From sequence record NC_061442.1: a stretch of 64,000 nucleotides of DNA; one strand, given 5' to 3'. Positions 1-64,000 of the stretch are shown piece after piece. The stretch's first letter is position 1; each line of letters opens with the position of its first letter. A model generated the notes under the pieces. That model was not told where the DNA came from and ran no database searches. It saw nothing but the letters and a program-made list of their open reading frames with translations. The translations under genes were made by a program, and so were the position numbers.

Positions 1-696
1 CACTTCTCCTCTTGCGTCAGTGACGTAAGGAATGCCGGCGCCTTTACCCAATCCATGACGTAAGGCCCATACTGTATCGGCATTCTCCTGCACGAACACT
101 AACCCTTTGACTTGCGCTTCGTCTGTAGCAGTCTCCAGCACCTCAACACGCTTCTCAAGAAGCTCGGCATTGGATTGCAGCACACGAATAGCAGCCAGGT
201 TAGAGTTAACGCGCTGGTTCATGTTGTTGAACATGGTGAAGAACGAGTTGTTCATCGCCGTGCGAACGCCGTCCGTATAGGACTTAGGAATCAGTTCATC
301 GTTATCGTAGGTTGTTACGCCTGAACGCACAAGAACTTTACCGGTAAGACGTCCACCACTTGCGCTTATGATCTGAGGAGCAGGCAAATCTGCTTCGTCC
401 CAGACCTGAACAGTGGTCATCACCGTATTGTAGTCGGTCTCTTCCTGCCACGTATTCTTATACGGTGCAGTGGCTGCTTTGGACTTACGTCGCATGACTT
501 TTTTATAGCCTGCGTTCGAACCATCAGCAATGACCCAGAGACCGTTCAGTGGAAATACGTGAGTAATCGGTTCGGCAAACGAAAGAATGATCGTAACGTC
601 CGCCCCTACCTTGTACGCAATATCGTTCGACGCAGAAAGCCCTTGCTGTTGTGCAAGAGCAATCAACGTGTCCACGTAGTTAGTCAACTGGCTCAT
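1..696 (-). CDS. Virion fibre-associated protein, 3'-truncated by window edge (MSQLTNYVDTLIALAQQQGLS...); absent from the ORF track
   Basis: Hand translation: AGGAG RBS, ATG at 696, frame open to position 1 (232 codons). The N-terminal domain resembles those of the 59390-63400 and 63397-63996 proteins; a coiled coil is followed by an FVQENADTVWALRHGLG motif typical of phage fibre proteins. Confidence 0.85.
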   Translation of the reverse strand, partial: MSQLTNYVDTLIALAQQQGLSASNDIAYKVGADVTIILSFAEPITHVFPLNGLWVIADGSNAGYKKVMRRKSKAATAPYKNTWQEETDYNTVMTTVQVWDEADLPAPQIISASGGRLTGKVLVRSGVTTYDNDELIPKSYTDGVRTAMNNSFFTMFNNMNQRVNSNLAAIRVLQSNAELLEKRVEVLETATDEAQVKGLVFVQENADTVWALRHGLGKGAGIPYVTDARGEV

Positions 697-1156
697 CCGA
701 AACTCCTAACGATTGTAAAATTGAAGAACTTGTATCGGAGAAGGCCTTAGCAATATGAGAGGCAGCAGCCTTATCGACAACGAGAGTGCTGATTCGCCCT
801 TTTGTATTACACACAATAGTCTGAGGTGAGTACGGTGCAAGCGCAAGAGCGAATAGCAGATGGTTGCCTAGATCGCCAGAGATAGATACTTCTACGTTCA
901 GTTCAGGAACGTAAATGTTCTGGTTGATTTCAGCAACAAACTGCGCCAGCGCCACTGGGTCGAATTCGGGGAGCGCTGTATCATAGTCTTCAACGAGATC
1001 AATCTGTCCCGTCTCAGGGTAATAACGGAAAGCTGCTGGGTCAGAGAGGATTCTGCCGAACAGCTCGTCACTGACTTCAATGCAGTCTGTGTCCGTCTTT
1101 TCTCGCACACGACCAACGATGCTGTTGTTCGCGGGGTTGATACGAATGATAGGCAT
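680..1156 (-). CDS. Hypothetical protein, possibly a tail-fibre assembly/chaperone-like protein (158 aa)
   Basis: ORF 680-1192; probable start MPIIRINP at 1156 behind GTAGGAG RBS; lies directly downstream of a collagen fibre gene. Confidence 0.7.
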   Translation of the reverse strand: MPIIRINPANNSIVGRVREKTDTDCIEVSDELFGRILSDPAAFRYYPETGQIDLVEDYDTALPEFDPVALAQFVAEINQNIYVPELNVEVSISGDLGNHLLFALALAPYSPQTIVCNTKGRISTLVVDKAAASHIAKAFSDTSSSILQSLGVSDEPVD

Positions 1157-1158
1157 CG

Positions 1159-1980
1159 TTAATCTCCTACTGCCGTGTACCAGAAGTCCCAACCGACAGT
1201 GTTAGTGCCGCTGGACTTAATGGTAAAGCCACCCAACAGGGCGTTCTCGTTCATAGCACTGGTACCGTCCAAGTTATACAACGTATACGTCTTAGCTTGG
1301 TTGGTGGCCGCGTTAACGAACGTGATCTGCAAGCTGATGCAGCGGTTAATGAACGGACTGTTGAAGATAACGTGCAGAGTATCAGTTGTTGATTTGTTCA
1401 CGACACGGGCCATGTTGTGAGTAAAGCCCGTATTCATGTTTCGATTACTACCAACCCAAGCATTAGGTACTACCGCACCAGTTACTGGGTCAAGCGCTTG
1501 CGACACGCGATATTCATCAATCGCAGCATCGCGTCCAGGACTACCTGTAGGTCCTGTTGCACCCGTGGGTCCTACTGCACCAGTGTTACCTGTTGCACCT
1601 ACAGGACCCGTATTACCGGTAGGGCCGTTACGACCACGAGGGCCGCGAGGGCCCGGGCAGCCGTCATCACCATCACGTCCATCACGACCGTTAGTGCCTG
1701 ACAGACCGCGCAAGCCTTCTTTGCCCTGCTTACCTTCACGTCCAGACTTGAGCTGGTCAGCAGTAGGCAAACCAATAACGTTTGTCTGACTGCCGTCTGG
1801 CCAGATGATAGAAAGCGTACCGGTAGTAGTATCGAACTGAGCACCCTGTGAGCCTGGAATCTTTGATGCTTCTGCAGGGTCGATGAATGCAACCGCTGTC
1901 GAAGTTTTCTTACCCAGCACTTTACCAACGGGGTCAGTGCCGCCGTCAATAAGTGATGGGTTAATTCGTGTTAAAGACAT
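1159..1980 (-). CDS. Collagen-like fibre protein (24 Gly-X-Y triplets) with C-terminal globular head
   Basis: Uninterrupted GXY run GREGKQ...GSPGRD; N-terminal beta module shared with the three collagens at 7155-9730; AGGAG RBS. Confidence 0.9.
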   Translation of the reverse strand: MSLTRINPSLIDGGTDPVGKVLGKKTSTAVAFIDPAEASKIPGSQGAQFDTTTGTLSIIWPDGSQTNVIGLPTADQLKSGREGKQGKEGLRGLSGTNGRDGRDGDDGCPGPRGPRGRNGPTGNTGPVGATGNTGAVGPTGATGPTGSPGRDAAIDEYRVSQALDPVTGAVVPNAWVGSNRNMNTGFTHNMARVVNKSTTDTLHVIFNSPFINRCISLQITFVNAATNQAKTYTLYNLDGTSAMNENALLGGFTIKSSGTNTVGWDFWYTAVGD

Positions 1981-1990
1981 GGGTGAGCTC

Positions 1991-2194
1991 CTAACCAGTC
2001 AGTGTTGTCCAATCAGGTTGACCCGATTGTCCGGCTTCTGGATTTTTGACTTTCGTGTTGTTGACTGTCATACGAATCCAACGAACAGTTCCGTCTGTAT
2101 CTTGCCACCGGACCTTCGTGCCACCGTATGCTAAATTAGCTACCCATCTGTCTCTGCTTGGGTCTTTGAATGCTAAACGTGCATATGCGGGCAT
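1991..2194 (-). CDS. Small virion protein (67 aa), similar to the N-terminal module of the 673-aa protein
   Basis: AAGGAG RBS; fills the gap exactly; Trp-containing beta pattern similar to residues 1-53 of 5124-7145. Confidence 0.75.
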   Translation of the reverse strand: MPAYARLAFKDPSRDRWVANLAYGGTKVRWQDTDGTVRWIRMTVNNTKVKNPEAGQSGQPDWTTLTG

Positions 2195-2203
2195 AAATTC
2201 TCC

Positions 2204-5080
2204 TTACTCGATTTCACTCGGTTCCCAGCAAAGGATAGGTCTGCGCCACACTTGGAACACACCGATAGGGTCAGCTCGGCCACCATCAATGAAACAATCC
2301 ATGGTGCGACCGCCGGAGTTGCCGCTCTGCATTAACGTCTGCAAGTTGGCAATCCAAGAAGCACGACCTCCAGAATCAGCTTCGAACAGCCCTTCCCATA
2401 CCATATCGAACGCACCGTTCCACGCATTGAAATGATGCGATGAATACGCACCGTCGCCAACACTACAAAGAACCATGTACTGATAGTCTTTCACGCATGG
2501 GATGCTGTAGTTGTTACCACGAGGAACAGTCGCACTGTTATTGTTGAAGATACACTCCCAACCAGTACGATCCGCCGAACCTGTTGTTAAGAACAGGGGA
2601 CGACGAATGATCATCATGATACCATTCTGCCCGCCGTTATCGCTAGACTTTTCGCAGTACGCATTACAGCGCAAGGCGCGGTCAACGGTAAAGGTAGTTG
2701 AGTTGGAGAAGTCACGGCAGTAGTAGTTCGAACCCCACTTAGGCAGATACTCTGCTGGTGGTACGAAGAAATGACGTTCAGCAAGTTCAATTTCACCGTA
2801 GCGGTCATACGCAAATACGATGTACTCAAAGCCTGCTTCAATCTGGATATTGTGTCCCTGAGTGCCGACGCCCTTCCATCTCCAGACAACTTGCCAATCG
2901 TTCGTATCACGGTCAGGCAGTTCAGTGATAAGCTGATAAGGACGCTCATACACATGCCACACTTTCCCTTCTTCTGTCGTGTTGATATACAGAGAACTAG
3001 GATCGTTGATGTTACCGTTAGACGTACCGCAATAAACTTTATGCGATGCACCAGCAGAGTTATAGATAGTGCCTGAGCCGATTGAACTAAACATGTCCCA
3101 GTTCATCATCAGGTGAGAGGTACACATTTCGTTCTGGCCACTACCATCGGAGGTTGTGAGCAGATACTCATTCAAATCTTTGAACGCATAGCGAACGTAA
3201 CTAGAACCAGCACGGTTGACACGATGCACCCAGTCATGCGATTGAACCTTCGGCACAGGGAAGCATGGGTTAGTGACAGACACGACGAAGTTTTTAGTTT
3301 CGTACATAGGCAGTTTCTTGAAGCGGTTATCACGAATCGTTACCGTGTGCTTCATGCCATATGTTTGACCACCGTCCATTCCGCCCAACACTTTGTAGTA
3401 CGACTCATGCGCACTCTTGGTGTTTTCGAACAGACCAGTAATGCCCAACGCAAGTGTACCATCACGATCTGTACCTGTGCAATAAGGAACGTTACCGGAA
3501 TCGAAGTCAAAGCCTACCGAGTAGTAGCTATCCGGTGAGCTTGATTTAGGGCCCCAGTACAGTTCTGTGTGCGCCGAACCTTCACCAATACCAGGCTCGC
3601 CGAACACACAATATGCAGCACGGTACACATACTGACTGCCTTGGAACACACGGCGCGAAGCACCAATGCGATACATAGCAGCAGGCAGACCGCCCTGTAC
3701 ACGGTTAACGTCGGCTGTATCATACGACACAACGAAGACATAACAGTCGGTGCCGATTGAGTTGAGGAACGCAGCACAGGCAGCAGCGTTAGCAACGCCC
3801 GGGTTAGTGCCTTCCGCAGATGCGTGAATATCAAACGAGCGACGTTCAAGCAGCGCAAGATCTGATTTACGAATCTTATAGACGTTCAGGCCGCGCGTAT
3901 CGTTATACTGGGTACCGTTGTAAACAGTGTAGCCGTAATCACCTGTATCGAGATGACGCTGATAGCCTACTACATGCGAGAACAGTCGGCTACGCGCCTG
4001 CAACGCTTGGCCATTCTGATTCGACCACGTGACAGACACATCCCCAGCAGCAAGACGAGCTGCCCAATCATCAGGCTTGTATGGGTAGGTAGTAACATCG
4101 AAGTTAACACCGTACGCCGAGCCCGGCTCCACACAGCATGGGTCACGATAGATAATAGCTGGGTCGAGAATCACATCATCTGGAATATCAACCTGACCAC
4201 AATACAGTTGTTTCCACGCACCAGGCTGCCCTCCGAGTGAAGAAGGTCCTGCTGGAGGGGTTGTATTAAACTGATAGATTGCAGACGTGCGATAGTTAAT
4301 CTGATTATGGAGCTGCGGAACATTCGTCCAAGCAACATGGTTGCCTAATGCGTTGATGCTCTTATCGTGCGCAGCCTTTGTGGAGACGACGTATGCCTGT
4401 CCGTTACTGCGAATGCCTAGTGGGTTGAAGATAGCATTGAAGTTCACGTTACCTTCGTATGCGTTCTTCTGCAATACAATCAAACTAACGCCGTTGCGGT
4501 GCGCCTCACGGAGCGCGGTGAGCATTGCCGTGGGCATACTTTGATTGGTGGCGGACAACAAAAGCATTACACAGCTAAACTGTTTGAAATACTTATACGA
4601 GCCGTCATATCCGTATGCACCAGCGTTGATTTCCTGCCAGCTGTGTGCAAGCATATCCAAAGGCATACGCTGCATGTAACCAACAAGCTGACCCCAGGAC
4701 TCCATGGATGTATCATCATTGACAGGAGCTAAGTCAGAGATGACAAGCATGGAAGTGCCGTTAGTGATATTTGAATTGTAACCACGCTGTGTCAGGAAGT
4801 GACGCAACGCGCCCATGTTGTTGATGGTCTTGTTTCTGTAGTTGCCAAGCCACCCGTATGAGGCATCCACCAGCGGGCTACCATCTCGCACGAAGCGACC
4901 ATTCATAAACACAGAACCAAAGCCGCACACATAAGCTAGAGCGTGTCCGTCTACAACGAATGACGTAAAACGTGAGGCATCGACACCCATAGCATCTACC
5001 GCAGCCTCTGTGCCATTGCCAGGACTGCCGCTGAATACTGGAGTGATGCCCCTAGCATACAAGCAACTTTGTTGTAGCAT
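2204..5080 (-). CDS. Large tail-fibre/virion protein with ILEI/PANDER (GG) lectin-like domain and C-terminal repeats
   Basis: 958 aa; RGLNVYKI...VFVVSYD...IGA...YRAAYCVFGEPG (about 3560-3900) matches the GG/ILEI pattern; an N-terminal region resembles a GATase-like alpha/beta fold (weaker call). Confidence 0.75.
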   Translation of the reverse strand: MLQQSCLYARGITPVFSGSPGNGTEAAVDAMGVDASRFTSFVVDGHALAYVCGFGSVFMNGRFVRDGSPLVDASYGWLGNYRNKTINNMGALRHFLTQRGYNSNITNGTSMLVISDLAPVNDDTSMESWGQLVGYMQRMPLDMLAHSWQEINAGAYGYDGSYKYFKQFSCVMLLLSATNQSMPTAMLTALREAHRNGVSLIVLQKNAYEGNVNFNAIFNPLGIRSNGQAYVVSTKAAHDKSINALGNHVAWTNVPQLHNQINYRTSAIYQFNTTPPAGPSSLGGQPGAWKQLYCGQVDIPDDVILDPAIIYRDPCCVEPGSAYGVNFDVTTYPYKPDDWAARLAAGDVSVTWSNQNGQALQARSRLFSHVVGYQRHLDTGDYGYTVYNGTQYNDTRGLNVYKIRKSDLALLERRSFDIHASAEGTNPGVANAAACAAFLNSIGTDCYVFVVSYDTADVNRVQGGLPAAMYRIGASRRVFQGSQYVYRAAYCVFGEPGIGEGSAHTELYWGPKSSSPDSYYSVGFDFDSGNVPYCTGTDRDGTLALGITGLFENTKSAHESYYKVLGGMDGGQTYGMKHTVTIRDNRFKKLPMYETKNFVVSVTNPCFPVPKVQSHDWVHRVNRAGSSYVRYAFKDLNEYLLTTSDGSGQNEMCTSHLMMNWDMFSSIGSGTIYNSAGASHKVYCGTSNGNINDPSSLYINTTEEGKVWHVYERPYQLITELPDRDTNDWQVVWRWKGVGTQGHNIQIEAGFEYIVFAYDRYGEIELAERHFFVPPAEYLPKWGSNYYCRDFSNSTTFTVDRALRCNAYCEKSSDNGGQNGIMMIIRRPLFLTTGSADRTGWECIFNNNSATVPRGNNYSIPCVKDYQYMVLCSVGDGAYSSHHFNAWNGAFDMVWEGLFEADSGGRASWIANLQTLMQSGNSGGRTMDCFIDGGRADPIGVFQVWRRPILCWEPSEIE

Positions 5081-5100
5081 GTTATGTCCTTAAGATCGGC

Positions 5101-5124
5101 AAGAGGGGCCGAAGCCCCTTCTTT
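5101..5124 (-). terminator. Intrinsic terminator (possibly bidirectional)
   Basis: Minus strand GGGGC-TTCG-GCCCC (cUUCGg loop) followed by TCTT, right after the 673-aa stop; a T-rich tail also follows on the plus strand. Confidence 0.75.
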
Positions 5125-7145
5125 TACCCAAATACTATTTCAGTGATTGCAAGATAGGTCAAGTCGTTCGAGTCGCCTCTATCTCCGCCGCCATGATAAT
5201 ACAGCCACACCTCTTCACCTACAGGGATGTTCGTATCAAACGTAAAGCGTTGGAGAACGTTAGACCTACTCGCTACGTCCTGTTCAGCACCTGCGCCTGC
5301 GTAACGTTCATAAATACTGATGTTATGCCAGCCGCCATTTCGGCCATCATACACCCAGTCAAATGTGATACGCTTGATTGGTCGAGTAAAGAAGTTATTC
5401 CACTTGAACCAACCACTGGTGCCTCCCCATAAGTTCTTGTAGCTACCATCCCACGAAGTGAGGTTACTTACGTCACTGCTAATACCTCGTCCACCTGTTT
5501 GTGCGAACGTATAACAGTACCAAGGGAATGTATCAGACTCCGGAGGTAACGCGCTGCCTCCAGATATAGTCACGCAACGATAAGGAACCGTGAAGTCACT
5601 CACGTTGATGTGTGGAGGCTGAATAGGGCAGTACACATAGTACGACCAATCACATCCGATAGGTGCTGTAACGCGAACAGTGATGTTAGCGCGAAGCACA
5701 TGCTCAGGGTATTTCCAAAATTCGAGTGTGCCAGTACGACCCGCAACAACGATTGCTATATCTAGCAGGTTCATGTCTTGGTCAAACACTTCGAACTTCG
5801 TATCAAACGAGTTCGCTACGCAAACAACAAGCTCGGCGCGGATATCCGTTTGAGTTCCTAACGCAAAATTATCTTCTGTAGTTGGATGGCCAGCAGAGTA
5901 TACGCTGTAACTCTGGCACGGGTGCATAAATTCTCGTGCACCACGCTCGCCAGGGCAGTACAAGCTGTAGAAGCAACTGGCCAGTGAGGCAGCATTACCG
6001 AAGTCTTTGCTGACCACACGCACCATGATATCACAAGCAACGTTCTGAGGGTCGAAGTAGAAGTATAGATAACCTTCTCCTGTCTTAGCGTCAAGCGTAG
6101 TTGCGATACGACGACCAGATTGATAGACCTCAATGAAGTCGAACGTTTCCCATGATGTGTAATCGAGATACATCCAGCCCGCTACCCAACCGATGAAGTG
6201 ATAATACTCAAATGCGTTAGCATTCTGAATACGATCTGCGATCGGCCAAACAGTTGCGTGGCAAGGTGCAGGGAAGATAGGGCTGCCGATATAATCAGGG
6301 TGGATAACGTCAGGGAAGTTGATAACGTCATACGCAGCCTGACTATCGAGCGCTAACCCACCACGGTCAGAAGGTGCAGCAAGTCTAGGCGGATAGACTT
6401 CGAGACTCCAACCGAACCCCTGAGTAGTACGAACACGCACCATGATACGCATGTCAGCGGCGTCAGGGTCGAACTGGAATTTGATACGAGAACGTCCCGT
6501 AACTTTACCACACGTCGAAGCAACACGCACACCCATATGATACACGTCAACACTCGCACCTGCAGGAGCATACGAGGCAATCATCAGCTCAACGTAACCT
6601 TCAACAGCAGGCATGGCGTAGATTGTTTCTGTGATTGTAGCGCCACGACCATGAACAGACGCATACGGTACGTTAGGGTTAGCGTATGTACCTAAGCCGG
6701 AACGAGAAGCAACACCAACAGGGTCGTAAGTCTCGATGGCTTTGATACCTGGTCTATTAATCGATCGACCAGTCGGAGGAGCAAAAGAATTAACGAGACC
6801 GAAGCCAGTACGGCCAGCATCAGGCAAGTCGAAGCCAGCTGGATAGCCTTTGAGTATGTCATACTTCTCACGGCCCCCTGAGCCAATACCGTTGCCTGAG
6901 CCTTTGGTTGTAGATGTAGGACCGCCGCCACAAGCACCCGTCTCGACATTCGAACACGGGTCATCATATGTAGGGTCAAACGAGTCATCAATAAGATGCC
7001 AGCGCTTGCCCCACTGATTACGGACGCTGAACTTCTCTGGAGTCAGAGGAGTCCAGTCGCCGTCTTGTGTGCGTATGAACATGGGCGTGTCCACACAATC
7101 ATGCCAACCGTTATTCGCAGCATTACGAACGCGAAAACGTGCCAC
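5124..7145 (-). CDS. Virion fibre/adhesin-like protein with three tandem beta-sandwich repeats
   Basis: 673 aa; three repeats ending WSLEVYPP, CFYSLYCP and WSYYVYCP; distinct C-terminal domain; AAGGAG RBS. Confidence 0.75.
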   Translation of the reverse strand: MARFRVRNAANNGWHDCVDTPMFIRTQDGDWTPLTPEKFSVRNQWGKRWHLIDDSFDPTYDDPCSNVETGACGGGPTSTTKGSGNGIGSGGREKYDILKGYPAGFDLPDAGRTGFGLVNSFAPPTGRSINRPGIKAIETYDPVGVASRSGLGTYANPNVPYASVHGRGATITETIYAMPAVEGYVELMIASYAPAGASVDVYHMGVRVASTCGKVTGRSRIKFQFDPDAADMRIMVRVRTTQGFGWSLEVYPPRLAAPSDRGGLALDSQAAYDVINFPDVIHPDYIGSPIFPAPCHATVWPIADRIQNANAFEYYHFIGWVAGWMYLDYTSWETFDFIEVYQSGRRIATTLDAKTGEGYLYFYFDPQNVACDIMVRVVSKDFGNAASLASCFYSLYCPGERGAREFMHPCQSYSVYSAGHPTTEDNFALGTQTDIRAELVVCVANSFDTKFEVFDQDMNLLDIAIVVAGRTGTLEFWKYPEHVLRANITVRVTAPIGCDWSYYVYCPIQPPHINVSDFTVPYRCVTISGGSALPPESDTFPWYCYTFAQTGGRGISSDVSNLTSWDGSYKNLWGGTSGWFKWNNFFTRPIKRITFDWVYDGRNGGWHNISIYERYAGAGAEQDVASRSNVLQRFTFDTNIPVGEEVWLYYHGGGDRGDSNDLTYLAITEIVFG

Positions 7146-7154
7146 ATGATCTCC

Positions 7155-7646
7155 TTATGGGCGAACCCAAATAGCGCCGGCTTCCACCTCATTGTCGATA
7201 GCAGGGTCCGTATCTTGTACGAACACCATTACCTTACCGGGATTACCTGGAGAACCAGTAGGACCGGTCGGGCCCGTAGGACCAGCTGGGCCGCGGTTGC
7301 CTACATAGCCTTGCTTACCTTGCAGACCATCTGAGCCTCTAGGCCCAGGGCAACCGTCAGTACCACGACGTCCATCACCGCCCATAAGACCGTCAAGACC
7401 ATCACGACCCGACGGACCTACGCCACCAACAGGACCGTAGCCGATGCTGTGAATAGTAGGCAGCCCTGCGATCTGTATCTTACCAATCGTAGGGATGTTC
7501 AGTGCGAGTACACCAGTGAGTTGGTCGAATGAACCGCTGAGTGTGCTATAGTCTTCTTCGGTGTCTACTGTAACACCGCCTTGAGTGGCTTTCACAGGAC
7601 CAGAAGCATTGGTCTTGAGAAGCGCAATATCAACTTTTTCTACCAT
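7155..7646 (-). CDS. Collagen-like protein (23 Gly-X-Y triplets)
   Basis: GPVGGV...GNPGKV run; C-terminal VFVQDTDP...GAIWVRP motif; AAGGAG RBS. Confidence 0.9.
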   Translation of the reverse strand: MVEKVDIALLKTNASGPVKATQGGVTVDTEEDYSTLSGSFDQLTGVLALNIPTIGKIQIAGLPTIHSIGYGPVGGVGPSGRDGLDGLMGGDGRRGTDGCPGPRGSDGLQGKQGYVGNRGPAGPTGPTGPTGSPGNPGKVMVFVQDTDPAIDNEVEAGAIWVRP

Positions 7647-7655
7647 GATTACTCC

Positions 7656-8288
7656 TTACGGCCAGGTAGTGCCTTGATCTTTAGTAGGGTCGACCCAGAT
7701 GGTGCCTGCGGCAACTGCTCCTGGCTGGGTAGCACTAACGATGATAGACAGACGACCCGCAGGACCCGCTGCACCGGTAGGACCCGTAGGGCCTGTAGAA
7801 CCAGTGTTGCCTGTAGGTCCAGTTCCTCCTCTAGGGCCGGTAGGTCCGGTAGGTCCCATAGGGCCAGTGCGTCCATCAGGTCCGGTAGGTCCTACAGGGC
7901 CAGGTAGACCATCACGCCCATCTGGGCCAGGAATGCCTTGCTCTCCGTCGGGACCTATATTACCATCACACCCCTGTTCGCCAGGACTACCATCTCGACC
8001 GTCACGCCCATCTTTACCGTCAGCGCCAGTCTCACCTCTACCGCCTTGACGCCCTTCAGGGATATCAGAAGCAGTAGGGAAGCCTTGCACTTTGACAGTC
8101 TGACCATTAGCGAACTTGAGAGTCAAGATTCCGCTAGTCGCATCGAACGACGAGTCACCTGTTAGTTCTGACGGTACCTCTGAGTCATCAGGACTGACCG
8201 TCAGTGTGCCCTTAGAGGCACGAACGGCAGTAGGCGTAGAAGACGCACCAGCTTGAATGAGGCCGGTACTTACTTTAATCAGACCCAT
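7656..8288 (-). CDS. Collagen-like protein (34 Gly-X-Y triplets)
   Basis: GRQGGR...GPAGRL run; C-terminal IIVSATQP...GTIWVDP motif; TAATG translational coupling to the upstream gene. Confidence 0.9.
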
Positions 8289-9730
8289 TACGTTTTCTCC
8301 GCTTTCGCAACAATATCCGTATTATGCACAAGCACATCACCAACGAAGTAACAGTCGAATGGGTCAACGTCGATATCGACTGTCTGCACTTGTTCGTCTA
8401 CACGACGCATCTCATATACAGAGATAGGTCCTTTGCGACCAAGAACAGTTTGACCTGCTTGCACATCACGCGCAGGAACATAGCGCCATACGATATCATC
8501 GTAAATCAAAACAGGATGTTCGTGCGTGAACTTCTGTCCATTAATCACATAGTAATGATCTTCTTGGCCGCGCACGAGAGCTTTAACAGTCGCGTATACG
8601 GTTGTGCCTTTTATGCTAGGCGAAGACCATCTGCGAAACTCTTTTGGCTGATTCGAATAGCCAAGTAACGCATCACCAACACGTAAGTCTTCAACTGCTT
8701 TCGGACCAACGATAGTGTTAACGACAGAGCCGTACACGATACAGCCGGATGTTGCAGTGTTAGTAGGGTTACGAGCCACAACAGTAAGCGCAGACCTAAC
8801 AGTAACAGTCGGACGCGATGTTTGACCCATATCAGTTACCAGACAGCTAATGGTGCCTTTGATTGTACGATCAGCACCTAAGCCAAGTCTCAGGTAGAAG
8901 TTAACAATGCAGGTGCTTGTCTCAATAGCATCAAGAGTCACACCCTCTGTGGTAGTGATAGTCCATTTATACTTATACGGACCGACACCACCACGCGCAT
9001 TGACAGGTAAATATGCCAGCGACGTAAACACATCAGAACCCTGCACTGTACGTTGACCAACCATGTACAGGCTAGAGACTGACGCAGCAAGAGGCGTTAT
9101 TGTAGGCAGAGGAGGAGCAGGAGTAACGTTCGTCGTAGGGTACAACCACACGAATACTTTGCTATCGAGAGGCTGCGTAGACGAAAGAACTGCTGTAGTT
9201 ATAGGAGCAGGTCCGGTAGCACCAGTAGCTCCAGCTATACAGCTAGGACCATCATTTCCTTTAGGACCTATTGGCCCTGTAGGACCGGTAGCACCGTCTG
9301 GCCCTGTAGGACCGTCTGGGCCCATGCGACCAGTATCTCCATCAGGGCCGTCTTCACCGTCACGTCCCGGCTCTCCAGCTGGCCCCGTCTTCCCTCTATT
9401 ACCTACACCACCCGGACAACCCTGTCTGCCTGTCTCTCCGTCTCGACCATCACGGCCAGGACGACCGGGAGAGCCTGGGGCGCCACGACGCCCAGGCTTC
9501 CCTTCACCAAATACTGATACAGTAGGTAGACCGGGGACGTTAACTACATCCCCGTTCTTTTTGATGAAGACTAACACACCGGTCTTGCTGTTAAATCTTA
9601 CGCTGGCGATCTGTGTTAGTGTTGCCACATCGGAGTTTTCAAATTGAACACCTCCGTCAACGCCGACTAAGGATTTACCTTCGTCATTCTGCGTTGTTTC
9701 GACTTGCGAAAGTTTTAACTGTGTTGTCAT
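8288..9730 (-). CDS. Collagen-like fibre protein with Ig-like domain and C-terminal Hint domain
   Basis: 29 GXY triplets, then CIA and 3 more; beta-sandwich ([11 protein letters not shown]); Hint domain at the C-terminus. Confidence 0.9.
8321..8743 (-). other. Hint (intein-like/BIL) autoprocessing domain, about 141 aa
   Basis: Starts at Cys (G-CIVYGS...VEDLRVGD), has the block-B motif FTHEHP and ends VLVHN followed by Thr; too short to contain a homing endonuclease. Confidence 0.85.
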
Positions 9731-12066
9731 TTCGGTTCAACCTTAATGCACAAGTTACCAGTCAGCTTCGAACCGTAGCTAGTGATCTGCGAATCGGTGA
9801 TACGCACCTTAGCCACGATATCAATGAAGCCCTGAGGTTGGTTCTCAATAAGCACGGTGAACATCTGCGTCAGGCTAACGTTAGCATACGCAATCACTTC
9901 CGTAAGATTGGCGTCAGACGTGACAACGTTGAATCCAGCGCTGCCTGTGCCCTTTAAACCGCGACCGTATTCAGCTTCTGCTGTGCCTGGGATTTTGAAC
10001 GACAGAACATATTCAATGTGCTCTTTACCGCTAGTGGCCGCAAAGCCTGGGCCCAGTTGACACTGGAAGTCAGCGATACAGGTAAGCATCACACCTTTCG
10101 AGAAGTCGATGCGCTGAGTGATAGTCAGCTCCTCTGAGTCCTCTACTGTCTGGTGGATGTTGAACATGTTCTTCGGATCAGCTTCTTCGGCTAGTGCCTG
10201 AGTATTGCTGATAGTAATCTCGGGCCACGTACCCTTAATCAGTATACCTTCACCCTGAATGATGGCCGGGGCAGCGATAGGCACATCAATCGGAGGCAGA
10301 CCCTGACGCTTGAACATGTAACCTGTTGGCGTAGGGATAGCGTCAATGATAACACCATCAACAGAACTATCTTTTGAGCCTACCGCCATGACGTTCTCGA
10401 AGATAGTGATCTCAACGAGTGTGTCAGCAGGAATAGGTGACGTTGTTTTAATCACGTTACCCGCGACGGTGAAGTCCATAGGGTGTACTGTCAGACCACC
10501 CATGGCCATAACGCAGTGCGCTTTGTTCAGTGGTGTAGTCGGCAGAGTAAATGTATCAGAATCATAAGGGAAGCGATACTGACCAATACGAATGCGAGTA
10601 GACCAGTTGGCGCGTTCTTCATAGCGAGCCACATAGAATGAGTAGCGTTGTCCTGACGGGATTGCTTCTGTCAGCGTTACCTTGTTACCTGCGTTGAGCT
10701 TGTAGACAGTTGTAGGCTGCCACGTACTACCAACGACGCAGAAGATCATGTCCACGCTATCAATCGGCTTGCTGCCCAAAGAGAACGTAGTGGTTTGACC
10801 GTCACCAGTACCTTCATACGTTTCAAACAGAACAACGTGACCTTGAGAAGGTTCGATGCGGAACTGTCTCAAGTCAAGAGACATGCGCTGCTCAGGGAAA
10901 GATGAAAGCAGAAGCTGGTCATCCACAACGCTATACGCGGTACGCGGTTGCAGGATACCTGATGTTCCGACAAACAAATCAGTCGAGCTATCGAGGTTCT
11001 CGGTCAGCGTGTATCGCATCTTATCAGGCGTAGCAGTAGTCACCACAGAACTGAACAACATCTTACCTGGAGGCACAAACAATGTTGCTGTGGTCTGACG
11101 CGTAGAGCCACCAACAGGTGCCCAATAAGGCTTGTTGTCTTTACCGCGCATTAACGCCCATGTGTCAGGCACATCGTTATTGTCAGGCCAAGGCAGACCT
11201 GCGGATGGTGTTGTCGGGTTAGTGATTCGACGCCATACTGCGATAGTAGTCTGAGCACTGATAAACGGAATAGGGTCGTCTTGGTTAACGAGCTGCCCAC
11301 CAACGTACTTGAAGTGACGACACGCACCAGCACCAGTGCCTGCGATTGTCTGAATGATCACAACTTCATTCGCTTTCAGAGTTGCAGCAAGGCTTGCAAT
11401 CTTAAACGTGTTGGCATTGATGAACCCAGCAGTCGTTATCTGGCCGCTGAATAAACGATCATGCTCGCTGAATCCCCAGTAGTAGGAGCCTGCGCCGTAG
11501 CGATAGGCAACACCGGGAGACTTAGAGCCGTCAGAGTTAACATGTAAGTCAAGTACCGATACGGCATTGAACACGTTATCTTTTAAGCTTGGCAGATTTT
11601 GCAGCGTAGCCACACTAGGAATAGAAGTGTAGTCCGCCATTTTAACAGCAAGAATCTTTTGAATGTCCTGCTGGATATGTACGAGCAAGCTCACACGGCT
11701 GATAGAGTTCGGTACAGCGATGATAGGCTCTTCCAGAACAACGTGCCCGAATGGGCGGTTGTCCGAGAGCATGATCAACAGCTCACCTACACGCTTCATC
11801 TGCTCGCCAGCAACGTAGTTGATTTTAATATCGAAGACAAATCGGGCACTGTTCTCGGTAAGTACCTGAACATATGACAGGGCGCCCGACGCAAGCTCGT
11901 TGCCAAGTAACTGCTCTGGAACCACTGACGGGTTTGAGCCTACAAAGTCACCTGCTTTAAACGACACTGGCTGAACTGCTAGTCCACCAGAGTTAGCGTT
12001 CGCAACGGCCTGTTCTCCCTGAGGCGTTAGACGCAGAGCGTCAACGTAGATAGATTCAGTGGCCAT
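9727..12066 (-). CDS. Baseplate-attached tail fibre / tail-collar-like protein
   Basis: N-terminus LRLTPQGEQAVANANSGGLAVQPVSFKAGD resembles P2 gpH-type fibre anchors; internal repeats (GDGQTTTFSL...; SDTFTLPTTP...); AAGGAG RBS before ATG at 12066. Confidence 0.7.
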   Translation of the reverse strand: MATESIYVDALRLTPQGEQAVANANSGGLAVQPVSFKAGDFVGSNPSVVPEQLLGNELASGALSYVQVLTENSARFVFDIKINYVAGEQMKRVGELLIMLSDNRPFGHVVLEEPIIAVPNSISRVSLLVHIQQDIQKILAVKMADYTSIPSVATLQNLPSLKDNVFNAVSVLDLHVNSDGSKSPGVAYRYGAGSYYWGFSEHDRLFSGQITTAGFINANTFKIASLAATLKANEVVIIQTIAGTGAGACRHFKYVGGQLVNQDDPIPFISAQTTIAVWRRITNPTTPSAGLPWPDNNDVPDTWALMRGKDNKPYWAPVGGSTRQTTATLFVPPGKMLFSSVVTTATPDKMRYTLTENLDSSTDLFVGTSGILQPRTAYSVVDDQLLLSSFPEQRMSLDLRQFRIEPSQGHVVLFETYEGTGDGQTTTFSLGSKPIDSVDMIFCVVGSTWQPTTVYKLNAGNKVTLTEAIPSGQRYSFYVARYEERANWSTRIRIGQYRFPYDSDTFTLPTTPLNKAHCVMAMGGLTVHPMDFTVAGNVIKTTSPIPADTLVEITIFENVMAVGSKDSSVDGVIIDAIPTPTGYMFKRQGLPPIDVPIAAPAIIQGEGILIKGTWPEITISNTQALAEEADPKNMFNIHQTVEDSEELTITQRIDFSKGVMLTCIADFQCQLGPGFAATSGKEHIEYVLSFKIPGTAEAEYGRGLKGTGSAGFNVVTSDANLTEVIAYANVSLTQMFTVLIENQPQGFIDIVAKVRITDSQITSYGSKLTGNLCIKVEPK

Positions 12067-12095
12067 CAAAGAACTCCTTGGGTTTTAACTATTCT

Positions 12096-12103
12096 AAATT
12101 AGC
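12096..12103 (-). promoter_or_regulatory. Putative late promoter motif GCTAATTT
   Basis: Exact motif between a terminator and the RBS of the next gene; recurs in other intergenic gaps. Confidence 0.6.
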
Positions 12104-12110
12104 GTAAATG

Positions 12111-12148
12111 AAAAAGGGAGCCAGGAACAAGCGCTCCAGACTCCCTTT
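12111..12148 (-). terminator. Intrinsic terminator
   Basis: Minus strand AAAGGGAG...CTCCCTTTTT immediately after the 1511-aa stop. Confidence 0.75.
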
Positions 12149-12151
12149 ATT

Positions 12152-15100
12152 TTACTGATAGCGCACTGTGATTACGGCGGTACCGAACGCACGAGCATTG
12201 GTACGATAGATCAAGACGTTTTCTGTCAAGTTATCGTACACGATTTTGCCCACGATTGGTCCCTTCTTACCGTTATCGCCGGTGACAGGCCACTGAGCAC
12301 CATCGAACCCAAGCCATGACTTATTCACAACACCAGCACCATCTGCCGCTGCCGCAAATACAGCTTGACCGTATGACTGCCTAACAACAAAGTAACCGTA
12401 CTCGTCAGTCTTGGTCGATAGCACAAACTGGCCCCCGACGTTCGAACGTAAGCGCGTAGGCAACTGAGCCAATGCGATACTGACACCAGTAATACCAAAT
12501 GGTGCGATGCCGAATCTAGGATAAGAAGACATAGCCTTCATGAAATGCGTTTGCTGTAGGCGTTGCTGGCCTTCGGTATACAGAGCTTTCACACCAAAGT
12601 CAGTATCGTTCAACAGCAGGCCAATGGTCAGGCGCCCAGTAGAAGCGTTGATTGAAATGCCTTGCACATCAACCACATCGCCTTTGCTGTTCGTTATCTG
12701 CCACAAGCACTTAGCACTAACATCATCCTTCACGAACGTGCCGGTACGTCCCAGCATTGCGTTCATCTGCATCGAGCTATCATCACGGACGTTGGTGTAC
12801 CCACCGACTGTCAAGTCTTGTGGGAAGCCTACTCCAGGACAGGTAATCTCTTGCACCAAACTGATTTCAGTACGCTGCTCGGTGATGATACATTCAACTT
12901 TAACTGTCTGTGGGTCTTTCGAAGCAGGGAATCGGAAGGTACCGTCCTGCGACAAGCTGAAACCACTAACAGATTGAATGACGTTCCACTGGAACTTAAC
13001 CGAGTTGGCGTCAGGTAGAGCGGATGATCCACCAGCGCCTGAACGACGTTGATAGTACGCAATAAAGCGATAGTCCACATTAGGGTTGATGTTACCTGCA
13101 GGATTCTCAATGTAGCCATTAAGAATCGTATTCTGCGTCTGTAACTGAATGGTACGAGTACCAATAATCGTTTCATCTGCAAGCGACTGCGGGTTCTGCT
13201 TGGTAAACACAGCACGAAGACCAATCACACCATCAGAGAGTTGAGACTGCCCGATAAACAGATGCCCATTGAGGTTATCAATAGACACACCATCCACGTT
13301 TGTCTCGTCCCCAATCGACCACAGTGCATCAGTCGAAAGGAACTCGTCATCAGGGTCGATGATAACACGCAGAGAGTAAGGCACGTACCAGCGTCCGTTC
13401 TCATAACCAATAGTCGGGTTACGATCAGACACATCCCACACAACGTCAGGACCCACGATACCGATTTGTCTCAGATACGTGTTGGCCTGAACAAGGAATA
13501 CCAGTAATGTCTTCTCAATCTGATACTGGTCGCAGGTGAAACGCGCACGAATAAGCACAGCACCATTAACGTTCTGTCTAGGTGTCAGAGAACCTTCAGC
13601 ATCAATCTCTGCAACAATATCTGTCGTAGGCATGAGCACCTGCGTATTGTTGGGACCTTCCTGCGTGTAGTAGTTCTGCACTACCGACCATTCAGAATCC
13701 ACTTCGAGATCAAACGTCTTAGGGTCTTCTTCGACATACGAACCATCGAGCGTTCGCATTACACCGCCAGTCTTGTACGTGTTAACCAGAGTGTATGACT
13801 CGGAAAGCACGTCAGCACTGATTTGCGTTGCACCTTCGATGCGACTGTTGACGATGTTGTTCACACTCTGCTTAGGTGTAGGCGATACGACCAAATCGAT
13901 CTTATTGCTTACGCGGAAGAACGAAGCAATGACCTGAGTGTACACATCGTAGTCATACAGGATTTTACCTGTCTGTAGAATAGCACCATCGTAATACGCT
14001 TTATCCAGATCAGCAAGACTACCAATCGCATTGAACATAGGCAACTTGCTTACGTCCATGGAGCGGAAGTCTTTATAGCTGGTCGGTGTGCGTCCTTCGA
14101 TGATCTCTACGACGGATGTGCCCGAGTAACGCGCAGGACTAAACTGCAAGAATTGATATTCATCAGTGTCCTTGTCAGGCCAGTTACCAACCCACTCTGC
14201 TGCCGTCACATATTCTTGAGAGCCGTCAACATAAGTCGCAAGCAGACGAACAAACGTGCGCGACTTCTCATACATAGTATCTGGGCACTCAATCATGATA
14301 CTATCCACCAGCGAACGCGCAGGTATAAGTTGCAGGTCACGGTAGTTAGTGAGAGTGTGGCCATCAAACTCGTAGGTCATGTTGATACGCGCAGAGCCGT
14401 GCAGGTCACCCTGAAAATAAAGCACATGCTCTTTCACGCTACGCTGCATAACAGGGTCATACACATCAATCGTTGAGAAGCTAACGTTCAACGTAACCCA
14501 ACGTGCATAGTCAGGATGATCGGGGTCAAACTGACTTGGGTCCTGTCCCTGCTCAACTGCTTGCTGCTGTAGGCGAATGGTTCGTGCCCTTGCCTCCTCT
14601 TTCGCACTATCAGACGGCAGATACTCGACAGTAACGGCAGCGGCCGCAGCATATGAGAGTCCGTTGTTCCACAGACACAACACAGGCAGCATCAACGACG
14701 AACCACTACTGATGGTCGGAGAGCTACGCAGGTCAACCGACTTCGGAATCATGATCGTATCGTTAATCATGATCGTGCGGTTGAATGTGATTGCAGTGCT
14801 GCCGTCAATATACGAAAAGTTGAGAGCATAAGGCACAGCGTCGCCATTAACAAGCGGGGCTTCGAACTCGCCTGTCTGTTGGTCAACACGAGGCAGAGCA
14901 TGTGTGCCTGTAGCAGTATCTTGGCTGCTGAACCAAATGCCAAACACTTCTGTATAAGCTACGACAATCGCAGGGTCACGCGAAGCAATCTGCTCAGGAG
15001 TAGCAGAGGCCAGCACATACAGAGCCATAGCCTTGGGTCGAATGATATCACGCTCAACCACAGTCTCAGGAACAACTAGGTCAATCGTCGCCAGATTAAT

Positions 15101-16687
15101 CTCTGGTGCTTTCAGAGTAACCTGCTTCACTGCCTCAATGGGAACACCTGAACCAAACGAAGCGTAGATAGACGTTAGATAGTCCTGGCGTAATACCTTA
15201 GACTTCAAGACGTTCTCAACAATCTCCGTATGTTCGCTGGTGGTGCGAGCCTGCGCTATACCAAGTTTGGACGTACCATCGTTATACGTGATGGCGTAGC
15301 GTAGGTCGAACTCCTCACCTTGAGGAATCTCGTCATCAACGATGATGCGCAGCTCAGTAGGAACAAGCTCAATCACACTTCGGTTAACATCGAACTCTTT
15401 CGTCTGGGACATATCAAACTGTCCCTGATACTTGACGTTAATGTCAATCGTTGTGTCTGCGTCAACACTAGGAAGTATTAACGTTGTACCATTGAACGTA
15501 CCAAGCGTGGAGCTTAGAGCAATCATGCCGCTGTCTGTCAGTTCTTTGGTAGAGCCTGTAGCGAGATACTTACCATACACTCTGACCTTAGCGCTTGCGT
15601 TACCGAATAGCGTAGGGCATTCGATCAGCAATTCATCTGGGTCAGGCTCGACACCCATAGGATAGATGCGAGACTCAAGTGGGAAGCTGGTGGTATTGTA
15701 GGTAAGAGTCAGGTTGATAACCGATATAGCGAGAGGCTCATTAAAGCGCACTGCGTTACCATCACGCTCTGCTGTCCAATCCGAGTCTTCTACCCAGACC
15801 TCGACTGTTTCTTCCGTGTTATCACTGTAGCTGACCACAGCACCAAACGTAGTCCACTCGCCACCACGAATGAACTCAGGCTGGATGAATGCGATGGATG
15901 ACTGTAGAGGTCGCCCAACGTTGAAACGACGAACTGATTCGACAACGACGTGAGCACCGAGGTATAACTTCGCGCCGAGATTGATCGTCGCATAGACACC
16001 CTCCAATACTTCTTCGATTGGTGCCCACTGATAGAACAGGTCTGCGATGCGTCGCTGGAACATAGCACTACGCGCCGTAAATTGTTCAATATCGTTATTC
16101 ACAGGTTCAAAGCCGATGTGGTTGTTGAACCAATCCTCCGCTTCCTGCTGTGTCATGCCAACTTCTTGCAGTGCGTTAACAACGTCTTTCTCTGCATCTT
16201 TCGTGATCGTCAGGTCAATACCACCATCGATCAGATGTGCGTCAACTTCGAGATTGACCTTGTTCGTCTTGTACCATTGACCACCATCTTGAATCAAAAC
16301 ACCAAGAGGTGTAGGCACAAACGTTTGATAGTCTGCTGTGTACATGCGCGTAGTGTCGAACTGACCACCAAGCAACATGCCTACAAACTTAGGCCATTGA
16401 GTTGTACCAGACACTTGCTGCCAGTCAGGCAGGCAGTCGATGACACGTTTCAACGAAGGCAAACGATACTGCATCAGATCACGCGTGATGTTGATGCCGA
16501 GCTGGCGAATGGCGGCTTCGGCCAGCTCGTCGTTTGTGTCTGCCGTGATGCGACGAAGGTCCAACAACTGTTGGATGACTGTCAGGTTATGTTCGTCGTT
16601 ATGTGCATCGAGCATCTCGAACAACTCTGCCCACGCTGGATTGCTTTCGAGAAAGTCAATGTTGAAGGCTAGAGTGTTTGATTTCAC
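12152..16687 (-). CDS. Large baseplate wedge-associated protein with multiple Ig-like domains
   Basis: 1511 aa; N-terminus resembles P2 gpI-type wedge proteins and follows the gpJ/gp6-like gene; repeated beta-sandwich units with (Y/W)xDG motifs. Confidence 0.75.
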   Translation of the reverse strand: MKSNTLAFNIDFLESNPAWAELFEMLDAHNDEHNLTVIQQLLDLRRITADTNDELAEAAIRQLGINITRDLMQYRLPSLKRVIDCLPDWQQVSGTTQWPKFVGMLLGGQFDTTRMYTADYQTFVPTPLGVLIQDGGQWYKTNKVNLEVDAHLIDGGIDLTITKDAEKDVVNALQEVGMTQQEAEDWFNNHIGFEPVNNDIEQFTARSAMFQRRIADLFYQWAPIEEVLEGVYATINLGAKLYLGAHVVVESVRRFNVGRPLQSSIAFIQPEFIRGGEWTTFGAVVSYSDNTEETVEVWVEDSDWTAERDGNAVRFNEPLAISVINLTLTYNTTSFPLESRIYPMGVEPDPDELLIECPTLFGNASAKVRVYGKYLATGSTKELTDSGMIALSSTLGTFNGTTLILPSVDADTTIDINVKYQGQFDMSQTKEFDVNRSVIELVPTELRIIVDDEIPQGEEFDLRYAITYNDGTSKLGIAQARTTSEHTEIVENVLKSKVLRQDYLTSIYASFGSGVPIEAVKQVTLKAPEINLATIDLVVPETVVERDIIRPKAMALYVLASATPEQIASRDPAIVVAYTEVFGIWFSSQDTATGTHALPRVDQQTGEFEAPLVNGDAVPYALNFSYIDGSTAITFNRTIMINDTIMIPKSVDLRSSPTISSGSSLMLPVLCLWNNGLSYAAAAAVTVEYLPSDSAKEEARARTIRLQQQAVEQGQDPSQFDPDHPDYARWVTLNVSFSTIDVYDPVMQRSVKEHVLYFQGDLHGSARINMTYEFDGHTLTNYRDLQLIPARSLVDSIMIECPDTMYEKSRTFVRLLATYVDGSQEYVTAAEWVGNWPDKDTDEYQFLQFSPARYSGTSVVEIIEGRTPTSYKDFRSMDVSKLPMFNAIGSLADLDKAYYDGAILQTGKILYDYDVYTQVIASFFRVSNKIDLVVSPTPKQSVNNIVNSRIEGATQISADVLSESYTLVNTYKTGGVMRTLDGSYVEEDPKTFDLEVDSEWSVVQNYYTQEGPNNTQVLMPTTDIVAEIDAEGSLTPRQNVNGAVLIRARFTCDQYQIEKTLLVFLVQANTYLRQIGIVGPDVVWDVSDRNPTIGYENGRWYVPYSLRVIIDPDDEFLSTDALWSIGDETNVDGVSIDNLNGHLFIGQSQLSDGVIGLRAVFTKQNPQSLADETIIGTRTIQLQTQNTILNGYIENPAGNINPNVDYRFIAYYQRRSGAGGSSALPDANSVKFQWNVIQSVSGFSLSQDGTFRFPASKDPQTVKVECIITEQRTEISLVQEITCPGVGFPQDLTVGGYTNVRDDSSMQMNAMLGRTGTFVKDDVSAKCLWQITNSKGDVVDVQGISINASTGRLTIGLLLNDTDFGVKALYTEGQQRLQQTHFMKAMSSYPRFGIAPFGITGVSIALAQLPTRLRSNVGGQFVLSTKTDEYGYFVVRQSYGQAVFAAAADGAGVVNKSWLGFDGAQWPVTGDNGKKGPIVGKIVYDNLTENVLIYRTNARAFGTAVITVRYQ

Positions 16688-18147
16688 TGGTTCATCTTCC
16701 TTTCGCTATACGTGATATTGATGCGAAGGTTACGCAGCGCAACGTATTCTAGGACTGTATTCGGAATGATATCCTGAACAGGGCTTTCAATGTTGCAGTA
16801 GTCAACTTCTGGTCTACGTGCGGGCTGGTCTACGTCTGTCCAATCATACAGAACGCGGTCTGTGATATCAGATAGAGCCAAGCGTTTACCCAGCATACCA
16901 GGACGACGCTTGAATAGTTCAAGCACGGACGCTTCAAGTACCGCCTGATTTGATTCGCGTGTGCCAGGTGCGTCAGCGTACAGAGCCACATTCAAGGTGC
17001 AGTCAATCTGTAACTTATCAGGGTTCCATGATTGCACATCGAGAGGGCTATGGAATTGCGCCAGCCAGTTCAAGAACTTAGTCCACTGGGCAGACGTTGG
17101 GTTAGGATTGATGCCTCCCCACGTGCTTGTGTTCCGCGGTAGTACGCACACGCGCACAACTCCCTGCCACTCACGGTCGTTAGGTGCAATCTCTGCTTGA
17201 CCTTGAACTACAACATCCGCAACATCTGGATAGAGAGCAATAGCCGCTTTCCATTCGTCACGACGAATCAGTTTCTTACGGCTGCGTCCTACGATAGGGC
17301 TGTAGTTGCGGTAGTAGTCAACAGGCGTTTCATCAGAGCCACCCAAACACGCGCTCACAGTCTTACCCTGCAACTGCGAGTTAGACAGGCACTGTACTTT
17401 CAGGCCGATACTGTCTGTGTTACCGCTGGCACCAAGTGCTTTGATGCCCTGCACTTTCAACGTATAGCCCACAGGAGGCTGTGCTCCCCACTGCTCACCG
17501 CCAAATTGAATCTCAACGTCACCTTCATCGGTTGTTACATCGAGGAATATTTGTTGATCAGCATACGCCTCAAACAAGCACTTATCGAAGCGTTGATATT
17601 CAATGCGCGTACCGGTCGGGTGTTCGAACCAAACTCGTAGGTCATCCGTAAGCTGGAAGTTCTCTGTGCCCAATTTGATTGACATGTAATCGGTCGCACT
17701 AGGAACAATCTGGCTGAACGTGAATGTTTCAGCGATGATGAAGTCAACATTCTTAACCTCACCTGGCTCCCATTGAGTTACTTCTGCGAGCAACGCATTG
17801 AAACTACCGATAGTGAACGGCGTATACTTGTCGTAAGATTGCTTTACACTACTCAGGTTAGCAACCGAAGCAGTAACAGTAGATACCGACTTACGGCCAA
17901 TATCGACGCCCAGATAGCGAGCATTAGCAAGGATTGAAGTGTTACGTCTGGCCAGGCGACTGAATGCCTCACGGGCAGCAATCAAGTTGGCGTATGAGTT
18001 CGTAACACCTAAGTCACCAAGTGCGTCTGCAAGCAGGGACGTAAGTGAACTGACCTGTGCGTCTGTCCAGTAGCTGGACTTATTGATACGATTCAGGAAG
18101 TCCTGCGCGAACTCCTCATGCGAGGTGTATGTATTAAGCATGGACAT
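16684..18147 (-). CDS. Baseplate wedge protein (T4 gp6 / P2 gpJ-like)
   Basis: 487 aa; EIQFGGEQWGAQP, GGSDETPVDYYR and IRRDEW patterns typical of gp6/J; lies downstream of the gp25-like gene. Confidence 0.85.
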   Translation of the reverse strand: MSMLNTYTSHEEFAQDFLNRINKSSYWTDAQVSSLTSLLADALGDLGVTNSYANLIAAREAFSRLARRNTSILANARYLGVDIGRKSVSTVTASVANLSSVKQSYDKYTPFTIGSFNALLAEVTQWEPGEVKNVDFIIAETFTFSQIVPSATDYMSIKLGTENFQLTDDLRVWFEHPTGTRIEYQRFDKCLFEAYADQQIFLDVTTDEGDVEIQFGGEQWGAQPPVGYTLKVQGIKALGASGNTDSIGLKVQCLSNSQLQGKTVSACLGGSDETPVDYYRNYSPIVGRSRKKLIRRDEWKAAIALYPDVADVVVQGQAEIAPNDREWQGVVRVCVLPRNTSTWGGINPNPTSAQWTKFLNWLAQFHSPLDVQSWNPDKLQIDCTLNVALYADAPGTRESNQAVLEASVLELFKRRPGMLGKRLALSDITDRVLYDWTDVDQPARRPEVDYCNIESPVQDIIPNTVLEYVALRNLRINITYSERKMNQ

Positions 18148-18148
18148 G

Positions 18149-18571
18149 TTACTGTGCCCTCATAGCAAACGTAACGGATTCTTTCGATTCGAGCTTAGGA
18201 CAACGCCATGTGATAACACATACATAGGTCTGCTCGTATTGATCGCTCATGGTACACGCGGTCTGGACATTCGTCACATCGTTTGTCAGGCCGTTAGCTC
18301 TGTCTTCGAGAGCAAGGCGCATGTACGTTGCAATCCAGTCGGCAGTAGTCTGGTCGAAAGGCTCAAATAGATACTGATATACATCAGCACCGAAGGACTC
18401 ACGCCATTTACGTGTTCTCTTTCGGGTGCCTATTACCATCAGAATCTTCTGGACAATGCTGTCCATGTTCTGCACGTTATCGCGGGGTTCGAGTTGAATC
18501 CACGCATTGATATCACAATAGATTCGTTCGCTAATAGGAACGTCTATTAGTCTGACTCCGATTCCAGCCAT
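18149..18571 (-). CDS. Baseplate wedge subunit, gp25/gpW-like
   Basis: SIVQKILMVIGTRKRTRKWRESFGADVYQYLFEPFD matches the gp25 family pattern. Confidence 0.85.
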   Translation of the reverse strand: MAGIGVRLIDVPISERIYCDINAWIQLEPRDNVQNMDSIVQKILMVIGTRKRTRKWRESFGADVYQYLFEPFDQTTADWIATYMRLALEDRANGLTNDVTNVQTACTMSDQYEQTYVCVITWRCPKLESKESVTFAMRAQ

Positions 18572-18861
18572 TAGCCAAATCTCACATTAGGACTACCGTT
18601 AGATGCAGTGTCGCCACAACTGTTGCCGTCACCCGCGCGTTGGGCAGGCTTACCGTTGACACGCACACTCGAACTGGAAGTAGCTTTGCCTGTATGTGGA
18701 GGGCTGTCTTTCTTCCAGTGCGGCATGTACGAGTCGCCATGTCTAACGCTTCCTTTTCCGTTAATAAGCACGTTAGCAGACGCCTGCGCAGCGACGACAG
18801 GGAAGTAGCCGTTATGGCCGGTGGACTTGTCTGTGCCTAGTCGAATAGCTTTCTGTCCCAT
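18571..18861 (-). CDS. PAAR-repeat spike tip protein
   Basis: 96 aa; AIRLGTD..TGH, VLING..SVRHGD and VRVNGKPAQRAGD...CGD motifs; GAGGAG RBS. Confidence 0.9.
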   Translation of the reverse strand: MGQKAIRLGTDKSTGHNGYFPVVAAQASANVLINGKGSVRHGDSYMPHWKKDSPPHTGKATSSSSVRVNGKPAQRAGDGNSCGDTASNGSPNVRFG

Positions 18862-18884
18862 GAATATTCTCCTCTGTTAGACAC

Positions 18885-18892
18885 AAATTAGC
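18885..18892 (-). promoter_or_regulatory. Putative late promoter motif GCTAATTT
   Basis: Exact motif just after the 18911-18936 terminator, 24 nt before the PAAR start. Confidence 0.6.
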
Positions 18893-18910
18893 TTGTTAAG
18901 CAGTAGAAAC

Positions 18911-18936
18911 AAAAACGGGCAGCCTAATGGCCACCC
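18911..18936 (-). terminator. Intrinsic terminator ending the transcript from the 19-20 kb region
   Basis: Minus strand GGGTGGCC-ATTA-GGCTGCCC then GTTTTT. Confidence 0.8.
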
Positions 18937-18972
18937 AGTTTCTGTACGCTTGGATTTTGTGTCGTCGCTCCC

Positions 18973-19116
18973 TTACGCCCGATGCAAGTGCCCGACGGCT
19001 TTAGCCGGTGAGCCGGAGTGAGTAACAAACAGGTTAACATCATGAGGCCTGTTTGACCATGCAAGCAATAGACCAAGCATCGCTATTGCTAACATCGACA
19101 CTAAGAACAAAAGCAT
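18973..19116 (-). CDS. Small membrane peptide, 47 aa (MLLFLVSMLAIAMLGLLLAWSNRPHDVNLFVTHSGSPAKAVGHLHRA); below the ORF-track cut-off
   Basis: Hand translation; AAGGAG RBS 7 nt before ATG; 20 hydrophobic N-terminal residues form one predicted TM helix. Confidence 0.65.
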   Translation of the reverse strand: MLLFLVSMLAIAMLGLLLAWSNRPHDVNLFVTHSGSPAKAVGHLHRA

Positions 19117-19134
19117 GTTTCGCTCCTTGTGTCA

Positions 19135-20130
19135 TACTTTAAGAGACTACGTTTGATCAACTGGTACTTTGCTCTGCCCGTCGTCCAACATCACTTGGGT
19201 ATCAGAACGTTTCTCTGTTTTTACCGCCTACGTTGCGGCAAGCCGCGCACGACACTCACATATCAAGGACACTCGGCGGAAAGGGGAAGTTCCGAATGCC
19301 CTAACAACATGAGTGAAGCGAAGGAGGTCCCGTATCGGTGATCTGCAGGGGTTCATGCACGTTTAACATTCGCTTCTTTGTGCGTTAAACCCTCGAGGAC
19401 CCGAATGCCCTGCTAATCATTCCACGAGGATATTGCACACCTTAGTGAACAAGGTTTCAAGCTATGGCAGCACGTCAACAACAGCGGACACACTCCATTG
19501 CAATCTGTTAAGGGCAGAATGCAACAGGCTGTGAACAGCTTGGCCGGAATAGGTTTCGCTCGTCGCCCAACTTCACTTGAGTATCTCGACCTAGACTTTT
19601 ACTCTCCACGCGAACTACAAGGAAGTGCCGCGCTTCTGTGGCCTGCGGATGTTTATCACTCTCAGACTCTTAGCTCCTGACTAGGAATTAACACGTTGAG
19701 TCGTCCGCTGGATGACGTGTTAACTCTCCTCACCTCGTAGTGCGAAGGCCAGAACAGGTGCCGATGGAATTGTCATGAAGGAATCCCTGGGGGTCATCGC
19801 TTCCCAATGCACACAGGGTGAAAGCCTATGCACATCAGGCAGCGTCTGCTGCGATACTGCTATTCCCTATTAGAGTGGCCATAGCGTTGAGTTTTCGCTT
19901 CGCCAGTCTACGTGCCTGAAGGTACGTGCCGTGCCAAGTATGTATCAGCATGGTTCCTGCTGGGCCTTTTGGGCGTCAGCGACAGAGCACATATTCATCA
20001 CGTGGGTGCCGGGGTTGTCCTCACGATTACAGAGCGAACTCAAACCGGCTAGAGGCTTGTATGCTCAAGATGCACATACAAGTTTGCGCAGGAGGACGAT
20101 GGCCGCTATGACACATCGTTCCCTTGAGAC
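19135..20130 (-). ncRNA. Candidate large (~1 kb) structured non-coding RNA of unknown family
   Basis: Only long gap without a minus-strand gene in the window; at least 10 helices, several with G-U pairs that become A-C mismatches on the plus strand; G(CUUG)C tetraloop; AT-rich segment upstream (20131-20165) and terminator downstream. Ends are approximate. Confidence 0.6.
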
Positions 20131-20168
20131 ATATTGATATTACTATCTGCAATTTTTATTTACAGATT

Positions 20169-21932
20169 TCAGAATGCTTTTCGTTCCACATTCGAATAAT
20201 AAGTTTCGTATGGGTCAGAGTACAACTCAGGACCACGTTGAGCACGTACAGTCACGTAACCAGTGTGACGGTTGAACGCGATGATTTCGACTGTAGGCTG
20301 CTTAGGCTTAATGGTCGCATAAATCGGTGCGTTCATTGTCGGCTCGTCCTTCTGTAGCATATTTACAGATTTCAGAGCTTCACCAGTAAGCGTAGGCAGA
20401 TTGAATCTGATCTCCGCACGTTTCTGGCCGAAAGCAATCTTGATTGCACCAGCAGGCATATCGACGCCGTTCTGCTTCATGTACGCGCCAATGCGACGAG
20501 CGATACCCGTCAACTGGTCACGAGTACGCGGGTCGAAAGTACCTTCAAAGCTGATAGCTTCCGCAGGCTGGCGCACAGACAAATGCAAGCCTGTGTTGAA
20601 GTAACCCTCAGCCAGCAGACGCACAACCTCCTGCACGATTTCTTTCGTGTTGGATTTGATTGCAGCGATACGCAAATCAGGCACATCAGCCTTAATAGGG
20701 TCACGCAGTTCGGTCTGGTTATCCATGTAGCCGAGTGATACGTGCTTCGCTTTGGTATACGTGTGCTGCAACACACCAGTAGCGCGAATCAAGACGGAAC
20801 CAGACTTAGCCTGATCGTACAGTTCATCGCTGGTGGTTGTGCTAAACAGATAGTAGTCTGTAGGCACCGCCATACGATTGACAGCTTCGACAGCTTTGGT
20901 CTGCACTTCTTTCACTGTCTTACCGAATACGACACGGCTGCGGTTTGGCTGCGACGCTGATACAGGGAAGAACGCTCCGTAGACAACCTGCACGTTCTTT
21001 TGAATAGGTTTCTCTGACTGGACTTTAATGCCACCCTTTAGAGGAGGCAGCTTCATGCCCACCAGCTTCCCACTAACGATTGCTTTGTTAGCGACTACAG
21101 GCTTTAGGCCAGACAGAAGTTTCTGCAACTCAGAACCGTCAAGAATCTTCTCCAGCGGAACAGCTAAGTTTTGTGCCAGATAATGCTTCTTACGGAACGA
21201 GTAGATAACCGTGTCTTTCTTGATCTGCAACGGTGTAGCCATGTTGCGACCAATCTGACCTACAGGCTGGAAGGTGTTTTTCTTATCGTCTGCCACAGAA
21301 CCGAATGCTTTCGTGAACTCCGTCTGGCCGATGATGTTAGCAACGCGCTGATGACCACGAACAATGAAGATGATCTTCGGGTCGTCTTTCATGCGCAGTT
21401 CATAACGATCTCGGTTGAGATACGTCATGCTGTACTTATCGCCTTTCTCCAGCTCAAGATCGTATTCATCGTTGGCGTCATCGACAACAACTTTCTTACC
21501 TTGATAGGTTGCGTACTGACGAGCAGGCGCGGAGGTCGAAGCGATCTCCATAGCCTTACCTGTGTTAGACAGCGCAACAGCGAAGTCAGTCACAGCAGGC
21601 ATCAGGTCAACAGCAGAAGCAACGGCGTAGCTGTTACGGTGCTCACCTAGATGCAGATGTACGGCACTTGAAGCGGACATGAATACAGTGTTACCTGTGT
21701 CTTCATGTTTACCCGCAAAGTTCATACCGCTAATACGTTCGATGATGTTTGCGCTTAACGCAGGGAACGAGATATCGCTGCCCGCAGTGAAGTCGAAGAT
21801 TTCACCCTGACGCCATGCGTAGGCAACGTTGTTGGAGCTAAGTCCGATAAACGCATCGCCGATCTGTTTGACAGTCATCGGCATGATACTCAAGTCACGA
21901 ATGACCGAGTTTTGCTTTTGAATAAGATTCAT
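20169..21932 (-). CDS. Hypothetical protein (587 aa), probable head/virion protein with the shared beta-domain
   Basis: Long ORF with RBS; internal YATYQGKK...EKGDKY...YELRMKDDPKIIFIV module shared with three other ORFs. Confidence 0.75.
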   Translation of the reverse strand: MNLIQKQNSVIRDLSIMPMTVKQIGDAFIGLSSNNVAYAWRQGEIFDFTAGSDISFPALSANIIERISGMNFAGKHEDTGNTVFMSASSAVHLHLGEHRNSYAVASAVDLMPAVTDFAVALSNTGKAMEIASTSAPARQYATYQGKKVVVDDANDEYDLELEKGDKYSMTYLNRDRYELRMKDDPKIIFIVRGHQRVANIIGQTEFTKAFGSVADDKKNTFQPVGQIGRNMATPLQIKKDTVIYSFRKKHYLAQNLAVPLEKILDGSELQKLLSGLKPVVANKAIVSGKLVGMKLPPLKGGIKVQSEKPIQKNVQVVYGAFFPVSASQPNRSRVVFGKTVKEVQTKAVEAVNRMAVPTDYYLFSTTTSDELYDQAKSGSVLIRATGVLQHTYTKAKHVSLGYMDNQTELRDPIKADVPDLRIAAIKSNTKEIVQEVVRLLAEGYFNTGLHLSVRQPAEAISFEGTFDPRTRDQLTGIARRIGAYMKQNGVDMPAGAIKIAFGQKRAEIRFNLPTLTGEALKSVNMLQKDEPTMNAPIYATIKPKQPTVEIIAFNRHTGYVTVRAQRGPELYSDPYETYYSNVERKAF

Positions 21933-21940
21933 ATAAATCC

Positions 21941-22375
21941 CTAATACGAAACAAGGCGGAAGGCGTTCTGCTTGAGCAGATTGAGATTGCCCAGCATTAG
22001 GCTATACGCCAATGTGCCGTGCTGTTCAAGCAAACTGTCAGGAACAATAGACCCGAAGTAAATCGAGTTGTCTGGCCGAACGTTAATCTCCTCACCACTA
22101 GACTTCATTGCGTCAGGGACAACGAAGCACCACGGTTCAGCAATGTACTTACCCTTCACATACTGAATCCTATAGCCAACAGCCATGTGCTGACCTTTGG
22201 TTGGGCGGCACGAAAACACATCCGTGTTCTGGTTACGCGACTTGCGTACCGTGAACAGCGCCATAGTCAAAAAGCGTTGTTCGAACTGCGGGATGAATGC
22301 GTTATCTTCGCAGATCTTTTTCAGTACCGCCTCTTGTCGAGCTTTAGGCATCGACGAGAATAGATTTAGATTCAT
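21941..22375 (-). CDS. Hypothetical protein (144 aa)
   Basis: ATGA overlap with the tmk stop; fills the gap on the coding strand. Confidence 0.7.
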   Translation of the reverse strand: MNLNLFSSMPKARQEAVLKKICEDNAFIPQFEQRFLTMALFTVRKSRNQNTDVFSCRPTKGQHMAVGYRIQYVKGKYIAEPWCFVVPDAMKSSGEEINVRPDNSIYFGSIVPDSLLEQHGTLAYSLMLGNLNLLKQNAFRLVSY

Positions 22376-22986
22376 GACAGCCGAGCGAGAATCTGACGGA
22401 CAACATCAGAGACAGAATTAACCTCTGTGTCAATGACCAAATCAAAGCCGCCAGGCACTTCAAGGTAGCGTTGATTATATTGCTCGTACACTTCTTTGGT
22501 CTGACGCTTTTCGATGCGGTCTTCACCGCCAATACGAATCTTACGTCGCTCAATAGACGTTTCATAACTACACGTCAGAAGCACGGTCAGGCGGTTCTCA
22601 GGAGCAAGTGCTTCCCAAGTGTGCTGATAGATATGCGCGTTAACATCAGACGCACCAGCCTGATAGACGTAAGTAGAAGGATAACCACGATCGGCGATGA
22701 TGATCGTATCTGGTTCATTTTCCAGAATGCGCTCATAAGCATTCATCGTTGAGGAACGTGCAGCAAGGAAGAGCAGCAGTTCGGTACGCGAGTCCATATC
22801 CTCGTTGAGAGGGTTGGTGTTGGACAGCAGAACATCACGAATATGTTCAGCAAGTGGCGTACCGCCTGGCTCACGCAGACGTAGAGTTTTTGCACCACGT
22901 TGCGTCAGTATCTCGGACAGCGCATTACACACGGTGGATTTGCCACCACCTTCGCCGCCTTCGATTAAAATATAGGTTGATTTCAT
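22372..22986 (-). CDS. tmk: Thymidylate kinase
   Basis: IEGGEGGGKST P-loop, REPGGT, ELLLFLAAR and ADRGYPST motifs. Confidence 0.93.
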   Translation of the reverse strand: MKSTYILIEGGEGGGKSTVCNALSEILTQRGAKTLRLREPGGTPLAEHIRDVLLSNTNPLNEDMDSRTELLLFLAARSSTMNAYERILENEPDTIIIADRGYPSTYVYQAGASDVNAHIYQHTWEALAPENRLTVLLTCSYETSIERRKIRIGGEDRIEKRQTKEVYEQYNQRYLEVPGGFDLVIDTEVNSVSDVVRQILARLS

Positions 22987-22995
22987 ATTGATTCC

Positions 22996-23484
22996 TTAGG
23001 CAAATCGCCCACCACGCCATGCGGCCTTAATGAGCAACTTTGCCACGATTTCGTTCTTCATTGTCTTTCGCTTGGCGTTGCTTCTGACAAATGCAGAGCC
23101 GAACTTATTCACGACGATTAGGCCGCAGCCTAACTCTTTAATGCGACCAATGATCTTGTCGCCGTGAGATTCAAACAGTTGTTCATCAATGACGAAGTAC
23201 ATACGCATACAGAAAGGCAAATACTTGTGCCACTTCTTATCGGTGTTGAAGTCAGCCCAACAACTCTTAACCTCAGTGATAATCATATCACACTTGGTAT
23301 TAAGGCAGAATACATCAGCCCGTAAGTTGCCGTGCTTAATCAGCCCGAGTTCAACATGGCATGAATAGCGTTTGTCAATCCAGTAGCGTTGTGCAGCTTC
23401 CGTGAGAAAGGCCGTCTTATCAGGACGGCTCATTGATTTGAACACAGCTTGAAGGGGTTCAGCTTTGCGCCGCTTATAAGCCAT
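22996..23484 (-). CDS. MmcB-like PD-(D/E)xK nuclease-fold protein
   Basis: LRADV...IITEVKSCWADFNTDKKWHKYLPFCMRMYFV matches the MmcB/DUF1052 pattern. Confidence 0.7.
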   Translation of the reverse strand: MAYKRRKAEPLQAVFKSMSRPDKTAFLTEAAQRYWIDKRYSCHVELGLIKHGNLRADVFCLNTKCDMIITEVKSCWADFNTDKKWHKYLPFCMRMYFVIDEQLFESHGDKIIGRIKELGCGLIVVNKFGSAFVRSNAKRKTMKNEIVAKLLIKAAWRGGRFA

Positions 23485-23932
23485 ACGAGTCGATAATGTC
23501 CAGGGCTTGCGATACTATCGGTCGAAGTTTCTTATCGACTTTAGTAAGCGCCTTATCCGCTTTAAACCATTTGCGTTCGCGTGTCATGGCTTCGTCGTAT
23601 TCAGTCAACATGGTTTTGACCTTCATGACGAACCATTCAACGTGTTGCTCACGGCCGGTCTTGCCTTTGACGTAGCGCATGATATCTACGAAGTCTTTAG
23701 GCTTACCGAGAACACCAGCTTCTTCCATTGCTTCTTTAAGCGCACTGTCGAGCGCAGTCATTCCCTTCTCCACGCCGCCTTTTGGGAGACCCCAGTTGCC
23801 AGCGTGTGTGGTGCGAATGAGCAAGATCTCAATCGTACCGTCCTTTTTCTTTCTATATGGGATGACGCCAGACTGCTTACGAGGCTTCTTCTCGAATGGC
23901 AGTTTGGCTGACAATGACACGCGAATCTTCAT
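23474..23932 (-). CDS. Nudix hydrolase
   Basis: Nudix box WGLPKGGVEKGMTALDSALKEAMEEAGV; SGVIPYR...EILLI resembles Ap4A/diphosphoinositol-type Nudix enzymes. Confidence 0.92.
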   Translation of the reverse strand: MKIRVSLSAKLPFEKKPRKQSGVIPYRKKKDGTIEILLIRTTHAGNWGLPKGGVEKGMTALDSALKEAMEEAGVLGKPKDFVDIMRYVKGKTGREQHVEWFVMKVKTMLTEYDEAMTRERKWFKADKALTKVDKKLRPIVSQALDIIDSYGL

Positions 23933-24432
23933 AGGTAATCAAGCCCTCTCGGAAGGTCAACATCCCACGAGCCAGCGTTGTCTTTCCACAGACCCTGATG
24001 TTGCAACTCCTTATATGCGTCATAAAGAGAAACACGAGCCTGTACAGAGAGTTCGTTGACACCCGCAGCACCTAAGCTGTATGTATACATGCAGCCTGGG
24101 AAGTATTGTGTACGATTGGCTTCATGTGTGTCAAACACAATCTGTCCCTCACTGTTAGAAATAACAGCGTGGGATGCCATACCACCTTGACCGAGAATGA
24201 CGATATCATAGTCGGGGTGCTGTTTGTAGCAGCGTTGAACAAACTCGGCGCAGTCTGCAAATGGTCGAGCTACAGCAGCAGCGCGATTGCAGTTGAACTG
24301 GGCAGCAGACTCAGACAGAGAACGTGCGCCAGTCAGATTCATAGCCGAGGCAAAGATAAGAGTTGCGAGCGATTCAGGCTCAACGGCAGTGGGGAAAAAC
24401 TTTGTGCCCCACGCTTGTGATAGCGAAAGCAT
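23929..24432 (-). CDS. Hypothetical protein (167 aa)
   Basis: AAGGAG RBS; ATGA-type overlap with the Nudix gene. Confidence 0.7.
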   Translation of the reverse strand: MLSLSQAWGTKFFPTAVEPESLATLIFASAMNLTGARSLSESAAQFNCNRAAAVARPFADCAEFVQRCYKQHPDYDIVILGQGGMASHAVISNSEGQIVFDTHEANRTQYFPGCMYTYSLGAAGVNELSVQARVSLYDAYKELQHQGLWKDNAGSWDVDLPRGLDYL

Positions 24433-24461
24433 GGACGTCTCCTTATACGATAGTCTCAGCT

Positions 24462-24469
24462 AAATTAGT
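24462..24469 (-). promoter_or_regulatory. Putative late promoter variant ACTAATTT
   Basis: One mismatch to GCTAATTT; lies in a 41-nt intergenic gap upstream of an RBS. Confidence 0.45.
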
Positions 24470-24473
24470 GTGC

Positions 24474-24761
24474 TTAGTCTTCTGGACAGATAAGCACCTG
24501 ACGACCCTGTTGATAATAGCTGTCGGGTGCTCGCCCTACAACGATAGCGCGTTTGCACATAAATGCAGGCTTACGCAGAGCGACATTGCAGCCTCCGTGA
24601 GATAACACGGCAAGCGCTTCTGCTTTACAGGGACCAGTCAGACATAGCATATGCGAATAGAAAGGCTTCTGCGCCTTCTTCATCGTGCGTGATATTAAGG
24701 CACGAATACGCTCCGCTTGTTGTGTGGAAGGTGCATGACCGCAGTACACAGCGAAGTTCAT
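24474..24761 (-). CDS. Hypothetical protein (95 aa)
   Basis: AAGGA RBS, ATG start; fills the gap. Confidence 0.6.
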   Translation of the reverse strand: MNFAVYCGHAPSTQQAERIRALISRTMKKAQKPFYSHMLCLTGPCKAEALAVLSHGGCNVALRKPAFMCKRAIVVGRAPDSYYQQGRQVLICPED

Positions 24762-24763
24762 AA

Positions 24764-25459
24764 TCAGTCCTTAACAGTCAGAAGACCTGCGTAAACACCG
24801 AAGCGATCAGTGAGTGTAGCGAGAGCGCCATGCACGTCACCGTCAGAATAACTAAGGCACACAGCATTAGCATTCGACACAGATACGTTGTTCGCGCCTT
24901 CCTCGTAAAGGAAGATGGTAGCCCCGTCATGCTTACGTCGGTCAGTGTAGAATAGACCGTACGAAGTCCACGAATTAGTGCCGCTTTCCATAACATACAC
25001 AGATGCCTCAAAGAACAGGGATTCGAGATCGAGAGCATCGGTATCAATGAAGTTACGGTCTTCACTGTCAGACACTACCACGTCGAGAGTAATGAGGTCA
25101 ATTGCTTCTGGCTTGGAGCGTAACCAGATCTTCATGCAACTGTCTAAGTAGTCGGCGATAGCACAACAAATACAGCTACGGTTGTTCGGGTCACGTTCTG
25201 CGCGAGGTATAGCAGTCAGAACACGGTCGCTTATTTTCCATGAGATGTGGTCTGTTTCAAGGCGCCCGTTATGATACTCATAATCCTCGTCTTTGATCAC
25301 AAACAGGTTGGTACGCTGCATTGCAATGTTAGACAGTACGTGCTTGGCGCGGTTAATCAAGTCAGGTGGGAATTGAATCATAACACGCGCGGAAACGACA
25401 CGAGGAACGCCTTTTTCGATGTAGGCGAAGTTCATCGTGCGATGTAAAAGAGAACGCAT
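24764..25459 (-). CDS. Hypothetical protein (231 aa)
   Basis: TAAGGA RBS; contiguous with neighbouring genes. Confidence 0.7.
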   Translation of the reverse strand: MRSLLHRTMNFAYIEKGVPRVVSARVMIQFPPDLINRAKHVLSNIAMQRTNLFVIKDEDYEYHNGRLETDHISWKISDRVLTAIPRAERDPNNRSCICCAIADYLDSCMKIWLRSKPEAIDLITLDVVVSDSEDRNFIDTDALDLESLFFEASVYVMESGTNSWTSYGLFYTDRRKHDGATIFLYEEGANNVSVSNANAVCLSYSDGDVHGALATLTDRFGVYAGLLTVKD

Positions 25460-25468
25460 AATGCTTCC

Positions 25469-26257
25469 TTAGTTCAGGTTGATAGTCTGTCCATTTACAG
25501 TTACATCCTGGCCAGCCTCAATCTGAATGCCACCTTTCACATCAAGCACGTCATCGCCCTTGACAGTGATCTTACGACTACCACCAATCTCGACAGTTTG
25601 GTTGCCTGTGATTTTGGTATACTGGTTGCCTGCATCGTTCTTGGCAACACCCTTAAACTTGATGCGCTTCTTCGGGTCAGGCTTCAAGGACTTAGGCGTC
25701 ATCACAGGGTCATTCAGAATGTAGTCAGGGATATCGTTCTTACTGCCTGTGACAATCAGTTGCTGATTGCCTACGATAGTCTGATTAACATCGCCCATGA
25801 TTGTCATGTTGAAGTCGCCTGAGGTCACGAGGAAATGCTCGTTTGTCAGACGGTCGATGATAAGCTGGGTGCCAGTAGACAGACGTACACCGATACGATG
25901 TGGGTAGTTGACAAGGAACTCCGGTAACATGTCTGCATCTGTCATGCGCACGTTGGTGCTATACATACCTTCATGCAACTGACCTGTAGGAAACTTAACA
26001 CTGACTTTAGCACCACGAGTAGGGATGAATGACGCGCCGAATGTCACACCCTGATTACCGCCTTTAAGTCCTTCGAGATGCCCAACAGCAGGACGAATCC
26101 ACGGAATCATTTCATCCGCAATATCATCAGTCAGACCCATGATACGAGCACGAATCTGACCTATCTTGCGCGGGTCATTGTTGTCGATAACGATAGCCTC
26201 ATAATCCATTTGAGGGTCAATGCCTTTCTTGGCGTTCACACTGTTAAGAGGAATCAT
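25469..26257 (-). CDS. Baseplate central spike (T4 gp5/VgrG OB-fold plus beta-helix, no lysozyme domain)
   Basis: YEAIVIDNNDPRKIGQIRARI...IPWIRP OB-fold; C-terminal (I/V)xGNQT repeats. Confidence 0.85.
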   Translation of the reverse strand: MIPLNSVNAKKGIDPQMDYEAIVIDNNDPRKIGQIRARIMGLTDDIADEMIPWIRPAVGHLEGLKGGNQGVTFGASFIPTRGAKVSVKFPTGQLHEGMYSTNVRMTDADMLPEFLVNYPHRIGVRLSTGTQLIIDRLTNEHFLVTSGDFNMTIMGDVNQTIVGNQQLIVTGSKNDIPDYILNDPVMTPKSLKPDPKKRIKFKGVAKNDAGNQYTKITGNQTVEIGGSRKITVKGDDVLDVKGGIQIEAGQDVTVNGQTINLN

Positions 26258-28149
26258 TTGTTCACCCGTGGCATATACATTTCAAGACGCTCACCGTCAG
26301 GCGTACCGTTCTTGCTTGAACCGTCTACCGTACCATCTCCAAGAGAGCACAGGAAGTTACGCAGGTTCTCTTCCTGCTGGCGAATAAGCTGACTCAGGTT
26401 TGTACTAGGGCCTAAGAGCTTGCTAATAGACAGAGCATCGAGGCACTTATCAGGTAAGGCGTCTGACACCATGCGGTTCATATCATCCAGCTTATTACTG
26501 ACACAACGCTGGTTGATTTGAGGACCGTCGAGATACTCAGCAGGTATATCGCCGTTAGCGATCAAGCCGTTCACGTCATTCGTGAAACCACCCAGCATGT
26601 TCTCCATGCTGTCCAGACGCGATGCAAGTCCGTCGAGTATGCCACCCTTGTAGTTGATTGCAAGGTTGACACTCAGTTTCTCCAGAGAGTTCAGCGCATT
26701 ACATATACCAGTAAGGTACTTCGCCATGTTAAACTCTTGCATCAAGCTATTCAGATAGTCCGCACCTTCACCGTACTTAGCAGCCAGCTCTGGAAACTTG
26801 AAGGCTTCGGACTCTACTTGGAACTGGTTAAGCATCACGTCCAGTTGCAGGTTATGTTGCTGCGATATCCAGTCAATAGGGTTCGAACCGTCGAGTGCTT
26901 GTTTGATGTTCGCGTTAATCTGGAACGGACGCAGGACGTTAGCGACAGTGGACAGCGGAGTCTGGATGATGTTCTGACCACCACCAATGTTCGACGTACC
27001 CTCAACAGGAGTGAAGTTACGACTCAACAAGAATGCTTCGCTGTACATGCCACCAGAGAACACGCGAGTACGGCCGATGACAAGCCACTTGCCTGACACT
27101 TTAATATCAGTTTCAACTTCACGTTGACCGTTGATTACACCAGCAGATACTTCGACAATATCAAAGATATCTACCTCAGGACATCCGCCTAGGATAAGAG
27201 CGCGAGCTGTCTCGGTGTACGCCATAGACTGACGCTTGTTGTTGTAATACGCTTCCATGTACTTGTCATGGATGTTGATATCGTTCGTAGGTCTTGCGTA
27301 TGCCTTACGTGCACCAGCAATATCACCACGCGTGTCGCTGTTAATGTTCAGCGGGTCACGGCCCTTCACGGTCACGGTAGATAGTTCGTTCGTCTTACCC
27401 TTCGAGTCAGACCACAGCAGCTTCTCACCATAGTTCGACATACCGTTGAAGATACCGCTCATGGATTTCGGTCTAAACTCATGAACGTTATAGATAGGGC
27501 TATCTCCCGTGGGCTTGTGGTTAAATAACCAGTACGCCTTTGGTTCTTCATCAAACAGCTTGTTGATATCACGCACGACCATGCGCTTATCGGCCGTGAT
27601 AAACATCTTAGGTAGGGCTTCTTCACTTACCCACATGTGCTGTTCGATTTCGTGCGCAAACTTCTTAGGCGAGCACGTTGCAGATACCCAGCTCATGATA
27701 TCTTTCGTTTGCAGATCGCCGAAGTCTGGAGTCAAGCCGCCCATAGAGGCCACTTGTTTTAATGCGTCAAGGGAGGTTCCACGAATAGCGAAGCTACGTG
27801 TGTCGAATAGGAAAGTAGGCGCATCGAGAGCACACAACACTGTGAGCATTGGACTGCCCCCGTCACCAGATTCGCGTACAGCAAACACAGAGAACGTGAA
27901 CGTAGACGCTGATTCTGAATCAGGTCCGAGTACCAATGTTATTTTCGTGCCGTCCACAATCGCGTGGGAGGATCGTAATACGTTCGTCTGATCGGAGAAT
28001 ACAATCAGAGCGCAGGGCACAGCGAATGTGTTTTCGAACACTTGAACGGAACGAATGAGATTCGGCATAGACGGCGGTGCTTTGCCGTCTAACAAAAGAC
28101 CAAGAAAGCCTTGGTCCTTTACGCCGCCAGATGTAGCTTGGTCAGCCAT
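26254..28149 (-). CDS. Baseplate hub protein (gp27/gpD/VgrG-N-like) with C-terminal helical extension
   Basis: 631 aa directly upstream of the spike gene; IRSVQVFENTF...LIVFSD and SGKWLVIGRTRVF patterns. Confidence 0.7.
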   Translation of the reverse strand: MADQATSGGVKDQGFLGLLLDGKAPPSMPNLIRSVQVFENTFAVPCALIVFSDQTNVLRSSHAIVDGTKITLVLGPDSESASTFTFSVFAVRESGDGGSPMLTVLCALDAPTFLFDTRSFAIRGTSLDALKQVASMGGLTPDFGDLQTKDIMSWVSATCSPKKFAHEIEQHMWVSEEALPKMFITADKRMVVRDINKLFDEEPKAYWLFNHKPTGDSPIYNVHEFRPKSMSGIFNGMSNYGEKLLWSDSKGKTNELSTVTVKGRDPLNINSDTRGDIAGARKAYARPTNDINIHDKYMEAYYNNKRQSMAYTETARALILGGCPEVDIFDIVEVSAGVINGQREVETDIKVSGKWLVIGRTRVFSGGMYSEAFLLSRNFTPVEGTSNIGGGQNIIQTPLSTVANVLRPFQINANIKQALDGSNPIDWISQQHNLQLDVMLNQFQVESEAFKFPELAAKYGEGADYLNSLMQEFNMAKYLTGICNALNSLEKLSVNLAINYKGGILDGLASRLDSMENMLGGFTNDVNGLIANGDIPAEYLDGPQINQRCVSNKLDDMNRMVSDALPDKCLDALSISKLLGPSTNLSQLIRQQEENLRNFLCSLGDGTVDGSSKNGTPDGERLEMYMPRVNK

Positions 28150-28151
28150 GA

Positions 28152-28589
28152 TTAACCCTCAGCATCAAGCTCAATCGCAATGGCTTTAAGTTTCGCAGCA
28201 AGCAACTTGAGTTCAGAAGACTTCGCCTGCATGTTAAAGCCACCGCGACCGGGTTTGATTTCAGAATCGTTTTTGGTGTTGTACCACTTACGCACCTCAA
28301 CAACGCGATTACCGGCATCATCGTTAGCGAGATCAACGGACAAGAAGCCGTGCGGACCGATTTGAATACGAAACAGCTCAGGCTCAGAAGTCTCTTTGCG
28401 AGTCTTCTTCTTTGGTTCTTCTACCTTAGCTTTCTTCTTCTCTTTCGGGCGCTTGAGTTCAGCGTCTTTCTCTGTCAAAGGCTTTGATTTCTTCTTAGCC
28501 TTTGTTTCAACGAGAGGCTTATCGTGCTTCAACGTCTTCTTGATCTTCTTCGCTTTCGCACCAACAATTTTGCCGTTAACCATAGCCAT
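28152..28589 (-). CDS. PC4/Sub1-like ssDNA-binding protein with Lys-rich N-terminal tail
   Basis: VVEVRKWYNTKNDSEIKPGRGGFNM matches the PC4 motif; residues about 10-65 are heavily Lys-rich. Confidence 0.75.
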   Translation of the reverse strand: MAMVNGKIVGAKAKKIKKTLKHDKPLVETKAKKKSKPLTEKDAELKRPKEKKKAKVEEPKKKTRKETSEPELFRIQIGPHGFLSVDLANDDAGNRVVEVRKWYNTKNDSEIKPGRGGFNMQAKSSELKLLAAKLKAIAIELDAEG

Positions 28590-28882
28590 TAGATTTGCGT
28601 CCTCTTAACTTTTTTGATTGCAGCGCTAGGCCGCTTTTGCGGAAGAACGACTAGCATCCCCGCTTTAAGTTCAGAGGGATGTATCAGTGCGTTCGCCACC
28701 AGTATGAAATTCCAGTAGACGTTCGAGCCGTAGTTATCTACTGATAATAGTTGTGGGTTGCCCTCAATCGAGGCATCAATACGCTTGGACGTTCCTGTCT
28801 GCGCTGCATCGACATCCTCGAATAGCTTCATGCTAAGAGGGTCAATTCCCCACTTGTCAATTACGCCGATTGTTTCAGCCAT
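28589..28882 (-). CDS. LysM/gp53/tail-X-like baseplate protein
   Basis: PQLLSVDNYGSNVYWNFILVANALIHPSELKAGMLVVLP. Confidence 0.8.
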   Translation of the reverse strand: MAETIGVIDKWGIDPLSMKLFEDVDAAQTGTSKRIDASIEGNPQLLSVDNYGSNVYWNFILVANALIHPSELKAGMLVVLPQKRPSAAIKKVKRTQI

Positions 28883-29673
28883 TTACGTAGGTCCTCACGG
28901 GTAACAGCGAAGTAACTACTCACCTGAAGGATGAAGTCAACGCTGATTGGATTCCCTGTACCATCTTCCCACACGTTGTCGAAGTTAGCACTAACGCTAT
29001 CAACTACGCATGGACTCATGGAGAAGAAATTACCGATATCAACGAAGAACGCCTCACTGTCCTCAAGTATACCCCCAATTGCAGCATTAGCAGCGTCCGC
29101 ACTACCTCCGCCAGCAGCAAGGGTCATAGACTCCATACTGACTGACTTCAATGGACTTGGTCCTGGGGGTAAGAGTAAGCCGCCCTGCTCCGAAGGCGCA
29201 CACAGCGAAAGCAGATTGATAGTTGTATCTACTACTTCGCTTTTCGTGTCAGAGTAGGCATCGACAAAGATAGGCAGGTCGATTGATAAGAAGCTCGGCC
29301 CTCCCCACACTCGCGCACTCGCCAGTTTGTGCATAGAACTCGCACCAGCGAACTTGAGAGCTTTGTCCATTGAACCCGCAGTGTTACCAATGAACCCGCC
29401 AACAGCACCCAGCTTACCACCAGCACCAGACAGAGCGTTACCGGCAGCGCCCGCAACATCAGCAAGTGAAGTGTTCATGAATGGCGCTTCCCAAGAAGAC
29501 GCCAAACTGAATGTGAAGTCAGGTGGAATGAAACCCGTAAACTTAATCGTACCACTCTTGTTATAGATTTTGACTCGGTACATGTTATCGACAGAGATAA
29601 TGTCGTCACGAGATCGAGTCGTACCTATAGCAGTGGCTTGCCCACCATCAGCAGGCATTAGATAGTTAGCCAC
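28861..29673 (-). CDS. Baseplate/tail-tube initiator-like protein
   Basis: 270 aa, GTG start with TAAGGAG RBS; lies between the tape-measure-like and LysM genes; CVVDSVSANF...PISVDFILQV beta pattern. Confidence 0.6.
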   Translation of the reverse strand: MANYLMPADGGQATAIGTTRSRDDIISVDNMYRVKIYNKSGTIKFTGFIPPDFTFSLASSWEAPFMNTSLADVAGAAGNALSGAGGKLGAVGGFIGNTAGSMDKALKFAGASSMHKLASARVWGGPSFLSIDLPIFVDAYSDTKSEVVDTTINLLSLCAPSEQGGLLLPPGPSPLKSVSMESMTLAAGGGSADAANAAIGGILEDSEAFFVDIGNFFSMSPCVVDSVSANFDNVWEDGTGNPISVDFILQVSSYFAVTREDLRKWLKQSA

Positions 29674-29685
29674 ACAGACTCCTTA

Positions 29686-32364
29686 TTACATGTATCCCAT
29701 AGTGATCATATTCAGCATCGGGTCATCCATGAAGATAGGAATCGCGTCAAGCGTATGACCAGCAGCAGGGCTACCGCTACTGTTACCTGAAGAGGACGGC
29801 TTAGATACAGCGCCAGCTTTCGGTTGATTGGCAACAGGTTGAGGTGCAGTAGAAGGCTGTGGAGTAGCAGGAGGTTCTGACCGAGCGATATCCCCAGGAG
29901 TAACCAAAGGTTGACGCTCTACAGCAGCTTCCGGCTGTACCGTAGGTTCGATGCGGTTAACATCAGGAGCAGCCAATGCAACACGTTCTTTGAGTTGCCG
30001 TTCATATTCTTCTGAACTTGAACGAGGTGCTTCTGGCCCTTTTGCTGTAAGGTCAGGAAGGTTCTTGAGATTCCTATCGACAGTAGTGTCTGCGGTATCT
30101 AAGGTACCTGAGCCTTTAGGCAGATCCGGGAATTTCTCCGCAATACGAGCATCCAGTGCAGCGTCCGCATCTGGAGTATTTACAGCTTTCTTCTTGCGCT
30201 CCGCCTCTGCTACCTTGAGCAATACGTCCTTCTCGTTCTGCGCTCGCGTCGCCACTGATTGCTGTGTCTGCGCTGAACTTGATTTGAAGTAACGATCAGT
30301 CGTCGCTGCCTTGTAGTCCTGAATGGTCTTAATCAGATCATCGTCGGACATGGCGTTAACGTCTTTGCCTTGCAGCGCATTGGAGATAACGCTTGTACCT
30401 GCACCGTACTGTACCGCCGTACTGTACATCAGTTCTTTAACACCAGCACCACGCTTCGTCAGGTCAACACCCACTTCGTTCTGCATCTTCGCAGCAAGTG
30501 GCGCATAATGAGTACGCGTGATATAGTCAGACTGTGCTTTATCGAACTCGGCGCTGTTACTGCTTGCTACGTCTTTGTAGACAGAGTTGAACTGTGCGGT
30601 ACCTGGAGCAAGACCACCGAAACGTTGCAAGAACGGTTTACCTTCAGGGCTGTTCAGGAAGTTCATCATGCTGCCGTTGTTTGTAGCAAGCTGGTGCTTC
30701 CCATAAGACACACCACCAGCATCCCCCTGTCCCGTAGAGACTGTACCGACACCACGACCTCCAGACTCAAACTGTTCTGATACTGAACCAAGACCACCCT
30801 CTGCAATTGCGCGTTGAGCGATATCAGTTACTTGTTTGCTGTCCATACGACGCGCGGGTTGTGCTCGCATAGGACCTGCATATGTACCTGCACCGGAGCC
30901 AGGCGTCCCGCCCATACCACCAAAGCCAAAAGGCATGATGACAGGCTGAGGGAATTTCGCTTTGTTCTGATTCTCTGCGGTAGTGTCGTTGTATTCGTCC
31001 ATCTTCTCTTTGCGGTCTTTCTCACCGTCAGCAAGCATCTTGTCCGATTCATCAGTAATCTTTTCAGCGACGTATTCGCCTACAGAGCTACCGAAGTAGT
31101 CACCCAGTATGTTACCGAGCAGACCACCCAACGCAGCACCAGCAGCAGTACCAACTACAGGTACGACTGAACCCAGTGTCCCACCTATCCATGCGCCAGC
31201 AATAGCACCAGTCGTACCACCAGCCGCGCCCCCTACAGCAGCGCCACCAGCTTTCTTCTTCTCTTTAGCCTTCTCAGCATCAGTCAGAGTTTCATCTGCG
31301 TCTATATGCTGCGCTTCATTCGCATAAGACAGACCGTTACCCAGCGCAGGTCCGATGATAGGGATCTTCTTCGAGGCCCCAGCAAGCAGCATACTCGTGC
31401 CAGCGACTGCTAGGTCTTGCGTTTCCGAAGGAGGCTTAGGCAAGTCACCTTTAGCAGCATCTTCTGCACGTTTTACCTCAGGGGCGCTAGGCATTGGAGT
31501 AGGCTTAGCATCGGAATCAGGTGCAGAGTCAGTCTTCTGATAGTCCGGCGTACCAGCACCGCCATTCTCTGCGTTCTGTTCTTCAAACTCCTCCTGCGAC
31601 CTGTGCTTCAACCACAGACCACCACCTACAGCAGCGCCTAACGCAAGAGCGAGACCCAGCTTACCTTTGATCTTACCAAAGCGACTACGACGAGGCAGTC
31701 TACGACCGGGTCCTCTACGTTCGCCCCGATTGCGACCATAGCGTTTACCTCGACGACGAGAACGACGTTCATCCGGACCGAAGTCTCCACCTCCATCATT
31801 GTTGTCGGGACCGGGGTCATCATTAGCAGAATCAGGACCGCCTGATCCGCCCGCACCAGGCTGATTACCATGTGGGTCTGACTTAGCGCGGTTCTTCTCT
31901 TTGAATGCCTCGCGCTTCTCCCACTCCAACCAATCTTCGAGAGCTTTCTGCGTCTTGGTCGAAACAGCATTGCCGTCACGAATAGCCTTAACGATATCTT
32001 CGCCAGACTTCTCCCCAGCAATGAACAGGTCCTCAAGAGCAGCTTCGACTTCACGAGGATTGGGCTGGGATGCTACTGCCCGCGGTGCTGACGGAGCTTC
32101 ATCACTCGCTGTTGGTGCATAGCGCACACGAGTGTTGGCCATCTTCTCACGAGCAGCTTTGGCCGCCCTGTTCTTAGCGCGTGATCCGGGACCGACGTAG
32201 ACAACTTCTTCATCATACATCTCCGGATCATAATCTTCAACGTCATTTGCAGCACGACGTTTACGCTTTGCTTTAGGCATGCCAGCTACTGAGGAACTTA
32301 CATTGTCCGCATGTTCGATCATTAGTTCGAGTGCGGTCAGTTCTTTCTCTTGGGGCTTAGCCAT
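29686..32364 (-). CDS. Tape-measure/ejection-like protein with glycine-zipper segments and a VgrG3-type muramidase domain
   Basis: 892 aa; Arg-rich tract, hydrophobic helix, Gly/Ala zipper; SEQFESGGRGVGTVSTGQGDAGGVSYGKHQL lysozyme-like motif. Confidence 0.75.
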   Translation of the reverse strand: MAKPQEKELTALELMIEHADNVSSSVAGMPKAKRKRRAANDVEDYDPEMYDEEVVYVGPGSRAKNRAAKAAREKMANTRVRYAPTASDEAPSAPRAVASQPNPREVEAALEDLFIAGEKSGEDIVKAIRDGNAVSTKTQKALEDWLEWEKREAFKEKNRAKSDPHGNQPGAGGSGGPDSANDDPGPDNNDGGGDFGPDERRSRRRGKRYGRNRGERRGPGRRLPRRSRFGKIKGKLGLALALGAAVGGGLWLKHRSQEEFEEQNAENGGAGTPDYQKTDSAPDSDAKPTPMPSAPEVKRAEDAAKGDLPKPPSETQDLAVAGTSMLLAGASKKIPIIGPALGNGLSYANEAQHIDADETLTDAEKAKEKKKAGGAAVGGAAGGTTGAIAGAWIGGTLGSVVPVVGTAAGAALGGLLGNILGDYFGSSVGEYVAEKITDESDKMLADGEKDRKEKMDEYNDTTAENQNKAKFPQPVIMPFGFGGMGGTPGSGAGTYAGPMRAQPARRMDSKQVTDIAQRAIAEGGLGSVSEQFESGGRGVGTVSTGQGDAGGVSYGKHQLATNNGSMMNFLNSPEGKPFLQRFGGLAPGTAQFNSVYKDVASSNSAEFDKAQSDYITRTHYAPLAAKMQNEVGVDLTKRGAGVKELMYSTAVQYGAGTSVISNALQGKDVNAMSDDDLIKTIQDYKAATTDRYFKSSSAQTQQSVATRAQNEKDVLLKVAEAERKKKAVNTPDADAALDARIAEKFPDLPKGSGTLDTADTTVDRNLKNLPDLTAKGPEAPRSSSEEYERQLKERVALAAPDVNRIEPTVQPEAAVERQPLVTPGDIARSEPPATPQPSTAPQPVANQPKAGAVSKPSSSGNSSGSPAAGHTLDAIPIFMDDPMLNMITMGYM

Positions 32365-33209
32365 TATCCACCTCTACGACCTCGCTGCGCCGCAAGTGCA
32401 AGCGCTCGCTGTTCTTCGGCTTTGTTCTTATCGTGAACGTAAGCACTATGCCAGTACAGCAATTTGTTGATCGTTATATTGTCTGGTACGTAGATGTTCT
32501 TGGCACTAGCAAGGTCCAGTGTCATGTTCATCATTGACGTATCAGAGAACACACGGAAGTAGCCTAAGATATCAATTGGACTTTTATACTTATACGTACG
32601 GAAGCATTTGTTGCACTTGTGCGTTGTCTCCAACTCACAGCTAACGTATACATGGTTGCCTGCGTCCATCAATTCTATGGGGTCGGCATAGTCGAGCGTT
32701 TGCTCCAGAGGCAAGTCGCTATCCATGTACATTGCGTTCATAACCTGAGTACGGTCACGTTCTTCCGCGAGTGTTTCAGCATCAATCCAGCGCTGAACGG
32801 TAGGATGGCGCAAGCCTTGTGGAAGGTCGCGCCATTTGTTGGACACTACGTTCTGTCGCATGACTTCTTCGGTATTGAGCAGGTTGCATTCTACTTCTAC
32901 GAATTTGCAACCACGTGGCCTGTCATAGTACCGCTCTCCTCGCATATCAACGAAGAACGTTTGGGTGCATCGCCATTCGTATAGACGGTGCGACTTCGGC
33001 CAACTATTAGCGTCGAACATTGCCAGCATGTATCTAAAGTCTTCGAGGTACATATCTCGGACTTTAACATTGGTGAATCGCTGCAACGTATCAACAAAGA
33101 GATCAGGCAGTCTATACTTCTGGGCGTTGAACAGGCTGGACATGGCGTCAGCAGTAATCTGTTCGATACGCACATCGGACCTGCCTGAGGGCAGATAGAT
33201 CTCTAACAT
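32364..33209 (-). CDS. T4 gp26/gp51-like baseplate hub assembly chaperone
   Basis: Probable start at the TAATG overlap (33209); IYLPSG...EWRC and C-terminal CNKC; paralogous to 33209-33892. Confidence 0.6.
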   Translation of the reverse strand: MLEIYLPSGRSDVRIEQITADAMSSLFNAQKYRLPDLFVDTLQRFTNVKVRDMYLEDFRYMLAMFDANSWPKSHRLYEWRCTQTFFVDMRGERYYDRPRGCKFVEVECNLLNTEEVMRQNVVSNKWRDLPQGLRHPTVQRWIDAETLAEERDRTQVMNAMYMDSDLPLEQTLDYADPIELMDAGNHVYVSCELETTHKCNKCFRTYKYKSPIDILGYFRVFSDTSMMNMTLDLASAKNIYVPDNITINKLLYWHSAYVHDKNKAEEQRALALAAQRGRRGG

Positions 33210-33892
33210 TAGCGCACGAACATCGCTGGGTTCATGTCCCACGCACGAACGCTTTTGCGTTTACATGCAGGGCAAGTTAGTTCGATATCCGTAAGCACAC
33301 CGTGGCGTGATGCAGTTACCCACTCAGACAGTTGAAGCCAGAGTGTCAGGTCTTCCTGTTCTTCCAGCAGAGCCACGTTGCGGTCAAACTCGCGTCCCAT
33401 GTGAGCTACATGCCAGCTAAACATATCCTCAGACGCACGTTCGAAGTGACGCATACGAGGCAGGTCGAAGCGCTCATGTTCAGCAGCCAGCACAGCAACT
33501 GTCATTGACGTTTCATCAACAATACCTATGTTGTTTGCAGCACATGGAAACGTGTTGATAGCTCCGCCCTCAGGACGCAGTTCATTCACGACACCGTCGG
33601 AATATTCAAACAGCGGTTTATTGCATCTCCAGTGAGTCATCAGAGGCATAACAGAGTTCATCCACATACGCTGCTGGAATACGAGCGCATACGCATCAGG
33701 CACTGTCAGTTCTTCGAGAGGAATAGACAGGCATGGAGCTAAAGCGTCGAGCAGGATGTACTTCATGTCCTTCGCATCAATCGCCTTTGCAATCGCACGG
33801 TTCTCTTTACCACCAAAGCGGCGCATCGTAAACAACTCAGGAAGCTGCGCTTTATAGCCATGCGAAGGTAAACTCGCTGTTTGAATTTCCAT
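33209..33892 (-). CDS. T4 gp26-like baseplate hub assembly chaperone
   Basis: ASLPSHG...MRRFGGKENRAI...HWRC and C-terminal CPAC. Confidence 0.65.
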   Translation of the reverse strand: MEIQTASLPSHGYKAQLPELFTMRRFGGKENRAIAKAIDAKDMKYILLDALAPCLSIPLEELTVPDAYALVFQQRMWMNSVMPLMTHWRCNKPLFEYSDGVVNELRPEGGAINTFPCAANNIGIVDETSMTVAVLAAEHERFDLPRMRHFERASEDMFSWHVAHMGREFDRNVALLEEQEDLTLWLQLSEWVTASRHGVLTDIELTCPACKRKSVRAWDMNPAMFVR

Positions 33893-33903
33893 TTGTTCTT
33901 ATC

Positions 33904-34416
33904 TCACATCAAAGGACGGGAAACATCAAGAGCCATTTGCACAGACCACATACCACGACCACCGGTGCCGTTAAGCGTAATGCTTTGGCCGCCGATAGGC
34001 CAGCAGTTGCGGAGCTGTTGTTCGCCAACCATTTGCCCTTGGTTGTCGTATAGCTCAATGATAATGTTTTTCTTATACACGGAAGGCAATCTAAATCCAC
34101 CAGTGTATGGGTTCTGAATCAAACTCTGCCACGCATTCATATACTTCATGACTGCGAGTTTCTGATCGAGTCCGAATAGCAGACTGAATCCGTCCACACT
34201 CGAACCATGTGGCCAGTTGATTTGCACCGTGGCCACTTCTTTAGATTTCGATTGATAGACAGAGAACGGCAGGTCGACTTCTTCACACGCGAACGGGCTT
34301 AACGATATATTACCAATAACAGGAAATTCTCGCACACGCCACTTGTCCTGCATGAAAGGATCGTCAAGGCCAGGAGCAGAGGAGTCATTCAGATCGTCAA
34401 GTGTCGGCAGCGGCAT
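33904..34416 (-). CDS. Tail tube paralogue (gp19/gp54-like)
   Basis: Similar to the tube gene: MPLPTLDDL..., CEEVDLP, AWQSLI, IELYDNQG...LRNCWP. Confidence 0.75.
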   Translation of the reverse strand: MPLPTLDDLNDSSAPGLDDPFMQDKWRVREFPVIGNISLSPFACEEVDLPFSVYQSKSKEVATVQINWPHGSSVDGFSLLFGLDQKLAVMKYMNAWQSLIQNPYTGGFRLPSVYKKNIIIELYDNQGQMVGEQQLRNCWPIGGQSITLNGTGGRGMWSVQMALDVSRPLM

Positions 34417-34418
34417 GA

Positions 34419-35090
34419 TTAATCCTCTACTATGACAAGCACAGGTCGAACATCATTATCGAGCTTGAGGAACGTCGCACCAACCAGATAGCCGCCTTTC
34501 TCAATCTGCTTCACTACAGCCTTCTCGTAGTCCGTCTCCCATTGCTCACGCTGCGAGGACTTGTAGCCTTCGAACGTTTCAGAAGCATCGTAGTAGTTAT
34601 ACGTGCCGCCAGTAGGCATAGGGATACGTGCAAGGAACTGAATACGGCCAGCGTTCTTAAACTTGGCTTTATGCAGTTCTTGAGTCAGCTTCGTGTTCTC
34701 AGCTTTAGAGCCAGGAACAGCCTTGAAAGGTTTCTTCGGTTGTGGTTCTTTAGGCGCAGCAGGGAGTTTCTCACGCGCAGGAGTATTCTTGTCTGTAGCC
34801 TTCTTAACACGAATGCCACTGACCGTTCCTGTGAATGGACGACTGCGACTTAACAGCGAACGCGCAACAGGCGCATCAACGGTGAAGACTACAGACGGGT
34901 CATCCTTGTGCAGCACATAGAACTTGTTACGCTTCGCAGCAACGATACCGTACACATCTTTTTCTTCGATATCGGCTTCGTGCTCTTTGTTCTCGATACT
35001 GACCTTGCGCTTACCTTCGAAGCGATACCAGTCGCAGTCTTGAATAGACACGTCAGGCTTACGTGCGCTTTCGCTCAGTAAAATAAGCAT
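34419..35090 (-). CDS. Hypothetical virion/head protein with the shared N-terminal beta-domain
   Basis: 223 aa; MLILLSES start; WYRFEGKR...KDVYGI...FYVLHKDDPSVVFTV...SRSRPFT. Confidence 0.75.
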   Translation of the reverse strand: MLILLSESARKPDVSIQDCDWYRFEGKRKVSIENKEHEADIEEKDVYGIVAAKRNKFYVLHKDDPSVVFTVDAPVARSLLSRSRPFTGTVSGIRVKKATDKNTPAREKLPAAPKEPQPKKPFKAVPGSKAENTKLTQELHKAKFKNAGRIQFLARIPMPTGGTYNYYDASETFEGYKSSQREQWETDYEKAVVKQIEKGGYLVGATFLKLDNDVRPVLVIVED

Positions 35091-35105
35091 AGAGTCTCCA
35101 AAACG

Positions 35106-35132
35106 AAAAAGGGCCAGAACGAATCTTGGCCC
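35106..35132 (-). terminator. Intrinsic terminator after the tail tube gene
   Basis: Minus strand GGGCCA...TTCG...TGGCCC followed by TTTTT. Confidence 0.8.
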
Positions 35133-35141
35133 TTATGTTTC

Positions 35142-35651
35142 TTACACGCGCTCTGCGTAGTCGAAGGACCATTCGATTGAAACCGGAACAGCCTGCGCAG
35201 CACCAGAGAAGTTCAAGTCTGGTACCTGTTTCGGCCACACGCCGTAGATGTTGTACTCAGCAACAACTGAACCGTCCATGTCGAATACACGGAACAGAGC
35301 TTTCGTTGCGTAGTCAGCTTTACGTGCGCCCAACTGGGTTTGCGTAGCACGAACGAACTCATGCCAGTCTTCCAGTTGCTTGTACACGGCCATCTCAGAG
35401 TTTTCGTTGTACTCAGTAGAGAGCGCATGAGAGAAGATCTTACGACCTGCGTAGTTGAGCTGGTGGCCGAACGCTTCTTTCAATACTTCTTCCAGAGTAG
35501 AACCTGGCTTGATACCGGTCTTACAGAACAAGCGCAGAGTACGCGCATAGTCCGACCCACCTACAGGAGGGTTAGGAATCAGGAACTCGAAGTTGTCATC
35601 GAGTAACGGATCTTTCGTAGACGAAAATTCGTCAAGAGTTACCTTTGGCAT
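35142..35651 (-). CDS. Tail tube protein (T4 gp19-like)
   Basis: Immediately downstream of the sheath; LRLFCKTGIKPG, YAGRKIF, LEDWHE and YNIYGVWPKQV motifs. Confidence 0.9.
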   Translation of the reverse strand: MPKVTLDEFSSTKDPLLDDNFEFLIPNPPVGGSDYARTLRLFCKTGIKPGSTLEEVLKEAFGHQLNYAGRKIFSHALSTEYNENSEMAVYKQLEDWHEFVRATQTQLGARKADYATKALFRVFDMDGSVVAEYNIYGVWPKQVPDLNFSGAAQAVPVSIEWSFDYAERV

Positions 35652-35662
35652 CTAAAAGCTCC

Positions 35663-37348
35663 TTAGAGTGCACCAGAGTTGATCAGTTGCAGCGCGTACT
35701 GGATATCGCCTACAGGAGGCACGATAGCAGTTACGTGGATGCGTTTGGTGTAACGAGTCGGGTCAAGGAACACGTCGATGATCAGATCGCCACGCGCTTC
35801 GTCTTCTGCGGTGTTGTTTTTGTAGTCACACTCGACTGCATACCAACGCAGACCACGGCCGAGTTTAATCGGTTCGAGGATTGCTTCCATCGCAGACTTC
35901 TGGCGCTGTTTCAGAATGTCGTCGTTCGGTTCGAACACGGCAGTCAGGTTGTTAGCACGGGCAGAAGCATGAAGCATTGCCAGCAGACGACGTACACCTA
36001 TATCCTGAAGAGGAGACTTCGTAGTGTAGGTGGTATCAGCACCCCACATGAAGATACCTTCGCCTTCGAAGATAGCAATCGGGTTAATCTGGTTATCAAC
36101 CAGAATGTCGCGGTCGTTCTGCTTGAAGCGATAACGAACATCAGTTGCGAAGTCCAGCTTACCGCGCTGCATACCACCAGGAGCAAGCCAAGAAGCAACT
36201 TGGTCAGCAGTCAACATGCAGTACGCCATACATACCGACGCAGGAACATAGAAGTCACGAGCGTTGGTATTGTCACGCGCTTTAACGTCAGAGTTCGATA
36301 GCGCAGACCAAGAACCGATGATGGAGAACTCGGCTTCTTTATACGGCTTGTTACCACGACGATACGCAACAGAGGCATCACGTGCCTGCATAGTTACAGG
36401 AACACCGTGTGTTGCGATACAGTCCATGCGGCTTTCGGCCAGTTCATCGATCTTATTCGCAATAACAGGATGCTCAAGTCCACCAGCACACAGGATGCCA
36501 GCCTGAATGTCTTCCCAGTCGCGGTAGTTATCCCACGCGGTCAGCACAGCAGACAGACTGCGGTTAGAGATGATCGGGTCTGAATGATCGATATCAATCA
36601 GGTCGCCATCGCTGCCGCCAGTAAACTGACCGTTAGGTGCAGTTGGATTGGTTGGGTCAGCAGGACCACCGCCGATGGAGTTGATGACCACGAAGTTCGG
36701 GTCTTCCAGCAGCTTGTAGTGGTTCTCATTCAGCTTAACGCGAATGTACTTCGAGTTAACGTTGATAACGTCTTCAAGGAAGAACTGATTGCCTGCTTCG
36801 TCTTTGTAATAACGAGTGGTCACCACGTGAGTTTCAAGCGGTGTCAGGTAGCCAACCATGTACACTTTGATGATGGACTTAATGCCCAGCGCATCGGTCA
36901 CGTCAGGTTCGAACGTGATGTACATGTTGTTCGCGTCAGCGTACTGAGACATGGAATAAATCAGGCAGATATCGCGATCAGAGAAAGCAATCTGCTCTGG
37001 GTCAACCAGTCCAGCATCGCCCAGAGGACGGCAGGTAGCGAAGTTGTTGTACGTTGTGAGATACACACCTGCGTACTTCACAGAGAGAGCGACACGAGTA
37101 ATGTTCAGTCTGGTCGCTTTCGTCATCAGAATTTTTGCACTCTGAACGTTGTTAGCGTATTTACCAGTGGCTGGACCGAAGATAGCGTCGATCTCGTCTT
37201 TAGAGGTAACAGTTGTGTTCACACCCACAGGACCTCGCGGGAACGGCAGAACCAGAGTACACATGCCGTACTGGACAAGTGACGCCTGATTCGAGCGATC
37301 GTTCTCCTGCGAGTATACCCCCGGAGAGGGGTGATTAGGTTGTAGCAT
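35663..37348 (-). CDS. Tail sheath protein (contractile tail)
   Basis: N-terminal SPGVYSQENDRS; YVPAS, WLAPGG.RG, INPI, IGVRRL, VFEPND and C-terminal LIIDVFLDPTR motifs. Confidence 0.95.
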   Translation of the reverse strand: MLQPNHPSPGVYSQENDRSNQASLVQYGMCTLVLPFPRGPVGVNTTVTSKDEIDAIFGPATGKYANNVQSAKILMTKATRLNITRVALSVKYAGVYLTTYNNFATCRPLGDAGLVDPEQIAFSDRDICLIYSMSQYADANNMYITFEPDVTDALGIKSIIKVYMVGYLTPLETHVVTTRYYKDEAGNQFFLEDVINVNSKYIRVKLNENHYKLLEDPNFVVINSIGGGPADPTNPTAPNGQFTGGSDGDLIDIDHSDPIISNRSLSAVLTAWDNYRDWEDIQAGILCAGGLEHPVIANKIDELAESRMDCIATHGVPVTMQARDASVAYRRGNKPYKEAEFSIIGSWSALSNSDVKARDNTNARDFYVPASVCMAYCMLTADQVASWLAPGGMQRGKLDFATDVRYRFKQNDRDILVDNQINPIAIFEGEGIFMWGADTTYTTKSPLQDIGVRRLLAMLHASARANNLTAVFEPNDDILKQRQKSAMEAILEPIKLGRGLRWYAVECDYKNNTAEDEARGDLIIDVFLDPTRYTKRIHVTAIVPPVGDIQYALQLINSGAL

Positions 37349-37390
37349 CGTGAATCTCCATGAGAATGGGCATCGTGAAACGACTGTATG

Positions 37391-37398
37391 AAATTAGC
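37391..37398 (-). promoter_or_regulatory. Putative late promoter motif GCTAATTT
   Basis: Exact motif in the intergenic gap upstream of the sheath gene. Confidence 0.6.
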
Positions 37399-37404
37399 GT
37401 GTTA

Positions 37405-37749
37405 TCAGTAGCAAATCACATTAACGCGCTGGTCTACGTCACTTACCAATACCGATTGATCCATTTTGCCTGTGAGCGTAAACTGACCTTCGATAGTCAT
37501 CTGCCCACCAGCATACTGGAGGATGATAGGCTCTGCGGTATCAATATACAGCAGCCCTTTGATCTCAGGCAGTTGATAGCCTTTTGGTCCAACGATAACT
37601 GATTGCTGCACGAACAGGCCGTCTTCAGGAATACCAACAGCGGTCTTCTGTGTTTTCATGATAGCATTCTGTTGGCCGGATACTGATCGCACACGGCTAT
37701 CGACGACTAGTGTACGGTCGAGCTTACGATATTTCTCGCGGGTATACAT
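37405..37749 (-). CDS. Hypothetical virion protein (114 aa)
   Basis: TAATG coupling to the upstream gene; lies in the neck/tail region. Confidence 0.7.
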   Translation of the reverse strand: MYTREKYRKLDRTLVVDSRVRSVSGQQNAIMKTQKTAVGIPEDGLFVQQSVIVGPKGYQLPEIKGLLYIDTAEPIILQYAGGQMTIEGQFTLTGKMDQSVLVSDVDQRVNVICY

Positions 37750-38444
37750 TAGTCATGCTCCTCTTCATCTTGAACCCGAGCAGCCTCTGCGCGTGGGCCC
37801 AGGTCAATATCAATCTCAACGTTCTCGGTAACTTCACCGTAGTTGTTGATCTTAGCCTGCTCAAGGTTGAAACCAATCTTAGAGTGAATCGTGATTGGAA
37901 TCTCCAGCTCGAAGCTACCCGGCGTACTACCTTCATCAAGGTCATCAATGTTGGGCATAGGGATAGAGTCGTCGAGTTTAACGCGCACAGTCCACTTGGA
38001 TGTAGGCATCTCAATGGAGAAGCTCATTAAGTCCGTCAGGCCTGCAATAAGCAACTGTTGAACGTATAGCAGTGCTTGGTTGACGTCCATGAACTTGAGG
38101 AACAGCGTACCAGTGAGAGTCACAGGGAAGTAATAGTTAGTTACAACCACAGCGTTTGAGCCATCCCCGTCGGCACCTAGCGCCCAACCACTACCATGTC
38201 GTGCGATGTTCTTCACGTTCACAGACTCGTCGCGGTTGAATGCCATAGTAGGCAGCTTAAACCAACCATATGGATAATCAGTGCTTTGATTGTTCGTTGC
38301 ACGAATACCCTGCTTAGGGTTATTATGCACAGACCAAACAAAACGCTTTAGGTTGAAGCCTTGACGGAACTGGCGTTGAAAGCCAAAGATGGTTGCTCGC
38401 AGCGATGTGCTGTTTCTGAGCATACCGGATAGGTTTGCACTCAT
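37749..38444 (-). CDS. Putative tail terminator/neck protein (gp15-like)
   Basis: 231 aa between capsid and sheath genes; YYFPVTLTGTLFL...QLL pattern; call rests largely on synteny. Confidence 0.5.
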   Translation of the reverse strand: MSANLSGMLRNSTSLRATIFGFQRQFRQGFNLKRFVWSVHNNPKQGIRATNNQSTDYPYGWFKLPTMAFNRDESVNVKNIARHGSGWALGADGDGSNAVVVTNYYFPVTLTGTLFLKFMDVNQALLYVQQLLIAGLTDLMSFSIEMPTSKWTVRVKLDDSIPMPNIDDLDEGSTPGSFELEIPITIHSKIGFNLEQAKINNYGEVTENVEIDIDLGPRAEAARVQDEEEHD

Positions 38445-38463
38445 TTGTGGTGCTCCAGATACG

Positions 38464-38486
38464 AAAAAGGGCGGCCGAAGCCACCC
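38464..38486 (-). terminator. Intrinsic terminator
   Basis: Minus strand GGGTGGC-TTCG-GCCGCCC then TTTTT. Confidence 0.85.
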
Positions 38487-38509
38487 TTTTGGTTACCCGC
38501 AATCGGGTG

Positions 38510-38929
38510 CTAGTCGTCGAATCGTAAACGAATCAGAGAAGAAGTAGCAGCAGAGTCGGACTCAACAGTAATGTCGTCTTCGTCTTCCAGATCTTCTTCA
38601 TCATCCAGGTCTTCATCTTCTTCCTCTTCGGATTCGGAGTTCAGACTGATGATTTCGTCATCGCCATACAGCGACGCGACTTGTTCTTCCTCGGCATTAA
38701 GCGCTAAAGCAGCAGATAACGCAGCGACGGATTCATTCATACCCGATGCTGAACTAACGGAGTTAACGAGGCATGATGCTTCGAAGTTGTCCGAGAGTTC
38801 ACAACAGAGAAAGTCCTCAGTGTCTGGCGCCACAGCAGCTTGAGCAAGCAAGCGGGAAGCATCCATCCACTGTCCGTCACGCGCTGCGACGATTGCCAGT
38901 GCAGCTAAGGAACCAGATAATGTCTTCAT
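38510..38929 (-). CDS. Small acidic head-associated protein (139 aa)
   Basis: GAGG RBS; directly downstream of the MCP; Asp/Glu-rich C-terminal third. Confidence 0.75.
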   Translation of the reverse strand: MKTLSGSLAALAIVAARDGQWMDASRLLAQAAVAPDTEDFLCCELSDNFEASCLVNSVSSASGMNESVAALSAALALNAEEEQVASLYGDDEIISLNSESEEEEDEDLDDEEDLEDEDDITVESDSAATSSLIRLRFDD

Positions 38930-38946
38930 GCTTGGTCCTCAGTTAA

Positions 38947-38969
38947 GAGGGCAACATTACGCTGCCCTC
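38947..38969 (-). terminator. Hairpin after the major capsid gene (weak terminator/attenuator or mRNA stabiliser)
   Basis: Minus strand GAGGGCAGC-GTAAT-GTTGCCCTC followed by only TT. Confidence 0.5.
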
Positions 38970-38984
38970 GATGCAAAGTCAATC

Positions 38985-40085
38985 CTATCCGCGCACGGCC
39001 TTGGCCACAGAACGCACGTTCGCCAGAGTGAAGGAGAAGGTGCTAGACAGCAACCAACCGCGGTCGGTGTTGCCCTGGTTTGCGCCGCTGGTAGGAGTAG
39101 ACTGGGTGCCGCCACGAGTGGTGTACACTGCGTGGTAGTCCTGGTCTGCCAGAACGTACAGCTCACCGTCATGCAGAACGCGGTGTTCTGGAGCGCGGAA
39201 GCCGTCAGTTACCAGTTCCATACCCAGCAGGGTACCCAGACGACCGGTGGTGATCAGGTCATACTTAGACACTGGGTCCAGAGCAGAGCTGAACTGATCG
39301 TTACCAACGATATCGTTCCAGTAGTCCTGCGCCATCACAGCGGTGCTAACAGGCAGCGGCCATGAAGACACAGAATTTTTCAGAGTAGACAGCAGACGCG
39401 GAGTCAGGTCACCGTGCACGAATGTCATCGGGTTAGCAACGCCAACTGCCTGGTCACAAGCACGTTTCCACAGACGGTCTTCTGCAACCATGATAGAAGA
39501 CAGGCCGTCTTGCTGCGCACGGTCCAGCAGGTCACCGTTGATCTGGTCCAGATCCATTTTGCTGACGCGGATGTTGGATTTCAGTTCGAACTCAGCAGGC
39601 GTGTAAACACGGCCGCGGAATTGGTAGTAACCCATGTCAGAAGGACCGGTCGCGATGATTGCTTCCGCCTGGTGAATTTTCAGTTCGATACGAGCGATAT
39701 CGCCCTGACGAACGGTAGCGCCTTTACACACTTTGCGCAGCAGGCCAGCACGTTCAGCACGGTCTTCGATAGATGCAACGATAGAAGCACCCAGAGAAGC
39801 CCACTTCTCACCAGAGCTGTCAGCAACAGCTTCCTGGAACAGTTCGATTTTCTCTTGCTCAGTCAGGCCGCCTGCGTTAGCAGAGGTAGAGTGAACCAGT
39901 TCGCCGTTCTGGAATGCGCCCATCAGCTTAGTGATTTGGCCCAGCAGGTCTTTTTGGCTCGATGCGTTGATCTCACCAGTGGAAGAGGAAAGCGCCAGCT
40001 CACCTTTACCACCAAAACGCAGGTCTTCGATTGGCGCGCCGTTACGCAGGGTTACTTTAGCGCCGCGCATTAAAGAGTTGTTCAT
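38985..40085 (-). CDS. Major capsid protein (HK97-like fold)
   Basis: 366 aa after protease and scaffold genes; highly biased codon usage; SIMVAEDRLW, LITTGRLGTLLGMELVTD and C-terminal FSFTLAN patterns. Confidence 0.85.
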   Translation of the reverse strand: MNNSLMRGAKVTLRNGAPIEDLRFGGKGELALSSSTGEINASSQKDLLGQITKLMGAFQNGELVHSTSANAGGLTEQEKIELFQEAVADSSGEKWASLGASIVASIEDRAERAGLLRKVCKGATVRQGDIARIELKIHQAEAIIATGPSDMGYYQFRGRVYTPAEFELKSNIRVSKMDLDQINGDLLDRAQQDGLSSIMVAEDRLWKRACDQAVGVANPMTFVHGDLTPRLLSTLKNSVSSWPLPVSTAVMAQDYWNDIVGNDQFSSALDPVSKYDLITTGRLGTLLGMELVTDGFRAPEHRVLHDGELYVLADQDYHAVYTTRGGTQSTPTSGANQGNTDRGWLLSSTFSFTLANVRSVAKAVRG

Positions 40086-40147
40086 TAGTTGCTCCTGAGA
40101 TTAATCTCGTAAGTTTTCAGATACTAAACAGTCACGGTGCGCGACGA

Positions 40148-40855
40148 TTAAGCGCCGTAAGAGGAAGTGGTTTCGATGATCAGGTAGCCGCGCTCGGTAG
40201 TTGGCGCTTGCTTGATGATCAGACCTTTCAGCTCGGTACCGTTGCCACCGATGGTCAGCAGACCGTTCGGGCCCAGAGTTGGGTGCAGTACGTTGTCAGC
40301 AGACCAGTCAGCGGTTGGGTCAAACATAGAGGTAGCAACGTTACCCAGTTTGATGTACGCGATACGACCTTCAACGTTAGAAGGCAGGCCGCCGATAGGA
40401 GCATCAGCAGTGTACGAACGCGCTTCGGTCACGGTCAGTTCGTAAGCATACACGATGCGAACTTTCTTACCAATGTCGTCAGCGTGGAAGTACAGGTCAG
40501 CACCCTGAACACCGACTTTACCTTCAGCAGTAGGAGCAGCGTTAGCTTCCTGGTCTGCTTTAGTACCGTCGATTTTAACCAGCAGTGCGCCAGCGTTAGG
40601 AACGCGGGATGCAGTGAATTTTTTGGTAGCGTCGATAACGAACTCTTCAACGCGGTTCATGTTCGCTGGCGGCATAGAGCGAGCCAGAGCGAAACCGGCG
40701 AATACTTCGTCAGCAGCACCAGTAGACAGACGCAGGAAGGAGTGACCGCCTTCGCGAGTCCAAACCAGTGCAACGCCTTCTTCGTGGATTACTTCACCCG
40801 GCAGCAGATCAGCTTCCTGGGTCTGTACGATTGCGGTAGCATTTTGAAACAACAT
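40148..40855 (-). CDS. Head structural/decoration protein (about 235 aa)
   Basis: Between scaffold and MCP; probable ATG at 40855 behind GGAGA; EGVALV...FAGFAL pattern as in capsid-decoration proteins. Confidence 0.65.
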   Translation of the reverse strand: MLFQNATAIVQTQEADLLPGEVIHEEGVALVWTREGGHSFLRLSTGAADEVFAGFALARSMPPANMNRVEEFVIDATKKFTASRVPNAGALLVKIDGTKADQEANAAPTAEGKVGVQGADLYFHADDIGKKVRIVYAYELTVTEARSYTADAPIGGLPSNVEGRIAYIKLGNVATSMFDPTADWSADNVLHPTLGPNGLLTIGGNGTELKGLIIKQAPTTERGYLIIETTSSYGA

Positions 40856-40906
40856 AATCAGTTTCTCCAATGAGAGATTGTGCGATTAACTGTCGTACGG
40901 CTTCAA

Positions 40907-42937
40907 TTAGAAGCGCATACGTGCCAGCTTGTCGTCGAAGGATGAGCCAGTGGAAGCTGAACTCTGGGATTGAACAGACTCTTTGTCCTGATTCAGGAGT
41001 TCCGCAGCGGAAGGCTGTTTGACCGGAGCGGTCGTAACCTGCTGCTGAACAACCGGCGCACGTTCGGCACTAACAGTACCAGCAGCCGCGTCGATAGATT
41101 CAGAGATTTCGTTCTGCGCGACTTCTGATTTGCTCATAAGCTCATTGGCTTTGGACAGAGCAGTTGTCAGGAAGTCTTTACCGTGAGCGATGAACGCACG
41201 TTCAATCAGAGCGCGTGGCTCTTTGATACCAGCGGCGGAGAGTGAACCCACCAGGCTATCAACGATTGGGTTACGCGTATCACCCCAGTAGTTTTTCGTA
41301 ACGCCCAGCTGGGCAGAAGACAGAGCAGCGACGAAGCGCTCACCGTGATTTGCAACGGCGTCTTCGATGGTTGAAGTAACGTTCGCAGTAGCTTCGCTAA
41401 TACGTGCGTCGGCGTCAGCCACCAGCATTTTGTCAACAGGCAGTTCGAACTGATGCGGCATAAAGCCGAACGATTCACAAGTACCTGCAACGCCCGTGTT
41501 GTTTAACGAGTGCGATACGGCACGGATGAAATTATCAGTATCGAAAGATTTCACCGCATTTTCTTCGCCTACTGCATTAGATACAGAAGCGAGAGTTGCG
41601 CGGGCCAGAGGTTCGCCGTCGTAGAACATGTGAACGGTGTTCACTTTACCACTGACGCGGCTCAGGCTAACCAGAGACGGGTCGAGCGTACCGTGTTGAG
41701 CGGTAGCAGAAGACAGGCTGTTGAAGGTGCGACTGACGACATTGCTTTCAGAATCGAAGTCGTCTTCGTCTTCATCATCAAGGTCGAGATCGTCTTCTTC
41801 CAGGTCTTCGTCGTCGTCCAGATCATCTTCGTCGTCGTCAGAGCTAGACTCGGAATCGAAGTCATCTTCGTCATCCATATCGTCCAGATCTTCTTCGTCT
41901 TCGAGATCATCTTCTTCGTCGTCGAGGTCTTCGTCATCTTCCTCGTCGTCGTCAGAGCTGGATTCAGAATCGAAGTCGTCTTCGTCTTCTTCCAGGTCTT
42001 CGTCATCCAGATCGTCTTCATCCAGATCTTCGTCGTCGAGGTCGTCTTCGTCGTCGATATCATCTTCATCATCGTTGGATGATTCGGAATCAAAATCGTC
42101 GTCTTCGTCTTCGTCTTCATCATCGAGATCGTCTTCTTCAACGATATCAATGTCGCTGTCGTCACCGCTGTTGGATTCGATAGGTTCATCGACCAGCGCA
42201 GCAGAACAATGCGCACAGAACACAGGCTCTTCATCGGAGCTTACAGTGAATGGCTGTTCGCAGTTAGCGGAGCAGCTATACATGTGCGCTTCAACTTCAT
42301 CGCCAGCAGAAGACAGAGCCGTTACAGCTTCTGGAGCTTCTTGCGGCTCACAGGAAGTAACTTCCTGGCCGGTATACGGGTCGAAGTTTGCGGCAGTAGC
42401 AGCGTTAAAGCTGCCAGTACCAGACAGCGCGGTAAACGTGTGTGCGTTGCTCAAGGCCAGCGCGAAGTTGCGTTGTGCAGCTTCGGCAGTTTCGCCAGTA
42501 GCAACCAGACCAGCGTGTTCAATTTGCTCGTCAGCAGAAGCGGATTCAGCCAGAGCTTGAGTAACACGTTCGTCTGTGATTTCGGACAGGTCAGCAGAGC
42601 ACGATGGGCAGGAGCCCTGAACCAGTGCAGAACTGTCGGAAATAACGTGGCATCCACAACCATCAAGGCAGATGGTGTAATGAGCTTTCACGTCACCCGC
42701 AGAGGACTGCGACTGGACTTCGGCTTTCTCAACCAAATCAGGATGCTCTACCAGCAGTTCTTCACCGCCGTTAGGATTGTAAAGGTCCGCGCCGCTCTGC
42801 GAAGCAAAGCCTACACCGGCAGAGTTCCCGAAAATCATCAGGTTCTGACCAAGTGCAGTACGGCGAAAGTTCTCTACTGCCTGATTATGGTTTTGACCGA
42901 CACACAGGATACCCGCGAGTTGGGTAATCTTTGGCAT
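40907..42937 (-). CDS. Putative prohead scaffold/core protein with two Cys4-type Zn-ribbon repeats and a long acidic tract
   Basis: Upstream of head genes; CLDGC...CPSC and CSANC...CAHC; about 130-residue D/E tract; helical C-terminus; probable start 42937. Confidence 0.65.
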   Translation of the reverse strand: MPKITQLAGILCVGQNHNQAVENFRRTALGQNLMIFGNSAGVGFASQSGADLYNPNGGEELLVEHPDLVEKAEVQSQSSAGDVKAHYTICLDGCGCHVISDSSALVQGSCPSCSADLSEITDERVTQALAESASADEQIEHAGLVATGETAEAAQRNFALALSNAHTFTALSGTGSFNAATAANFDPYTGQEVTSCEPQEAPEAVTALSSAGDEVEAHMYSCSANCEQPFTVSSDEEPVFCAHCSAALVDEPIESNSGDDSDIDIVEEDDLDDEDEDEDDDFDSESSNDDEDDIDDEDDLDDEDLDEDDLDDEDLEEDEDDFDSESSSDDDEEDDEDLDDEEDDLEDEEDLDDMDDEDDFDSESSSDDDEDDLDDDEDLEEDDLDLDDEDEDDFDSESNVVSRTFNSLSSATAQHGTLDPSLVSLSRVSGKVNTVHMFYDGEPLARATLASVSNAVGEENAVKSFDTDNFIRAVSHSLNNTGVAGTCESFGFMPHQFELPVDKMLVADADARISEATANVTSTIEDAVANHGERFVAALSSAQLGVTKNYWGDTRNPIVDSLVGSLSAAGIKEPRALIERAFIAHGKDFLTTALSKANELMSKSEVAQNEISESIDAAAGTVSAERAPVVQQQVTTAPVKQPSAAELLNQDKESVQSQSSASTGSSFDDKLARMRF
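41745..42165 (-). repeat. Low-complexity Asp/Glu coding repeat with four FDSES units
   Basis: GAC/GAT/GAA codon runs with recurring DDFDSES(S/N). Confidence 0.85.
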
Positions 42938-42982
42938 GGTTAAAACCCTCATAGAATTTTTAGTCGTTGAATCGACAGGTTA

Positions 42983-42990
42983 AAATTAAC
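42983..42990 (-). promoter_or_regulatory. Putative late promoter variant GTTAATTT
   Basis: One mismatch to GCTAATTT; lies in the AT-rich gap upstream of the scaffold-capsid operon. Confidence 0.45.
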
Positions 42991-43015
42991 GATTGCAGAA
43001 AAAATTCAGGTATTT

Positions 43016-44152
43016 TTAAACTTTTCTGCTATCAATGTCAGCTTGCGGAATATAGCGATTTTCGAAGTATTTATTGACCACTTCTACTCCGTTTAACGAG
43101 TAAACGTTACGCATACTATCACCCCAAACCATTAGCTCTGCAAGGGTAGCGAAATGCTCCGTTGGTACGGATTTCATTGTCCTAGCATCGAGCGAATCCG
43201 GGTGGATTTTCTTACCACGAATGGCCTGTTCAAACTTCATACGGTCAACGTTTCGTATCATCGTATGGTCCACAAAGTGAGCCAATTCGTGGGTCATTGC
43301 ATGGCCGAACGATCGACTATTATAGCCACCAAACAAATCAACCAACTGCCGTGGACTCATTGAAATTACACCATACAGGAATCCTGACACGGTATAAGTC
43401 ATTATATGAGAACCACCAACGTCATTGCCCTGTTTAACGATACCTACGTATAAACGCTTGAATGGCAGAGGCACGTTAAGACCTATGCCAGGCATGACGT
43501 TCTCCTGAATGTCTTTCAGTACATAATCAGGAGGGCTGACGCCTTCTAAGTGAATACGTCTACCGCCAATAAGCAAGTCATCGGCACCTAATACTTCAAG
43601 ATGCACATTGCCACACTTAGGTATCTTTTGGACAGCGTAGTTATTTGGAGTACCGCCCGGATAAGTAGCGTTAGCATACACCAGAGCTTTCTTATCGCCA
43701 AACATAGGCATGTCTTGCAGGCGACGCGCTCTTGCTCTCAGGGACTCTGGAGTGTCGTTACCATCCGGTGCAGGCGTACCGGCATCTTCCGGTTCTGGTG
43801 GCGGTGCAGGCTGTTCCGGTTCAGGTTTCGCTTTGACTGGCACAGGCTTTGGCTTAGGCGCAGTAGCTATTTTCTTCTTCTCCTCGTAAGGAGTGAAGTC
43901 AAAGTCCGGCTTGAAGAGGGCGTCAGGCTTAGCAGTGAATGGGCGACTCTGTGCAACTACCTTGTCACCGTCATCTCCACTGATTTCATAAGCCATGTCG
44001 TATTTAGGATGGGCTATGTAGTACAGGTCGTTGCTTACCTTGAGCAGACCCACGACCTCACGGGTATGCAGATGCACCCCGTTTGAGATCGCTACGTCTG
44101 GTCCCAGATAACGATAGTACGGATAGTCCGATATGACTAGACTTCCCGCCAT
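43016..44152 (-). CDS. Zincin-like metallopeptidase with the shared N-terminal beta-domain
   Basis: Probable start at TAATG (44152); MTHELAHFVDH (HExxH) and downstream TEHFA; Pro/Lys-rich linker. Confidence 0.7.
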   Translation of the reverse strand: MAGSLVISDYPYYRYLGPDVAISNGVHLHTREVVGLLKVSNDLYYIAHPKYDMAYEISGDDGDKVVAQSRPFTAKPDALFKPDFDFTPYEEKKKIATAPKPKPVPVKAKPEPEQPAPPPEPEDAGTPAPDGNDTPESLRARARRLQDMPMFGDKKALVYANATYPGGTPNNYAVQKIPKCGNVHLEVLGADDLLIGGRRIHLEGVSPPDYVLKDIQENVMPGIGLNVPLPFKRLYVGIVKQGNDVGGSHIMTYTVSGFLYGVISMSPRQLVDLFGGYNSRSFGHAMTHELAHFVDHTMIRNVDRMKFEQAIRGKKIHPDSLDARTMKSVPTEHFATLAELMVWGDSMRNVYSLNGVEVVNKYFENRYIPQADIDSRKV

Positions 44153-44931
44153 TACGCCATCCGCATAAGGTGTTCTTTGTACGTGGCAGCACATGCGAAT
44201 GCCGGATCATCGACCGAGCTACATTCGAAGCCAGTCAACATCTTGCAATCACGATATACCAGACGGCCGGTGCGACCATCAAGGTACGTTGGCTTGTTGA
44301 ATGCAGTATGCGAACAGAAGTTACGATGACGAGGAGTAACCAACTGGCCACAGATGCTGCACTTGTAGGCTTTGTACGTTGTGCCTTTAGAGTACGTGTT
44401 AAGCTCGCCGCTAAGGATGCGATCACAACGTTCTTCGCAGCGTGTACGGTCAAACGCCAGCAGCAGAGTCAGACGCGCATGATTACCGCGGAAGTTCTGG
44501 AGCTTTGACAGGTTGCTGTCGAAGATCATACCCATTGCTTGGCGGTAATCTTTGTTGTTGTGCTCGATGAACGTAGGCTTACCGATGAACGTTTGATAAG
44601 CAAGACGTCCTTGGTCAGGGTTAAACGTCAACCACTCTTCCAGACTAAATGCGTCACCATTCGTGTTAGGCAGCTCAGTGATGTTTACAGGCACAGGCAC
44701 AATAACATAATCACGAATGTTGCGTGACGTGTTATACTGCTCGGCTGCTTTCGACAGCCACACGTTTACGTCCAGATTGAATGAGCCTGTTTGAATGCCA
44801 AAACGCGAAGGGTCAACACGAATAGACTTAGCTGTTTGGCTAACATCTTCTTTGTGCATATCAATCGCGCCTAGTCCAACGAGGCCCATGTCCGAGGTAT
44901 CAAATGACTCGGAGCGAATGGACTTGTCCAT
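44152..44931 (-). CDS. Prohead maturation protease (HK97/herpes-like serine protease) with Zn-finger insert
   Basis: TFIGKPTFIEHN, YSKG, CSICG...CSH and FECSSVDDPA motifs; start at 44931 behind GGGAGA. Confidence 0.85.
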   Translation of the reverse strand: MDKSIRSESFDTSDMGLVGLGAIDMHKEDVSQTAKSIRVDPSRFGIQTGSFNLDVNVWLSKAAEQYNTSRNIRDYVIVPVPVNITELPNTNGDAFSLEEWLTFNPDQGRLAYQTFIGKPTFIEHNNKDYRQAMGMIFDSNLSKLQNFRGNHARLTLLLAFDRTRCEERCDRILSGELNTYSKGTTYKAYKCSICGQLVTPRHRNFCSHTAFNKPTYLDGRTGRLVYRDCKMLTGFECSSVDDPAFACAATYKEHLMRMA

Positions 44932-44941
44932 CGTGTTCTCC

Positions 44942-45364
44942 CTATTGGAAATTGTTGATGTTATCTGGCCCAGCGTTTGCAAGACGCACACAACCCTCTT
45001 CAACTTGGAAGGCGTTGAGTCCGTCCATAGTGCTCAGCCAGTAACGTAAGCGTCCATCTGAAATTACTGCGTTCTCGACATAGGCAGGAACTTCTTTGCC
45101 TGAATCTTTCATCGAGGCAATGACTTCGACGCCCGGATAGAACACATCGAAGGACTTCGTACTGAATATCGGTTTAACGATATCAGACTCGGACACAGGG
45201 TGCATGGCGTAGCGACTTTGAATCATATAGATCGCTTCGTCAGCACCAATCAGAATCGAGTTGATAGTGCCACGCAATGTGCAACGAGCACTACCGTCGA
45301 GAGTACGTCCGTGGTAGAACGTAACAATATCCGCGATGTTATACGCGAAAGAGAATTGAGCCAT
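44942..45364 (-). CDS. Hypothetical protein with two small SH3/KOW-like repeats
   Basis: Probable start MAQFSF behind GAGG; YNIADIV...IYMI and FYPGVEV...RYWL halves. Confidence 0.65.
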   Translation of the reverse strand: MAQFSFAYNIADIVTFYHGRTLDGSARCTLRGTINSILIGADEAIYMIQSRYAMHPVSESDIVKPIFSTKSFDVFYPGVEVIASMKDSGKEVPAYVENAVISDGRLRYWLSTMDGLNAFQVEEGCVRLANAGPDNINNFQ

Positions 45365-45365
45365 A

Positions 45366-46241
45366 TTAACCTCGCAGCGCACCACGAGCCCATGACTTAG
45401 CGAGCGCCAGAGTCATACGGCTTGGGTTTTGCAATTTGACTTCACCCTTATGCACAGCAGTGAAAGGTTCATGCGCATTCTCTCCGCGACCAGAACGATA
45501 CGCTGCTTCATTGAAGCCGTCGAATAACGTTACGACCCAGCCTGTGGATTTGTCAGAACATTCACCACAGGCTTTGTCCCAGCTAATCTTACCGCACACA
45601 CGACCACCAGCGTTAACCGCATAGCTTACTTGCTCAGTACCTTTATACAGGTCTTGAGATTTCAGCGTTTTGAACGTCACACGCGCAGCAGACTCAGAGC
45701 GCGGCGTCATCTTCTCTTTCAGTGCTTCAATATCAAGTGAAGACCAGAAGGACTCGAACAGCGCCGCAAATTTCTGCTCAATAGGCAGGTCGATAGCGTT
45801 GATTTGTGCGATGGTACTGGAACTATCATTAAGCACACGGTTGATGAAGTAACCGCCTAGGATTACTGGCATCTGTGTGCCCTGATCTCCAGTGGTCAAG
45901 CCCGCCCGTTTCGCATACATTTCACACATACCAATAGCAAGACGTGCCAAAGTCTGGAACGTCTGCTTCTCTGTACTGTTGGCAATCTCAGTATAGATGC
46001 GGCTTGCGATTGCAGGAACTACCGTACGCTTCGCTACACTCAGAATGTCTTCTGGTGTGATTGATTGGCCGAGCTTCTTCTTAGCAGCAAGTTCGAAAGC
46101 ATTAATCAGGCTTGCTTTGTTCGCTGGTGTCAGAGACTCGCTCAACTTGATAGTTGTCTGCTCCGAGCTGTTCACCAGACTCGGCTGCTGTGGAGCCTTC
46201 AGTCTGCGAACTCCCGTCGTTTTCAATCGAGCTACTGTCAT
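45366..46241 (-). CDS. Hypothetical head-region protein (291 aa)
   Basis: AGGAAG RBS; overlaps the glycosyltransferase 3' end by 140 bp. Confidence 0.7.
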   Translation of the reverse strand: MTVARLKTTGVRRLKAPQQPSLVNSSEQTTIKLSESLTPANKASLINAFELAAKKKLGQSITPEDILSVAKRTVVPAIASRIYTEIANSTEKQTFQTLARLAIGMCEMYAKRAGLTTGDQGTQMPVILGGYFINRVLNDSSSTIAQINAIDLPIEQKFAALFESFWSSLDIEALKEKMTPRSESAARVTFKTLKSQDLYKGTEQVSYAVNAGGRVCGKISWDKACGECSDKSTGWVVTLFDGFNEAAYRSGRGENAHEPFTAVHKGEVKLQNPSRMTLALAKSWARGALRG

Positions 46242-47346
46242 TTGTTTCTTCCTGATTAGGAGCCTGTAGATATTGCAACAGGCCGGAGTTCATAATCTCC
46301 TCGTTAACATCAAGACCGCGAAGCGTAGCCAAGTTAGCGAGGTAATTGAGAGCAGGTTCTACCATACCCAGATTGCGACAGCCCCAATAGGCTAAGTCGT
46401 AGCACAGGTCTAAATTAATAGGAGTTTGGTCGAACAGGAAACTTTTTGGATTCTGCTTTGACGCTTCGATACCCTGAATAGCTTGACCAATCGCATTGAT
46501 GTTGTCACCATGACGATAGAAGATATCAGCAAGCATCGCATAGCACTCAATACGGTCTGGACGGAATGCAATAGCACGATAGCAGGCGCACACCGACTCT
46601 TGAGTGAAGCCCTGCTTGAATGTAGCTTTGGCCAGTTCGATGTTAGCCAAAGCTACATAGTCTGGCCATTTAGCTATGCCAGCCAAGCGGTCAACTTCAC
46701 GACGTGCATCTTCCAGCAGGTCTGGGCGCTCATAATAACTGACCGAGTAGCAGAGTTCACGCGCATAATAGAAACTGCAACGATCATCATGTGGATAGTC
46801 ACCAACATCCAGACCAAGCTCCAGCAGATAATTACGTGCCTTGTCGTGGTCTGGATAGTGGTCAGTTGCGAACGGCGCTTCTACTGATTTGAGTCGTTGT
46901 CCTGGCTTGCGCGATGCCAGGACTTCATGCGCACGGTACTTCCAGAAATAAGAGCGACGACGATATGCTTTCATCTGCTGGTAGTGACTGTCGCCGTTAC
47001 GCATCAGAATCCAAACAGCTTCTGCTTTCTTAATGCCTTGCGTATTGCGTAGCGCCTCAACCCAATTAGGGTCATCGAAGCGCTCGTCAATATCAAGCCA
47101 CACTACAAGGTCGTCTTCCGAGAAAGGCGTAGCGGCCATCTCACGACTCGCGCCTAGATTGCGTTCTTCTGATACATCGAACACATGATACAGGTTAGGG
47201 TGCGTGAACGCCGAAATGATGTTCGTGGTTTGGTCTTCGCTACCTGTGTCCACGATACTAATCGCATCGGCACCCGCAACGTGCTTCAACCACTCACCGA
47301 TATTCTTTTCTTCATTACGGCAGATAGCCGCTACACAGATTCTCAT
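46102..47346 (-). CDS. GT2 family glycosyltransferase with C-terminal TPR-like repeats
   Basis: ICRNEEKNI, IVDTGSEDQT, VWLDIDE (DxD), AHEVL; C-terminal helical repeats (FYYARE, ACYRAIAFRPDRIECY). Confidence 0.88.
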   Translation of the reverse strand: MRICVAAICRNEEKNIGEWLKHVAGADAISIVDTGSEDQTTNIISAFTHPNLYHVFDVSEERNLGASREMAATPFSEDDLVVWLDIDERFDDPNWVEALRNTQGIKKAEAVWILMRNGDSHYQQMKAYRRRSYFWKYRAHEVLASRKPGQRLKSVEAPFATDHYPDHDKARNYLLELGLDVGDYPHDDRCSFYYARELCYSVSYYERPDLLEDARREVDRLAGIAKWPDYVALANIELAKATFKQGFTQESVCACYRAIAFRPDRIECYAMLADIFYRHGDNINAIGQAIQGIEASKQNPKSFLFDQTPINLDLCYDLAYWGCRNLGMVEPALNYLANLATLRGLDVNEEIMNSGLLQYLQAPNQEETNDSSSIENDGSSQTEGSTAAESGEQLGADNYQVERVSDTSEQSKPD

Positions 47347-47361
47347 GTTTGCCTCATTGGG

Positions 47362-48279
47362 TTATATCAAAACGTTACCGCTATCCCACCACTGCTTACC
47401 GTAGATATCAGACACACGGTAATCAAGGATGAGAGGCTGGTCCAGGTCGACTTGCAAAATGTATCGGCCTAATGATGGACTCCACACTGTTTTCTCCTCA
47501 GTGTAAAGCCGAATCTCAAGCTCAATGTCGCCTTGTGAGTTCTTTGGTACGAACGGATGTGAATAGTCACCATCGAAACCCGCACCAAGAGAGTCGTCGA
47601 AGTATGTGTATGCTCGAACTTCTTCACCAGTATTGATGATGGTCGGCGCATATACCTGACGGTTGTAGTACGAGGTGTAGTCGGCAACAGTTGTCTGCCA
47701 GACTACACGACGCTTATAGATACGAGTCACGCCTTTGCTGTCTGTCTCTGCACGATACTGGTTGTAGTACCAGCTTATCTGTGCGAATTTTACAGGCTTC
47801 AATGGCGCTTGTCCTGATGCGTATTTCAGGAACGGCTTCGCAGTGAAACGGTGGTATGTCTTCTGCGTGTTCAATCTATACAACAGGACTTGATATGTGT
47901 ACCATTGATAAACATCAAGGGTAATCGTACCTGAGTCTGATTGCTGCGTACCGTTGGTCAAGATGTAAGAGAAACAGTCTGCACCAACGTAACCGCTGCG
48001 TGGGCTATAGAGGAACGCATCGTTGAAATAGTTCAGACGCACCGTACCAACCATAGGGTCATTGACCTTAATAGCAGAAAGGCGCCAACCCCTTTGAGCT
48101 GGCACCTTATCGAGTACACCCTCTGTAGGGCTGTGCAACGTCACTTCATCACGAGCGCCTTGTAAGATCTTTTCGAGTGTTATCTCGGTTTCACCCGAGT
48201 TACGCACTCGCACCGTAAGGTTCGGAGCTAGTGGCTTATAGTTCCGCCAGTAGTCGAACGTACAAGGCAAAGAGAGCAT
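47362..48279 (-). CDS. Virion protein with cadherin/Big-type Ig domain
   Basis: GTVRLNYFNDAFLYSPRSGYVGADCFSYILTNG...SGTITLDV. Confidence 0.7.
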   Translation of the reverse strand: MLSLPCTFDYWRNYKPLAPNLTVRVRNSGETEITLEKILQGARDEVTLHSPTEGVLDKVPAQRGWRLSAIKVNDPMVGTVRLNYFNDAFLYSPRSGYVGADCFSYILTNGTQQSDSGTITLDVYQWYTYQVLLYRLNTQKTYHRFTAKPFLKYASGQAPLKPVKFAQISWYYNQYRAETDSKGVTRIYKRRVVWQTTVADYTSYYNRQVYAPTIINTGEEVRAYTYFDDSLGAGFDGDYSHPFVPKNSQGDIELEIRLYTEEKTVWSPSLGRYILQVDLDQPLILDYRVSDIYGKQWWDSGNVLI

Positions 48280-48281
48280 AG

Positions 48282-50228
48282 TTACTCCAGTTTGTACTTG
48301 CTCTTAAACTCTGCGAGTCCCATAACAGGGATGCCTTTGTCCATCGCTTTCTGGAGTTTCGCAGAACCAGAGCCGGGGTCTTTTGCGATCAGTATCGTCG
48401 TATCGGACTTCATGCTATCAGAAGCAGTTCCGCCGAGTTCAACGATACGCTTCATCAGGTCACGGTCACGAATGCCAGTGAATGCAACGTTCACGCCTTT
48501 AAGTTTAGCGCTAACTACTCTCACCTTCTTCGGGGCAACGAGAGTCACACCCATATTCGCAGCCATGTCGTAGGACTTCACGGCAGCTTCTGCTATAGCG
48601 GGTCCGAGTTTGTCGATGCCGTGCATAGCGCTAATCTTCAACGTCAGGTCAGCGGTATATCCACGCTTGAGATAATATTCAAGGTTAGGAATTGCATCGA
48701 CAACTTTGTCAAACGTAGTGTTAGCACCGCGCATAAAGAATGACGCTGTAGCCTTCAACCACGTATTCATAGGCACGCCAGCTTTCAGCGCCTTCAGGTC
48801 TTTCGCCAACTGACGACCACGAGAGTCACCAACAATCTCACGCAGCGCACCCATCGAGGCATCGAACAACTGCTCAGGTGTTTTAATGCCAGACGCAATC
48901 AGCATCTTGCATGTACCAGGACCCGTGTTAGCAACGTCCAGCCCTTTCAAGAACGAGCCTAGCATACGGGCATCAGCAGCAGACGACTTCGTTTTTACGA
49001 CGAACTCTACACCACTAATCTTGTAAGGCACGTCAGGCAGCTGAGGCTTCTTGGCTGGCTTGAGAATCTCCATGATGTATGGGATTACTTTGCCACTTCG
49101 AATCAATTTAACCTTAGCACCAGGACCAAGAGGCCGTTTAGGACCCATCACTGCACCTTTCTTCTTCGGCTTGAGATAGCCGTGCTCAACGTAGAAACCG
49201 TTGTGCGCAGAAGCACGTTCGACAGTCACGCCGCCGGGCATGATAGTCGGAGGGAAGATAGCGACAGGAGCCATTACCCCATACTTGGACTCTTGGTAGA
49301 TAATCTCTTTGACCGTAACGATGACCGTATCAGACTCAACGTTCATCTTGAACTTGAATGCGTGTCGTGGGTTAGATGCGGTAGCTTTTGGGGTCGCTAC
49401 GTCGCGTGTCATCACGATGCCGTCAAGTTCATACTTCGCTTTAGCGATTCGCTTATCCAACCAAGGAATGAGTTCTTCCTGATTGTCGAAACGCATAGGA
49501 CCAAAGTGACGAACCACTTCGAAGCCCCAACGCTCCAGACGTGCAAACTGTTTAGACTGCCGGTCAGTTGCGCCTTTACCTGCAAGAATACCGAAGCACA
49601 CCATATGGACGTACTTGAACTCTTTGGGAGTTTCAAAGTTACGCACAAGGCCAGACGCAGCATTACGTGCAGCCTTATATTTACCACCAGCAGACTCGTG
49701 CATCTTCGCCATGAAGGTCTTATATGGAATCAGAGCTTCGAAGCGCATGATAACCGTACCCTTCTCAGGAATCTTCTGAGGGATACGCATGGCGGGTATA
49801 TGGTGAGAAACATCTTTACCGTGCGTAGCATCACCGCGAGTGAACGCCTGTACTGGTACGCCTTTCTCATAAACGAGTTCAATGCTCAGACCATCCAATT
49901 TGTCCGTAAGAATCCAGTCAACATCTTCGGCCAGAGCCTTAGACAGTTGCTTACCGCCGAGCGTATACTGATCGAGACTCGCCATAGGAACAGGCAGCTT
50001 AACATCAGAGTCATCACGCGCACCAACCTTACGAGCCAGCTTTGACTTAGGCCAGCGCGTGTCGATGTAGCGACGAATATGGTCATAGACCGCATCTGAT
50101 ATCAAGCCTTCCGAATCAGTGTGGAACGCATCATCAAGATGCGCCACAAGTTTCGTTGTCTGCGTCAGATTGAGCGTGTCCAGAACCTTATCAGGGTTCC
50201 TTTCGAGCCGCTTCAATGAGATTTGCAT
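48282..50228 (-). CDS. ligA: NAD-dependent DNA ligase
   Basis: ISDAVYD (domain Ia), TDKLDGLS (KxDG), FTRGDATHGKDV, YELDGIV, IRSGKVIP, C-terminal BRCT (AFTG...GG...SAKLQKA); start at 50228 behind GGAGA. Confidence 0.95.
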   Translation of the reverse strand: MQISLKRLERNPDKVLDTLNLTQTTKLVAHLDDAFHTDSEGLISDAVYDHIRRYIDTRWPKSKLARKVGARDDSDVKLPVPMASLDQYTLGGKQLSKALAEDVDWILTDKLDGLSIELVYEKGVPVQAFTRGDATHGKDVSHHIPAMRIPQKIPEKGTVIMRFEALIPYKTFMAKMHESAGGKYKAARNAASGLVRNFETPKEFKYVHMVCFGILAGKGATDRQSKQFARLERWGFEVVRHFGPMRFDNQEELIPWLDKRIAKAKYELDGIVMTRDVATPKATASNPRHAFKFKMNVESDTVIVTVKEIIYQESKYGVMAPVAIFPPTIMPGGVTVERASAHNGFYVEHGYLKPKKKGAVMGPKRPLGPGAKVKLIRSGKVIPYIMEILKPAKKPQLPDVPYKISGVEFVVKTKSSAADARMLGSFLKGLDVANTGPGTCKMLIASGIKTPEQLFDASMGALREIVGDSRGRQLAKDLKALKAGVPMNTWLKATASFFMRGANTTFDKVVDAIPNLEYYLKRGYTADLTLKISAMHGIDKLGPAIAEAAVKSYDMAANMGVTLVAPKKVRVVSAKLKGVNVAFTGIRDRDLMKRIVELGGTASDSMKSDTTILIAKDPGSGSAKLQKAMDKGIPVMGLAEFKSKYKLE

Positions 50229-50269
50229 GTTGTTTTCTCCGATCGTCATCAACACTGGTATTTACAGCA

Positions 50270-52132
50270 TTAGCTGGCGATGGGGTCTTTGTTGACAGGG
50301 AAATCTTCCACCATATCGTACACGCGATTGAATAGCTTAGGTGCCATATCTTTCACATGCTCGGCATAGTCAAAGAGGTTCTGTTTACGCGCACGGTTCA
50401 CACGCACCTGACGCACTTCGTCTGGGCTGTTGGTAATATCGTACAGCGTATAGATAACGATGTTGTCGGAGGAGTTATGCGTACTCACACGAACAACCAG
50501 CCAGTCGCGTTTGAGTTTAGCATCTGCCTTGAACTGCAACACATCACCTTCTTCTGCCTCTTCGGCGCGAGCGCTTGGAGTAGATTGGTTGGCTGCTGCA
50601 ATCTTCTTAGCAGTTTCTTTCGCCTCATCTTCGGCGGCCGCAACGTCAGAGTCCTGATCTTCCTCTGCGCCAGCTTCGTCTACCGCGTCCGTAGCATCTG
50701 CGTCTGCGTCATCGTCGGACTGTTCGTCATCTTCACCTTCTGAATCAGCTCCTTCGTCGTCAGCATCGGCATCATCCACGGATTCGTCGTCGCTTCCATC
50801 GGATTCATCAGACCCATCTTCTGAATCATCAGTGTCCGGATCGCTATCGTCAGGATCTTCTTCTGCATCGGGATCTTCCTCGTCATCAGTGTCAGAGGTA
50901 TCTTCTTCCTCTTCCTTAGGCAGAGCTTCGGCAGGCTTCTTGCCTTTGACCTTAGCGCGTACTTTGGACGGCGCTACATCTTCTTCGTCGTCTTCTGGTT
51001 CGTCTATATCGGACAGATCAAGCGCAGGCTCTTCGTGGTCTTGTGAATCATCGCCACCAAACAAGGACCCGATAGAATCTTCGATGTTGAACATGTCACC
51101 TGCGAACGGGCTGCGTGATAGAACGTCTTCGAGTTTCTGCTCGTCGAAGTCCAAATCAACTTCCACTTCCACTTCCTCAATCGCATCATCCAGTTCTTCA
51201 TGCTCGATGATTTTCACACGCTTGCCCCGTTTGTCTATACCATCTTCATAGACAGTACGAACTTCTGCTTTAGGCGCCTCAATCTCACCACTCTTAACCT
51301 TGTTGCGTAGGTCACGCATCTCGGCTGCACGTTCTGCGGCAGTCTTACGCGCTTGTTTCTGGAGTTCTTTGCGCTGCTGTTTCTGCTCCAGAACCTTAGC
51401 GTTGTTGGCGAGGCGTACTGCTTCTTCCTCCTCCAGTTGAGAACGCTTGCGGTGACGACGTACCTGTTTGCGATACGCTTTGACTGTATCAACGTCAATC
51501 TCACCCTTAGGCCAATCATTGAATGGTAGGATGTTCGTGTCGTGTACAATCAGGTCGAACTGACTGTCATCCACTTTGACGTACAGGCCTTCGGTATTGA
51601 TGACTACGCCACCTTTACCTTGACGCAAGAAACGCACACCAATCATGTCGTTCTTGTAGAGCTTGATCATACCCTTACTGGTCTTCACAGGGTATTCCAT
51701 GCTAGGCACCATACGCCACTGGTAGTTATCAAAGTTGATACCATACACAGCCTCAGCCTTCACAGACTTAGGAGCGAAACGTGCGGCATCGAACTGAACA
51801 CGATTGATCTGGCGCTGCATAGTACGAGCACCAGCAGTCTTCGTGCGAGAATCACGCTGGACAACATCAGGCACTTTACGCAGCTTGGTACTACGCTCCA
51901 TAAGGAATAGACCAGTAGTCTTGTCCAGTGGGAAGTCCACATGCGGCATGTCTGCAAAGATAAGAGTGTAGCGTCCGCCATTGCGCAGCGGGAGAATGCC
52001 AAAAGTATCTCCTTCACGAATCATACGCTTATGAGTTCGTTGAGATACTTCCTTTCCGCGTGAACCTTTGTACTTCATCCACGCGTACTTCGTTACTGCA
52101 TCTTCGTGAGATGCGGACACGGAAAGTATCAT
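50270..52132 (-). CDS. Acidic putative head protein with two copies of the shared beta-domain and a C-terminal SH3-like domain
   Basis: Probable start MILSVSAS; charged coiled coil; long D/E tract; GDVLQF...DWLVVRV at the C-terminus. Confidence 0.7.
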   Translation of the reverse strand: MILSVSASHEDAVTKYAWMKYKGSRGKEVSQRTHKRMIREGDTFGILPLRNGGRYTLIFADMPHVDFPLDKTTGLFLMERSTKLRKVPDVVQRDSRTKTAGARTMQRQINRVQFDAARFAPKSVKAEAVYGINFDNYQWRMVPSMEYPVKTSKGMIKLYKNDMIGVRFLRQGKGGVVINTEGLYVKVDDSQFDLIVHDTNILPFNDWPKGEIDVDTVKAYRKQVRRHRKRSQLEEEEAVRLANNAKVLEQKQQRKELQKQARKTAAERAAEMRDLRNKVKSGEIEAPKAEVRTVYEDGIDKRGKRVKIIEHEELDDAIEEVEVEVDLDFDEQKLEDVLSRSPFAGDMFNIEDSIGSLFGGDDSQDHEEPALDLSDIDEPEDDEEDVAPSKVRAKVKGKKPAEALPKEEEEDTSDTDDEEDPDAEEDPDDSDPDTDDSEDGSDESDGSDDESVDDADADDEGADSEGEDDEQSDDDADADATDAVDEAGAEEDQDSDVAAAEDEAKETAKKIAAANQSTPSARAEEAEEGDVLQFKADAKLKRDWLVVRVSTHNSSDNIVIYTLYDITNSPDEVRQVRVNRARKQNLFDYAEHVKDMAPKLFNRVYDMVEDFPVNKDPIAS

Positions 52133-52165
52133 GTTATTGTCTCTATGTTGTACTGTCACTCGTTG

Positions 52166-52173
52166 AAATTAGC
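52166..52173 (-). promoter_or_regulatory. Putative late promoter motif GCTAATTT
   Basis: Exact motif in the gap after the 1380-aa stop. Confidence 0.6.
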
Positions 52174-52194
52174 TTACTCAAGGTAAAGCGGGGA

Positions 52195-55100
52195 TTAACC
52201 CCCGCTTAAATATCCTCTTGCAGCGCACGACATAGAGCCACAAGATTCTTCGCACACGGTGATTTGTGCCCACGTCCAGTAACCGTTAGGCTGCTGGATA
52301 GCGTACACAACAGATGGGTCAAAGCCCCAGACCTGCGTAGCGTTTTGGAGTGCCAGCAGTTCTGTTTCGAAATATCCTTCTTCGAGTGGCTTATCTATCG
52401 AACCGTGATCTGGCTCGACCGACCACATCTCAACTACAGGTGCAACGACAGCGTAAGTCTTATTGCTATCTGCTTTACGCGACTTCCTAATCTCTACTGC
52501 GATAGGTGCGCGTGTAGCTGGAGCCCCTGGAGTACGTGCAACAGGTATGATTCTCGGTGCCTTGATAAGATCAGGCTCAAGAACATCCGTGTTGATCTGA
52601 GGAGCACCTTGAATGAACTTACCCTGAATCAGATGCAGATACACCTCAGGCGTCTTAGCTCCAAGAGGACTATGAGGCACAACAGGTGCAGCAATCAGGC
52701 GCAGTTGTTCGAACTCACCCGGAGCAGGACTCACAGGATATTTAACAAGATGCTCCATACGCATCGGCGTAGATGGTGCACAGTGATAAATCTGCGAAGG
52801 CTGCAACCAACGTGTGAACGGTATCTCAGGCATAAACAGCACAGCAGGGTGGTAGTCAGGATCGACATACTTCGCCACAAGCGGGTCTGCTTTATACGTG
52901 ACACTAACAGGACGCCAGATAGGACGGGCCCAACCTACATGATAGACAGCAGACGGTTCAACATACTTACCGCTTGTCATCTCCTGTGGGTACAGACCGC
53001 TGTCAGTTGCATGACGCGGGTCAGTCATTCCCTGCTGATACAGACCACCAGCATCTACCTTCTTACCTTCAATAGCGTCAGCAGGATAGTTACCTTTAGT
53101 GTCAGCAAACTTAGGCAGTATCTGGTCGGACACCGCTTTTATGGTAGTGCGATATGCAGGGTCTCGAAGATCGAAATACTGAGGCGCATCATCCATGTGC
53201 TCCACAAAGTTGTTGATGAAGGTATCGTTGACCACAGCCACATCAGTGAAGAATGTTGGCCAGAACGAGTCAGAGACAATACTATCACCAGCAACAGCTT
53301 CGAACAACGGGAACTCTGAGGCAGTGTCTACCTGACCCTGAATAAGCTCGAACAGAGGGAACGTATCGGTTGCAGCACCTTCATCCGTACCAATAAATGC
53401 AGGCAGCGACGTAGCAGTGATAACGTCCTTCTGGCCCTCTGTCAATTCAAACAGAGGGAAATCGTCAGATGCTATTTCAGGAGCGTCTGTCAATTCGAAC
53501 AGAGGGAAGCGATCATAGATGATATCTGACTTAGCAATCAGATCAGCCATGTGGAAGTTATCCACAAAGTCTTTATGACCTGTATCGAAGTCATTCCCTT
53601 TTGCCATCTGCATGACGTGCGTGGCAGCGTCTTCAAAGTCAAGCCACTGTAGCTGAACATCTAGCTCAGGGTCATACACAGGAGTGAGCACAACGTTCTG
53701 GTCAGACGCAGCCACATAAGTCTTAGCGTCAAACACAGACACTGCATCTGTAGTAGCATCCAGATAAGACAGGCCGAACAACTGCACAGAGTCAGTGCCG
53801 TACGCGGTATACGTAGGGTCGACCGTCATATCGTACAGCCAGCCTGCTTCCGCATTACCGAACTGCAACGTGTGCGGTTGATTGTGCGAAGGTAGACCGT
53901 AGATCTTGAGCATCGTGTCTGCGCATTCGAACGGACCAACTACAAGGCCCTGCTCTTTGTACACACCACGACTGTCAAGTTCTTGCTCAACACGCACACC
54001 ATCAATGTCCAGCAACATGCCAGCAGGAATCGTGAAGTACGTCCAGAAGTTATCTGGGATGTTGTCGATAAAGAACGTACCGCTATCACCCATGACATAA
54101 CGTTCAGCACGTTTTGTCTGAGGCAATGTTCCCAGCCACTGATTATCTGCCCACACATACCACTCATAGGAATACTGCTCCGAGCGGAACTTAATCGCGT
54201 ACTGCTCGTTCTCTGTAGGAGTGAACTTAATGCTTGTGGTTGCGTCAACTGCAAGTGTGATCGTCTGCGTACCGTTGGAGAATACAGCATCAGTACCAGT
54301 GATAGTCAGCACCAGAGGGATGGTGCCTGTGTTCTTCAACACATCTGACTGCACTTGTTTACCTACAGGCACGTAGGCCCAATGGCGACCAACATCCAAC
54401 TGCGCTTCGACAATAGTAAATAGGCTAAAGTGGGCGGTACCTTGACCTACGTCTACGTCAATACGGGAAGTATCGTTCTCATGCAGAATCTCAAAGCCAA
54501 GTTTCTGATTGTTGCGAATGAGCACAGGCATTGCTGTTTCTACACCATCAACAAAAATCTTCACACGGTCGTAATCTTCTACACCATCCACCAGCACACT
54601 AACAGGTACAGCAACGTTGATGCCACTAATCGTAACGTCTTCGGTACGGTTCCAAGTATCGTTTTCGATACCCAGAATGTTCTGCCACGAAAAGGCGTTT
54701 GGCGTATCGTCTGCTTTCATCTCAAACTGATAGACAGTATGACCGATAGCAACAGGGAACGACGAGCTGGTAATGTACGCATGGCTAAGTGTGATGGTAA
54801 CTTCCTGACCGTCATATACTTTGGTGACGGGCACCTCAGTAACAGTCGTAACCTCTTTGCCGTCTACGATATCGATCGTGGTAACGTCAATCGTCGCAGA
54901 CACAGTAACACCCGCAGGTGCAGTGATAGGCAGAGGGATATCTGGGTCACCAGCATCGACAAGCACTTTGAACTTAACACTTGGGCCTAGTTCGATATTC
55001 GTCAAATCAGGCCACACGATATCGTAGTTACGAATCGCCAAATGCTTCAAGCCTGTAGTAGGTCGAGCTGCATAGTAGAACAGTCGATCATACGTATCGG

Positions 55101-56337
55101 CCTGAGCGTACGGCGGTGTTAGTAGTTCGATATACGGCCAACCAGCGCGTGTCTGAGTAGGCGTTTCAGCAGAAGCGAAGTTGAACAGAGCGTTGGAGCC
55201 ATTCGTGTCCATACCTGCGACGAGCTTACCACCCTTATCAGTCCATGCCGCAGTCGTGTTAAACACAACGAGGTCATTGGCGACAAGAGGGCGAGCCGCT
55301 ACGTTCTGAACGTTGTCACGAATGTTGAACTGATAGATGTTTGTACCGTCATGACCGAGCACCAACAGTGAACTCGGAACGAACTGGTACCAGAAGACAG
55401 ATGAAGGTGCAGCGGCCGTATTGCCACCCACCAGCTTACCATCCAGAGTTGACAACACATCATAGCTGTCAGAGCCGTTAACGTAGAACTGATCGGACTT
55501 GACCGAAGTCTCCACGAAACTGGCATTGAGATAGTGCGCACTGCCCTCTTTGTCGAAAGCAACATAGCTGTCAACGGTGTTTGTACCAACGCCGGCTCGA
55601 CGACAGATAACGCGGTTGACTTCATATCCTAATTGCTTAGGCTCACCGAACTGAGTCATCGCTTCGTCAAGCACATCAACCTGACCAGACGTGTGGAAGA
55701 CTACAGCACTGCGTTTATTGTTCGTGTCATAACTGACTTTATAGCCAGCGATATCAACATTGTCCATGCTACCGAACACTTTTGTATTCGAAGCATCACC
55801 ATCAGTGTGCAAATAATAAAGACGGCGTCCTTGGCGGTCATGGACGATTGAAATAGGCTTGGTCAAATCGAAGAACGTGCTATCGAAGTCCGAGAACTTC
55901 GCTACACTACTTTGCTGCATGTCCTGAGTAGTGGGTATACGTACACCCCCACCAAGAACAAGACCACCATAGGTAGGATTAAGTGCAGCGCCTAGAGGCA
56001 TTGCATCCATACCTTTTGTGACAAGACGGTAGTCCAGCTCTTTCGTCTGTGGACGAATGAAGATGCGAGACAGTGAATGCACAAGCACCCAAAGGTCACC
56101 GTCGAGATAATACAGCAGAACAGGTTGCGTAGCGGCGGCTGAGACAGTAACTGTAGCCAGGAGGCTCACAGAATAGTCAGAGCCAGAACTCGGCGTGATA
56201 TCTTTCTCTGTAGAAGCATCGGCAAACGTACCGCCAACAACACGGAATTTGAGAACGTCAGTATGGCCAGCAGCAGTTACGCTACCTGACCAAGACTGCG
56301 CACCCGTTGCCGATACAACAGGAATCATTTCAGCCAT
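52195..56337 (-). CDS. Large virion structural protein (beta-rich, Ig-like, Pro-rich C-terminus)
   Basis: 1380 aa; GAGG RBS; contains four FPLFE repeats. Confidence 0.75.
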   Translation of the reverse strand: MAEMIPVVSATGAQSWSGSVTAAGHTDVLKFRVVGGTFADASTEKDITPSSGSDYSVSLLATVTVSAAATQPVLLYYLDGDLWVLVHSLSRIFIRPQTKELDYRLVTKGMDAMPLGAALNPTYGGLVLGGGVRIPTTQDMQQSSVAKFSDFDSTFFDLTKPISIVHDRQGRRLYYLHTDGDASNTKVFGSMDNVDIAGYKVSYDTNNKRSAVVFHTSGQVDVLDEAMTQFGEPKQLGYEVNRVICRRAGVGTNTVDSYVAFDKEGSAHYLNASFVETSVKSDQFYVNGSDSYDVLSTLDGKLVGGNTAAAPSSVFWYQFVPSSLLVLGHDGTNIYQFNIRDNVQNVAARPLVANDLVVFNTTAAWTDKGGKLVAGMDTNGSNALFNFASAETPTQTRAGWPYIELLTPPYAQADTYDRLFYYAARPTTGLKHLAIRNYDIVWPDLTNIELGPSVKFKVLVDAGDPDIPLPITAPAGVTVSATIDVTTIDIVDGKEVTTVTEVPVTKVYDGQEVTITLSHAYITSSSFPVAIGHTVYQFEMKADDTPNAFSWQNILGIENDTWNRTEDVTISGINVAVPVSVLVDGVEDYDRVKIFVDGVETAMPVLIRNNQKLGFEILHENDTSRIDVDVGQGTAHFSLFTIVEAQLDVGRHWAYVPVGKQVQSDVLKNTGTIPLVLTITGTDAVFSNGTQTITLAVDATTSIKFTPTENEQYAIKFRSEQYSYEWYVWADNQWLGTLPQTKRAERYVMGDSGTFFIDNIPDNFWTYFTIPAGMLLDIDGVRVEQELDSRGVYKEQGLVVGPFECADTMLKIYGLPSHNQPHTLQFGNAEAGWLYDMTVDPTYTAYGTDSVQLFGLSYLDATTDAVSVFDAKTYVAASDQNVVLTPVYDPELDVQLQWLDFEDAATHVMQMAKGNDFDTGHKDFVDNFHMADLIAKSDIIYDRFPLFELTDAPEIASDDFPLFELTEGQKDVITATSLPAFIGTDEGAATDTFPLFELIQGQVDTASEFPLFEAVAGDSIVSDSFWPTFFTDVAVVNDTFINNFVEHMDDAPQYFDLRDPAYRTTIKAVSDQILPKFADTKGNYPADAIEGKKVDAGGLYQQGMTDPRHATDSGLYPQEMTSGKYVEPSAVYHVGWARPIWRPVSVTYKADPLVAKYVDPDYHPAVLFMPEIPFTRWLQPSQIYHCAPSTPMRMEHLVKYPVSPAPGEFEQLRLIAAPVVPHSPLGAKTPEVYLHLIQGKFIQGAPQINTDVLEPDLIKAPRIIPVARTPGAPATRAPIAVEIRKSRKADSNKTYAVVAPVVEMWSVEPDHGSIDKPLEEGYFETELLALQNATQVWGFDPSVVYAIQQPNGYWTWAQITVCEESCGSMSCAARGYLSGG

Positions 56338-56361
56338 TGTTCACCTCACGATGTAGAAACG

Positions 56362-56384
56362 AAAAAGGGCGGCCGAAGCCACCC
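56362..56384 (-). terminator. Intrinsic terminator, identical to 38464-38486
   Basis: Minus strand GGGTGGC-TTCG-GCCGCCC then TTTTT. Confidence 0.85.
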
Positions 56385-56398
56385 TGTGAGGAATAGGC

Positions 56399-57580
56399 TT
56401 AGCCGCCTGATACTTCTGGTGCTTTGTAACCCTGCAGGAAGAAGACGCGCATACCAGTGTTGTTCGGACTGTTAGCAGTCAGAGCTTTGTATGTACGCTT
56501 CTTCGGAGTGCTGCCGTCATCTTCTTTCTCATTGTACACCTGCACGTCGATCAGGGTACCGTTAGAGATAACGTCAGAAGACGCATAGCCCACGATATCC
56601 ATTTCATACGGGTAGCTGTAGCGCTGAGTGTTGAAGCCCGCAGGCAGACGGAAGTCGAAGTGGTTGTCTTCTGAGAACGGAACCATCTGATACGGGTTGA
56701 TAACCGCGTAGCTATCTGCGCTGTGTACGTGTGCAGGTACAGGCAGAGTCGGTGCGTTCACGTCAGCTTCACGAACGGTGTAGCGCATGATCTGGAACGA
56801 GCCTGGGCTGTTAGTAGCAGGACGTACTTCCAGATCGTTATTCATTGAGCCACCGCCGTTCACACTGAACATGCAGAACAGAGGAGCTTTACCGTCAACA
56901 ACCACTGTACCATCAGAGTTAATAGCACGTTGAACTACCATCCACGCACCACGGCAACCGTCAGAGTCGCGGCCTTCAACTGCGATGTGCAGCGCGAAGC
57001 CGTGCTCAGTCAGAGAGATGTGGTAGGTAAACGGAGACGCTTCTGGGTCAGCCCAAATCAGGCTATCAGGGTTCTGCTGACCAGAACTCTGAGTAGTTGA
57101 GTTGGTAGGGTACGCCATGGTGCCGCCATAGTAAACTGCGCCGTTGCTGTTTGCAATGCCACGGTGCCAGAAGCACACGTCATAGTCACCAGTAGTACCG
57201 CCGGTGTTCCCGTTAAAGCGAGCACCAATCTGACCTGCATATTCAGGGAAAGAAGTGCCGCCTACAGTAATAGTACCGGTCTTAGCGATGGTGCCTGTGT
57301 CAGAGATCTGCTCTGGAGCAGCAACGTACAGGTTGGTACGTTTATCAGTGACTTTACAGGCTACACGCCAGCGCTGTTTACCAACGCCAGTACCTGCCAG
57401 TGGATCGACAGTCGCAGTTGCTTCAACAACGAACGCAGTCAGATCCGTGGATGGAATAGTTGAAGCAATAGTGCCGTTAACACTCACCAGCTGGAAGCCG
57501 TTATCCACCAGGTCTTGCAGGATAGATTTCCACATCTTGATGTTGCTGGTGAATCCGGATTTTACAATCAGTTTGTTCAT
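56399..57580 (-). CDS. Abundant virion structural protein, paralogue of 57600-58586
   Basis: 393 aa; MCP-like codon bias; shared PLFC.FS..GG, INP.Q and NTQRY.Y..D..GY.S.DV motifs. Confidence 0.75.
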   Translation of the reverse strand: MNKLIVKSGFTSNIKMWKSILQDLVDNGFQLVSVNGTIASTIPSTDLTAFVVEATATVDPLAGTGVGKQRWRVACKVTDKRTNLYVAAPEQISDTGTIAKTGTITVGGTSFPEYAGQIGARFNGNTGGTTGDYDVCFWHRGIANSNGAVYYGGTMAYPTNSTTQSSGQQNPDSLIWADPEASPFTYHISLTEHGFALHIAVEGRDSDGCRGAWMVVQRAINSDGTVVVDGKAPLFCMFSVNGGGSMNNDLEVRPATNSPGSFQIMRYTVREADVNAPTLPVPAHVHSADSYAVINPYQMVPFSEDNHFDFRLPAGFNTQRYSYPYEMDIVGYASSDVISNGTLIDVQVYNEKEDDGSTPKKRTYKALTANSPNNTGMRVFFLQGYKAPEVSGG

Positions 57581-57599
57581 GAGTCGTTATCCCTTAAGA

Positions 57600-58586
57600 T
57601 TAAGCCGCATCACCAGTGCCGACAGGAAGCATCAGACGCATACCACGGTTGTCTTTACCGTTAGCGTTCATGCCCAGATACTTGGTTTTGTTGGTTGCTT
57701 TCAGAGGGTTCAACTGAACTTCCGAACCGGCAGACAGAACGTCGGCAGAAGTATAGCCCAGCATATCTAGTGTAGCGAAGTACACATAACGCTGAGTGTT
57801 GATCATCTGAGGGAACAGGACGATAGCACGATTACCCTCTGCGATCATAACCTGCTGGAGCGGGTTAATGATTGGGGCTGAGTCAGGGGTTGGCTGAACA
57901 GCAGACAGAGGAACAGTCGCGGAGTAAATACCGGCTTCGATAACAGTGAAGCGCTGAATTGCTTCAGGCTTGATTGTATCTGGGTCGCCGGCCAGACCGC
58001 CACCACATGAGAAGATGCAGAACAGTGGGCTGTGATCACCAGGCTTAGTGTCATCTGCCTGTACGCCACGCTGCGCAACAAACCAACTGAACGCGGTGCC
58101 GGTATTGTCGAAGCCTTCTGCGTTGATGTGCAGAGCGATGCCGTGGTCGGTGGTGATGAAGTCATAGGTCAGCGGGAATGCAGCCAGATCAGCAGTTGCA
58201 TCCATCTTCCAGTCAGCAACCAGATCGATGAAGCTGTTGGCCATCAGGCCGGACTTAGACAGACGGCCGATTTCCACAGTCGCAGAGCGCTTAGCCGCAG
58301 AGTAGTCAGTGTCATTCACCTGAAGGTCAGGCAGAATGTTGACTGACAGAGTTTTGGCAGTGTTATCGGCTTTGAGGATGATGCCCCATTGCTGAGTTTC
58401 GAACAGCGGGTCAACTGATTCAGATGCCAGCAAGTAGAATGCTTTACCGTCTGGTTTAACCTGAGTGCCAGCGACACCATCAACTGCTACGAGTTCAAAA
58501 CCCCCAGCAATCATTTTCGCCACCAGATCACGGGTCAGAGCTTCCAGACCAATGAGCTTAGTGGCAGTTACACGTTGAATAGCCAT
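57600..58586 (-). CDS. Abundant virion structural protein, paralogue of 56399-57580
   Basis: 328 aa; same shared motifs. Confidence 0.75.
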   Translation of the reverse strand: MAIQRVTATKLIGLEALTRDLVAKMIAGGFELVAVDGVAGTQVKPDGKAFYLLASESVDPLFETQQWGIILKADNTAKTLSVNILPDLQVNDTDYSAAKRSATVEIGRLSKSGLMANSFIDLVADWKMDATADLAAFPLTYDFITTDHGIALHINAEGFDNTGTAFSWFVAQRGVQADDTKPGDHSPLFCIFSCGGGLAGDPDTIKPEAIQRFTVIEAGIYSATVPLSAVQPTPDSAPIINPLQQVMIAEGNRAIVLFPQMINTQRYVYFATLDMLGYTSADVLSAGSEVQLNPLKATNKTKYLGMNANGKDNRGMRLMLPVGTGDAA

Positions 58587-58593
58587 ATGTTAA

Positions 58594-59379
58594 TCACTCC
58601 ATTACCAGATAGGTTACAGTGAGTTTCGGTTTCGACGGTGATGTACCGATATTCTTCATACGCCACGAAATTGTAGGCGAGTTGTCTTTGTTGGACAAGA
58701 AGCTATATCGGCGCAGCTTGCGAATAACTGGATTACCTTCGCTATCCACATCTGAGAACACGCCATCATCTTCGAGGAAATTAGCAGTGGAGCGAAATAA
58801 ATACGGGTTTCTGTCATCTCGCTGTGCCGTAGGAAACGCAGAGAGTTCCACATCAAAGGCATTGAGTTTAACAGAAAGCAACATCACCGTACGGTTCATT
58901 TGCAGGTCAAAGTCAACCTGTTGTCCCGGGGTAATGTATGCAGGAGATTCGTACTCCACCGTTTTACGCACACCAGCACTTTCATTGCCGTTCAGGTCGG
59001 CCCAGAACATCGTACCGTTAGCACCAGATACGAGGGTCATACCCGCATACTCAGGCTCAGGTACTTGTTTACTTGGGTCGAGGCCTACGACAGTGAGTCC
59101 TGTTTCATCCACAGCAGTGACGAACGGAGATTCAAACTTGTAGTTGGCACCTCCGAACTTCGCTTCTTCCCACGTTACGTTGTCTGTACCAAGTTGATAC
59201 ATCTTCTTGGTCTCGGTGACGTAACATAACATCCCAGGCTTTTTATTACCTACGGACATTATATCACGATCAGCCAGAGTAGGCAGACAGCGCATACCTC
59301 CTCGAAGATATTTATCCTCAAGTAGGTATGGGAGTGCTGCGGATGCAGGCAACAGGAACGAAGTCATGTTTACCGGCAT
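58594..59379 (-). CDS. Virion fibre-associated protein (261 aa)
   Basis: AGGAG RBS; PYLLEDKYLRGG...LADRD...GMLCYV motif as seen in phage fibre proteins. Confidence 0.7.
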   Translation of the reverse strand: MPVNMTSFLLPASAALPYLLEDKYLRGGMRCLPTLADRDIMSVGNKKPGMLCYVTETKKMYQLGTDNVTWEEAKFGGANYKFESPFVTAVDETGLTVVGLDPSKQVPEPEYAGMTLVSGANGTMFWADLNGNESAGVRKTVEYESPAYITPGQQVDFDLQMNRTVMLLSVKLNAFDVELSAFPTAQRDDRNPYLFRSTANFLEDDGVFSDVDSEGNPVIRKLRRYSFLSNKDNSPTISWRMKNIGTSPSKPKLTVTYLVME

Positions 59380-59389
59380 CTTATTCTCC

Positions 59390-62300
59390 TTACGCGATAC
59401 CTGAACCAGGGTTCGATGAACCGTAGGTCAGTTTAAACGTATACGCCAGACTATCGAACGGGAAGTCGTTACGATAAATAACGTAATCGACACCATTGAT
59501 AACAACTTCTGCCGGGCCTGCAAAGTTAAAGTCATCGAACTCCAACGCGCCATCCCATGAACCAGCAAAGCCCTGAACGGATTCGACAAAGTAACCATAG
59601 CCGAGAGACTTAGGCCACGCAACGTAGAAGAACACATTGTTCGAACTCGTACTGGTATTAGCAGGACAGTTCAGGAGCTGCTGACCTGTCAGAGTCAACG
59701 CAGTTTGCAGACCAGCAACGAACGCTGCGTCATAGCCAGAGGTAGACTTGATCTTGGAATGCGAACCGAAGCGAGCACCCAGATCAGAAACCTGCTCAGG
59801 CTTGAGCGTAACGTCTTTAGTTGCCGTGACAGTCTTGCCGTTCTTAACGTAAGTCACGGTGATTGTCACTACAGCATCAGCAGTAACTTTGTTAGACTTC
59901 AACGAGCCGCCCACAACACTCAGGCCGGTTGCCGTACCAGACTTCACAGATACCGCCCACGTTGTACCACTATCAGCAGTCACGTCAGGAGTGGTACCAT
60001 CAGACAGAGTTGCCGTTGCAGTGTATGCAGTAGTTACGCCACCGATGATTGAAGCAGGTCCAGTGATAGTCACAGAGTCAGGAGTCGCAGGAGCTGGAGT
60101 GTTCGTCACAGTCAACGTTGCCGTTTGGACTACGCTGTTGAACGAAGCAGTACCAGTAATCACAGCGGTCTGCACAGTGCTAACCGTATTACCTGTAATA
60201 GTGTTGTTGCCGTTGAACGTGAAGCCTGTAGTAGAGCCGGAGCTACGTGTAACAACAGGCGTCAGGTCAACCGTCGTGTTATCAGAGAACGTCAGGCGAA
60301 GAATGTAGGTACCAGTCTCACCTTTGTTCACAGCAGTAGGACCAACCAGCTCGCGCTTAGTGATCGTTGCTGTCTGATTGATGATCTGAATAGTCTTCTC
60401 AGGCGCGTAAGTCTTACCATCGACGGTGACATTAGCAGCACGGAGCGTGACAGTCTGGTTCTGCGTGATTGAGTTAGGTGCAGAGGTCAGCTTCGCACGA
60501 GTCGAAGTAGTACCAACACCCAGCGTCACATAAGCAGCACCCTGAGGCAGTGACCAAGTAGGCAGGGAAGCATACTCGTTCGTTGCGCCAGACAGACGAG
60601 TGATACGCACCAGATAATCACCTGACACAGTACCTTCGTTCATCGAATCAGCACCGATGATTTCCACAGTGTTCACGTCATCGGTAGGACCTGTGACAGT
60701 GAACTGTACGCTACCAGTTTTGCTTACGCTTCCTACAGTAGCAACAACGTTAAGCTGGAAGGTCAGAGTACCGAAGAAACCGCTGAGAGTTTTCTTGGTG
60801 CGAATACGCCAGCCAGTTGTACCACCAGCAACGATCTCAAAGTATTCTTGAGCCGCAGTGGATAACGTGTAGCTGAGTTCGCCGCTTGTACCCTCACGAG
60901 TAGATGAATCAGAGAACGTCAGGGTACTATGCAGGTCGCGTGTTACAGCAGCCGCAGTACCGAAGTCAAACACAGGTGCTGGCGCCAGAGGCTGTACGCT
61001 CAACAACGAGATGACGATGATGTTCTTGACCAACACGGACTTCTGCGCGTTACGTCCATCGAACGTCGCACGAATCAGAACGGTTGTGTCCTGAGTCACT
61101 TCACCAGCAGACAAAATACCAGTCTGCGCAATGCTTGCGACTGCGCTACCCTGAATAACAGACCACGTAGGTGAGGTCACCTGACGCTCTGAACCATCAG
61201 AAAGAATCTCCCACGCCGTAAACTGCGATGTAGTGTTTTCATTCATCTGGTCAGCACCACGAACTTCCAGAGAAGTCACAACCGGCGGGTTACCGACGAT
61301 GGTTACATTCTGCGTGGCAGTCTTAGTGATACCGTTTTCAGTGTACGACGCATAGATCGTTACGCTGGTGTTTGCGATGTTCACCGCGCCTGCGATCAGA
61401 TTCGAGTCAGAGAACGTTGCATAGATTGAAGCCTGTTGCAGACGGAACTCGTTAGGACTGATAGTTGCCGTGTGACCATCAGAGTAGGTTGCCAGCACCG
61501 TGTAAGGGGTAGTGGTCTTCTCTTGAACAGACGACGGACCGACGATCTTAATGCTCGACAGGTCTACTACAGGCACAACGTTAACGATAAGAATATCGAG
61601 AGTCGCAGTCTTAGTGATGCCGTTCTCCGTGTACGTTGCAGACAGCTTCACAGGAATGTCAGAAGACACCTTACCTGCGTTAACAGTCTTGTTCACGATA
61701 GTAACAACATCCAGACGGTCAGCAGTGAACGTCGTTGGGTCAATCAGCTTGGTGCTGTTATCCGAGTAAGTTGCGAGGAACGTATAGTTCGCGCTTTCTT
61801 CGCTGCGGATTGTATTCGCACCCTGAATGGCCAGAGAGGTCAGCACAACGGCCTCGGTCTCTTTCAGAATCGTGACGTTCTTCGTACCAGTGACAGTCTG
61901 ATCGGCAGTGATGTACGTTGCAGTCAACACGATCTGACGATCAGAGGTTGTTTCTTTACGCGCTGTAACCACGTTGCCACTGATAGTGGTGTACGTTGTA
62001 GGTGCAGCGACGAAAGAGTTCTGCGTTACCATCTCGGTATCGCCATTCGACCACGTAATACGGAACGTGTAGGTTGCGCTTTGCTGGGACGTGATGGTGG
62101 AAGCACCAAGCACTTCAAGCAGCGTAATCAACTGCGCTTTAACCGTGACGTTCTTATTCGCAGTGAAGGTGACGCCGTTATACACATACGTGGCAGTCAG
62201 CTTGACGACTGTATCAGTCGAGACTTTCTTACCAGTACCCTGCAGACCAACTAGGTCCAGAGCGTTTACGTTATCAACCACGAAGTTCGTAGGCATGATA

Positions 62301-63400
62301 GTCGCAACGTTACCAGACTTGTAGCGAGCAGTAACGGTGTAGGTTTCTTTCTGCTTATAGAACAGCGTACCAGTACCAACGATAGCGATGGACACCAGCT
62401 CGTCATCAATGATGAACGTGTTCTTGATCAGCAGATTGTAGGTAGCTGTTACCCAGTTGCCGTACACAGGGTCGCGCTTACGGGCAGTCACTTTCAGAAC
62501 AACGTCAGCAGCTAAATCAGGAGCAGTGACTGTACCGTCCTGCGTGATAGTCACACCGATTACGTTTTCTTCGATAGACCACTCAACGCCAGCAGGCTGG
62601 TGCTCGATACGGTCTGACCACTCAGCGTCAACGTTCAGTTTGACGCTACTGTTATCCGACATGTAACTTGCGTTGCCTGGCAGGCTAATACGCAGGTTCA
62701 TCAAGTGAGGTGATTCCCACTCGACGTTATCAGCAGTAGGTTTTACCCACTTACCGATATACTTGTTAGGATTAACAGGGTCCTGATCGACGATAGCCAG
62801 CACGTAGCCTTCTTGCGGTTCGTTAGAGCTTGCGACTTCAACGAATGCGGTAGCATTCAGGCGAATCATGGTGCGAGCGTAATCAGGATGGTCGTGGTTA
62901 GTCGGATAACGTGCATTACTCATGCGCGTATCAGAGCTGGACACAGCAACTGTTTCAGCAGTCGATTCGGGTTCGTCTTTAGTGACGACATTCCCCAGAC
63001 GGCTGGTGGTCGCATGTGGGATTTCCAGATCGCCAACTTCAATCCCCAGATCACCTGCGTTCTCAACAACGAAGCGGAAGAACTGTTTCTGATTGAACAG
63101 TGCAGCGTAGTCGTTCACAGTTACCCATGAACCACGGTGATTACCGTCAGACACGGCGGAGGTACGACGCAGCACATACATATACTGCGGGCTGCCTGTG
63201 TTGGCATCAATCCAAATCAGGTTGTACGGCTTTTCAGAAAACGACGGCTCGGTCATAGACACGATAACCTGATGCACTTCCGTTTGATCGTTCGCGTTAG
63301 GACGGAACAGGAAAGTGATTGGGTTACGTGGCGTCAGACCGCGAGTGCGAGCCAGGCCGATATACTGTTTAGCAAAGCCGTCGATCGTGGTTACGCTCAT
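59390..63400 (-). CDS. Large Ig-repeat virion protein (about 10 Big_2-like repeats)
   Basis: About 95-aa repeats of the form L.SI.I.G...(Y/F)T..AT(Y/W)SDG; N-terminal module shared with 1-696 and 63397-63996. Confidence 0.85.
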   Translation of the reverse strand: MSVTTIDGFAKQYIGLARTRGLTPRNPITFLFRPNANDQTEVHQVIVSMTEPSFSEKPYNLIWIDANTGSPQYMYVLRRTSAVSDGNHRGSWVTVNDYAALFNQKQFFRFVVENAGDLGIEVGDLEIPHATTSRLGNVVTKDEPESTAETVAVSSSDTRMSNARYPTNHDHPDYARTMIRLNATAFVEVASSNEPQEGYVLAIVDQDPVNPNKYIGKWVKPTADNVEWESPHLMNLRISLPGNASYMSDNSSVKLNVDAEWSDRIEHQPAGVEWSIEENVIGVTITQDGTVTAPDLAADVVLKVTARKRDPVYGNWVTATYNLLIKNTFIIDDELVSIAIVGTGTLFYKQKETYTVTARYKSGNVATIMPTNFVVDNVNALDLVGLQGTGKKVSTDTVVKLTATYVYNGVTFTANKNVTVKAQLITLLEVLGASTITSQQSATYTFRITWSNGDTEMVTQNSFVAAPTTYTTISGNVVTARKETTSDRQIVLTATYITADQTVTGTKNVTILKETEAVVLTSLAIQGANTIRSEESANYTFLATYSDNSTKLIDPTTFTADRLDVVTIVNKTVNAGKVSSDIPVKLSATYTENGITKTATLDILIVNVVPVVDLSSIKIVGPSSVQEKTTTPYTVLATYSDGHTATISPNEFRLQQASIYATFSDSNLIAGAVNIANTSVTIYASYTENGITKTATQNVTIVGNPPVVTSLEVRGADQMNENTTSQFTAWEILSDGSERQVTSPTWSVIQGSAVASIAQTGILSAGEVTQDTTVLIRATFDGRNAQKSVLVKNIIVISLLSVQPLAPAPVFDFGTAAAVTRDLHSTLTFSDSSTREGTSGELSYTLSTAAQEYFEIVAGGTTGWRIRTKKTLSGFFGTLTFQLNVVATVGSVSKTGSVQFTVTGPTDDVNTVEIIGADSMNEGTVSGDYLVRITRLSGATNEYASLPTWSLPQGAAYVTLGVGTTSTRAKLTSAPNSITQNQTVTLRAANVTVDGKTYAPEKTIQIINQTATITKRELVGPTAVNKGETGTYILRLTFSDNTTVDLTPVVTRSSGSTTGFTFNGNNTITGNTVSTVQTAVITGTASFNSVVQTATLTVTNTPAPATPDSVTITGPASIIGGVTTAYTATATLSDGTTPDVTADSGTTWAVSVKSGTATGLSVVGGSLKSNKVTADAVVTITVTYVKNGKTVTATKDVTLKPEQVSDLGARFGSHSKIKSTSGYDAAFVAGLQTALTLTGQQLLNCPANTSTSSNNVFFYVAWPKSLGYGYFVESVQGFAGSWDGALEFDDFNFAGPAEVVINGVDYVIYRNDFPFDSLAYTFKLTYGSSNPGSGIA

Positions 63401-63996
63401 TCATTATTCTCCAGAATGTCGGTCGCAATCAGATGGCCGTAAGATGCTTTCACGTTAGTGTCAGCGATGAACGTAGCACCGTTATCACCTACATCGGCGT
63501 CCATGTTCACTTTATCCTGCACGGTCTTCACTTCAACCAGCGGCTTCTCTGGGTGCATTTCATCATGCGGCAGAGGAGTACGCTTGTCAGTGTTACGCGG
63601 GTCAGTCACAGACACAAATGTAGGACGACCAACAGAAGCAGGCTCAGCGGTCAGACGAGCGATCCCGTATTCGTCCACAGACGCGTTAGGAATATCTTCC
63701 GTACCGCTAATATCAGACGGGTCGTAATACTGTGGAGCCCAGAACGAGTTGAAGTTCTTCACTTCTTCCCACGTGTTCTGAAAACCACCAGCAGGCGTCT
63801 TAGACTTACGTGCAAGGAACTTACGATAGAACACACTATCGCGTACCATGCACAACCAGACGACGTTCATTGGCAACACGATCCCAACAGGTTCTTCCTG
63901 TGCGATGATGTGCGTACAACTGATGTTGAGTGTTGGGTTAATCTGACGAACAACCTGCTCTTTAGCAGTGTTATCCATGAAGCCCGTAACATTCAA
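63397..63996 (-). CDS. Virion protein paralogous to the N-terminus of the Ig-repeat protein; 5' end may lie outside the window
   Basis: Frame is open to the window edge; PMNVVW...YRKFLARKSK...NTWEEV and D.R..P..HD..HP motifs are shared. Confidence 0.7.
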   Translation of the reverse strand: MNVTGFMDNTAKEQVVRQINPTLNISCTHIIAQEEPVGIVLPMNVVWLCMVRDSVFYRKFLARKSKTPAGGFQNTWEEVKNFNSFWAPQYYDPSDISGTEDIPNASVDEYGIARLTAEPASVGRPTFVSVTDPRNTDKRTPLPHDEMHPEKPLVEVKTVQDKVNMDADVGDNGATFIADTNVKASYGHLIATDILENNE

Positions 63997-64000
63997 CAGA

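Follow-up and report, generated by a model that had tools for sequence, protein, structure and literature searches.

Phages and spores often carry collagen-like fibres, which are regarded as flexible spacers whose length varies. The bacterial BclA and Scl proteins and the collagen fibres of other phages (E. coli O157 prophages, phi24B gp61 and staphylococcal phage 80alpha gp68) carry hydroxyproline-free, Thr-rich (G-P-T) repeats on a surface fibre, flanked by non-collagen trimerisation modules. Their repeat number typically varies, and no conserved cysteine inside the helix has been described in them. In C1q and in the collectins and adiponectin, the genes for several collagen chains are paralogues lying side by side, chains or trimers are joined by a cysteine that precedes the helix close to the N-terminus of the collagen region, and the proximal segment bundles laterally before the rods diverge. 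Eukaryotic collagen knots use paired cysteines at a helix end. The knot of type III collagen has two adjacent cysteines (Gly-Pro-Cys-Cys-Gly) that lock the three chains through three interchain disulfides. Structural disulfides also have precedents in virions of Gram-negative hosts, namely the tail sheath of Agrobacterium phage Milano and the tail-tube rings of siphoviruses, where inter-subunit bonds were seen by cryo-EM in particles assembled in the cytoplasm.

The window analysed here is a 64,000-nucleotide stretch of the Erwinia jumbo phage pEa_SNUABM_35 (Alexandravirus), a fire-blight phage. Only four collagen genes are found in the 261.7-kb genome: gp105, gp104, gp103 and gp099, which encode the A, B, C and D chains, respectively. 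All features located below are on the minus strand and are given in window coordinates. The A chain (480 aa; 8288..9730) has an N-module (residues 1-76) and 29 triplets (77-163), followed by a cysteine, three more triplets, a cap, a middle domain and a C-terminal Hint domain. Its stop codon overlaps the start codon of B by 1 nt (TAATG). The B chain (210 aa; 7656..8288) is made up of an N-module (1-78), 34 uninterrupted triplets (79-180) and a beta-hairpin cap. A 9-nt spacer, carrying a GGAG ribosome-binding site for gp103, separates B from the C chain (163 aa; 7155..7646), which has an N-module (1-70), 23 triplets (71-139) and a cap. The D chain (273 aa; 1159..1980) has an N-module (1-79) and 24 triplets (80-151), and continues into a cap-like segment and a C-terminal domain of ~120 aa with no fold assigned. 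Two genes lie between C and D (2204..7145): gp101 (958 aa, with an ILEI domain) and gp102 (673 aa). Both are conserved in the cluster and have a cysteine content of 2.1-2.2%, compared to a window mean of 0.94%. Directly upstream of A is the conserved gp106 (780 aa; 9727..12069), which has a weak match to a tail-collar fibre N-terminal domain.

All four chains exceed the cut-off of the Pfam Collagen family (PF01391; 27.2 bits), with scores of 46-55 bits. They share a beta-rich N-module of ~75 residues, a six-residue linker and a charged G-[RK]-D proximal collagen segment. A preliminary description of this DNA, made by eye, had proposed that the N-module ends in G[LF]PT and is followed by exactly six residues, nine Gly-X-Y triplets and a cysteine in the X position of triplet 10. 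A script run on the four translations reproduced this register. The G[LF]PT motif is at residue 70 in gp099, 61 in gp103, 69 in gp104 and 67 in gp105. The cysteine, referred to here as Cys10X, is Cys105 in A (TGT, 9416..9418), Cys107 in B (TGT, 7968..7970), Cys99 in C (TGC, 7350..7352) and Cys108 in D (TGC, 1657..1659), and 13-24 triplets still follow it in each chain. The counts of 24, 23, 34 and 29 triplets given earlier for D, C, B and A, and the switch from charged to Thr-rich triplets in all four, also held. The "29+3" noted for the A chain corresponds to Cys164, which replaces the Gly of triplet 30 (codon at 9239..9241), and the three triplets after it. The C-terminal motif ending in Trp exists as a [TD]xP...W cap, but the alignment shows a variant of it in all four proteins rather than in the three first reported.

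The gene set A-B-C...D was found downstream of baseplate-wedge genes in ~28 clusters, ranging from Alexandravirus to PaBG, Lu11 and NCTB. Members of the clade with the same four paralogues include PaBG, Lu11, NCTB, Y3, JA29 and Yoloswag, and in all relatives the cluster is directly 3' of a gp25-like gene and baseplate-wedge genes. Matches to PHROG families annotated as tail fiber protein include those to phrog_8745 (E 1e-25 to 1e-36) and phrog_38766 (E 8e-256). By both homology and gene position, these are predicted phage tail or baseplate fibre proteins. The clade has been described in the literature as "hairy Myoviridae". The location in a baseplate module and the strictly fixed lengths of A, B and C would fit struts, or a defined network of baseplate fibres, no less well than free hairs. 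A virion gel of PaBG identified 14 abundant proteins, none of which is one of these collagen proteins, and the papers on JA11, AD1 and Y3 name the orthologues merely "tail fibers one to three". Our literature search found no paper on this cysteine.

The preliminary description had made its proposal depend on the cysteine being conserved in homologues, and it is conserved. Cys10X is present in 187 of 191 distinct family members (98%), making it the most conserved non-Gly residue of the module; the next is Asp at 7Y, at 88%. It is invariant in 56 B-type sequences, and single losses were seen in A of JA29 and L121 and in C of L123. At the other X and Y positions of triplets 1-23, the 191 sequences have cysteine 38 times at 20X and in only 3 stray cases elsewhere. 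These frequencies argue that the register is inherited and strongly selected. Since the alignment of the four paralogues is gap-free from the N-module through the cysteine and past it, and since 187 of 191 sequences keep this cysteine, the register they have in common points to paralogy, not chance. Collagen length is also fixed within each paralogue at ~40% identity: 29 triplets in 33/33 A chains, 34 in 89/94 B chains and 23 in 33/33 C chains. The length of D differs among relatives, with 49 triplets in the Lu11 clade, where Cys10X is still present. The A chain has further peculiarities. It carries a cysteine at the Gly of triplet 30 in 33/33 sequences examined, it alone tolerates Ala or Gln for Gly at triplets 5, 6, 8 or 16, and the Lu11 clade adds cysteines at 28Y and 32Y. 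Paralogues beyond the basic set have been gained or lost among genomes (L006, L123). A scan of viral contigs with an alignment of the N-module only added almost nothing, as its matches keyed on collagen peptides.

Structure searches offered little on the N-module. For gp104, the AF2 monomer model had low confidence (pLDDT 63, pTM 0.24) and left the collagen repeat extended, and Foldseek found nothing in the PDB at E <= 1e-3. When PDB sequences were searched by profile and by sequence, the N-module matched generic collagens only, and the ESM Atlas returned unnamed viral clusters alone, below 0.9. The Hint domain of gp105 (8321..8743) was more tractable. It matches PT-HINT at 24.7 bits, below the cut-off of 27.7, as well as Hint_2, and residues 331-470 match the solved bacterial intein-like (BIL) domain 2lwy (E 8e-6). 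Cys330, Asn470 and Thr471 were confirmed, with a 10-residue tail after Thr471. With an N-terminal Cys nucleophile, a C-terminal His-Asn and a family match, the A chain is the only one of the four predicted to carry a Hint/BIL domain.

The cysteine at 20X lies exactly 30 residues past Cys10X. It occurs in both A and B in 10 genomes and in neither in ~18, with 0 discordant cases. The tree of gp106 was used as an independent marker to count changes, and at least three independent changes of Cys20X were found, three being forced by well-supported branches. Gene conversion was considered as a cause of this co-variation and rejected, as A and B share just the cysteine around triplet 20. Because Cys20X co-varies over at least three changes without gene conversion, the data support an in-register pairing of A and B cysteines. 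The preliminary description had suggested a fixed disulfide ring serving either heterotrimer formation or fibre-to-fibre coupling. Cysteine pairing between different chains, in either form, is backed by the co-variation. A ring or cystine knot within one trimer is unlikely: each chain supplies one mid-helix, outward-facing X cysteine, giving an odd number of three, and contacts inside a triple helix run Yaa-Xaa, not Xaa-Xaa. The arrangement of type III collagen, with adjacent cysteines at the helix end, is likewise absent from the four proteins. A partial likeness to it is the A chain cysteine at triplet 30, where the helix ends or nearly so, while a single Cys10X per chain could not close a three-chain knot.

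We tentatively favour, at somewhat less than an even chance, a model in which parallel homotrimeric rods are disulfide-linked side by side at a fixed height. The four ancient paralogues would encode trimeric collagen-like fibres of the baseplate region, each chain type forming its own homotrimer. The shared N-module, linker and charged proximal segment would put all rods in one register from a common anchoring plane, with the rods parallel and the invariant cysteine facing outward 28 residues (~8 nm) into the helix. When lysis exposes the virion to oxygen, thiols at equal height could oxidise to form disulfides between neighbouring rods and so staple the rods together as a bundle or network whose geometry is fixed, as in the stalk of C1q or a collectin. 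In part of the clade, A and B rods would be stapled a second time, 30 residues (~8.6 nm, one helical repeat) further out. The sequences show the paralogy, the register, its conservation, the fixed lengths, the synteny with baseplate genes and the A/B co-variation; we infer the trimer composition, the parallel packing, the disulfide and its timing. D has a unique length and yet keeps Cys10X, so the role of this cysteine would work in a homotrimer. In the PaBG clade, the A chain ceases to be collagen after triplet 29 and has no cap, and yet triplets 30-34 of B are perfect and its cap is invariant, which would count for homotrimers. The coming and going of extra paralogues would count for homotrimers with lateral links. 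The 10/3 collagen helix repeats every 30 residues, and therefore both cysteines of a chain would face the same neighbour. A search of the genome for thioredoxin, DsbA and glutaredoxin found none encoded by the phage, with valid controls, so thiol oxidation would be uncatalysed. This and other points weigh against lateral stapling: three cysteines per homotrimer leave unpaired thiols in most packing schemes, the losses in JA29, L121 and L123 suggest that single chains tolerate the absence of Cys10X, and the common ends of A and B in most clades, together with their translational coupling, fit a mixed helix equally well.

Such a mixed helix would have A and B wound into one heterotrimer (A2B or AB2) with the Cys10X and Cys20X disulfides inside and with C and D as separate trimers, an arrangement that we consider possible but rather unlikely. 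The perfect co-variation of Cys20X and the 1-nt overlap of the two genes would be expected of it. In most clades, the PaBG clade excepted, A and B also end together, both chains having their cap Pro at triplet 37 and a Trp at triplet 40-41. C and D are not matched in length to A or B. The difference of 29 versus 34 triplets does not speak against a mixed helix of A and B, since a triplet-by-triplet layout shows their common ends. The Gly substitutions tolerated by A alone could be buffered by two perfect partner strands. However, X cysteines at the same position are not contact partners in a triple helix, and any 2:1 composition places three cysteines at each level. The non-collagenous, capless end of A in the PaBG clade is found together with both cysteine pairs, C and D keep the same cysteine without being able to share a helix with A or B, and nothing within a single helix accounts for a spacing of exactly 30 residues. 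We also know of no heterotrimeric collagen outside animals. A true heterotrimeric collagen helix of A and B, covalently registered by conserved cysteines, seems doubtful to us; it would be the first outside animals and would have evolved independently in bacteriophage.

Another possible explanation, which we regard as improbable, is that the cysteine links each fibre to a common non-collagen partner, such as a baseplate socket or sleeve (e.g. gp101/gp102, gp106 or gp107), or is a site of covalent modification. The same N-module, G-R-D segment and cysteine in all four types is what a shared docking site would predict, the presumably homotrimeric D retains the cysteine, and gp101 and gp102 are cysteine-rich and conserved. 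The joint gain and loss of Cys20X in A and B, and there only, is left unexplained, and an unsystematic look identified no candidate with a co-varying cysteine. Very improbable is a single disulfide within each homotrimer, leaving one free thiol, that stabilises or registers the helix without linking fibres. Added stabilisation is plausible in helices without hydroxyproline, and every chain type keeps the cysteine, homotrimeric D included. The X-X geometry is unfavourable for such a bond, the cysteine count is odd, cysteine bridges within collagen helices are reported to be destabilising or negligible, and A3 and B3 stabilised separately would give no reason for Cys20X to co-vary.

Under lateral stapling, the locus would resemble C1q and the collectins in its adjacent paralogous genes, its putative cysteine link towards the N-terminus of the collagen region and its presumed proximal bundling. 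It differs in that the proteins are viral and made in a reducing cytoplasm, the cysteine is inside the helix, and there is no gC1q, TNF-like or lectin head, Pfam giving Collagen only. The Thr-rich repeats and flanking modules are those of BclA, Scl and other phage fibres. In contrast to these, length is fixed per paralogue and a cysteine register is kept clade-wide, and the BclA_C domain occurs in none of the window's proteins. As in Milano and the siphoviruses, inter-subunit bonds would form in particles assembled in the cytoplasm, here in collagen-like fibres instead of sheath or tube proteins.

Throughout this clade of jumbo phages, four fibres are maintained whose lengths are exact and whose one or two cysteines sit at an exact height, which would imply a precisely built, covalently stapled assembly of baseplate fibres. 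If confirmed, this would provide a molecular basis for the structures at the tail end of the "hairy" jumbo phages, and collagen-to-collagen disulfide stapling would join the known ways of stabilising virions. Recombinant collagens that lack hydroxyproline could then also be cross-linked by a simple rule taken from nature, with X-position cysteines 30 residues apart. Phages of this kind are under development against fire blight and soft rot, and the architecture of their fibres bears on host range and particle stability.

The stretch corresponds to positions 62001-126000 of the 261.7-kb genome of Erwinia phage pEa_SNUABM_35, an Alexandravirus (100% identity), and when this entire genome was searched with the Pfam Collagen family, four collagen genes only were found. 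All four are on the minus strand: gp105 (chain A, 480 aa, 8288-9730), gp104 (B, 210 aa, 7656-8288), gp103 (C, 163 aa, 7155-7646), and gp099 (D, 273 aa, 1159-1980). A scripted count found the same order in each chain: G[LF]PT is followed by six residues and then by nine Gly-X-Y triplets, after which a cysteine takes the X position of triplet 10 (10X). The triplet runs, 29, 34, 23, and 24 in A to D, and the cysteine register agreed exactly with those counted by hand in the preliminary description. The chains align without gaps from the N-module, the ~75-residue beta-rich N-terminal domain common to them, to past the cysteine at 31-37% identity, which indicates that the common register was inherited from an ancestor and did not arise by convergence. 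In the window, the A stop and B start codons overlap as TAATG, and the 9-nt spacer between B and C contains GGAG.

A word-based search with B as the query returned 2808 relatives. In the best 120 of these, the cysteine was found at the same place wherever the N-module was present, down to ~35% identity. A family set was then defined by an HMM of the non-collagen N-module alone, run on all ORFs of the fetched loci. Cysteine occupies 10X in 187 of 191 distinct members (98%), so the result that the preliminary description named as refuting, a position not conserved in homologues, did not arise. The next-best non-glycine positions reached 88% (Asp at 7Y), with the Gly of G[FL]PT, also ranked there, at 92%. 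At other X and Y positions of triplets 1-23, cysteine occurs in these members just at 20X (38 times) and as three strays. Asp49, Cys107, Pro189, and Trp198 are the invariant non-glycine residues of B in a 56-sequence alignment. Such conservation indicates that the 10X cysteine is under strong selection. Two related loci encode an additional paralogue, of 361 aa without any helix cysteine in L006 (10597-11682) and of 255 aa with the 10X cysteine in L123.

Many distant B chains have an additional cysteine at 20X, exactly 30 residues past the first. Its presence was counted register-aware, genome by genome, among ~28 clusters of related loci. It was found in both A and B in 10 clusters (L003, L004, L006, L013, L112, L113, L114, L115, L123, and PaBG), in neither in ~18 (the Alexandraviruses, JA29, Yoloswag, fHe-Yen9-02, NCTB, Afa-NA1, Lu11 and relatives, and L116-L121), and in A alone or B alone in none. 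C and D of the same clusters never have it. On a maximum-likelihood tree of homologues of gp106, the 780-aa gene directly upstream of A (24 rows, independent of the collagen genes), the joint state requires at least three changes, three being forced by well-supported branches. For example, both 20X cysteines are missing from NCTB but present in L112, its sister, and the Lu11 clade, lacking both, is nested in a clade having them. Gene conversion was excluded as the source of this co-variation because A and B of one genome have essentially the cysteine alone in common around triplet 20, and are 12-31% identical at the X and Y positions of triplets 1-29. Paired cysteines would show just such a pattern, being gained or lost together more than once in two paralogues that have diverged, and this is the main evidence that cysteines of different chain types meet.

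The number of triplets is also fixed for each type, even at ~40% identity. It was 29 in A (33/33 sequences), 34 in 89 of 94 B chains (33 in the remaining 5), and 23 in C (33/33); types were assigned by loose length windows, inside which the counts are single-valued. D switches length clade by clade, with 24-25 triplets in 31 sequences, 40 in 2, and 49 in 4. Constant repeat length is unusual among microbial collagen-like repeats. These fixed lengths point to rods of defined length, which look like rulers or struts. The cap Trp of C falls at triplet 30, the triplet number at which A has Cys for Gly.

The A-B-C...D set was found in ~28 clusters, comprising metagenomic jumbo-phage contigs and the named phages AD1, Alexandra, JA29, Yoloswag, fHe-Yen9-02, NCTB, Afa-NA1, PaBG, and Lu11. 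The order is invariant: gp25-like and baseplate-wedge genes, a protein of ~1100-1650 aa, a gp106 homologue of ~770 aa, A, B, C, large ILEI/Calx-beta/PA14-domain proteins, a small ORF, and D. In the window, the large conserved proteins gp101 and gp102 (2204-7145) lie between C and D and have 21 and 14 cysteines, a share of 2.1-2.2% compared to the window mean of 0.94%. Their counterparts in relatives differ widely in size (894-2233 aa) and contain ILEI, Calx-beta, or PA14 domains; the two probably serve as distal adhesin or host-range modules. HNH endonuclease genes between B and C (L109, Yoloswag, 11204-12061; L115, 10748-11578) mark this operon junction as a mobile-element insertion site. A GT2-TPR glycosyltransferase is encoded among virion genes at 46102-47346 of the window. 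Orthologues of D, C, and B have been named tail fibers one to three, and the clade has been placed among the "hairy Myoviridae", whose tail-end structures are described as unresolved; the literature on either makes no mention of the collagen register or cysteine. The proteins are on record only as hypothetical or tail-fibre proteins, and register-locked, co-varying cysteines and fixed rod lengths were not found in the searchable literature.

The preliminary description proposed a fixed disulfide ring serving heterotrimer formation or fibre-to-fibre coupling. Between strands of a triple helix, a Yaa side chain contacts an Xaa in its own triplet or in the next one, and engineered Cys or homocysteine bridges have been destabilising or negligible. 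Identical X positions point outward and are not partners in one helix, and a disulfide ring or knot inside one trimer is unlikely. The A/B co-variation supports either of the two as a candidate role. We tentatively favour parallel homotrimers joined laterally by disulfides, a reading to which we give somewhat under even odds. In parallel, in-register rods, equal-numbered X residues would lie at equal height, which would account for the need for an identical register. In the 10/3 collagen helix, the form expected of imino-poor sequence, a chain is back on the same face after 30 residues, and the 10X-20X spacing matches this return exactly. D is taken as homotrimeric because no other chain matches its length (49 triplets in the Lu11 clade), and it keeps the 10X cysteine. 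The turnover of paralogues in L006 and L123 also counts for lateral joining, being easy for modular homotrimers.

Less probable, and in our view doubtful, is a mixed helix in which A and B form one heterotrimer. In most clades the two are co-terminal, with the cap proline at triplet 37 in both, and three more triplets follow A's Cys-for-Gly at triplet 30 when the chains are laid out by triplet; therefore, the length argument does not discriminate against an A/B heterotrimer. The glycine substitutions tolerated by A alone and the translational coupling of A and B would also fit. However, same-numbered X residues would not be contact partners in such a helix, with bridges destabilising or negligible, and any 2:1 make-up also leaves an odd cysteine at each level. 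In phages of the PaBG clade, the collagen of A stops at triplet 29 and the cap is missing from that chain, B has perfect triplets 30-34 and the invariant cap, and both cysteine pairs are still there, which suggests that the partner strands of B are other B chains. A non-collagen partner for the cysteines is possible, given the relatively Cys-rich gp101 and gp102, but would leave the A/B co-variation unexplained.

Apart from the shared register, all 33 A-type chains have a cysteine where triplet 30 should have its Gly, ending the 29-triplet run (Cys164 of gp105; 9239-9241, minus strand). Lu11-clade A chains have additional cysteines at 28Y and 32Y, forming a knot-like cluster. The Gly position faces the helix axis, and this cysteine may be an intra-trimer lock or metal site, separate from that at 10X. 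A complete Hint (bacterial intein-like, BIL) domain lies at the C-terminus of gp105 (residues 330-470, Cys330...His-Asn470; 8321-8743), followed by Thr471 and a 10-residue tail. It matches the solved BIL domain 2lwy (E 8e-6). A domain of this kind hints that the tip of the fibre is autoprocessed or ligated. NCTB encodes the Hint part in an ORF of its own, and the JA29 A chain (324 aa) seemingly has none.

The AF2 monomer of B (mean pLDDT 63) has a small beta-meander, with strands within residues 22-68 and pLDDT ~80 over 41-70, and a C-terminal beta-hairpin cap. The N-module matched nothing among solved structures or folds. The unit of N-module, collagen, and cap matches ~1300-1515 of the 1803-position tail fiber profile phrog_8745, and therefore the module is internal to a long fibre protein in some phages, and not N-terminal; on this ground it may be a trimer-registration module and not a baseplate anchor.

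Along the rod, 10X is ~8 nm from the helix start (28 residues at a 0.286-nm rise) and 20X ~16.6 nm. Searches with valid controls found no gene for thioredoxin, DsbA, or glutaredoxin in the genome (the control of the Erv1 search was silent), so cysteine oxidation would come after lysis. Other phages that infect Gram-negative hosts provide documented cases of structural disulfides. Loss of the 10X cysteine was seen in the A chains of Dickeya phage JA29 (L107, 9016-9990) and L121 (7653-8366; Cys at 29X instead) and in the C chain of L123 (10001-10522), and never in B. These rare exceptions are natural "mutants" that could guide experiments.

Follow-up and report, generated by a model that had tools for sequence, protein, structure and literature searches.

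Comparative evidence for a large structured minus-strand RNA, very likely of a new family, at a gene-block junction of Erwinia and Dickeya jumbo phages

The window considered here, i.e., the whole 64-kb stretch of DNA from the record NC_061442.1, originates from the Erwinia phage pEa_SNUABM_35 (Alexandravirus), and all of the features described below are encoded on its minus strand. The original prediction, made from the sequence of the window, pointed to a kilobase gap without a minus-strand gene in otherwise densely coding DNA. This claim holds, as no minus-strand gene of at least 60 aa is present between positions 18862 and 20168, where the only ORF is one of 47 aa (18973-19116). A gene-free gap of 1.27-1.46 kb is found in the same place in every relative fetched. 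The further claim that the gap is embedded in the virion gene cluster is half right: it is located at the junction of two gene blocks, one of nucleotide metabolism (dTMP kinase, NUDIX, MmcB-like) and one of the baseplate.

The upstream neighbor of the gap is the gene of a 587-aa protein (20169-21932). The sole Pfam match of this protein is KMPT-N (E 3.7e-19), and it is assigned to a PHROG family of unknown function. The AlphaFold model of the protein has a pLDDT of 81; no sequence match and no fold match were obtained in the PDB, and the BFVD search returned uncharacterised phage proteins only. The protein was considered as a partner of the RNA described below and set aside, since Pfam, PHROG, PDB and BFVD gave no functional clue. 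Its gene is the invariant left-hand neighbor, and the RNA always comes after its homologues, which are 43-100% identical. The downstream neighbor is the PAAR baseplate-spike gene (18571-18861; Pfam PAAR_motif), which is preceded by its own conserved upstream motif (18862-18905), common to other structural genes of the window. Both flanking genes are complete and end with the same conserved residues in all relatives.

Directly 3′ of the stop codon of the 587-aa gene lies a promoter-like motif (20136-20168), so that the AT-rich promoter-like segment of the original prediction is present and conserved. All 33 positions are identical or nearly identical in 18 relatives diverging by up to 44% elsewhere, and the motif is varied in the most distant loci. 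The same sequence can also be read as an 8-bp A/U-rich hairpin (20145-20167). In the phages Yoloswag and SNUABM_5, the motif is preceded by a GC hairpin with a T-run, which ends the upstream gene. Within the window, it occurs once at up to 3 mismatches. Its 13-nt core is seen again at other intergenic sites of SNUABM_3 and, in Yoloswag, ahead of the small ORF. A second copy of the core inside the 587-aa gene (20359-20372) was set aside, as it is found in the three closest relatives only. The search of IMG/VR with a 19-nt AT-rich promoter pattern gave mostly chance matches.

At the opposite end of the gap, the terminator scan identifies an intrinsic terminator (18906-18942) composed of a 13-bp GC-rich hairpin and a T-run. 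The hairpin is 100% paired with 2 compensatory pairs, and the earlier claim of a terminator is thereby upheld; the terminator is conserved. In the sequence, it closes the unit of the RNA and the small ORF ahead of the PAAR gene. Because the promoter-like motif follows a terminator in Yoloswag and SNUABM_5 and recurs between genes, and because a terminator is located downstream, the RNA is inferred to have its own transcription unit. Its probable start region is the motif at 20136-20168, the promoter role of which is inferred. The transcript ends, abundance and timing are likewise inferred, in the absence of expression data.

One correction to the original prediction is the presence of a conserved small ORF between the RNA and the terminator. 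The 47-aa ORF with its ribosome-binding site (18973-19116) is supported by its translation, by homologues and by a kept frame, which survives 3-nt and 15-nt indels. The product has a hydrophobic helix at its N-terminus, followed by a polar tail, and lacks a family match in Pfam or PHROG. Homologues were found by jackhmmer in 16 loci, among them those of the SNUABM_5 and L150 lineages, and gp109 of Yoloswag resembles the product by eye. The small ORF stays in the neighborhood of the RNA in all genera checked, being 3-7 genes away from it in Yoloswag, SNUABM_5 and L150, and keeps its place even in genera without the RNA upstream of it. Its product is probably a genuine small membrane protein, and in pEa_SNUABM_35 the ORF would share a transcript with the RNA; both points are inferred from sequence alone. 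An mRNA of the type I toxin-antitoxin style, defined by a small hydrophobic ORF with a sequestered ribosome-binding site and a cognate antisense RNA, is no more than conceivable here: the ORF and a predicted hairpin over its ribosome-binding site are present, and the antisense side was covered by the consensus scan only.

The remainder of the gap is very likely occupied by a real structured non-coding RNA encoded on the minus strand, with a body of ~980 nt (19155-20135). The evidence comprises covariation, the asymmetry of the wobble pairs, the lack of a coding signal and the lack of an Rfam match. RNAalifold consensus folds were built from 16-18 homologues, and compensatory changes, i.e., changes on both sides of a pair, are present in 110 of 209 to 150 of 359 consensus pairs. 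The upper figures refer to the minus-strand model of the whole gap, in which 94.1% of the cells are paired. In the coding control (1,400 nt of a neighboring gene from the same 18 phages), only 49 pairs changed on both sides are found in the sense and 39 in the antisense direction. The model R1 of the 3′ domain (187 positions, 46 pairs) is paired in 94.5% of the cells, compared with 75.7% in the shuffles, and both-side changes occur in 36 of its pairs against 20.6 in the shuffles. None of 500 shuffles matches the pairing, and none reaches the observed covariation. Sliding the partners lowers the pairing of R1 to 31-46%. Since the sequences are related, the shuffle statistics are inflated, and it is the coding-region and slid-partner controls that carry weight. 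The strand is settled by 858 G.U cells against 99 A.C cells; therefore, the RNA corresponds to the minus strand, as was previously argued from individual helices.

The folding energy provides no support for such a structure. The folding z-scores were calculated for 200-nt windows with 60 dinucleotide shuffles on both strands, and the single-sequence z-score is no better than that of the shuffles, with a mean of -0.23 in the gap (minus strand) vs. -0.67 in the coding flanks. This check failed, and the original prediction had itself named such an outcome as a refutation, which is thus formally met. The comparative evidence is considered to outweigh the failure, and the z-score is rejected as a criterion rather than counted against the RNA. 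The overall proposal of an undescribed, large, structured minus-strand phage RNA, flanked by a promoter-like segment and a terminator, is supported.

Another explanation of the gap is a decayed protein gene or a DNA element, such as a replication origin, a packaging site or a protein-binding array. It is favored by the gene-like size of the gap and by the short plus-strand CDSs annotated inside it in some records. No such CDS recurs across the records; in several GenBank entries, these short CDSs are hypothetical and sit within the RNA on the incorrect strand, and the public annotation is hereby corrected. The variable columns have no codon phase (249/245/226, compared with 200/146/405 in the control), and, of the 125 gap runs, 102 have a length not divisible by three (mod 3: 23/69/33). 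Moreover, there is no conserved ORF, and the stop-free runs change frame between relatives. The DNA element is disfavored because only one of the strands tolerates wobble pairs, and neither a GC-skew nor a composition shift is seen in the gap region. Both versions of this explanation are all but excluded.

Covariation shows a compactly folded RNA with at least 16 helices. The 5′ domain (19865-20131), delimited by the per-helix counts and the pair table, starts with two variable covarying hairpins, including 20056-20082, in which 7 of 8 pairs are compensatory. The conserved helices of this domain are 20008-20049, 19910-20003 (20 bp, 98% paired, 10 compensatory pairs) and 19872-19909 (5 of 12 pairs compensatory). 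The long hairpin H6 (19795-19848; 19 bp, 94% paired, 6 compensatory pairs) is conserved at the stem base and in the apical loop and represents the most widely recognizable element of the family. H6-like hairpins were detected by nhmmer in Yoloswag, SNUABM_5, L150, L151 and L157.

Two repeat units are located further towards the 3′ end. Unit 1 (19537-19726), supported by covariation, a pseudoknot and a covariance-model match, includes the hairpin 19685-19726 (9 of 10 pairs compensatory), the pseudoknot PK-b and a junction with the hairpin 19602-19638 and the module hairpin 19547-19596. In PK-b, the tip of the first hairpin (19704-19708) pairs with 19645-19649, and three covarying variants are each 5/5 paired. 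The central hairpins (19469-19539) comprise 19528-19539, which is invariant, the 13-bp helix 19495-19527 (95% paired, 6 compensatory pairs) and 19469-19494; a 12-bp helix among them has 0 compensatory pairs. Unit 2 (19154-19442), supported by the model R1 and the pseudoknot PK-a, starts with the hairpin 19389-19431, the loop of which takes part in PK-a. It continues with a three-way junction (19223-19343) bearing a long arm (19248-19320) and the tetraloop hairpin 19235-19246, and it also carries the module hairpin 19171-19208. PK-a pairs 19409-19413 with 19345-19349 and has four covarying variants, each 5/5 paired. Support is only partial for three further long-range pairings considered as candidates (PK-c, PK-d and PK-e).

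The covariance model of unit 2 matches unit 1 (19537-19639) and the equivalent site in 15 other RNAs with E-values from 2e-8 to 2e-3; the match covers the full model in 15 of the 16 RNAs and only a part of it in one. The presence of two tandem homologous units is thus shown, as is the organization of each of them, which is locked by a loop-strand pseudoknot and carries the same hairpin module. The two module copies (19558-19585 and 19176-19203) form a 28-nt direct repeat with 86% identity. Copy 1 consists of a conserved loop of ~16 nt and a covarying 3-bp closing stem, the sequence of which varies while the pairing is kept. The distant-type RNAs contain a hairpin module that occurs twice, and the covariance model aligns copy 2 with it. 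The module might be read as k-turn-like, and 19321-19343 might resemble the 3′ end of 16S rRNA; neither is claimed here.

These models also allow for an evaluation of the ten helices originally found by hand, nine of which are present in the RNAalifold consensus. Compensatory changes support eight of them: 20056-20082, 19807-19835 (part of a 19-bp helix), 19685-19726, 19497-19525, 19391-19429, 19361-19390, 19235-19246 and 19171-19208. The ninth, 19528-19539, is invariant and therefore uninformative either way. The remaining one, 19440-19454, is absent from the consensus model owing to gaps in the alignment at this site, and covaries by eye (alignment columns 901-925).

The RNA very likely represents a new family absent from Rfam 15. 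The cmscan check proposed with the original prediction covered 4,227 families and, apart from the chance match given below, brought up none of them under either cut-off (gathering score, E ≤ 10). At the gathering score of Rfam 15, there are 0 matches in the whole window and 0 matches in ten relatives, and at E ≤ 10 the 1.7-kb region 18700-20400 gives a chance snoRNA match only. No paper describing the RNA was found in the literature search. The alternative is a known catalytic or housekeeping class, i.e., a group I or II intron, an RNase P RNA, a tmRNA, an rRNA fragment or a tRNA array, which is suggested only by the size and the degree of structure. Apart from the negative Rfam searches, ARAGORN finds 0 tRNA and 0 tmRNA genes in the whole 64-kb window, and blastn against 5,426 E. 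coli genomes gives no match. The RNA is situated between complete genes rather than within one, and neither intron criterion is fulfilled, i.e., a match to the intron covariance models or an insertion into a gene whose exons can be joined in frame. The known classes are therefore all but excluded, and the earlier statement that hallmarks of tRNA, tmRNA, RNase P and introns are absent holds.

The proposed comparison with syntenic relatives was also carried out, and the RNA is kept in its syntenic position across genera. At least six genera, as well as metagenomic lineages, have it adjoining the 587-aa gene. The carriers are the Alexandravirus group, Sasquatchvirus, the SNUABM_7/13 group, Yoloswagvirus, Rivsvirus and Salmondvirus, and the loci L149, L155, L151, L157, L044, L150, L158 and L159. 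The RNAs are considered one family across genera because the unit 2 covariance model also matches those of L044, JA13 and JA29, and because L151 and L157 link the two RNA sequence types. The family is confined to one clade of giant Erwinia/Dickeya jumbo myophages. A pattern based on H6 finds only members of the family and isolated chance matches; among 185,579 reference genomes, there is one such match, on a Sphingomonas contig of 67% GC without profile similarity. Two other loci, L034 and L146, were discarded as chance matches in coding DNA.

The RNA may act in cis or in trans. As a cis-acting structured leader, it would be a giant 5′ untranslated region controlling the stability, translation or read-through of the next gene, which is the 47-aa ORF in this phage and one of 103-171 aa in the Yoloswag and Salmond types. 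This explanation is less likely but remains possible. Every lineage has an ORF after the RNA without an intervening terminator, and in the consensus fold the segment 19122-19133, with the ribosome-binding region of the small ORF, is paired with 19097-19108. A conserved unpaired pyrimidine-rich segment (19321-19328) and the loop 19616-19626 are complementary to the ribosome-binding site. The pairing of this loop was examined and rejected: it is complementary here, but by eye the loop varies without compensation in the relatives. Against the leader, just 1 pair is compensatory in the hairpin that covers the ribosome-binding site, the core of the RNA is kept while the downstream gene changes between lineages, and ~1 kb with two pseudoknotted units far exceeds the known leaders. 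The RNA is not merely the leader of the small ORF, because this ORF can be 3-7 genes away and is preceded in Yoloswag by a separate copy of the motif. A role as a leader is not ruled out, since neither sequence type has a terminator between the RNA and the next ORF. On balance, the evidence leans towards a stand-alone, trans-acting RNA.

According to the stand-alone reading, transcription would start at the reused phage promoter-like motif (20136-20168) and run to the intrinsic terminator (18906-18942), both inferred from sequence alone. In pEa_SNUABM_35, the ORF of the small membrane protein would form the 3′ part of the transcript. The RNA would act in trans through its fold rather than as a message. 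Its two like modules, together with further invariant stretches that are unpaired, would serve to dock a phage or host protein or as contacts in an RNA-RNA assembly. The role would be that of a scaffold, a ribonucleoprotein or a decoy, as proposed for GOLLD, ROOL and OLE. A stand-alone RNA scaffold or ribonucleoprotein is the best overall explanation and is modestly favored, with a mechanism that is inferred, not shown. The narrower version, a protein-binding scaffold or decoy, is held with less confidence and tends to the doubtful side; no partner has been identified. The earlier ideas of a late-expressed, packaged, scaffolding or anti-defence sponge RNA remain guesses.

An RNA-only assembly, in which the RNA multimerises into a closed particle enclosing or organizing other molecules, is a further alternative. 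The size, the ornateness, the phage origin, the many invariant unpaired nucleotides and the modular repeats speak for it, and there is a published precedent, as ROOL and GOLLD form closed multimeric particles by cryo-EM (Nature 2025, PMC12286853). Against it, the Rfam models of ROOL and GOLLD are not matched, and the loop survey revealed no palindromic (kissing) loops covarying as palindromes, which is a weak negative. This alternative is considered unlikely.

Beyond the favored stand-alone scaffold or ribonucleoprotein, a bolder and only tentative reading is that of an unrecognised class of giant phage RNAs built of tandem pseudoknotted units and working with the adjacent tiny membrane protein. 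If true, it would imply a membrane-tethered or virion-associated ribonucleoprotein specific to the jumbo-phage clade, and a biochemical role that would be new among phage RNAs. Outside rRNA, introns and RNase P, hardly any natural RNAs of such size and complexity are known, and each new class (OLE, GOLLD, ROOL) has raised structural and functional questions that are still unsolved. The cultivated and sequenced phages, tractable plant-associated hosts, covariation-rich alignment, two-unit architecture and defined neighborhood make structure determination and expression mapping directly feasible.

The known systems resemble this RNA to different extents. The sponges of the CsrB/RsmB type also display one hairpin module repeatedly, and their repeated modules allow the binding of several copies of one protein. 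This is a functional analogy only: the phage RNA has just two module copies and a far larger compact body, and no known protein-binding motif was identified in it. In bacteria, the gene of the OLE RNA is directly followed by that of the small membrane protein OapA in the same transcription unit. The window has a similar arrangement, a large structured RNA followed by the ORF of a probable small membrane protein, and a partnership of the two could be proposed only by analogy. In contrast to OLE, which is bacterial (Firmicutes), this RNA belongs to phages and has no match to the OLE family of Rfam; a single hydrophobic helix is predicted in the small protein, no family match was obtained for it, and its ORF lies several genes off in some genera.

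The GOLLD and ROOL RNAs are often, but not obligatorily, encoded beside tRNA genes in phages or prophages. ROOL (Rumen-Originating, Ornate, Large) is similarly a large and ornate phage or prophage RNA; it contains multiple pseudoknots, and no protein partner of it is known. The RNA described here is nearly twice as long, has no Rfam match and no tRNA island, and occurs in other hosts and another genomic setting. From GOLLD it differs in falling below the Rfam model, in the absence of nearby tRNA genes, in its tandem homologous units and in being hosted by lytic jumbo phages of Enterobacterales. GOLLD, the function of which is also unknown, shares with this RNA its phage origin, a length of at least 800 nt, many covarying helices with pseudoknots, and the division into a conserved and a variable part (PMC12286853).

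The minus strand carries all long ORFs of this stretch of Erwinia phage pEa_SNUABM_35, a jumbo myophage of 261.7 kb from the genus Alexandravirus (window positions are record positions minus 62,000). Here, 1,307 bases separate the PAAR gene (18571–18861) from the gene of a 587-aa protein (20169–21932), and the sole plausible ORF within them encodes 47 aa (18973–19116). The comparison covered 18 relatives, including 13 Alexandravirus records, two Sasquatchvirus phages (Y3 and pEp_SNUABM_52), and two unclassified phages of the SNUABM_13 group. A gene-free gap of 1.27–1.46 kb is present at the same site in all relatives compared and is alignable over its full length, with 56–93% identity to the window. 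The short CDSs annotated inside the gap vary between records, and several are located on the plus strand. An example is the GenBank CDS pEaSNUABM35_00112 (53 aa, 19519–19680, plus strand), which lies antisense within the RNA, is absent from the relatives, and is very likely a spurious gene call; the same very probably applies to those annotated on the plus strand of the gap in SNUABM_16, _22, _17, and _32. SNUABM_16 and _22 have 76 nt inserted after the stop codon of the 587-aa gene, ahead of the promoter-like motif, and AD1, 2910A, SNUABM_33, and SNUABM_3 (loci L004, L007, L008, and L009; alignment A1 columns 1562–1690) have an additional ORF of ~41 aa that lies past the terminator and ahead of the PAAR gene.

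In the gap alignment, invariant blocks are interspersed with stems in which both sides change together. RNAalifold was run on 18 sequences, with a 1,400-nt part of the 587-aa gene from the same 18 phages as a coding control. The number of predicted pairs is 359 on the minus strand of the gap and 350 in the sense control, with 94.1% and 90.7% of cells paired, respectively, but 150 pairs of the gap are changed on both sides, versus 49 (sense) and 39 (antisense) in the control. A second consensus fold, built on 16 sequences with three metagenomic relatives among them, contains 209 pairs, 110 of which show compensatory changes. For the 3′ domain, pairs were counted on the alignment to its covariance model (the unit-2 model, 187 positions and 46 pairs). 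There, 94.5% of cells are paired versus 75.7% in shuffles, a value reached by none of the 500 shuffles, and only 31–46% are paired when the partners are slid by 1–3 columns; both-side changes occur in 36 of the 46 pairs, versus 20.6 in shuffles. In the minus-strand consensus model, G·U cells outnumber A·C cells by 858 to 99, and therefore what is under selection is a minus-strand RNA, with the orientation of the flanking genes. The original prediction of a structured RNA is real and its interpretation supported: nine of its ten hand-found helices are present in the consensus model, eight of them with compensatory changes, while the tenth lies outside the model and its covariation was judged by eye. 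The folding z-score check failed, as 200-nt windows fold with minimum free energies that are not below those of dinucleotide shuffles (mean z of −0.23 in the gap versus −0.67 in the coding flanks). The case for a structured RNA is comparative, not thermodynamic.

The gap does not behave as a protein-coding gene or as a DNA-level element. Variable columns are spread evenly over the three phases in the gap (249/245/226), unlike in the coding control (200/146/405); of the 125 distinct gap runs in the alignment, 102 have lengths that are not multiples of three, and the longest stop-free runs (74–148 codons) fall in differing frames among relatives. The composition and skew of the gap are flat. The search for a known RNA was negative as well: Rfam 15 (4,227 families) gives no match at gathering scores in the whole window or in ten relatives, and at E ≤ 10 nothing in 18700–20400 beyond one chance snoRNA match. 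No tRNA or tmRNA is found in the window, blastn against 5,426 E. coli genomes returns no match, and the literature searched contains no description of this RNA.

The RNA (minus strand throughout) begins with a 5′ domain (19865–20131), in which two variable covarying hairpins are followed by a conserved core holding a 20-bp helix with 10 compensatory pairs. Next comes the long hairpin H6 (19795–19848), the element recognisable furthest across the family. A lineage-specific hairpin inserted in the SNUABM_13 group (S13, S45, and L023; alignment A1 columns 664–680) carries the same 7-nt loop as the H6 tip, suggesting that this loop may be a reusable module. Two tandem homologous units follow, unit 1 (19537–19726) and unit 2 (19154–19442). 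The unit-2 model matches unit 1 in the window at E 1e-3, and the corresponding place full-length in 14 other RNAs (E down to 2e-8) and partially in one more. The first element of each unit is a hairpin, and its loop base-pairs with a strand 55–65 nt downstream. The resulting pseudoknots, PK-a of unit 2 (19409–19413 with 19345–19349) and PK-b of unit 1 (19704–19708 with 19645–19649), occur in four and three covarying variants, respectively, all fully paired. At the end of both units stands a hairpin module whose loop of ~16 nt is conserved; its two copies are 86% identical and constitute a direct repeat of 28 nt. Two pyrimidine-rich stretches that are conserved and unpaired (19321–19328 and 19616–19626) show complementarity to ribosome-binding sites, among them that of the small 47-aa ORF (19122–19128); no compensating variation for this pairing was seen by eye.

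Upstream of the RNA lies a 33-nt promoter-like motif (20136–20168, minus strand), nearly invariant in the 18 relatives and varied rather than identical in the most distant loci. In phages Yoloswag and SNUABM_5, its core stands downstream of a clear GC hairpin and T-run ending the upstream gene. The 13-nt core is also found at other intergenic sites in SNUABM_3 and, in Yoloswag, ahead of the small ORF. The motif is unlike that upstream of the window's structural genes and, inferred from sequence alone, would belong to a promoter class of its own. Within the 3′ end of the 587-aa gene, 203 nt upstream of the first copy, the 14-nt core is repeated exactly (20359–20372, minus strand); among the relatives, only the three closest share this copy. 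Five genes, PAAR among them, have in common an 8-nt motif of the GCTAATTT type, placed 20–40 nt ahead of their start codons (18862–18905, 12070–12151, 24433–24473, 37349–37404, and 52160–52194, minus strand); it is likely the promoter class of the structural genes, distinct from the motif before the RNA. The last element of this minus-strand anatomy is an intrinsic terminator (18906–18942).

The small ORF (18973–19116, minus strand) has a ribosome-binding site and encodes an N-terminal hydrophobic helix. Its frame is kept through 3-nt and 15-nt indels, and jackhmmer finds homologues of the product in 16 loci across genera. The ORF is annotated in only part of the relatives, its 3′ part overlaps conserved covarying hairpins (18967–19019), and its C-terminal frame seemingly differs between groups while the nucleotides stay similar. 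In pEa_SNUABM_35, it would be co-transcribed with the RNA, the transcript ends being themselves inferred. A rival reading makes the RNA a leader of whatever ORF comes next. Such a role is unlikely, but cannot be excluded, because the RNA is followed in all lineages by an ORF, with no terminator in between. As for the small ORF specifically, the RNA is not simply its leader, since the ORF lies several genes away in Yoloswag, SNUABM_5, and the metagenomic contig L150, and in Yoloswag comes with a promoter-like motif of its own.

The invariant upstream neighbour of the RNA, the 587-aa protein, has KMPT-N as its only domain. Its AlphaFold model is confident (pLDDT 81.3); at E ≤ 0.001, the PDB contains no match to its fold, and a BFVD search returned only uncharacterised phage relatives without a functional clue. 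A faint BFVD link to an SprT-like phage protein agrees with the name, 'metallopeptidase fusion', of the sole Pfam domain.

Using blastn, nhmmer, and motif scans, the window-type RNA was found in Alexandravirus, Sasquatchvirus, the SNUABM_7/13 group, and the metagenomic lineages L028, L033, L149, and L155. The order of 587-aa homologue and PAAR gene is common to the distant genera Yoloswagvirus, Rivsvirus, and Salmondvirus and to the metagenomic contigs L044, L150, L158, and L159. These have 0.6–1.3 kb of gene-free DNA at the same site, with the same promoter-like core, an H6-like hairpin, a strand motif resembling that of PK-b, and their own hairpin module, repeated twice. With filters off, the unit-2 model matches L044 and phages JA13 and JA29 (E 3e-7 to 1e-5), aligning their module with that of the window. 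Both profiles hit loci L151 and L157, which are colinear with the window type. We conclude that the window-type and distant RNAs belong to a single family, whose modules have been gained and lost. The 587-aa homologue furthest removed from that of the window (L153, 31% identity) comes without the gap and without the RNA, and in 185,579 reference genomes a pattern scan yielded a single chance match only. Salmondvirus has a second gene-free stretch of ~690 nt between the post-RNA ORF and the PAAR gene (L019 5274–5984, L021 6325–7016, L022 6592–7282), which contains the small membrane ORF and where the covariance model match is at best marginal (L021 6331–6356, E 2.7).

The comparisons establish the fold, its strand, the two units, the pseudoknots, the conservation, and the genomic neighbourhood; the promoter, the transcript ends, and any activity of the RNA are inferred. 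The reading favoured here, with moderate confidence, is that it would act in trans as a folded RNA. By analogy with OLE, ROOL, and GOLLD, the duplicated identical modules and the other invariant unpaired stretches may be protein docking sites or assembly contacts. OLE RNA has a membrane-protein partner, and the tiny, probable membrane protein encoded persistently near the phage RNA recalls it, an analogy that offers a lead only. Our verdict is that this very large, structured phage RNA represents a new family, outside every described one, which shares its general kind with the known ornate phage RNAs.

Follow-up and report, generated by a model that had tools for sequence, protein, structure and literature searches.

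In C. difficile, the glycosyltransferase SgtA transfers β-O-GlcNAc onto Thr residues of the GPT repeats in the spore protein BclA3 (PMC7157674). This soluble enzyme of ~350 aa carries an N-terminal GT-A domain and a C-terminal TPR domain and prefers Mn2+ over Mg2+, and its gene adjoins that of its acceptor, the GXT collagen BclA3 (PMC7157674).

Two other bacterial systems serve for comparison. SunS and ThuS, which are glycocin S-glycosyltransferases, combine a GT-A domain with a helical-repeat domain. The helical domain binds the polypeptide to be glycosylated, and the targets are Cys residues of small bacteriocin precursors encoded adjacent to the enzyme. GmaR of Listeria is a GT2-plus-TPR protein O-glycosyltransferase, which has flagellin as its acceptor and doubles as an anti-repressor.

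In phages, the sole report of phage-encoded virion glycosylation in the literature searched concerns mycobacteriophages, whose capsid and tail tube are glycosylated (Freeman et al. 2023, cited in PMC12619734). In these phages, the phage-encoded glycosyltransferases reportedly act on the phage's own virion proteins, at the C-terminal ends of the subunits that form the capsid and tail tube and not on collagen repeats. More commonly, phage GT2 genes have been interpreted as modifying host envelope glycans (PMC7029224, PMC10202952). In addition, some phage enzymes of GT-A fold glycosylate DNA; those known are JGT/TarP-like, lack a TPR domain, and are encoded in clusters that contain ThyS or 5mYOX/C5-MTase genes (bioRxiv 10.1101/2023.12.21.572611). 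Other phage enzymes that glycosylate DNA bases have a T4 βGT-like fold (GT-B).

The DNA analyzed here (the window, 64,000 nucleotides of record NC_061442.1) belongs to the fire-blight (Erwinia) jumbo phage pEa_SNUABM_35, an Alexandravirus of the "hairy Myoviridae" lineage with a genome of 261.7 kb. The open reading frame at 46102-47346 on the minus strand is gp143 of this phage (YP_010300248.1, 100% identity, 414 aa), which is annotated as a "beta-1,4-glycosyltransferase". On balance, the comparisons below lead us to favor the view that gp143 acts in the cytoplasm as a soluble, metal-dependent GT2 whose TPR domain recruits a protein acceptor, and that it O-glycosylates the collagen-like fibers gp99, gp103, gp104, and gp105. 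To our knowledge, based on the literature searched, phage glycosyltransferases have not been linked to collagen-like fibers, no glycans have been reported on virion proteins of the jumbo clade, and the gp143 gene is undiscussed in the Dickeya, Erwinia, and jumbo-phage papers.

Domain architecture and fold of gp143

The features of gp143 are as follows.

46102..47346, minus strand: gp143, GT2-TPR glycosyltransferase of PHROG 13126, the sole GT2 of the genome
46837..47346, minus strand: GT-A (GT2) catalytic domain, residues ~1-170
47086..47094, minus strand: DxD metal/nucleotide-sugar motif, D85-I-D87, unchanged across 43 homologues; it aligns with D-x-D in the bacterial family
46285..46827, minus strand: TPR-like helical repeat domain, residues ~174-354 (~180 residues), presumed acceptor-protein binding module
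46105..46284, minus strand: C-terminal tail, residues 355-414, disordered (pLDDT <50), acidic and Ser-rich, variable or missing among relatives

A preliminary description of the locus had identified a GT2 with TPR-like repeats, and both parts of this assignment were confirmed. The Pfam GT2 model PF00535 matched residues 5-113 of gp143 with an E of 7.6e-8 and 32.9 bits, above the gathering cut-off of 23.3 (35.2 bits when the phage's own genome was searched with the model). Residues 5-106 matched the flagellin O-GlcNAc transferase GmaR (PDB 22ao; E 2e-7), and residues 233-300 resembled consensus TPR proteins among PDB sequences. The AlphaFold (AF2) model describes a soluble two-domain protein (pLDDT 87, pTM 0.80), with pLDDT >90 over residues 1-165 and nine or ten paired helices between residues 174 and 354. 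No membrane segment was detected, the maximum 19-residue Kyte-Doolittle mean being 0.79.

When the model was searched against the PDB with Foldseek, the best structural matches were SunS and ThuS (PDB 7msn, 7msk), with E of 7e-13 to 7e-10 and both domains covered. The GT-A matches in the PDB, together with the invariant motifs D33-T-G-S-x-D38 and D85-x-D87, identify the catalytic domain as a GT-A fold. R68, H140-E141, and K169 are also invariant in the 43 homologues, and all five of these elements (DTGSxD, R, DxD, HE, and K) line up with equivalent residues of the bacterial family. NCBIfam returned no model at E ≤ 0.001, and no NCBIfam model exists for the family to which gp143 belongs.

Besides this one GT2, the genome of pEa_SNUABM_35 encodes neither a GT1-family enzyme nor a sugar epimerase, which suggests that the donor of gp143 would be a nucleotide sugar of the host.

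Collagen genes beside homologues of gp143

The family of gp143 is large (>8,000 members) and consists of ~350-aa GT2-TPR enzymes encoded beside Gly-X-Thr-rich collagens in Bacillota and in many unrelated phages. Among Bacillota homologues, a collagen gene was present in the flank at 50 of 79 loci, mostly within ≤1 kb, and the collagens had Thr at 61% of Y positions. Alignment of the phage profile with the bacterial profile using hhalign gave a probability of 100% and an E of 2e-81 over 341 columns, which span both domains. It is through this Bacillota family, which has the same size, architecture, and gene context, that gp143 is likened to SgtA (CD3350), SgtA itself being compared by its description.

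The distant phage homologues share 25-34% identity with gp143 and belong with it to PHROG 13126 (E ~1e-112). Collagen runs were found upstream on the same strand at 39 of the 43 loci whose upstream DNA extended over 5 kb or more, versus downstream at 3 of 56 (nominal Fisher p 2e-19); collagen accounted for 5.5% of the bases upstream and 0.14% of those downstream. The upstream pattern held in all 18 informative GT clusters (18/18, 70% identity), and Thr occupied 59% of the 2,799 Y positions in these collagens. In these phages the genes follow the order collagen tail fiber, GT, endolysin, terminase. In the cultured Actinomycetia phage DSL-LC01, the GT ends a same-strand run that begins with two collagen genes and continues with two other genes.

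The association is directional. Starting from phage collagen genes, a GT was nearby in 5 of 117 sampled loci (within the stored DNA), at 3 of 19 Thr-rich loci and at 2 of the remaining 98 (nominal p 0.03). Presence of the GT thus implies a collagen, but presence of a collagen does not imply the GT; since most phage collagen genes have no GT nearby, collagen fibers do not require it.

The SgtA-like build of these enzymes, and the position of their genes right behind collagen tail-fiber genes in unrelated phages, suggest that phages with this GT probably sugar-coat their own collagen-like fibers. A broader proposal, for and against which we see about equal chances, is that PHROG 13126 represents a widespread and unrecognized virion-glycosylation system, in which an SgtA-like GT2-TPR enzyme would act on Thr of Gly-X-Thr tail fibers in many aquatic and gut phages and in the "hairy" jumbo myoviruses.

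If this proposal is true, sugar coats on receptor-binding or whisker fibers would be common among phages, with a bearing on host recognition, virion stability, and antibody recognition of therapeutic phages, as well as on fire-blight biocontrol phages. The current label of PHROG 13126 (beta-1,4-glycosyltransferase; moron/AMG/host takeover) would then be misfiled and need re-annotation. The SgtA-BclA system of spores would be tied to phage biology, phages and spore-forming bacteria sharing one way to stabilize or mask collagen that lacks hydroxyproline, and the enzyme and its substrate would offer a compact pair for producing glycosylated recombinant collagens.

The locus and its candidate acceptors in jumbo phages

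The neighbors of gp143 that form its conserved setting are listed below.

47362..48279, minus strand: gp144, protein with a Big_9 Ig-like domain (PHROG 36743), upstream neighbor of gp143, its synteny with the GT being kept among enterobacterial relatives
44942..46145, minus strand: gp142 and gp141, small conserved proteins (PHROGs 31537 and 37979), separating the GT from the prohead protease in every clade member examined
44152..44931, minus strand: gp140, head maturation protease, conserved downstream landmark of the GT locus

On one side gp143 is flanked by an NAD-dependent DNA ligase and the Ig-like protein, and on the other by the two small proteins and the prohead protease. From the Erwinia phages to Lu11 and PaBG, the genes keep the same order: ligase, GT, two small proteins, prohead protease. 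The GT had initially been placed inside the structural operon, which is correct only loosely: it lies in a long same-strand block composed mostly of virion genes and adjoins head-morphogenesis genes, but it is not adjacent to a collagen-like acceptor gene, the collagen genes being 37-45 kb away. Promoter and terminator scans around gp143 gave counts not above those of shuffled sequence.

Exactly four collagen-like proteins are encoded by the phage, as the preliminary description had stated; all pass Pfam Collagen, and no GXY runs occur elsewhere in the 261.7-kb genome.

1159..1980, minus strand: gp99, collagen-like fiber protein, candidate acceptor; 24 GXY triplets, Cys at triplet 10, Thr at 7/14 Y positions after the Cys
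7155..7646, minus strand: gp103, collagen-like fiber protein, candidate acceptor; 23 triplets, Cys at triplet 10, GPT GPT GPT block
7656..8288, minus strand: gp104, collagen-like fiber protein, candidate acceptor; 34 triplets, Thr at 10/24 Y positions after the Cys
8288..9730, minus strand: gp105, collagen-like virion protein, candidate acceptor; 29 triplets, then a Pro/Thr-rich linker and a Hint-like C-terminus

The same description had noted many Thr residues in the Y position. Over the four proteins, Thr is no more frequent there than Asp (27 and 26 of 110 triplets, respectively), but its distribution relative to the conserved Cys is uneven, with 25 of 70 positions after the Cys versus 2 of 36 before it. 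This pattern extends to three other genera.

Across the jumbo clade, GT and collagen genes occurred together in six of six phages (pEa_SNUABM_35, fHe-Yen9-02, JA11, Lu11, PaBG, and HRDY3) and both absent from seven of seven more distant relatives. Co-occurrence in related phages had been suggested in advance as a check, and its result agrees with the expectation. Two of the negatives, RHph_N46 and GR11A, are weaker than the other five, because there the collagen pattern needed 18 triplets; moreover, the whole distribution represents one evolutionary contrast, not thirteen. In a quick tree, the jumbo-phage GTs formed a long branch (~2 substitutions per site) that was sister to the collagen-linked clades, and a change of acceptor in the jumbo clade is possible given this length.

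Two readings were discarded in the course of this comparison. The GT homologue of HRDY3 had appeared to be broken by an in-frame stop; this stop belongs to the preceding gene and the GT is intact. Similarly, "gene 263" of the PaBG paper is not the GT, as its product is an 18.9-kDa protein and the numbering of the paper differs from the RefSeq tags.

Several properties are shared by gp143 and SgtA. Both have an N-terminal GT-A and a C-terminal TPR domain and are soluble (predicted, for gp143), and gp143 keeps the DxD motif while SgtA depends on a divalent metal. SgtA acts on Thr at the Y position of a collagen devoid of hydroxyproline, and the genome of gp143 encodes collagens with Thr at Y. 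On the other hand, gp143 is encoded by a phage of a Gram-negative host and bears an extra acidic tail; its acceptors would be virion fibers rather than an exosporium protein; and the adjacency of SgtA and BclA3, which recurs at the 50 Bacillota loci and at most distant phage loci, does not extend to gp143 itself. The candidate collagens also differ from SgtA-type acceptors in having only ~30% Thr at Y, in one zone; for jumbo-phage collagens the value after the Cys is 29%, versus 59-61% beside other GT homologues.

Taken together, fold, gene linkage, co-occurrence, and the soluble nature of the enzyme support the earlier suggestion that the phage glycosylates its own fibers. For pEa_SNUABM_35 in particular, we infer the acceptor, the type of linkage, the identity of the sugar, and its benefit from these comparisons. 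Late in infection, gp143 would take a host-made UDP-sugar, for which UDP-GlcNAc or UDP-Glc is the obvious guess, and would O-glycosylate Thr (perhaps Ser as well) in the Thr-rich stretch that follows the Cys knot in gp99, gp103, gp104, and gp105, before or during incorporation of the fibers into the virion. The sugar would then stabilize the hydroxyproline-free triple helix or else mask the fibers.

The conserved neighborhood points to another set of acceptors, namely other virion or assembly proteins. Candidates would be head proteins whose genes lie close by (prohead components, gp141, and gp142), gp144 with its Ig-like domain, or the enzyme's own Ser-rich tail. The gene order described above, the 44-nt overlap between the end of the gp143 gene and the start annotated for gp142, the length of the jumbo-clade branch, and the precedent of capsid and tail-tube glycosylation in mycobacteriophages are all consistent with this. 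However, the neighbors are not notably rich in Ser and Thr (9-16% S+T), the gene linked to the GT elsewhere in the family is a GXT collagen, and the Thr-rich collagen zones are retained across the jumbo clade. We therefore consider such acceptors rather unlikely, although they deserve attention. Among them, Ser/Thr-rich Ig proteins, which the preliminary description had put forward as a target, found no support, because gp144 is not Ser/Thr-rich.

Possible acceptors in the host and in phage DNA

The enzymes that resemble gp143 most closely in structure raise the question of a host target. During takeover, gp143 might glycosylate flagellin, pilin, or another surface protein of the host, or a glycocin-type peptide on Cys. 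Besides the nearest solved folds and the match of its N-terminal domain to GmaR, this agrees with the category assigned to its PHROG ("moron, auxiliary metabolic gene and host takeover"). Nevertheless, identity with SunS and ThuS is only 13-16%, and gp143 falls short of the SunS family model: its relatives reach 19-24 bits, whereas TIGR04195 has a cut-off of 350. Inspection of the annotation and of the ORFs of ≥60 aa showed no glycocin-like precursor beside gp143, and neither a flagellin acceptor nor an anti-repressor function, as known for GmaR, is indicated. In addition, gp143 is a core late-region gene in a lytic clade, and the gene linkage across its family is with collagen genes. A host polypeptide thus appears an improbable acceptor.

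Modification of LPS or of DNA by gp143 is unlikely. In the case of the envelope, gp143 would alter a glycan of the host (LPS O-antigen, ECA, or capsule), thereby blocking superinfection or aiding release. This is the usual interpretation of phage GT2 genes, and the N-terminal 112 residues of gp143 weakly match PHROG 841 ("GtrB-like O-antigen conversion"), while TarS, RmlT, and WrtF are found among its weaker fold matches. However, a GtrB-type enzyme, which has a lipid carrier as its substrate, would require a transmembrane segment, and gp143 has neither this nor the C-terminal transmembrane helices of GtrB-like bactoprenol glucosyltransferases (seroconversion), which disfavors a role of this type. 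Its TPR domain and best fold matches indicate protein or peptide acceptors, and the collagen-adjacent homologues occur in Gram-positive genomes and in phages of varied hosts; we give this role very little probability.

Least probable is glycosylation of a modified base of the phage DNA as a means of evading restriction, a role that the preliminary description had already judged less likely: phage DNA glycosyltransferases of GT-A fold do exist and pEa_SNUABM_35 carries a ThyA-like gene, but gp143 differs from these enzymes by its TPR domain and SunS/ThuS-like fold, its fold and the gene linkage of its family both indicate protein acceptors, and the ThyA-like gene, the only one found, lies 84 kb away and matches the model of ordinary thymidylate synthases (TIGR03284) with 127 bits, the cut-off being 108.

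Architecture and genomic setting of gp143

The window is 100% identical to the Erwinia phage pEa_SNUABM_35 (genus Alexandravirus; genome of 261.7 kb). This phage is one of a jumbo lineage, named "hairy Myoviridae" in a paper on Dickeya phages (PMC6143709), that also includes Y3, AD1, the JA phages, Lu11, and PaBG. The features discussed for its glycosyltransferase (GT), gp143, are the following; adding 62,000 to a window position gives the position in NC_061442.1.

46102-47346, minus strand: gp143 (YP_010300248.1), 414 aa, "beta-1,4-glycosyltransferase" in RefSeq
gp143 residues 1-165: GT-A domain (AlphaFold model)
gp143 residues 174-354: nine to ten paired helices (AlphaFold model)
46102-46284, minus strand: acidic, Ser-rich disordered tail of gp143, 60 residues (disordered over residues 364-414 in the AlphaFold model)
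43016-44194: KMPT-N domain protein (PF20294)
50270-52159: KMPT-N domain protein (PF20294)

The preliminary description of gp143 as a GT2 with TPR-like repeats was borne out: residues 5-113 score above the Pfam GT2 cut-off, a match to consensus TPR proteins spans residues 233-300, and the AlphaFold model, built with an alignment of 43 homologues as input, is confident (pLDDT 87, pTM 0.80) and contains the paired helices. The protein also matches PHROG 13126 (E 5e-116) and, over residues 5-106, the flagellin O-GlcNAc transferase GmaR (E 2e-7); it falls short of the SunS family model and is not covered by any NCBIfam model. In the alignment, D33-T-G-S-x-D38, R68, D85-x-D87, H140-E141, K169, and Y193 are invariant, and they make up an intact GT-A active site. 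When the model was searched against the PDB with Foldseek, the glycocin S-glycosyltransferases ThuS and SunS came out on top (E 7e-13 to 7e-10), with matches extending over both domains, followed at approximately 1e-5 by TarS, TPR proteins, and the TPR domains of O-GlcNAc transferases. Polypeptides are the acceptors of SunS, ThuS, and GmaR, and the presumed role of such a helical-repeat domain is to hold the acceptor. A search of the phage's own genome revealed gp143 as its only GT2 and turned up neither a GT1-family enzyme nor an NAD-dependent sugar epimerase; gp143 would thus act alone and have to draw on a host nucleotide sugar. The disordered tail varies among relatives and is missing from the Dickeya JA phages, and its coding sequence shares 44 nt with the annotated start of gp142.

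The location of the gene "inside the structural operon" holds loosely. The gene is part of a long block on one strand that consists largely of virion genes, but the immediate neighbors are an NAD-dependent DNA ligase, the Ig-like gp144, two small proteins, and the prohead protease, and the collagen genes are 37-45 kb away. The two KMPT-N proteins (E 1.5e-29 and 3e-17) bracket the ligase-GT-protease stretch, one of them directly following the protease.

Distant homologues and their collagen neighbors

The main new result is that distant homologues of gp143 are found beside collagen genes. Scanning IMG/VR with the gp143 alignment yielded 74 loci, whose enzymes are only 25-34% identical to gp143 and share its PHROG (13126; E about 1e-112) and its GT2-TPR build. 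Where 5 kb or more of upstream DNA is available, 39 of 43 loci have collagen runs upstream of the GT, nearly always on the same strand; where as much downstream DNA is available, 3 of 56 have them downstream (nominal Fisher p 2e-19, a value that ignores the kinship of loci). Collagen accounts for 5.5% of upstream bases vs. 0.14% of downstream bases, and the upstream pattern recurs in all informative GT clusters, 18/18 at 70% identity and 4/4 at 50%. Thr occupies 59% of the 2,799 Y positions in these collagens. In annotated loci the order is collagen-like tail fiber, GT, endolysin, and terminase, the GT often starting 30-200 nt from the collagen gene. One viral contig (L069:3016-7283) encodes a 406-aa collagen protein and then three tandem GT2-TPR paralogues (PHROG 13126), which suggests stepwise glycan building or several acceptor specificities. 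Two metagenomic homologues adjoin, respectively, a giant fiber protein with a tail-fiber chaperone and Mtd-type fiber genes. In the cultured Actinomycetia phage DSL-LC01 (L023:535-7077), two collagen genes, two further genes, and the GT form one same-strand run. The two middle genes encode a hypothetical protein and an annotated "tryptophan halogenase", a flavoenzyme that could be another collagen-modifying or sugar-making enzyme; a UDP-galactopyranose mutase is encoded nearby.

The association was also approached from the collagen side, in 117 sampled viral contigs with long collagen runs, the GT being sought within the contig DNA on record. A family member was present in five: 3 of the 19 contigs in which Thr makes up 60% or more of Y residues vs. 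2 of the 98 others (nominal p 0.03, kinship ignored). The GT is nearly always accompanied by a collagen gene, and most phage collagens have no GT; the GT thus implies collagen and not the reverse, as expected of an accessory modifying enzyme. That the GT is mere cargo in a general hot-spot behind tail-fiber genes is argued against by the rarity of the GT among phage collagens, and also by the bacterial loci, which have no tail-fiber hot-spot.

Bacterial homologues come nearly all from Bacillota, and a collagen gene (61% Thr at Y) flanks 50 of 79 bacterial loci, mostly within 1 kb. Their profile aligns with that of the jumbo phages over 341 columns and both domains (hhalign probability 100%, E 2e-81). 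The family runs to over 8,000 sequence clusters; in one source, a member carries the name "tetratricopeptide repeat-containing glycosyltransferase". In C. difficile, SgtA (358 aa) is described as combining a GT-A domain over residues 1-260 with four TPRs, and its gene adjoins bclA3; given UDP-GlcNAc and Mn2+ in vitro, the enzyme attaches β-O-GlcNAc to Thr (and Ser) of GPT collagen-region peptides of BclA3, and deletion of sgtA abolishes immunoreactive spore glycoprotein bands, BclA3 included (PMC7157674). SgtA agrees in size, architecture, taxon, and gene context with the collagen-linked Bacillota family, to which we infer that it belongs. A collagen-glycosylating GT2-TPR system is already known from spores; in the literature, we found no description of one in phages or linked to tail fibers.

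Collagen-like proteins and GT in the jumbo clade

Four collagen-like fiber proteins, encoded at 1159-9730 (minus strand), all pass Pfam Collagen:

gp99: 24 GXY triplets
gp103: 23 GXY triplets
gp104: 34 GXY triplets
gp105: 29 GXY triplets

No further collagen run turned up when the entire genome was scanned for the pattern, and Thr is indeed frequent at Y, as had been noted, at 27 of 110 positions, roughly equal to Asp. Each run has a charged zone of nine triplets, a Cys at triplet 10, and then a zone in which Thr is the commonest Y residue (25/70 after the Cys vs. 2/36 before). In Erwinia, Yersinia, Dickeya, and Pseudomonas phages, domain lengths are constant at 23, 24, 29, and 34 triplets, the sole exception being a 48-triplet run in HRDY3. 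Across these four genera, a single Cys stands at triplet 10, behind a G[LF]PT-x6 lead-in, in 15 of 16 runs, and the charged first zone and Thr-rich second zone recur (Thr at Y: 29% after the Cys vs. 10% before). The set looks like length-calibrated, disulfide-knotted fibers. The C-terminus of gp105 (residues about 330-470; 8321-8743) has sub-threshold Hint-domain matches, to PF07591 (24.7 bits vs. a cut-off of 27.7) and PF13403.

The GT was found in every enterobacterial clade member listed in the phage collection, at one and the same site, which lies approximately 7 kb from the gene for the major head protein. Lu11 and PaBG, with head proteins only 46-47% identical, still have the ligase, GT, two small genes, and prohead protease in this order. 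The phages compared, with Lu11 as positive control of the profile search, fall into two groups: (i) pEa_SNUABM_35, fHe-Yen9-02, JA11, Lu11, PaBG, and HRDY3, with both GT and collagen-like genes (four collagen regions being resolved in all but Lu11 and PaBG), and (ii) phages with neither, namely Motura, PhiXhv-12, phiRSL1, BcepSauron, and vB_PpuM-Aura (no collagens of 10 or more triplets) and RHph_N46 and GR11A (none of 18 or more). The co-occurrence expected among related phages is thus seen, in six phages against seven with neither; it fits fiber glycosylation and represents a single evolutionary contrast. Identical GT matches (44% identity, E 2e-81) occur in records PV359490.1 and PV550095.1, those of Salmonella phage Sen-NF (108 kb) and the 78-kb Alcaligenes phage Afa-NA1. 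The Sen-NF head protein is 77% identical to that of the jumbo clade, and both records may represent incomplete or wrongly assigned assemblies of a single jumbo phage.

The acceptor of gp143

gp143 is taken to be an intact GT2-TPR protein glycosyltransferase of the SgtA-like, collagen-linked family, and its acceptor is probably a protein of some kind. The collagen-linked viral and Bacillota homologues and the co-occurrence in the clade make glycosylation of the phage's own collagen-like fibers, as first proposed, the best-supported reading, and a somewhat probable one. The main rival is another virion protein as acceptor, because the position of the GT in the head module is conserved: in the jumbo clade, this old site lies beside head-assembly genes, and GT and collagens are unlinked on the genome. 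In a quick tree, one long branch (about 2 substitutions per site) holds all the jumbo enzymes and has the collagen-linked viral and bacterial clades as its sister, so that a shift of acceptor is possible, and the collagens of the clade are only moderately Thr-rich. LPS or O-antigen conversion, as PHROG and the literature read such phage genes (PMC7029224; PMC10202952), is improbable, gp143 being a soluble TPR enzyme with no membrane segment (highest 19-residue hydropathy 0.79). Glycosylation of DNA, already held less likely in the preliminary description, is improbable too, as characterized phage DNA GT-A enzymes are JGT-/TarP-like, have no TPR, and are encoded in clusters with ThyS or 5mYOX (bioRxiv 10.1101/2023.12.21.572611), whereas the only ThyA-like gene here is 84 kb from gp143 and scores as a thymidylate synthase. 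At 341 aa, the product of this sole ThyA-family gene (23851-24873 of the phage genome sequence G000:C1, outside the window) is unusually long, and its matches to thymidylate synthase models are split into two or three stretches, pointing to insertions.
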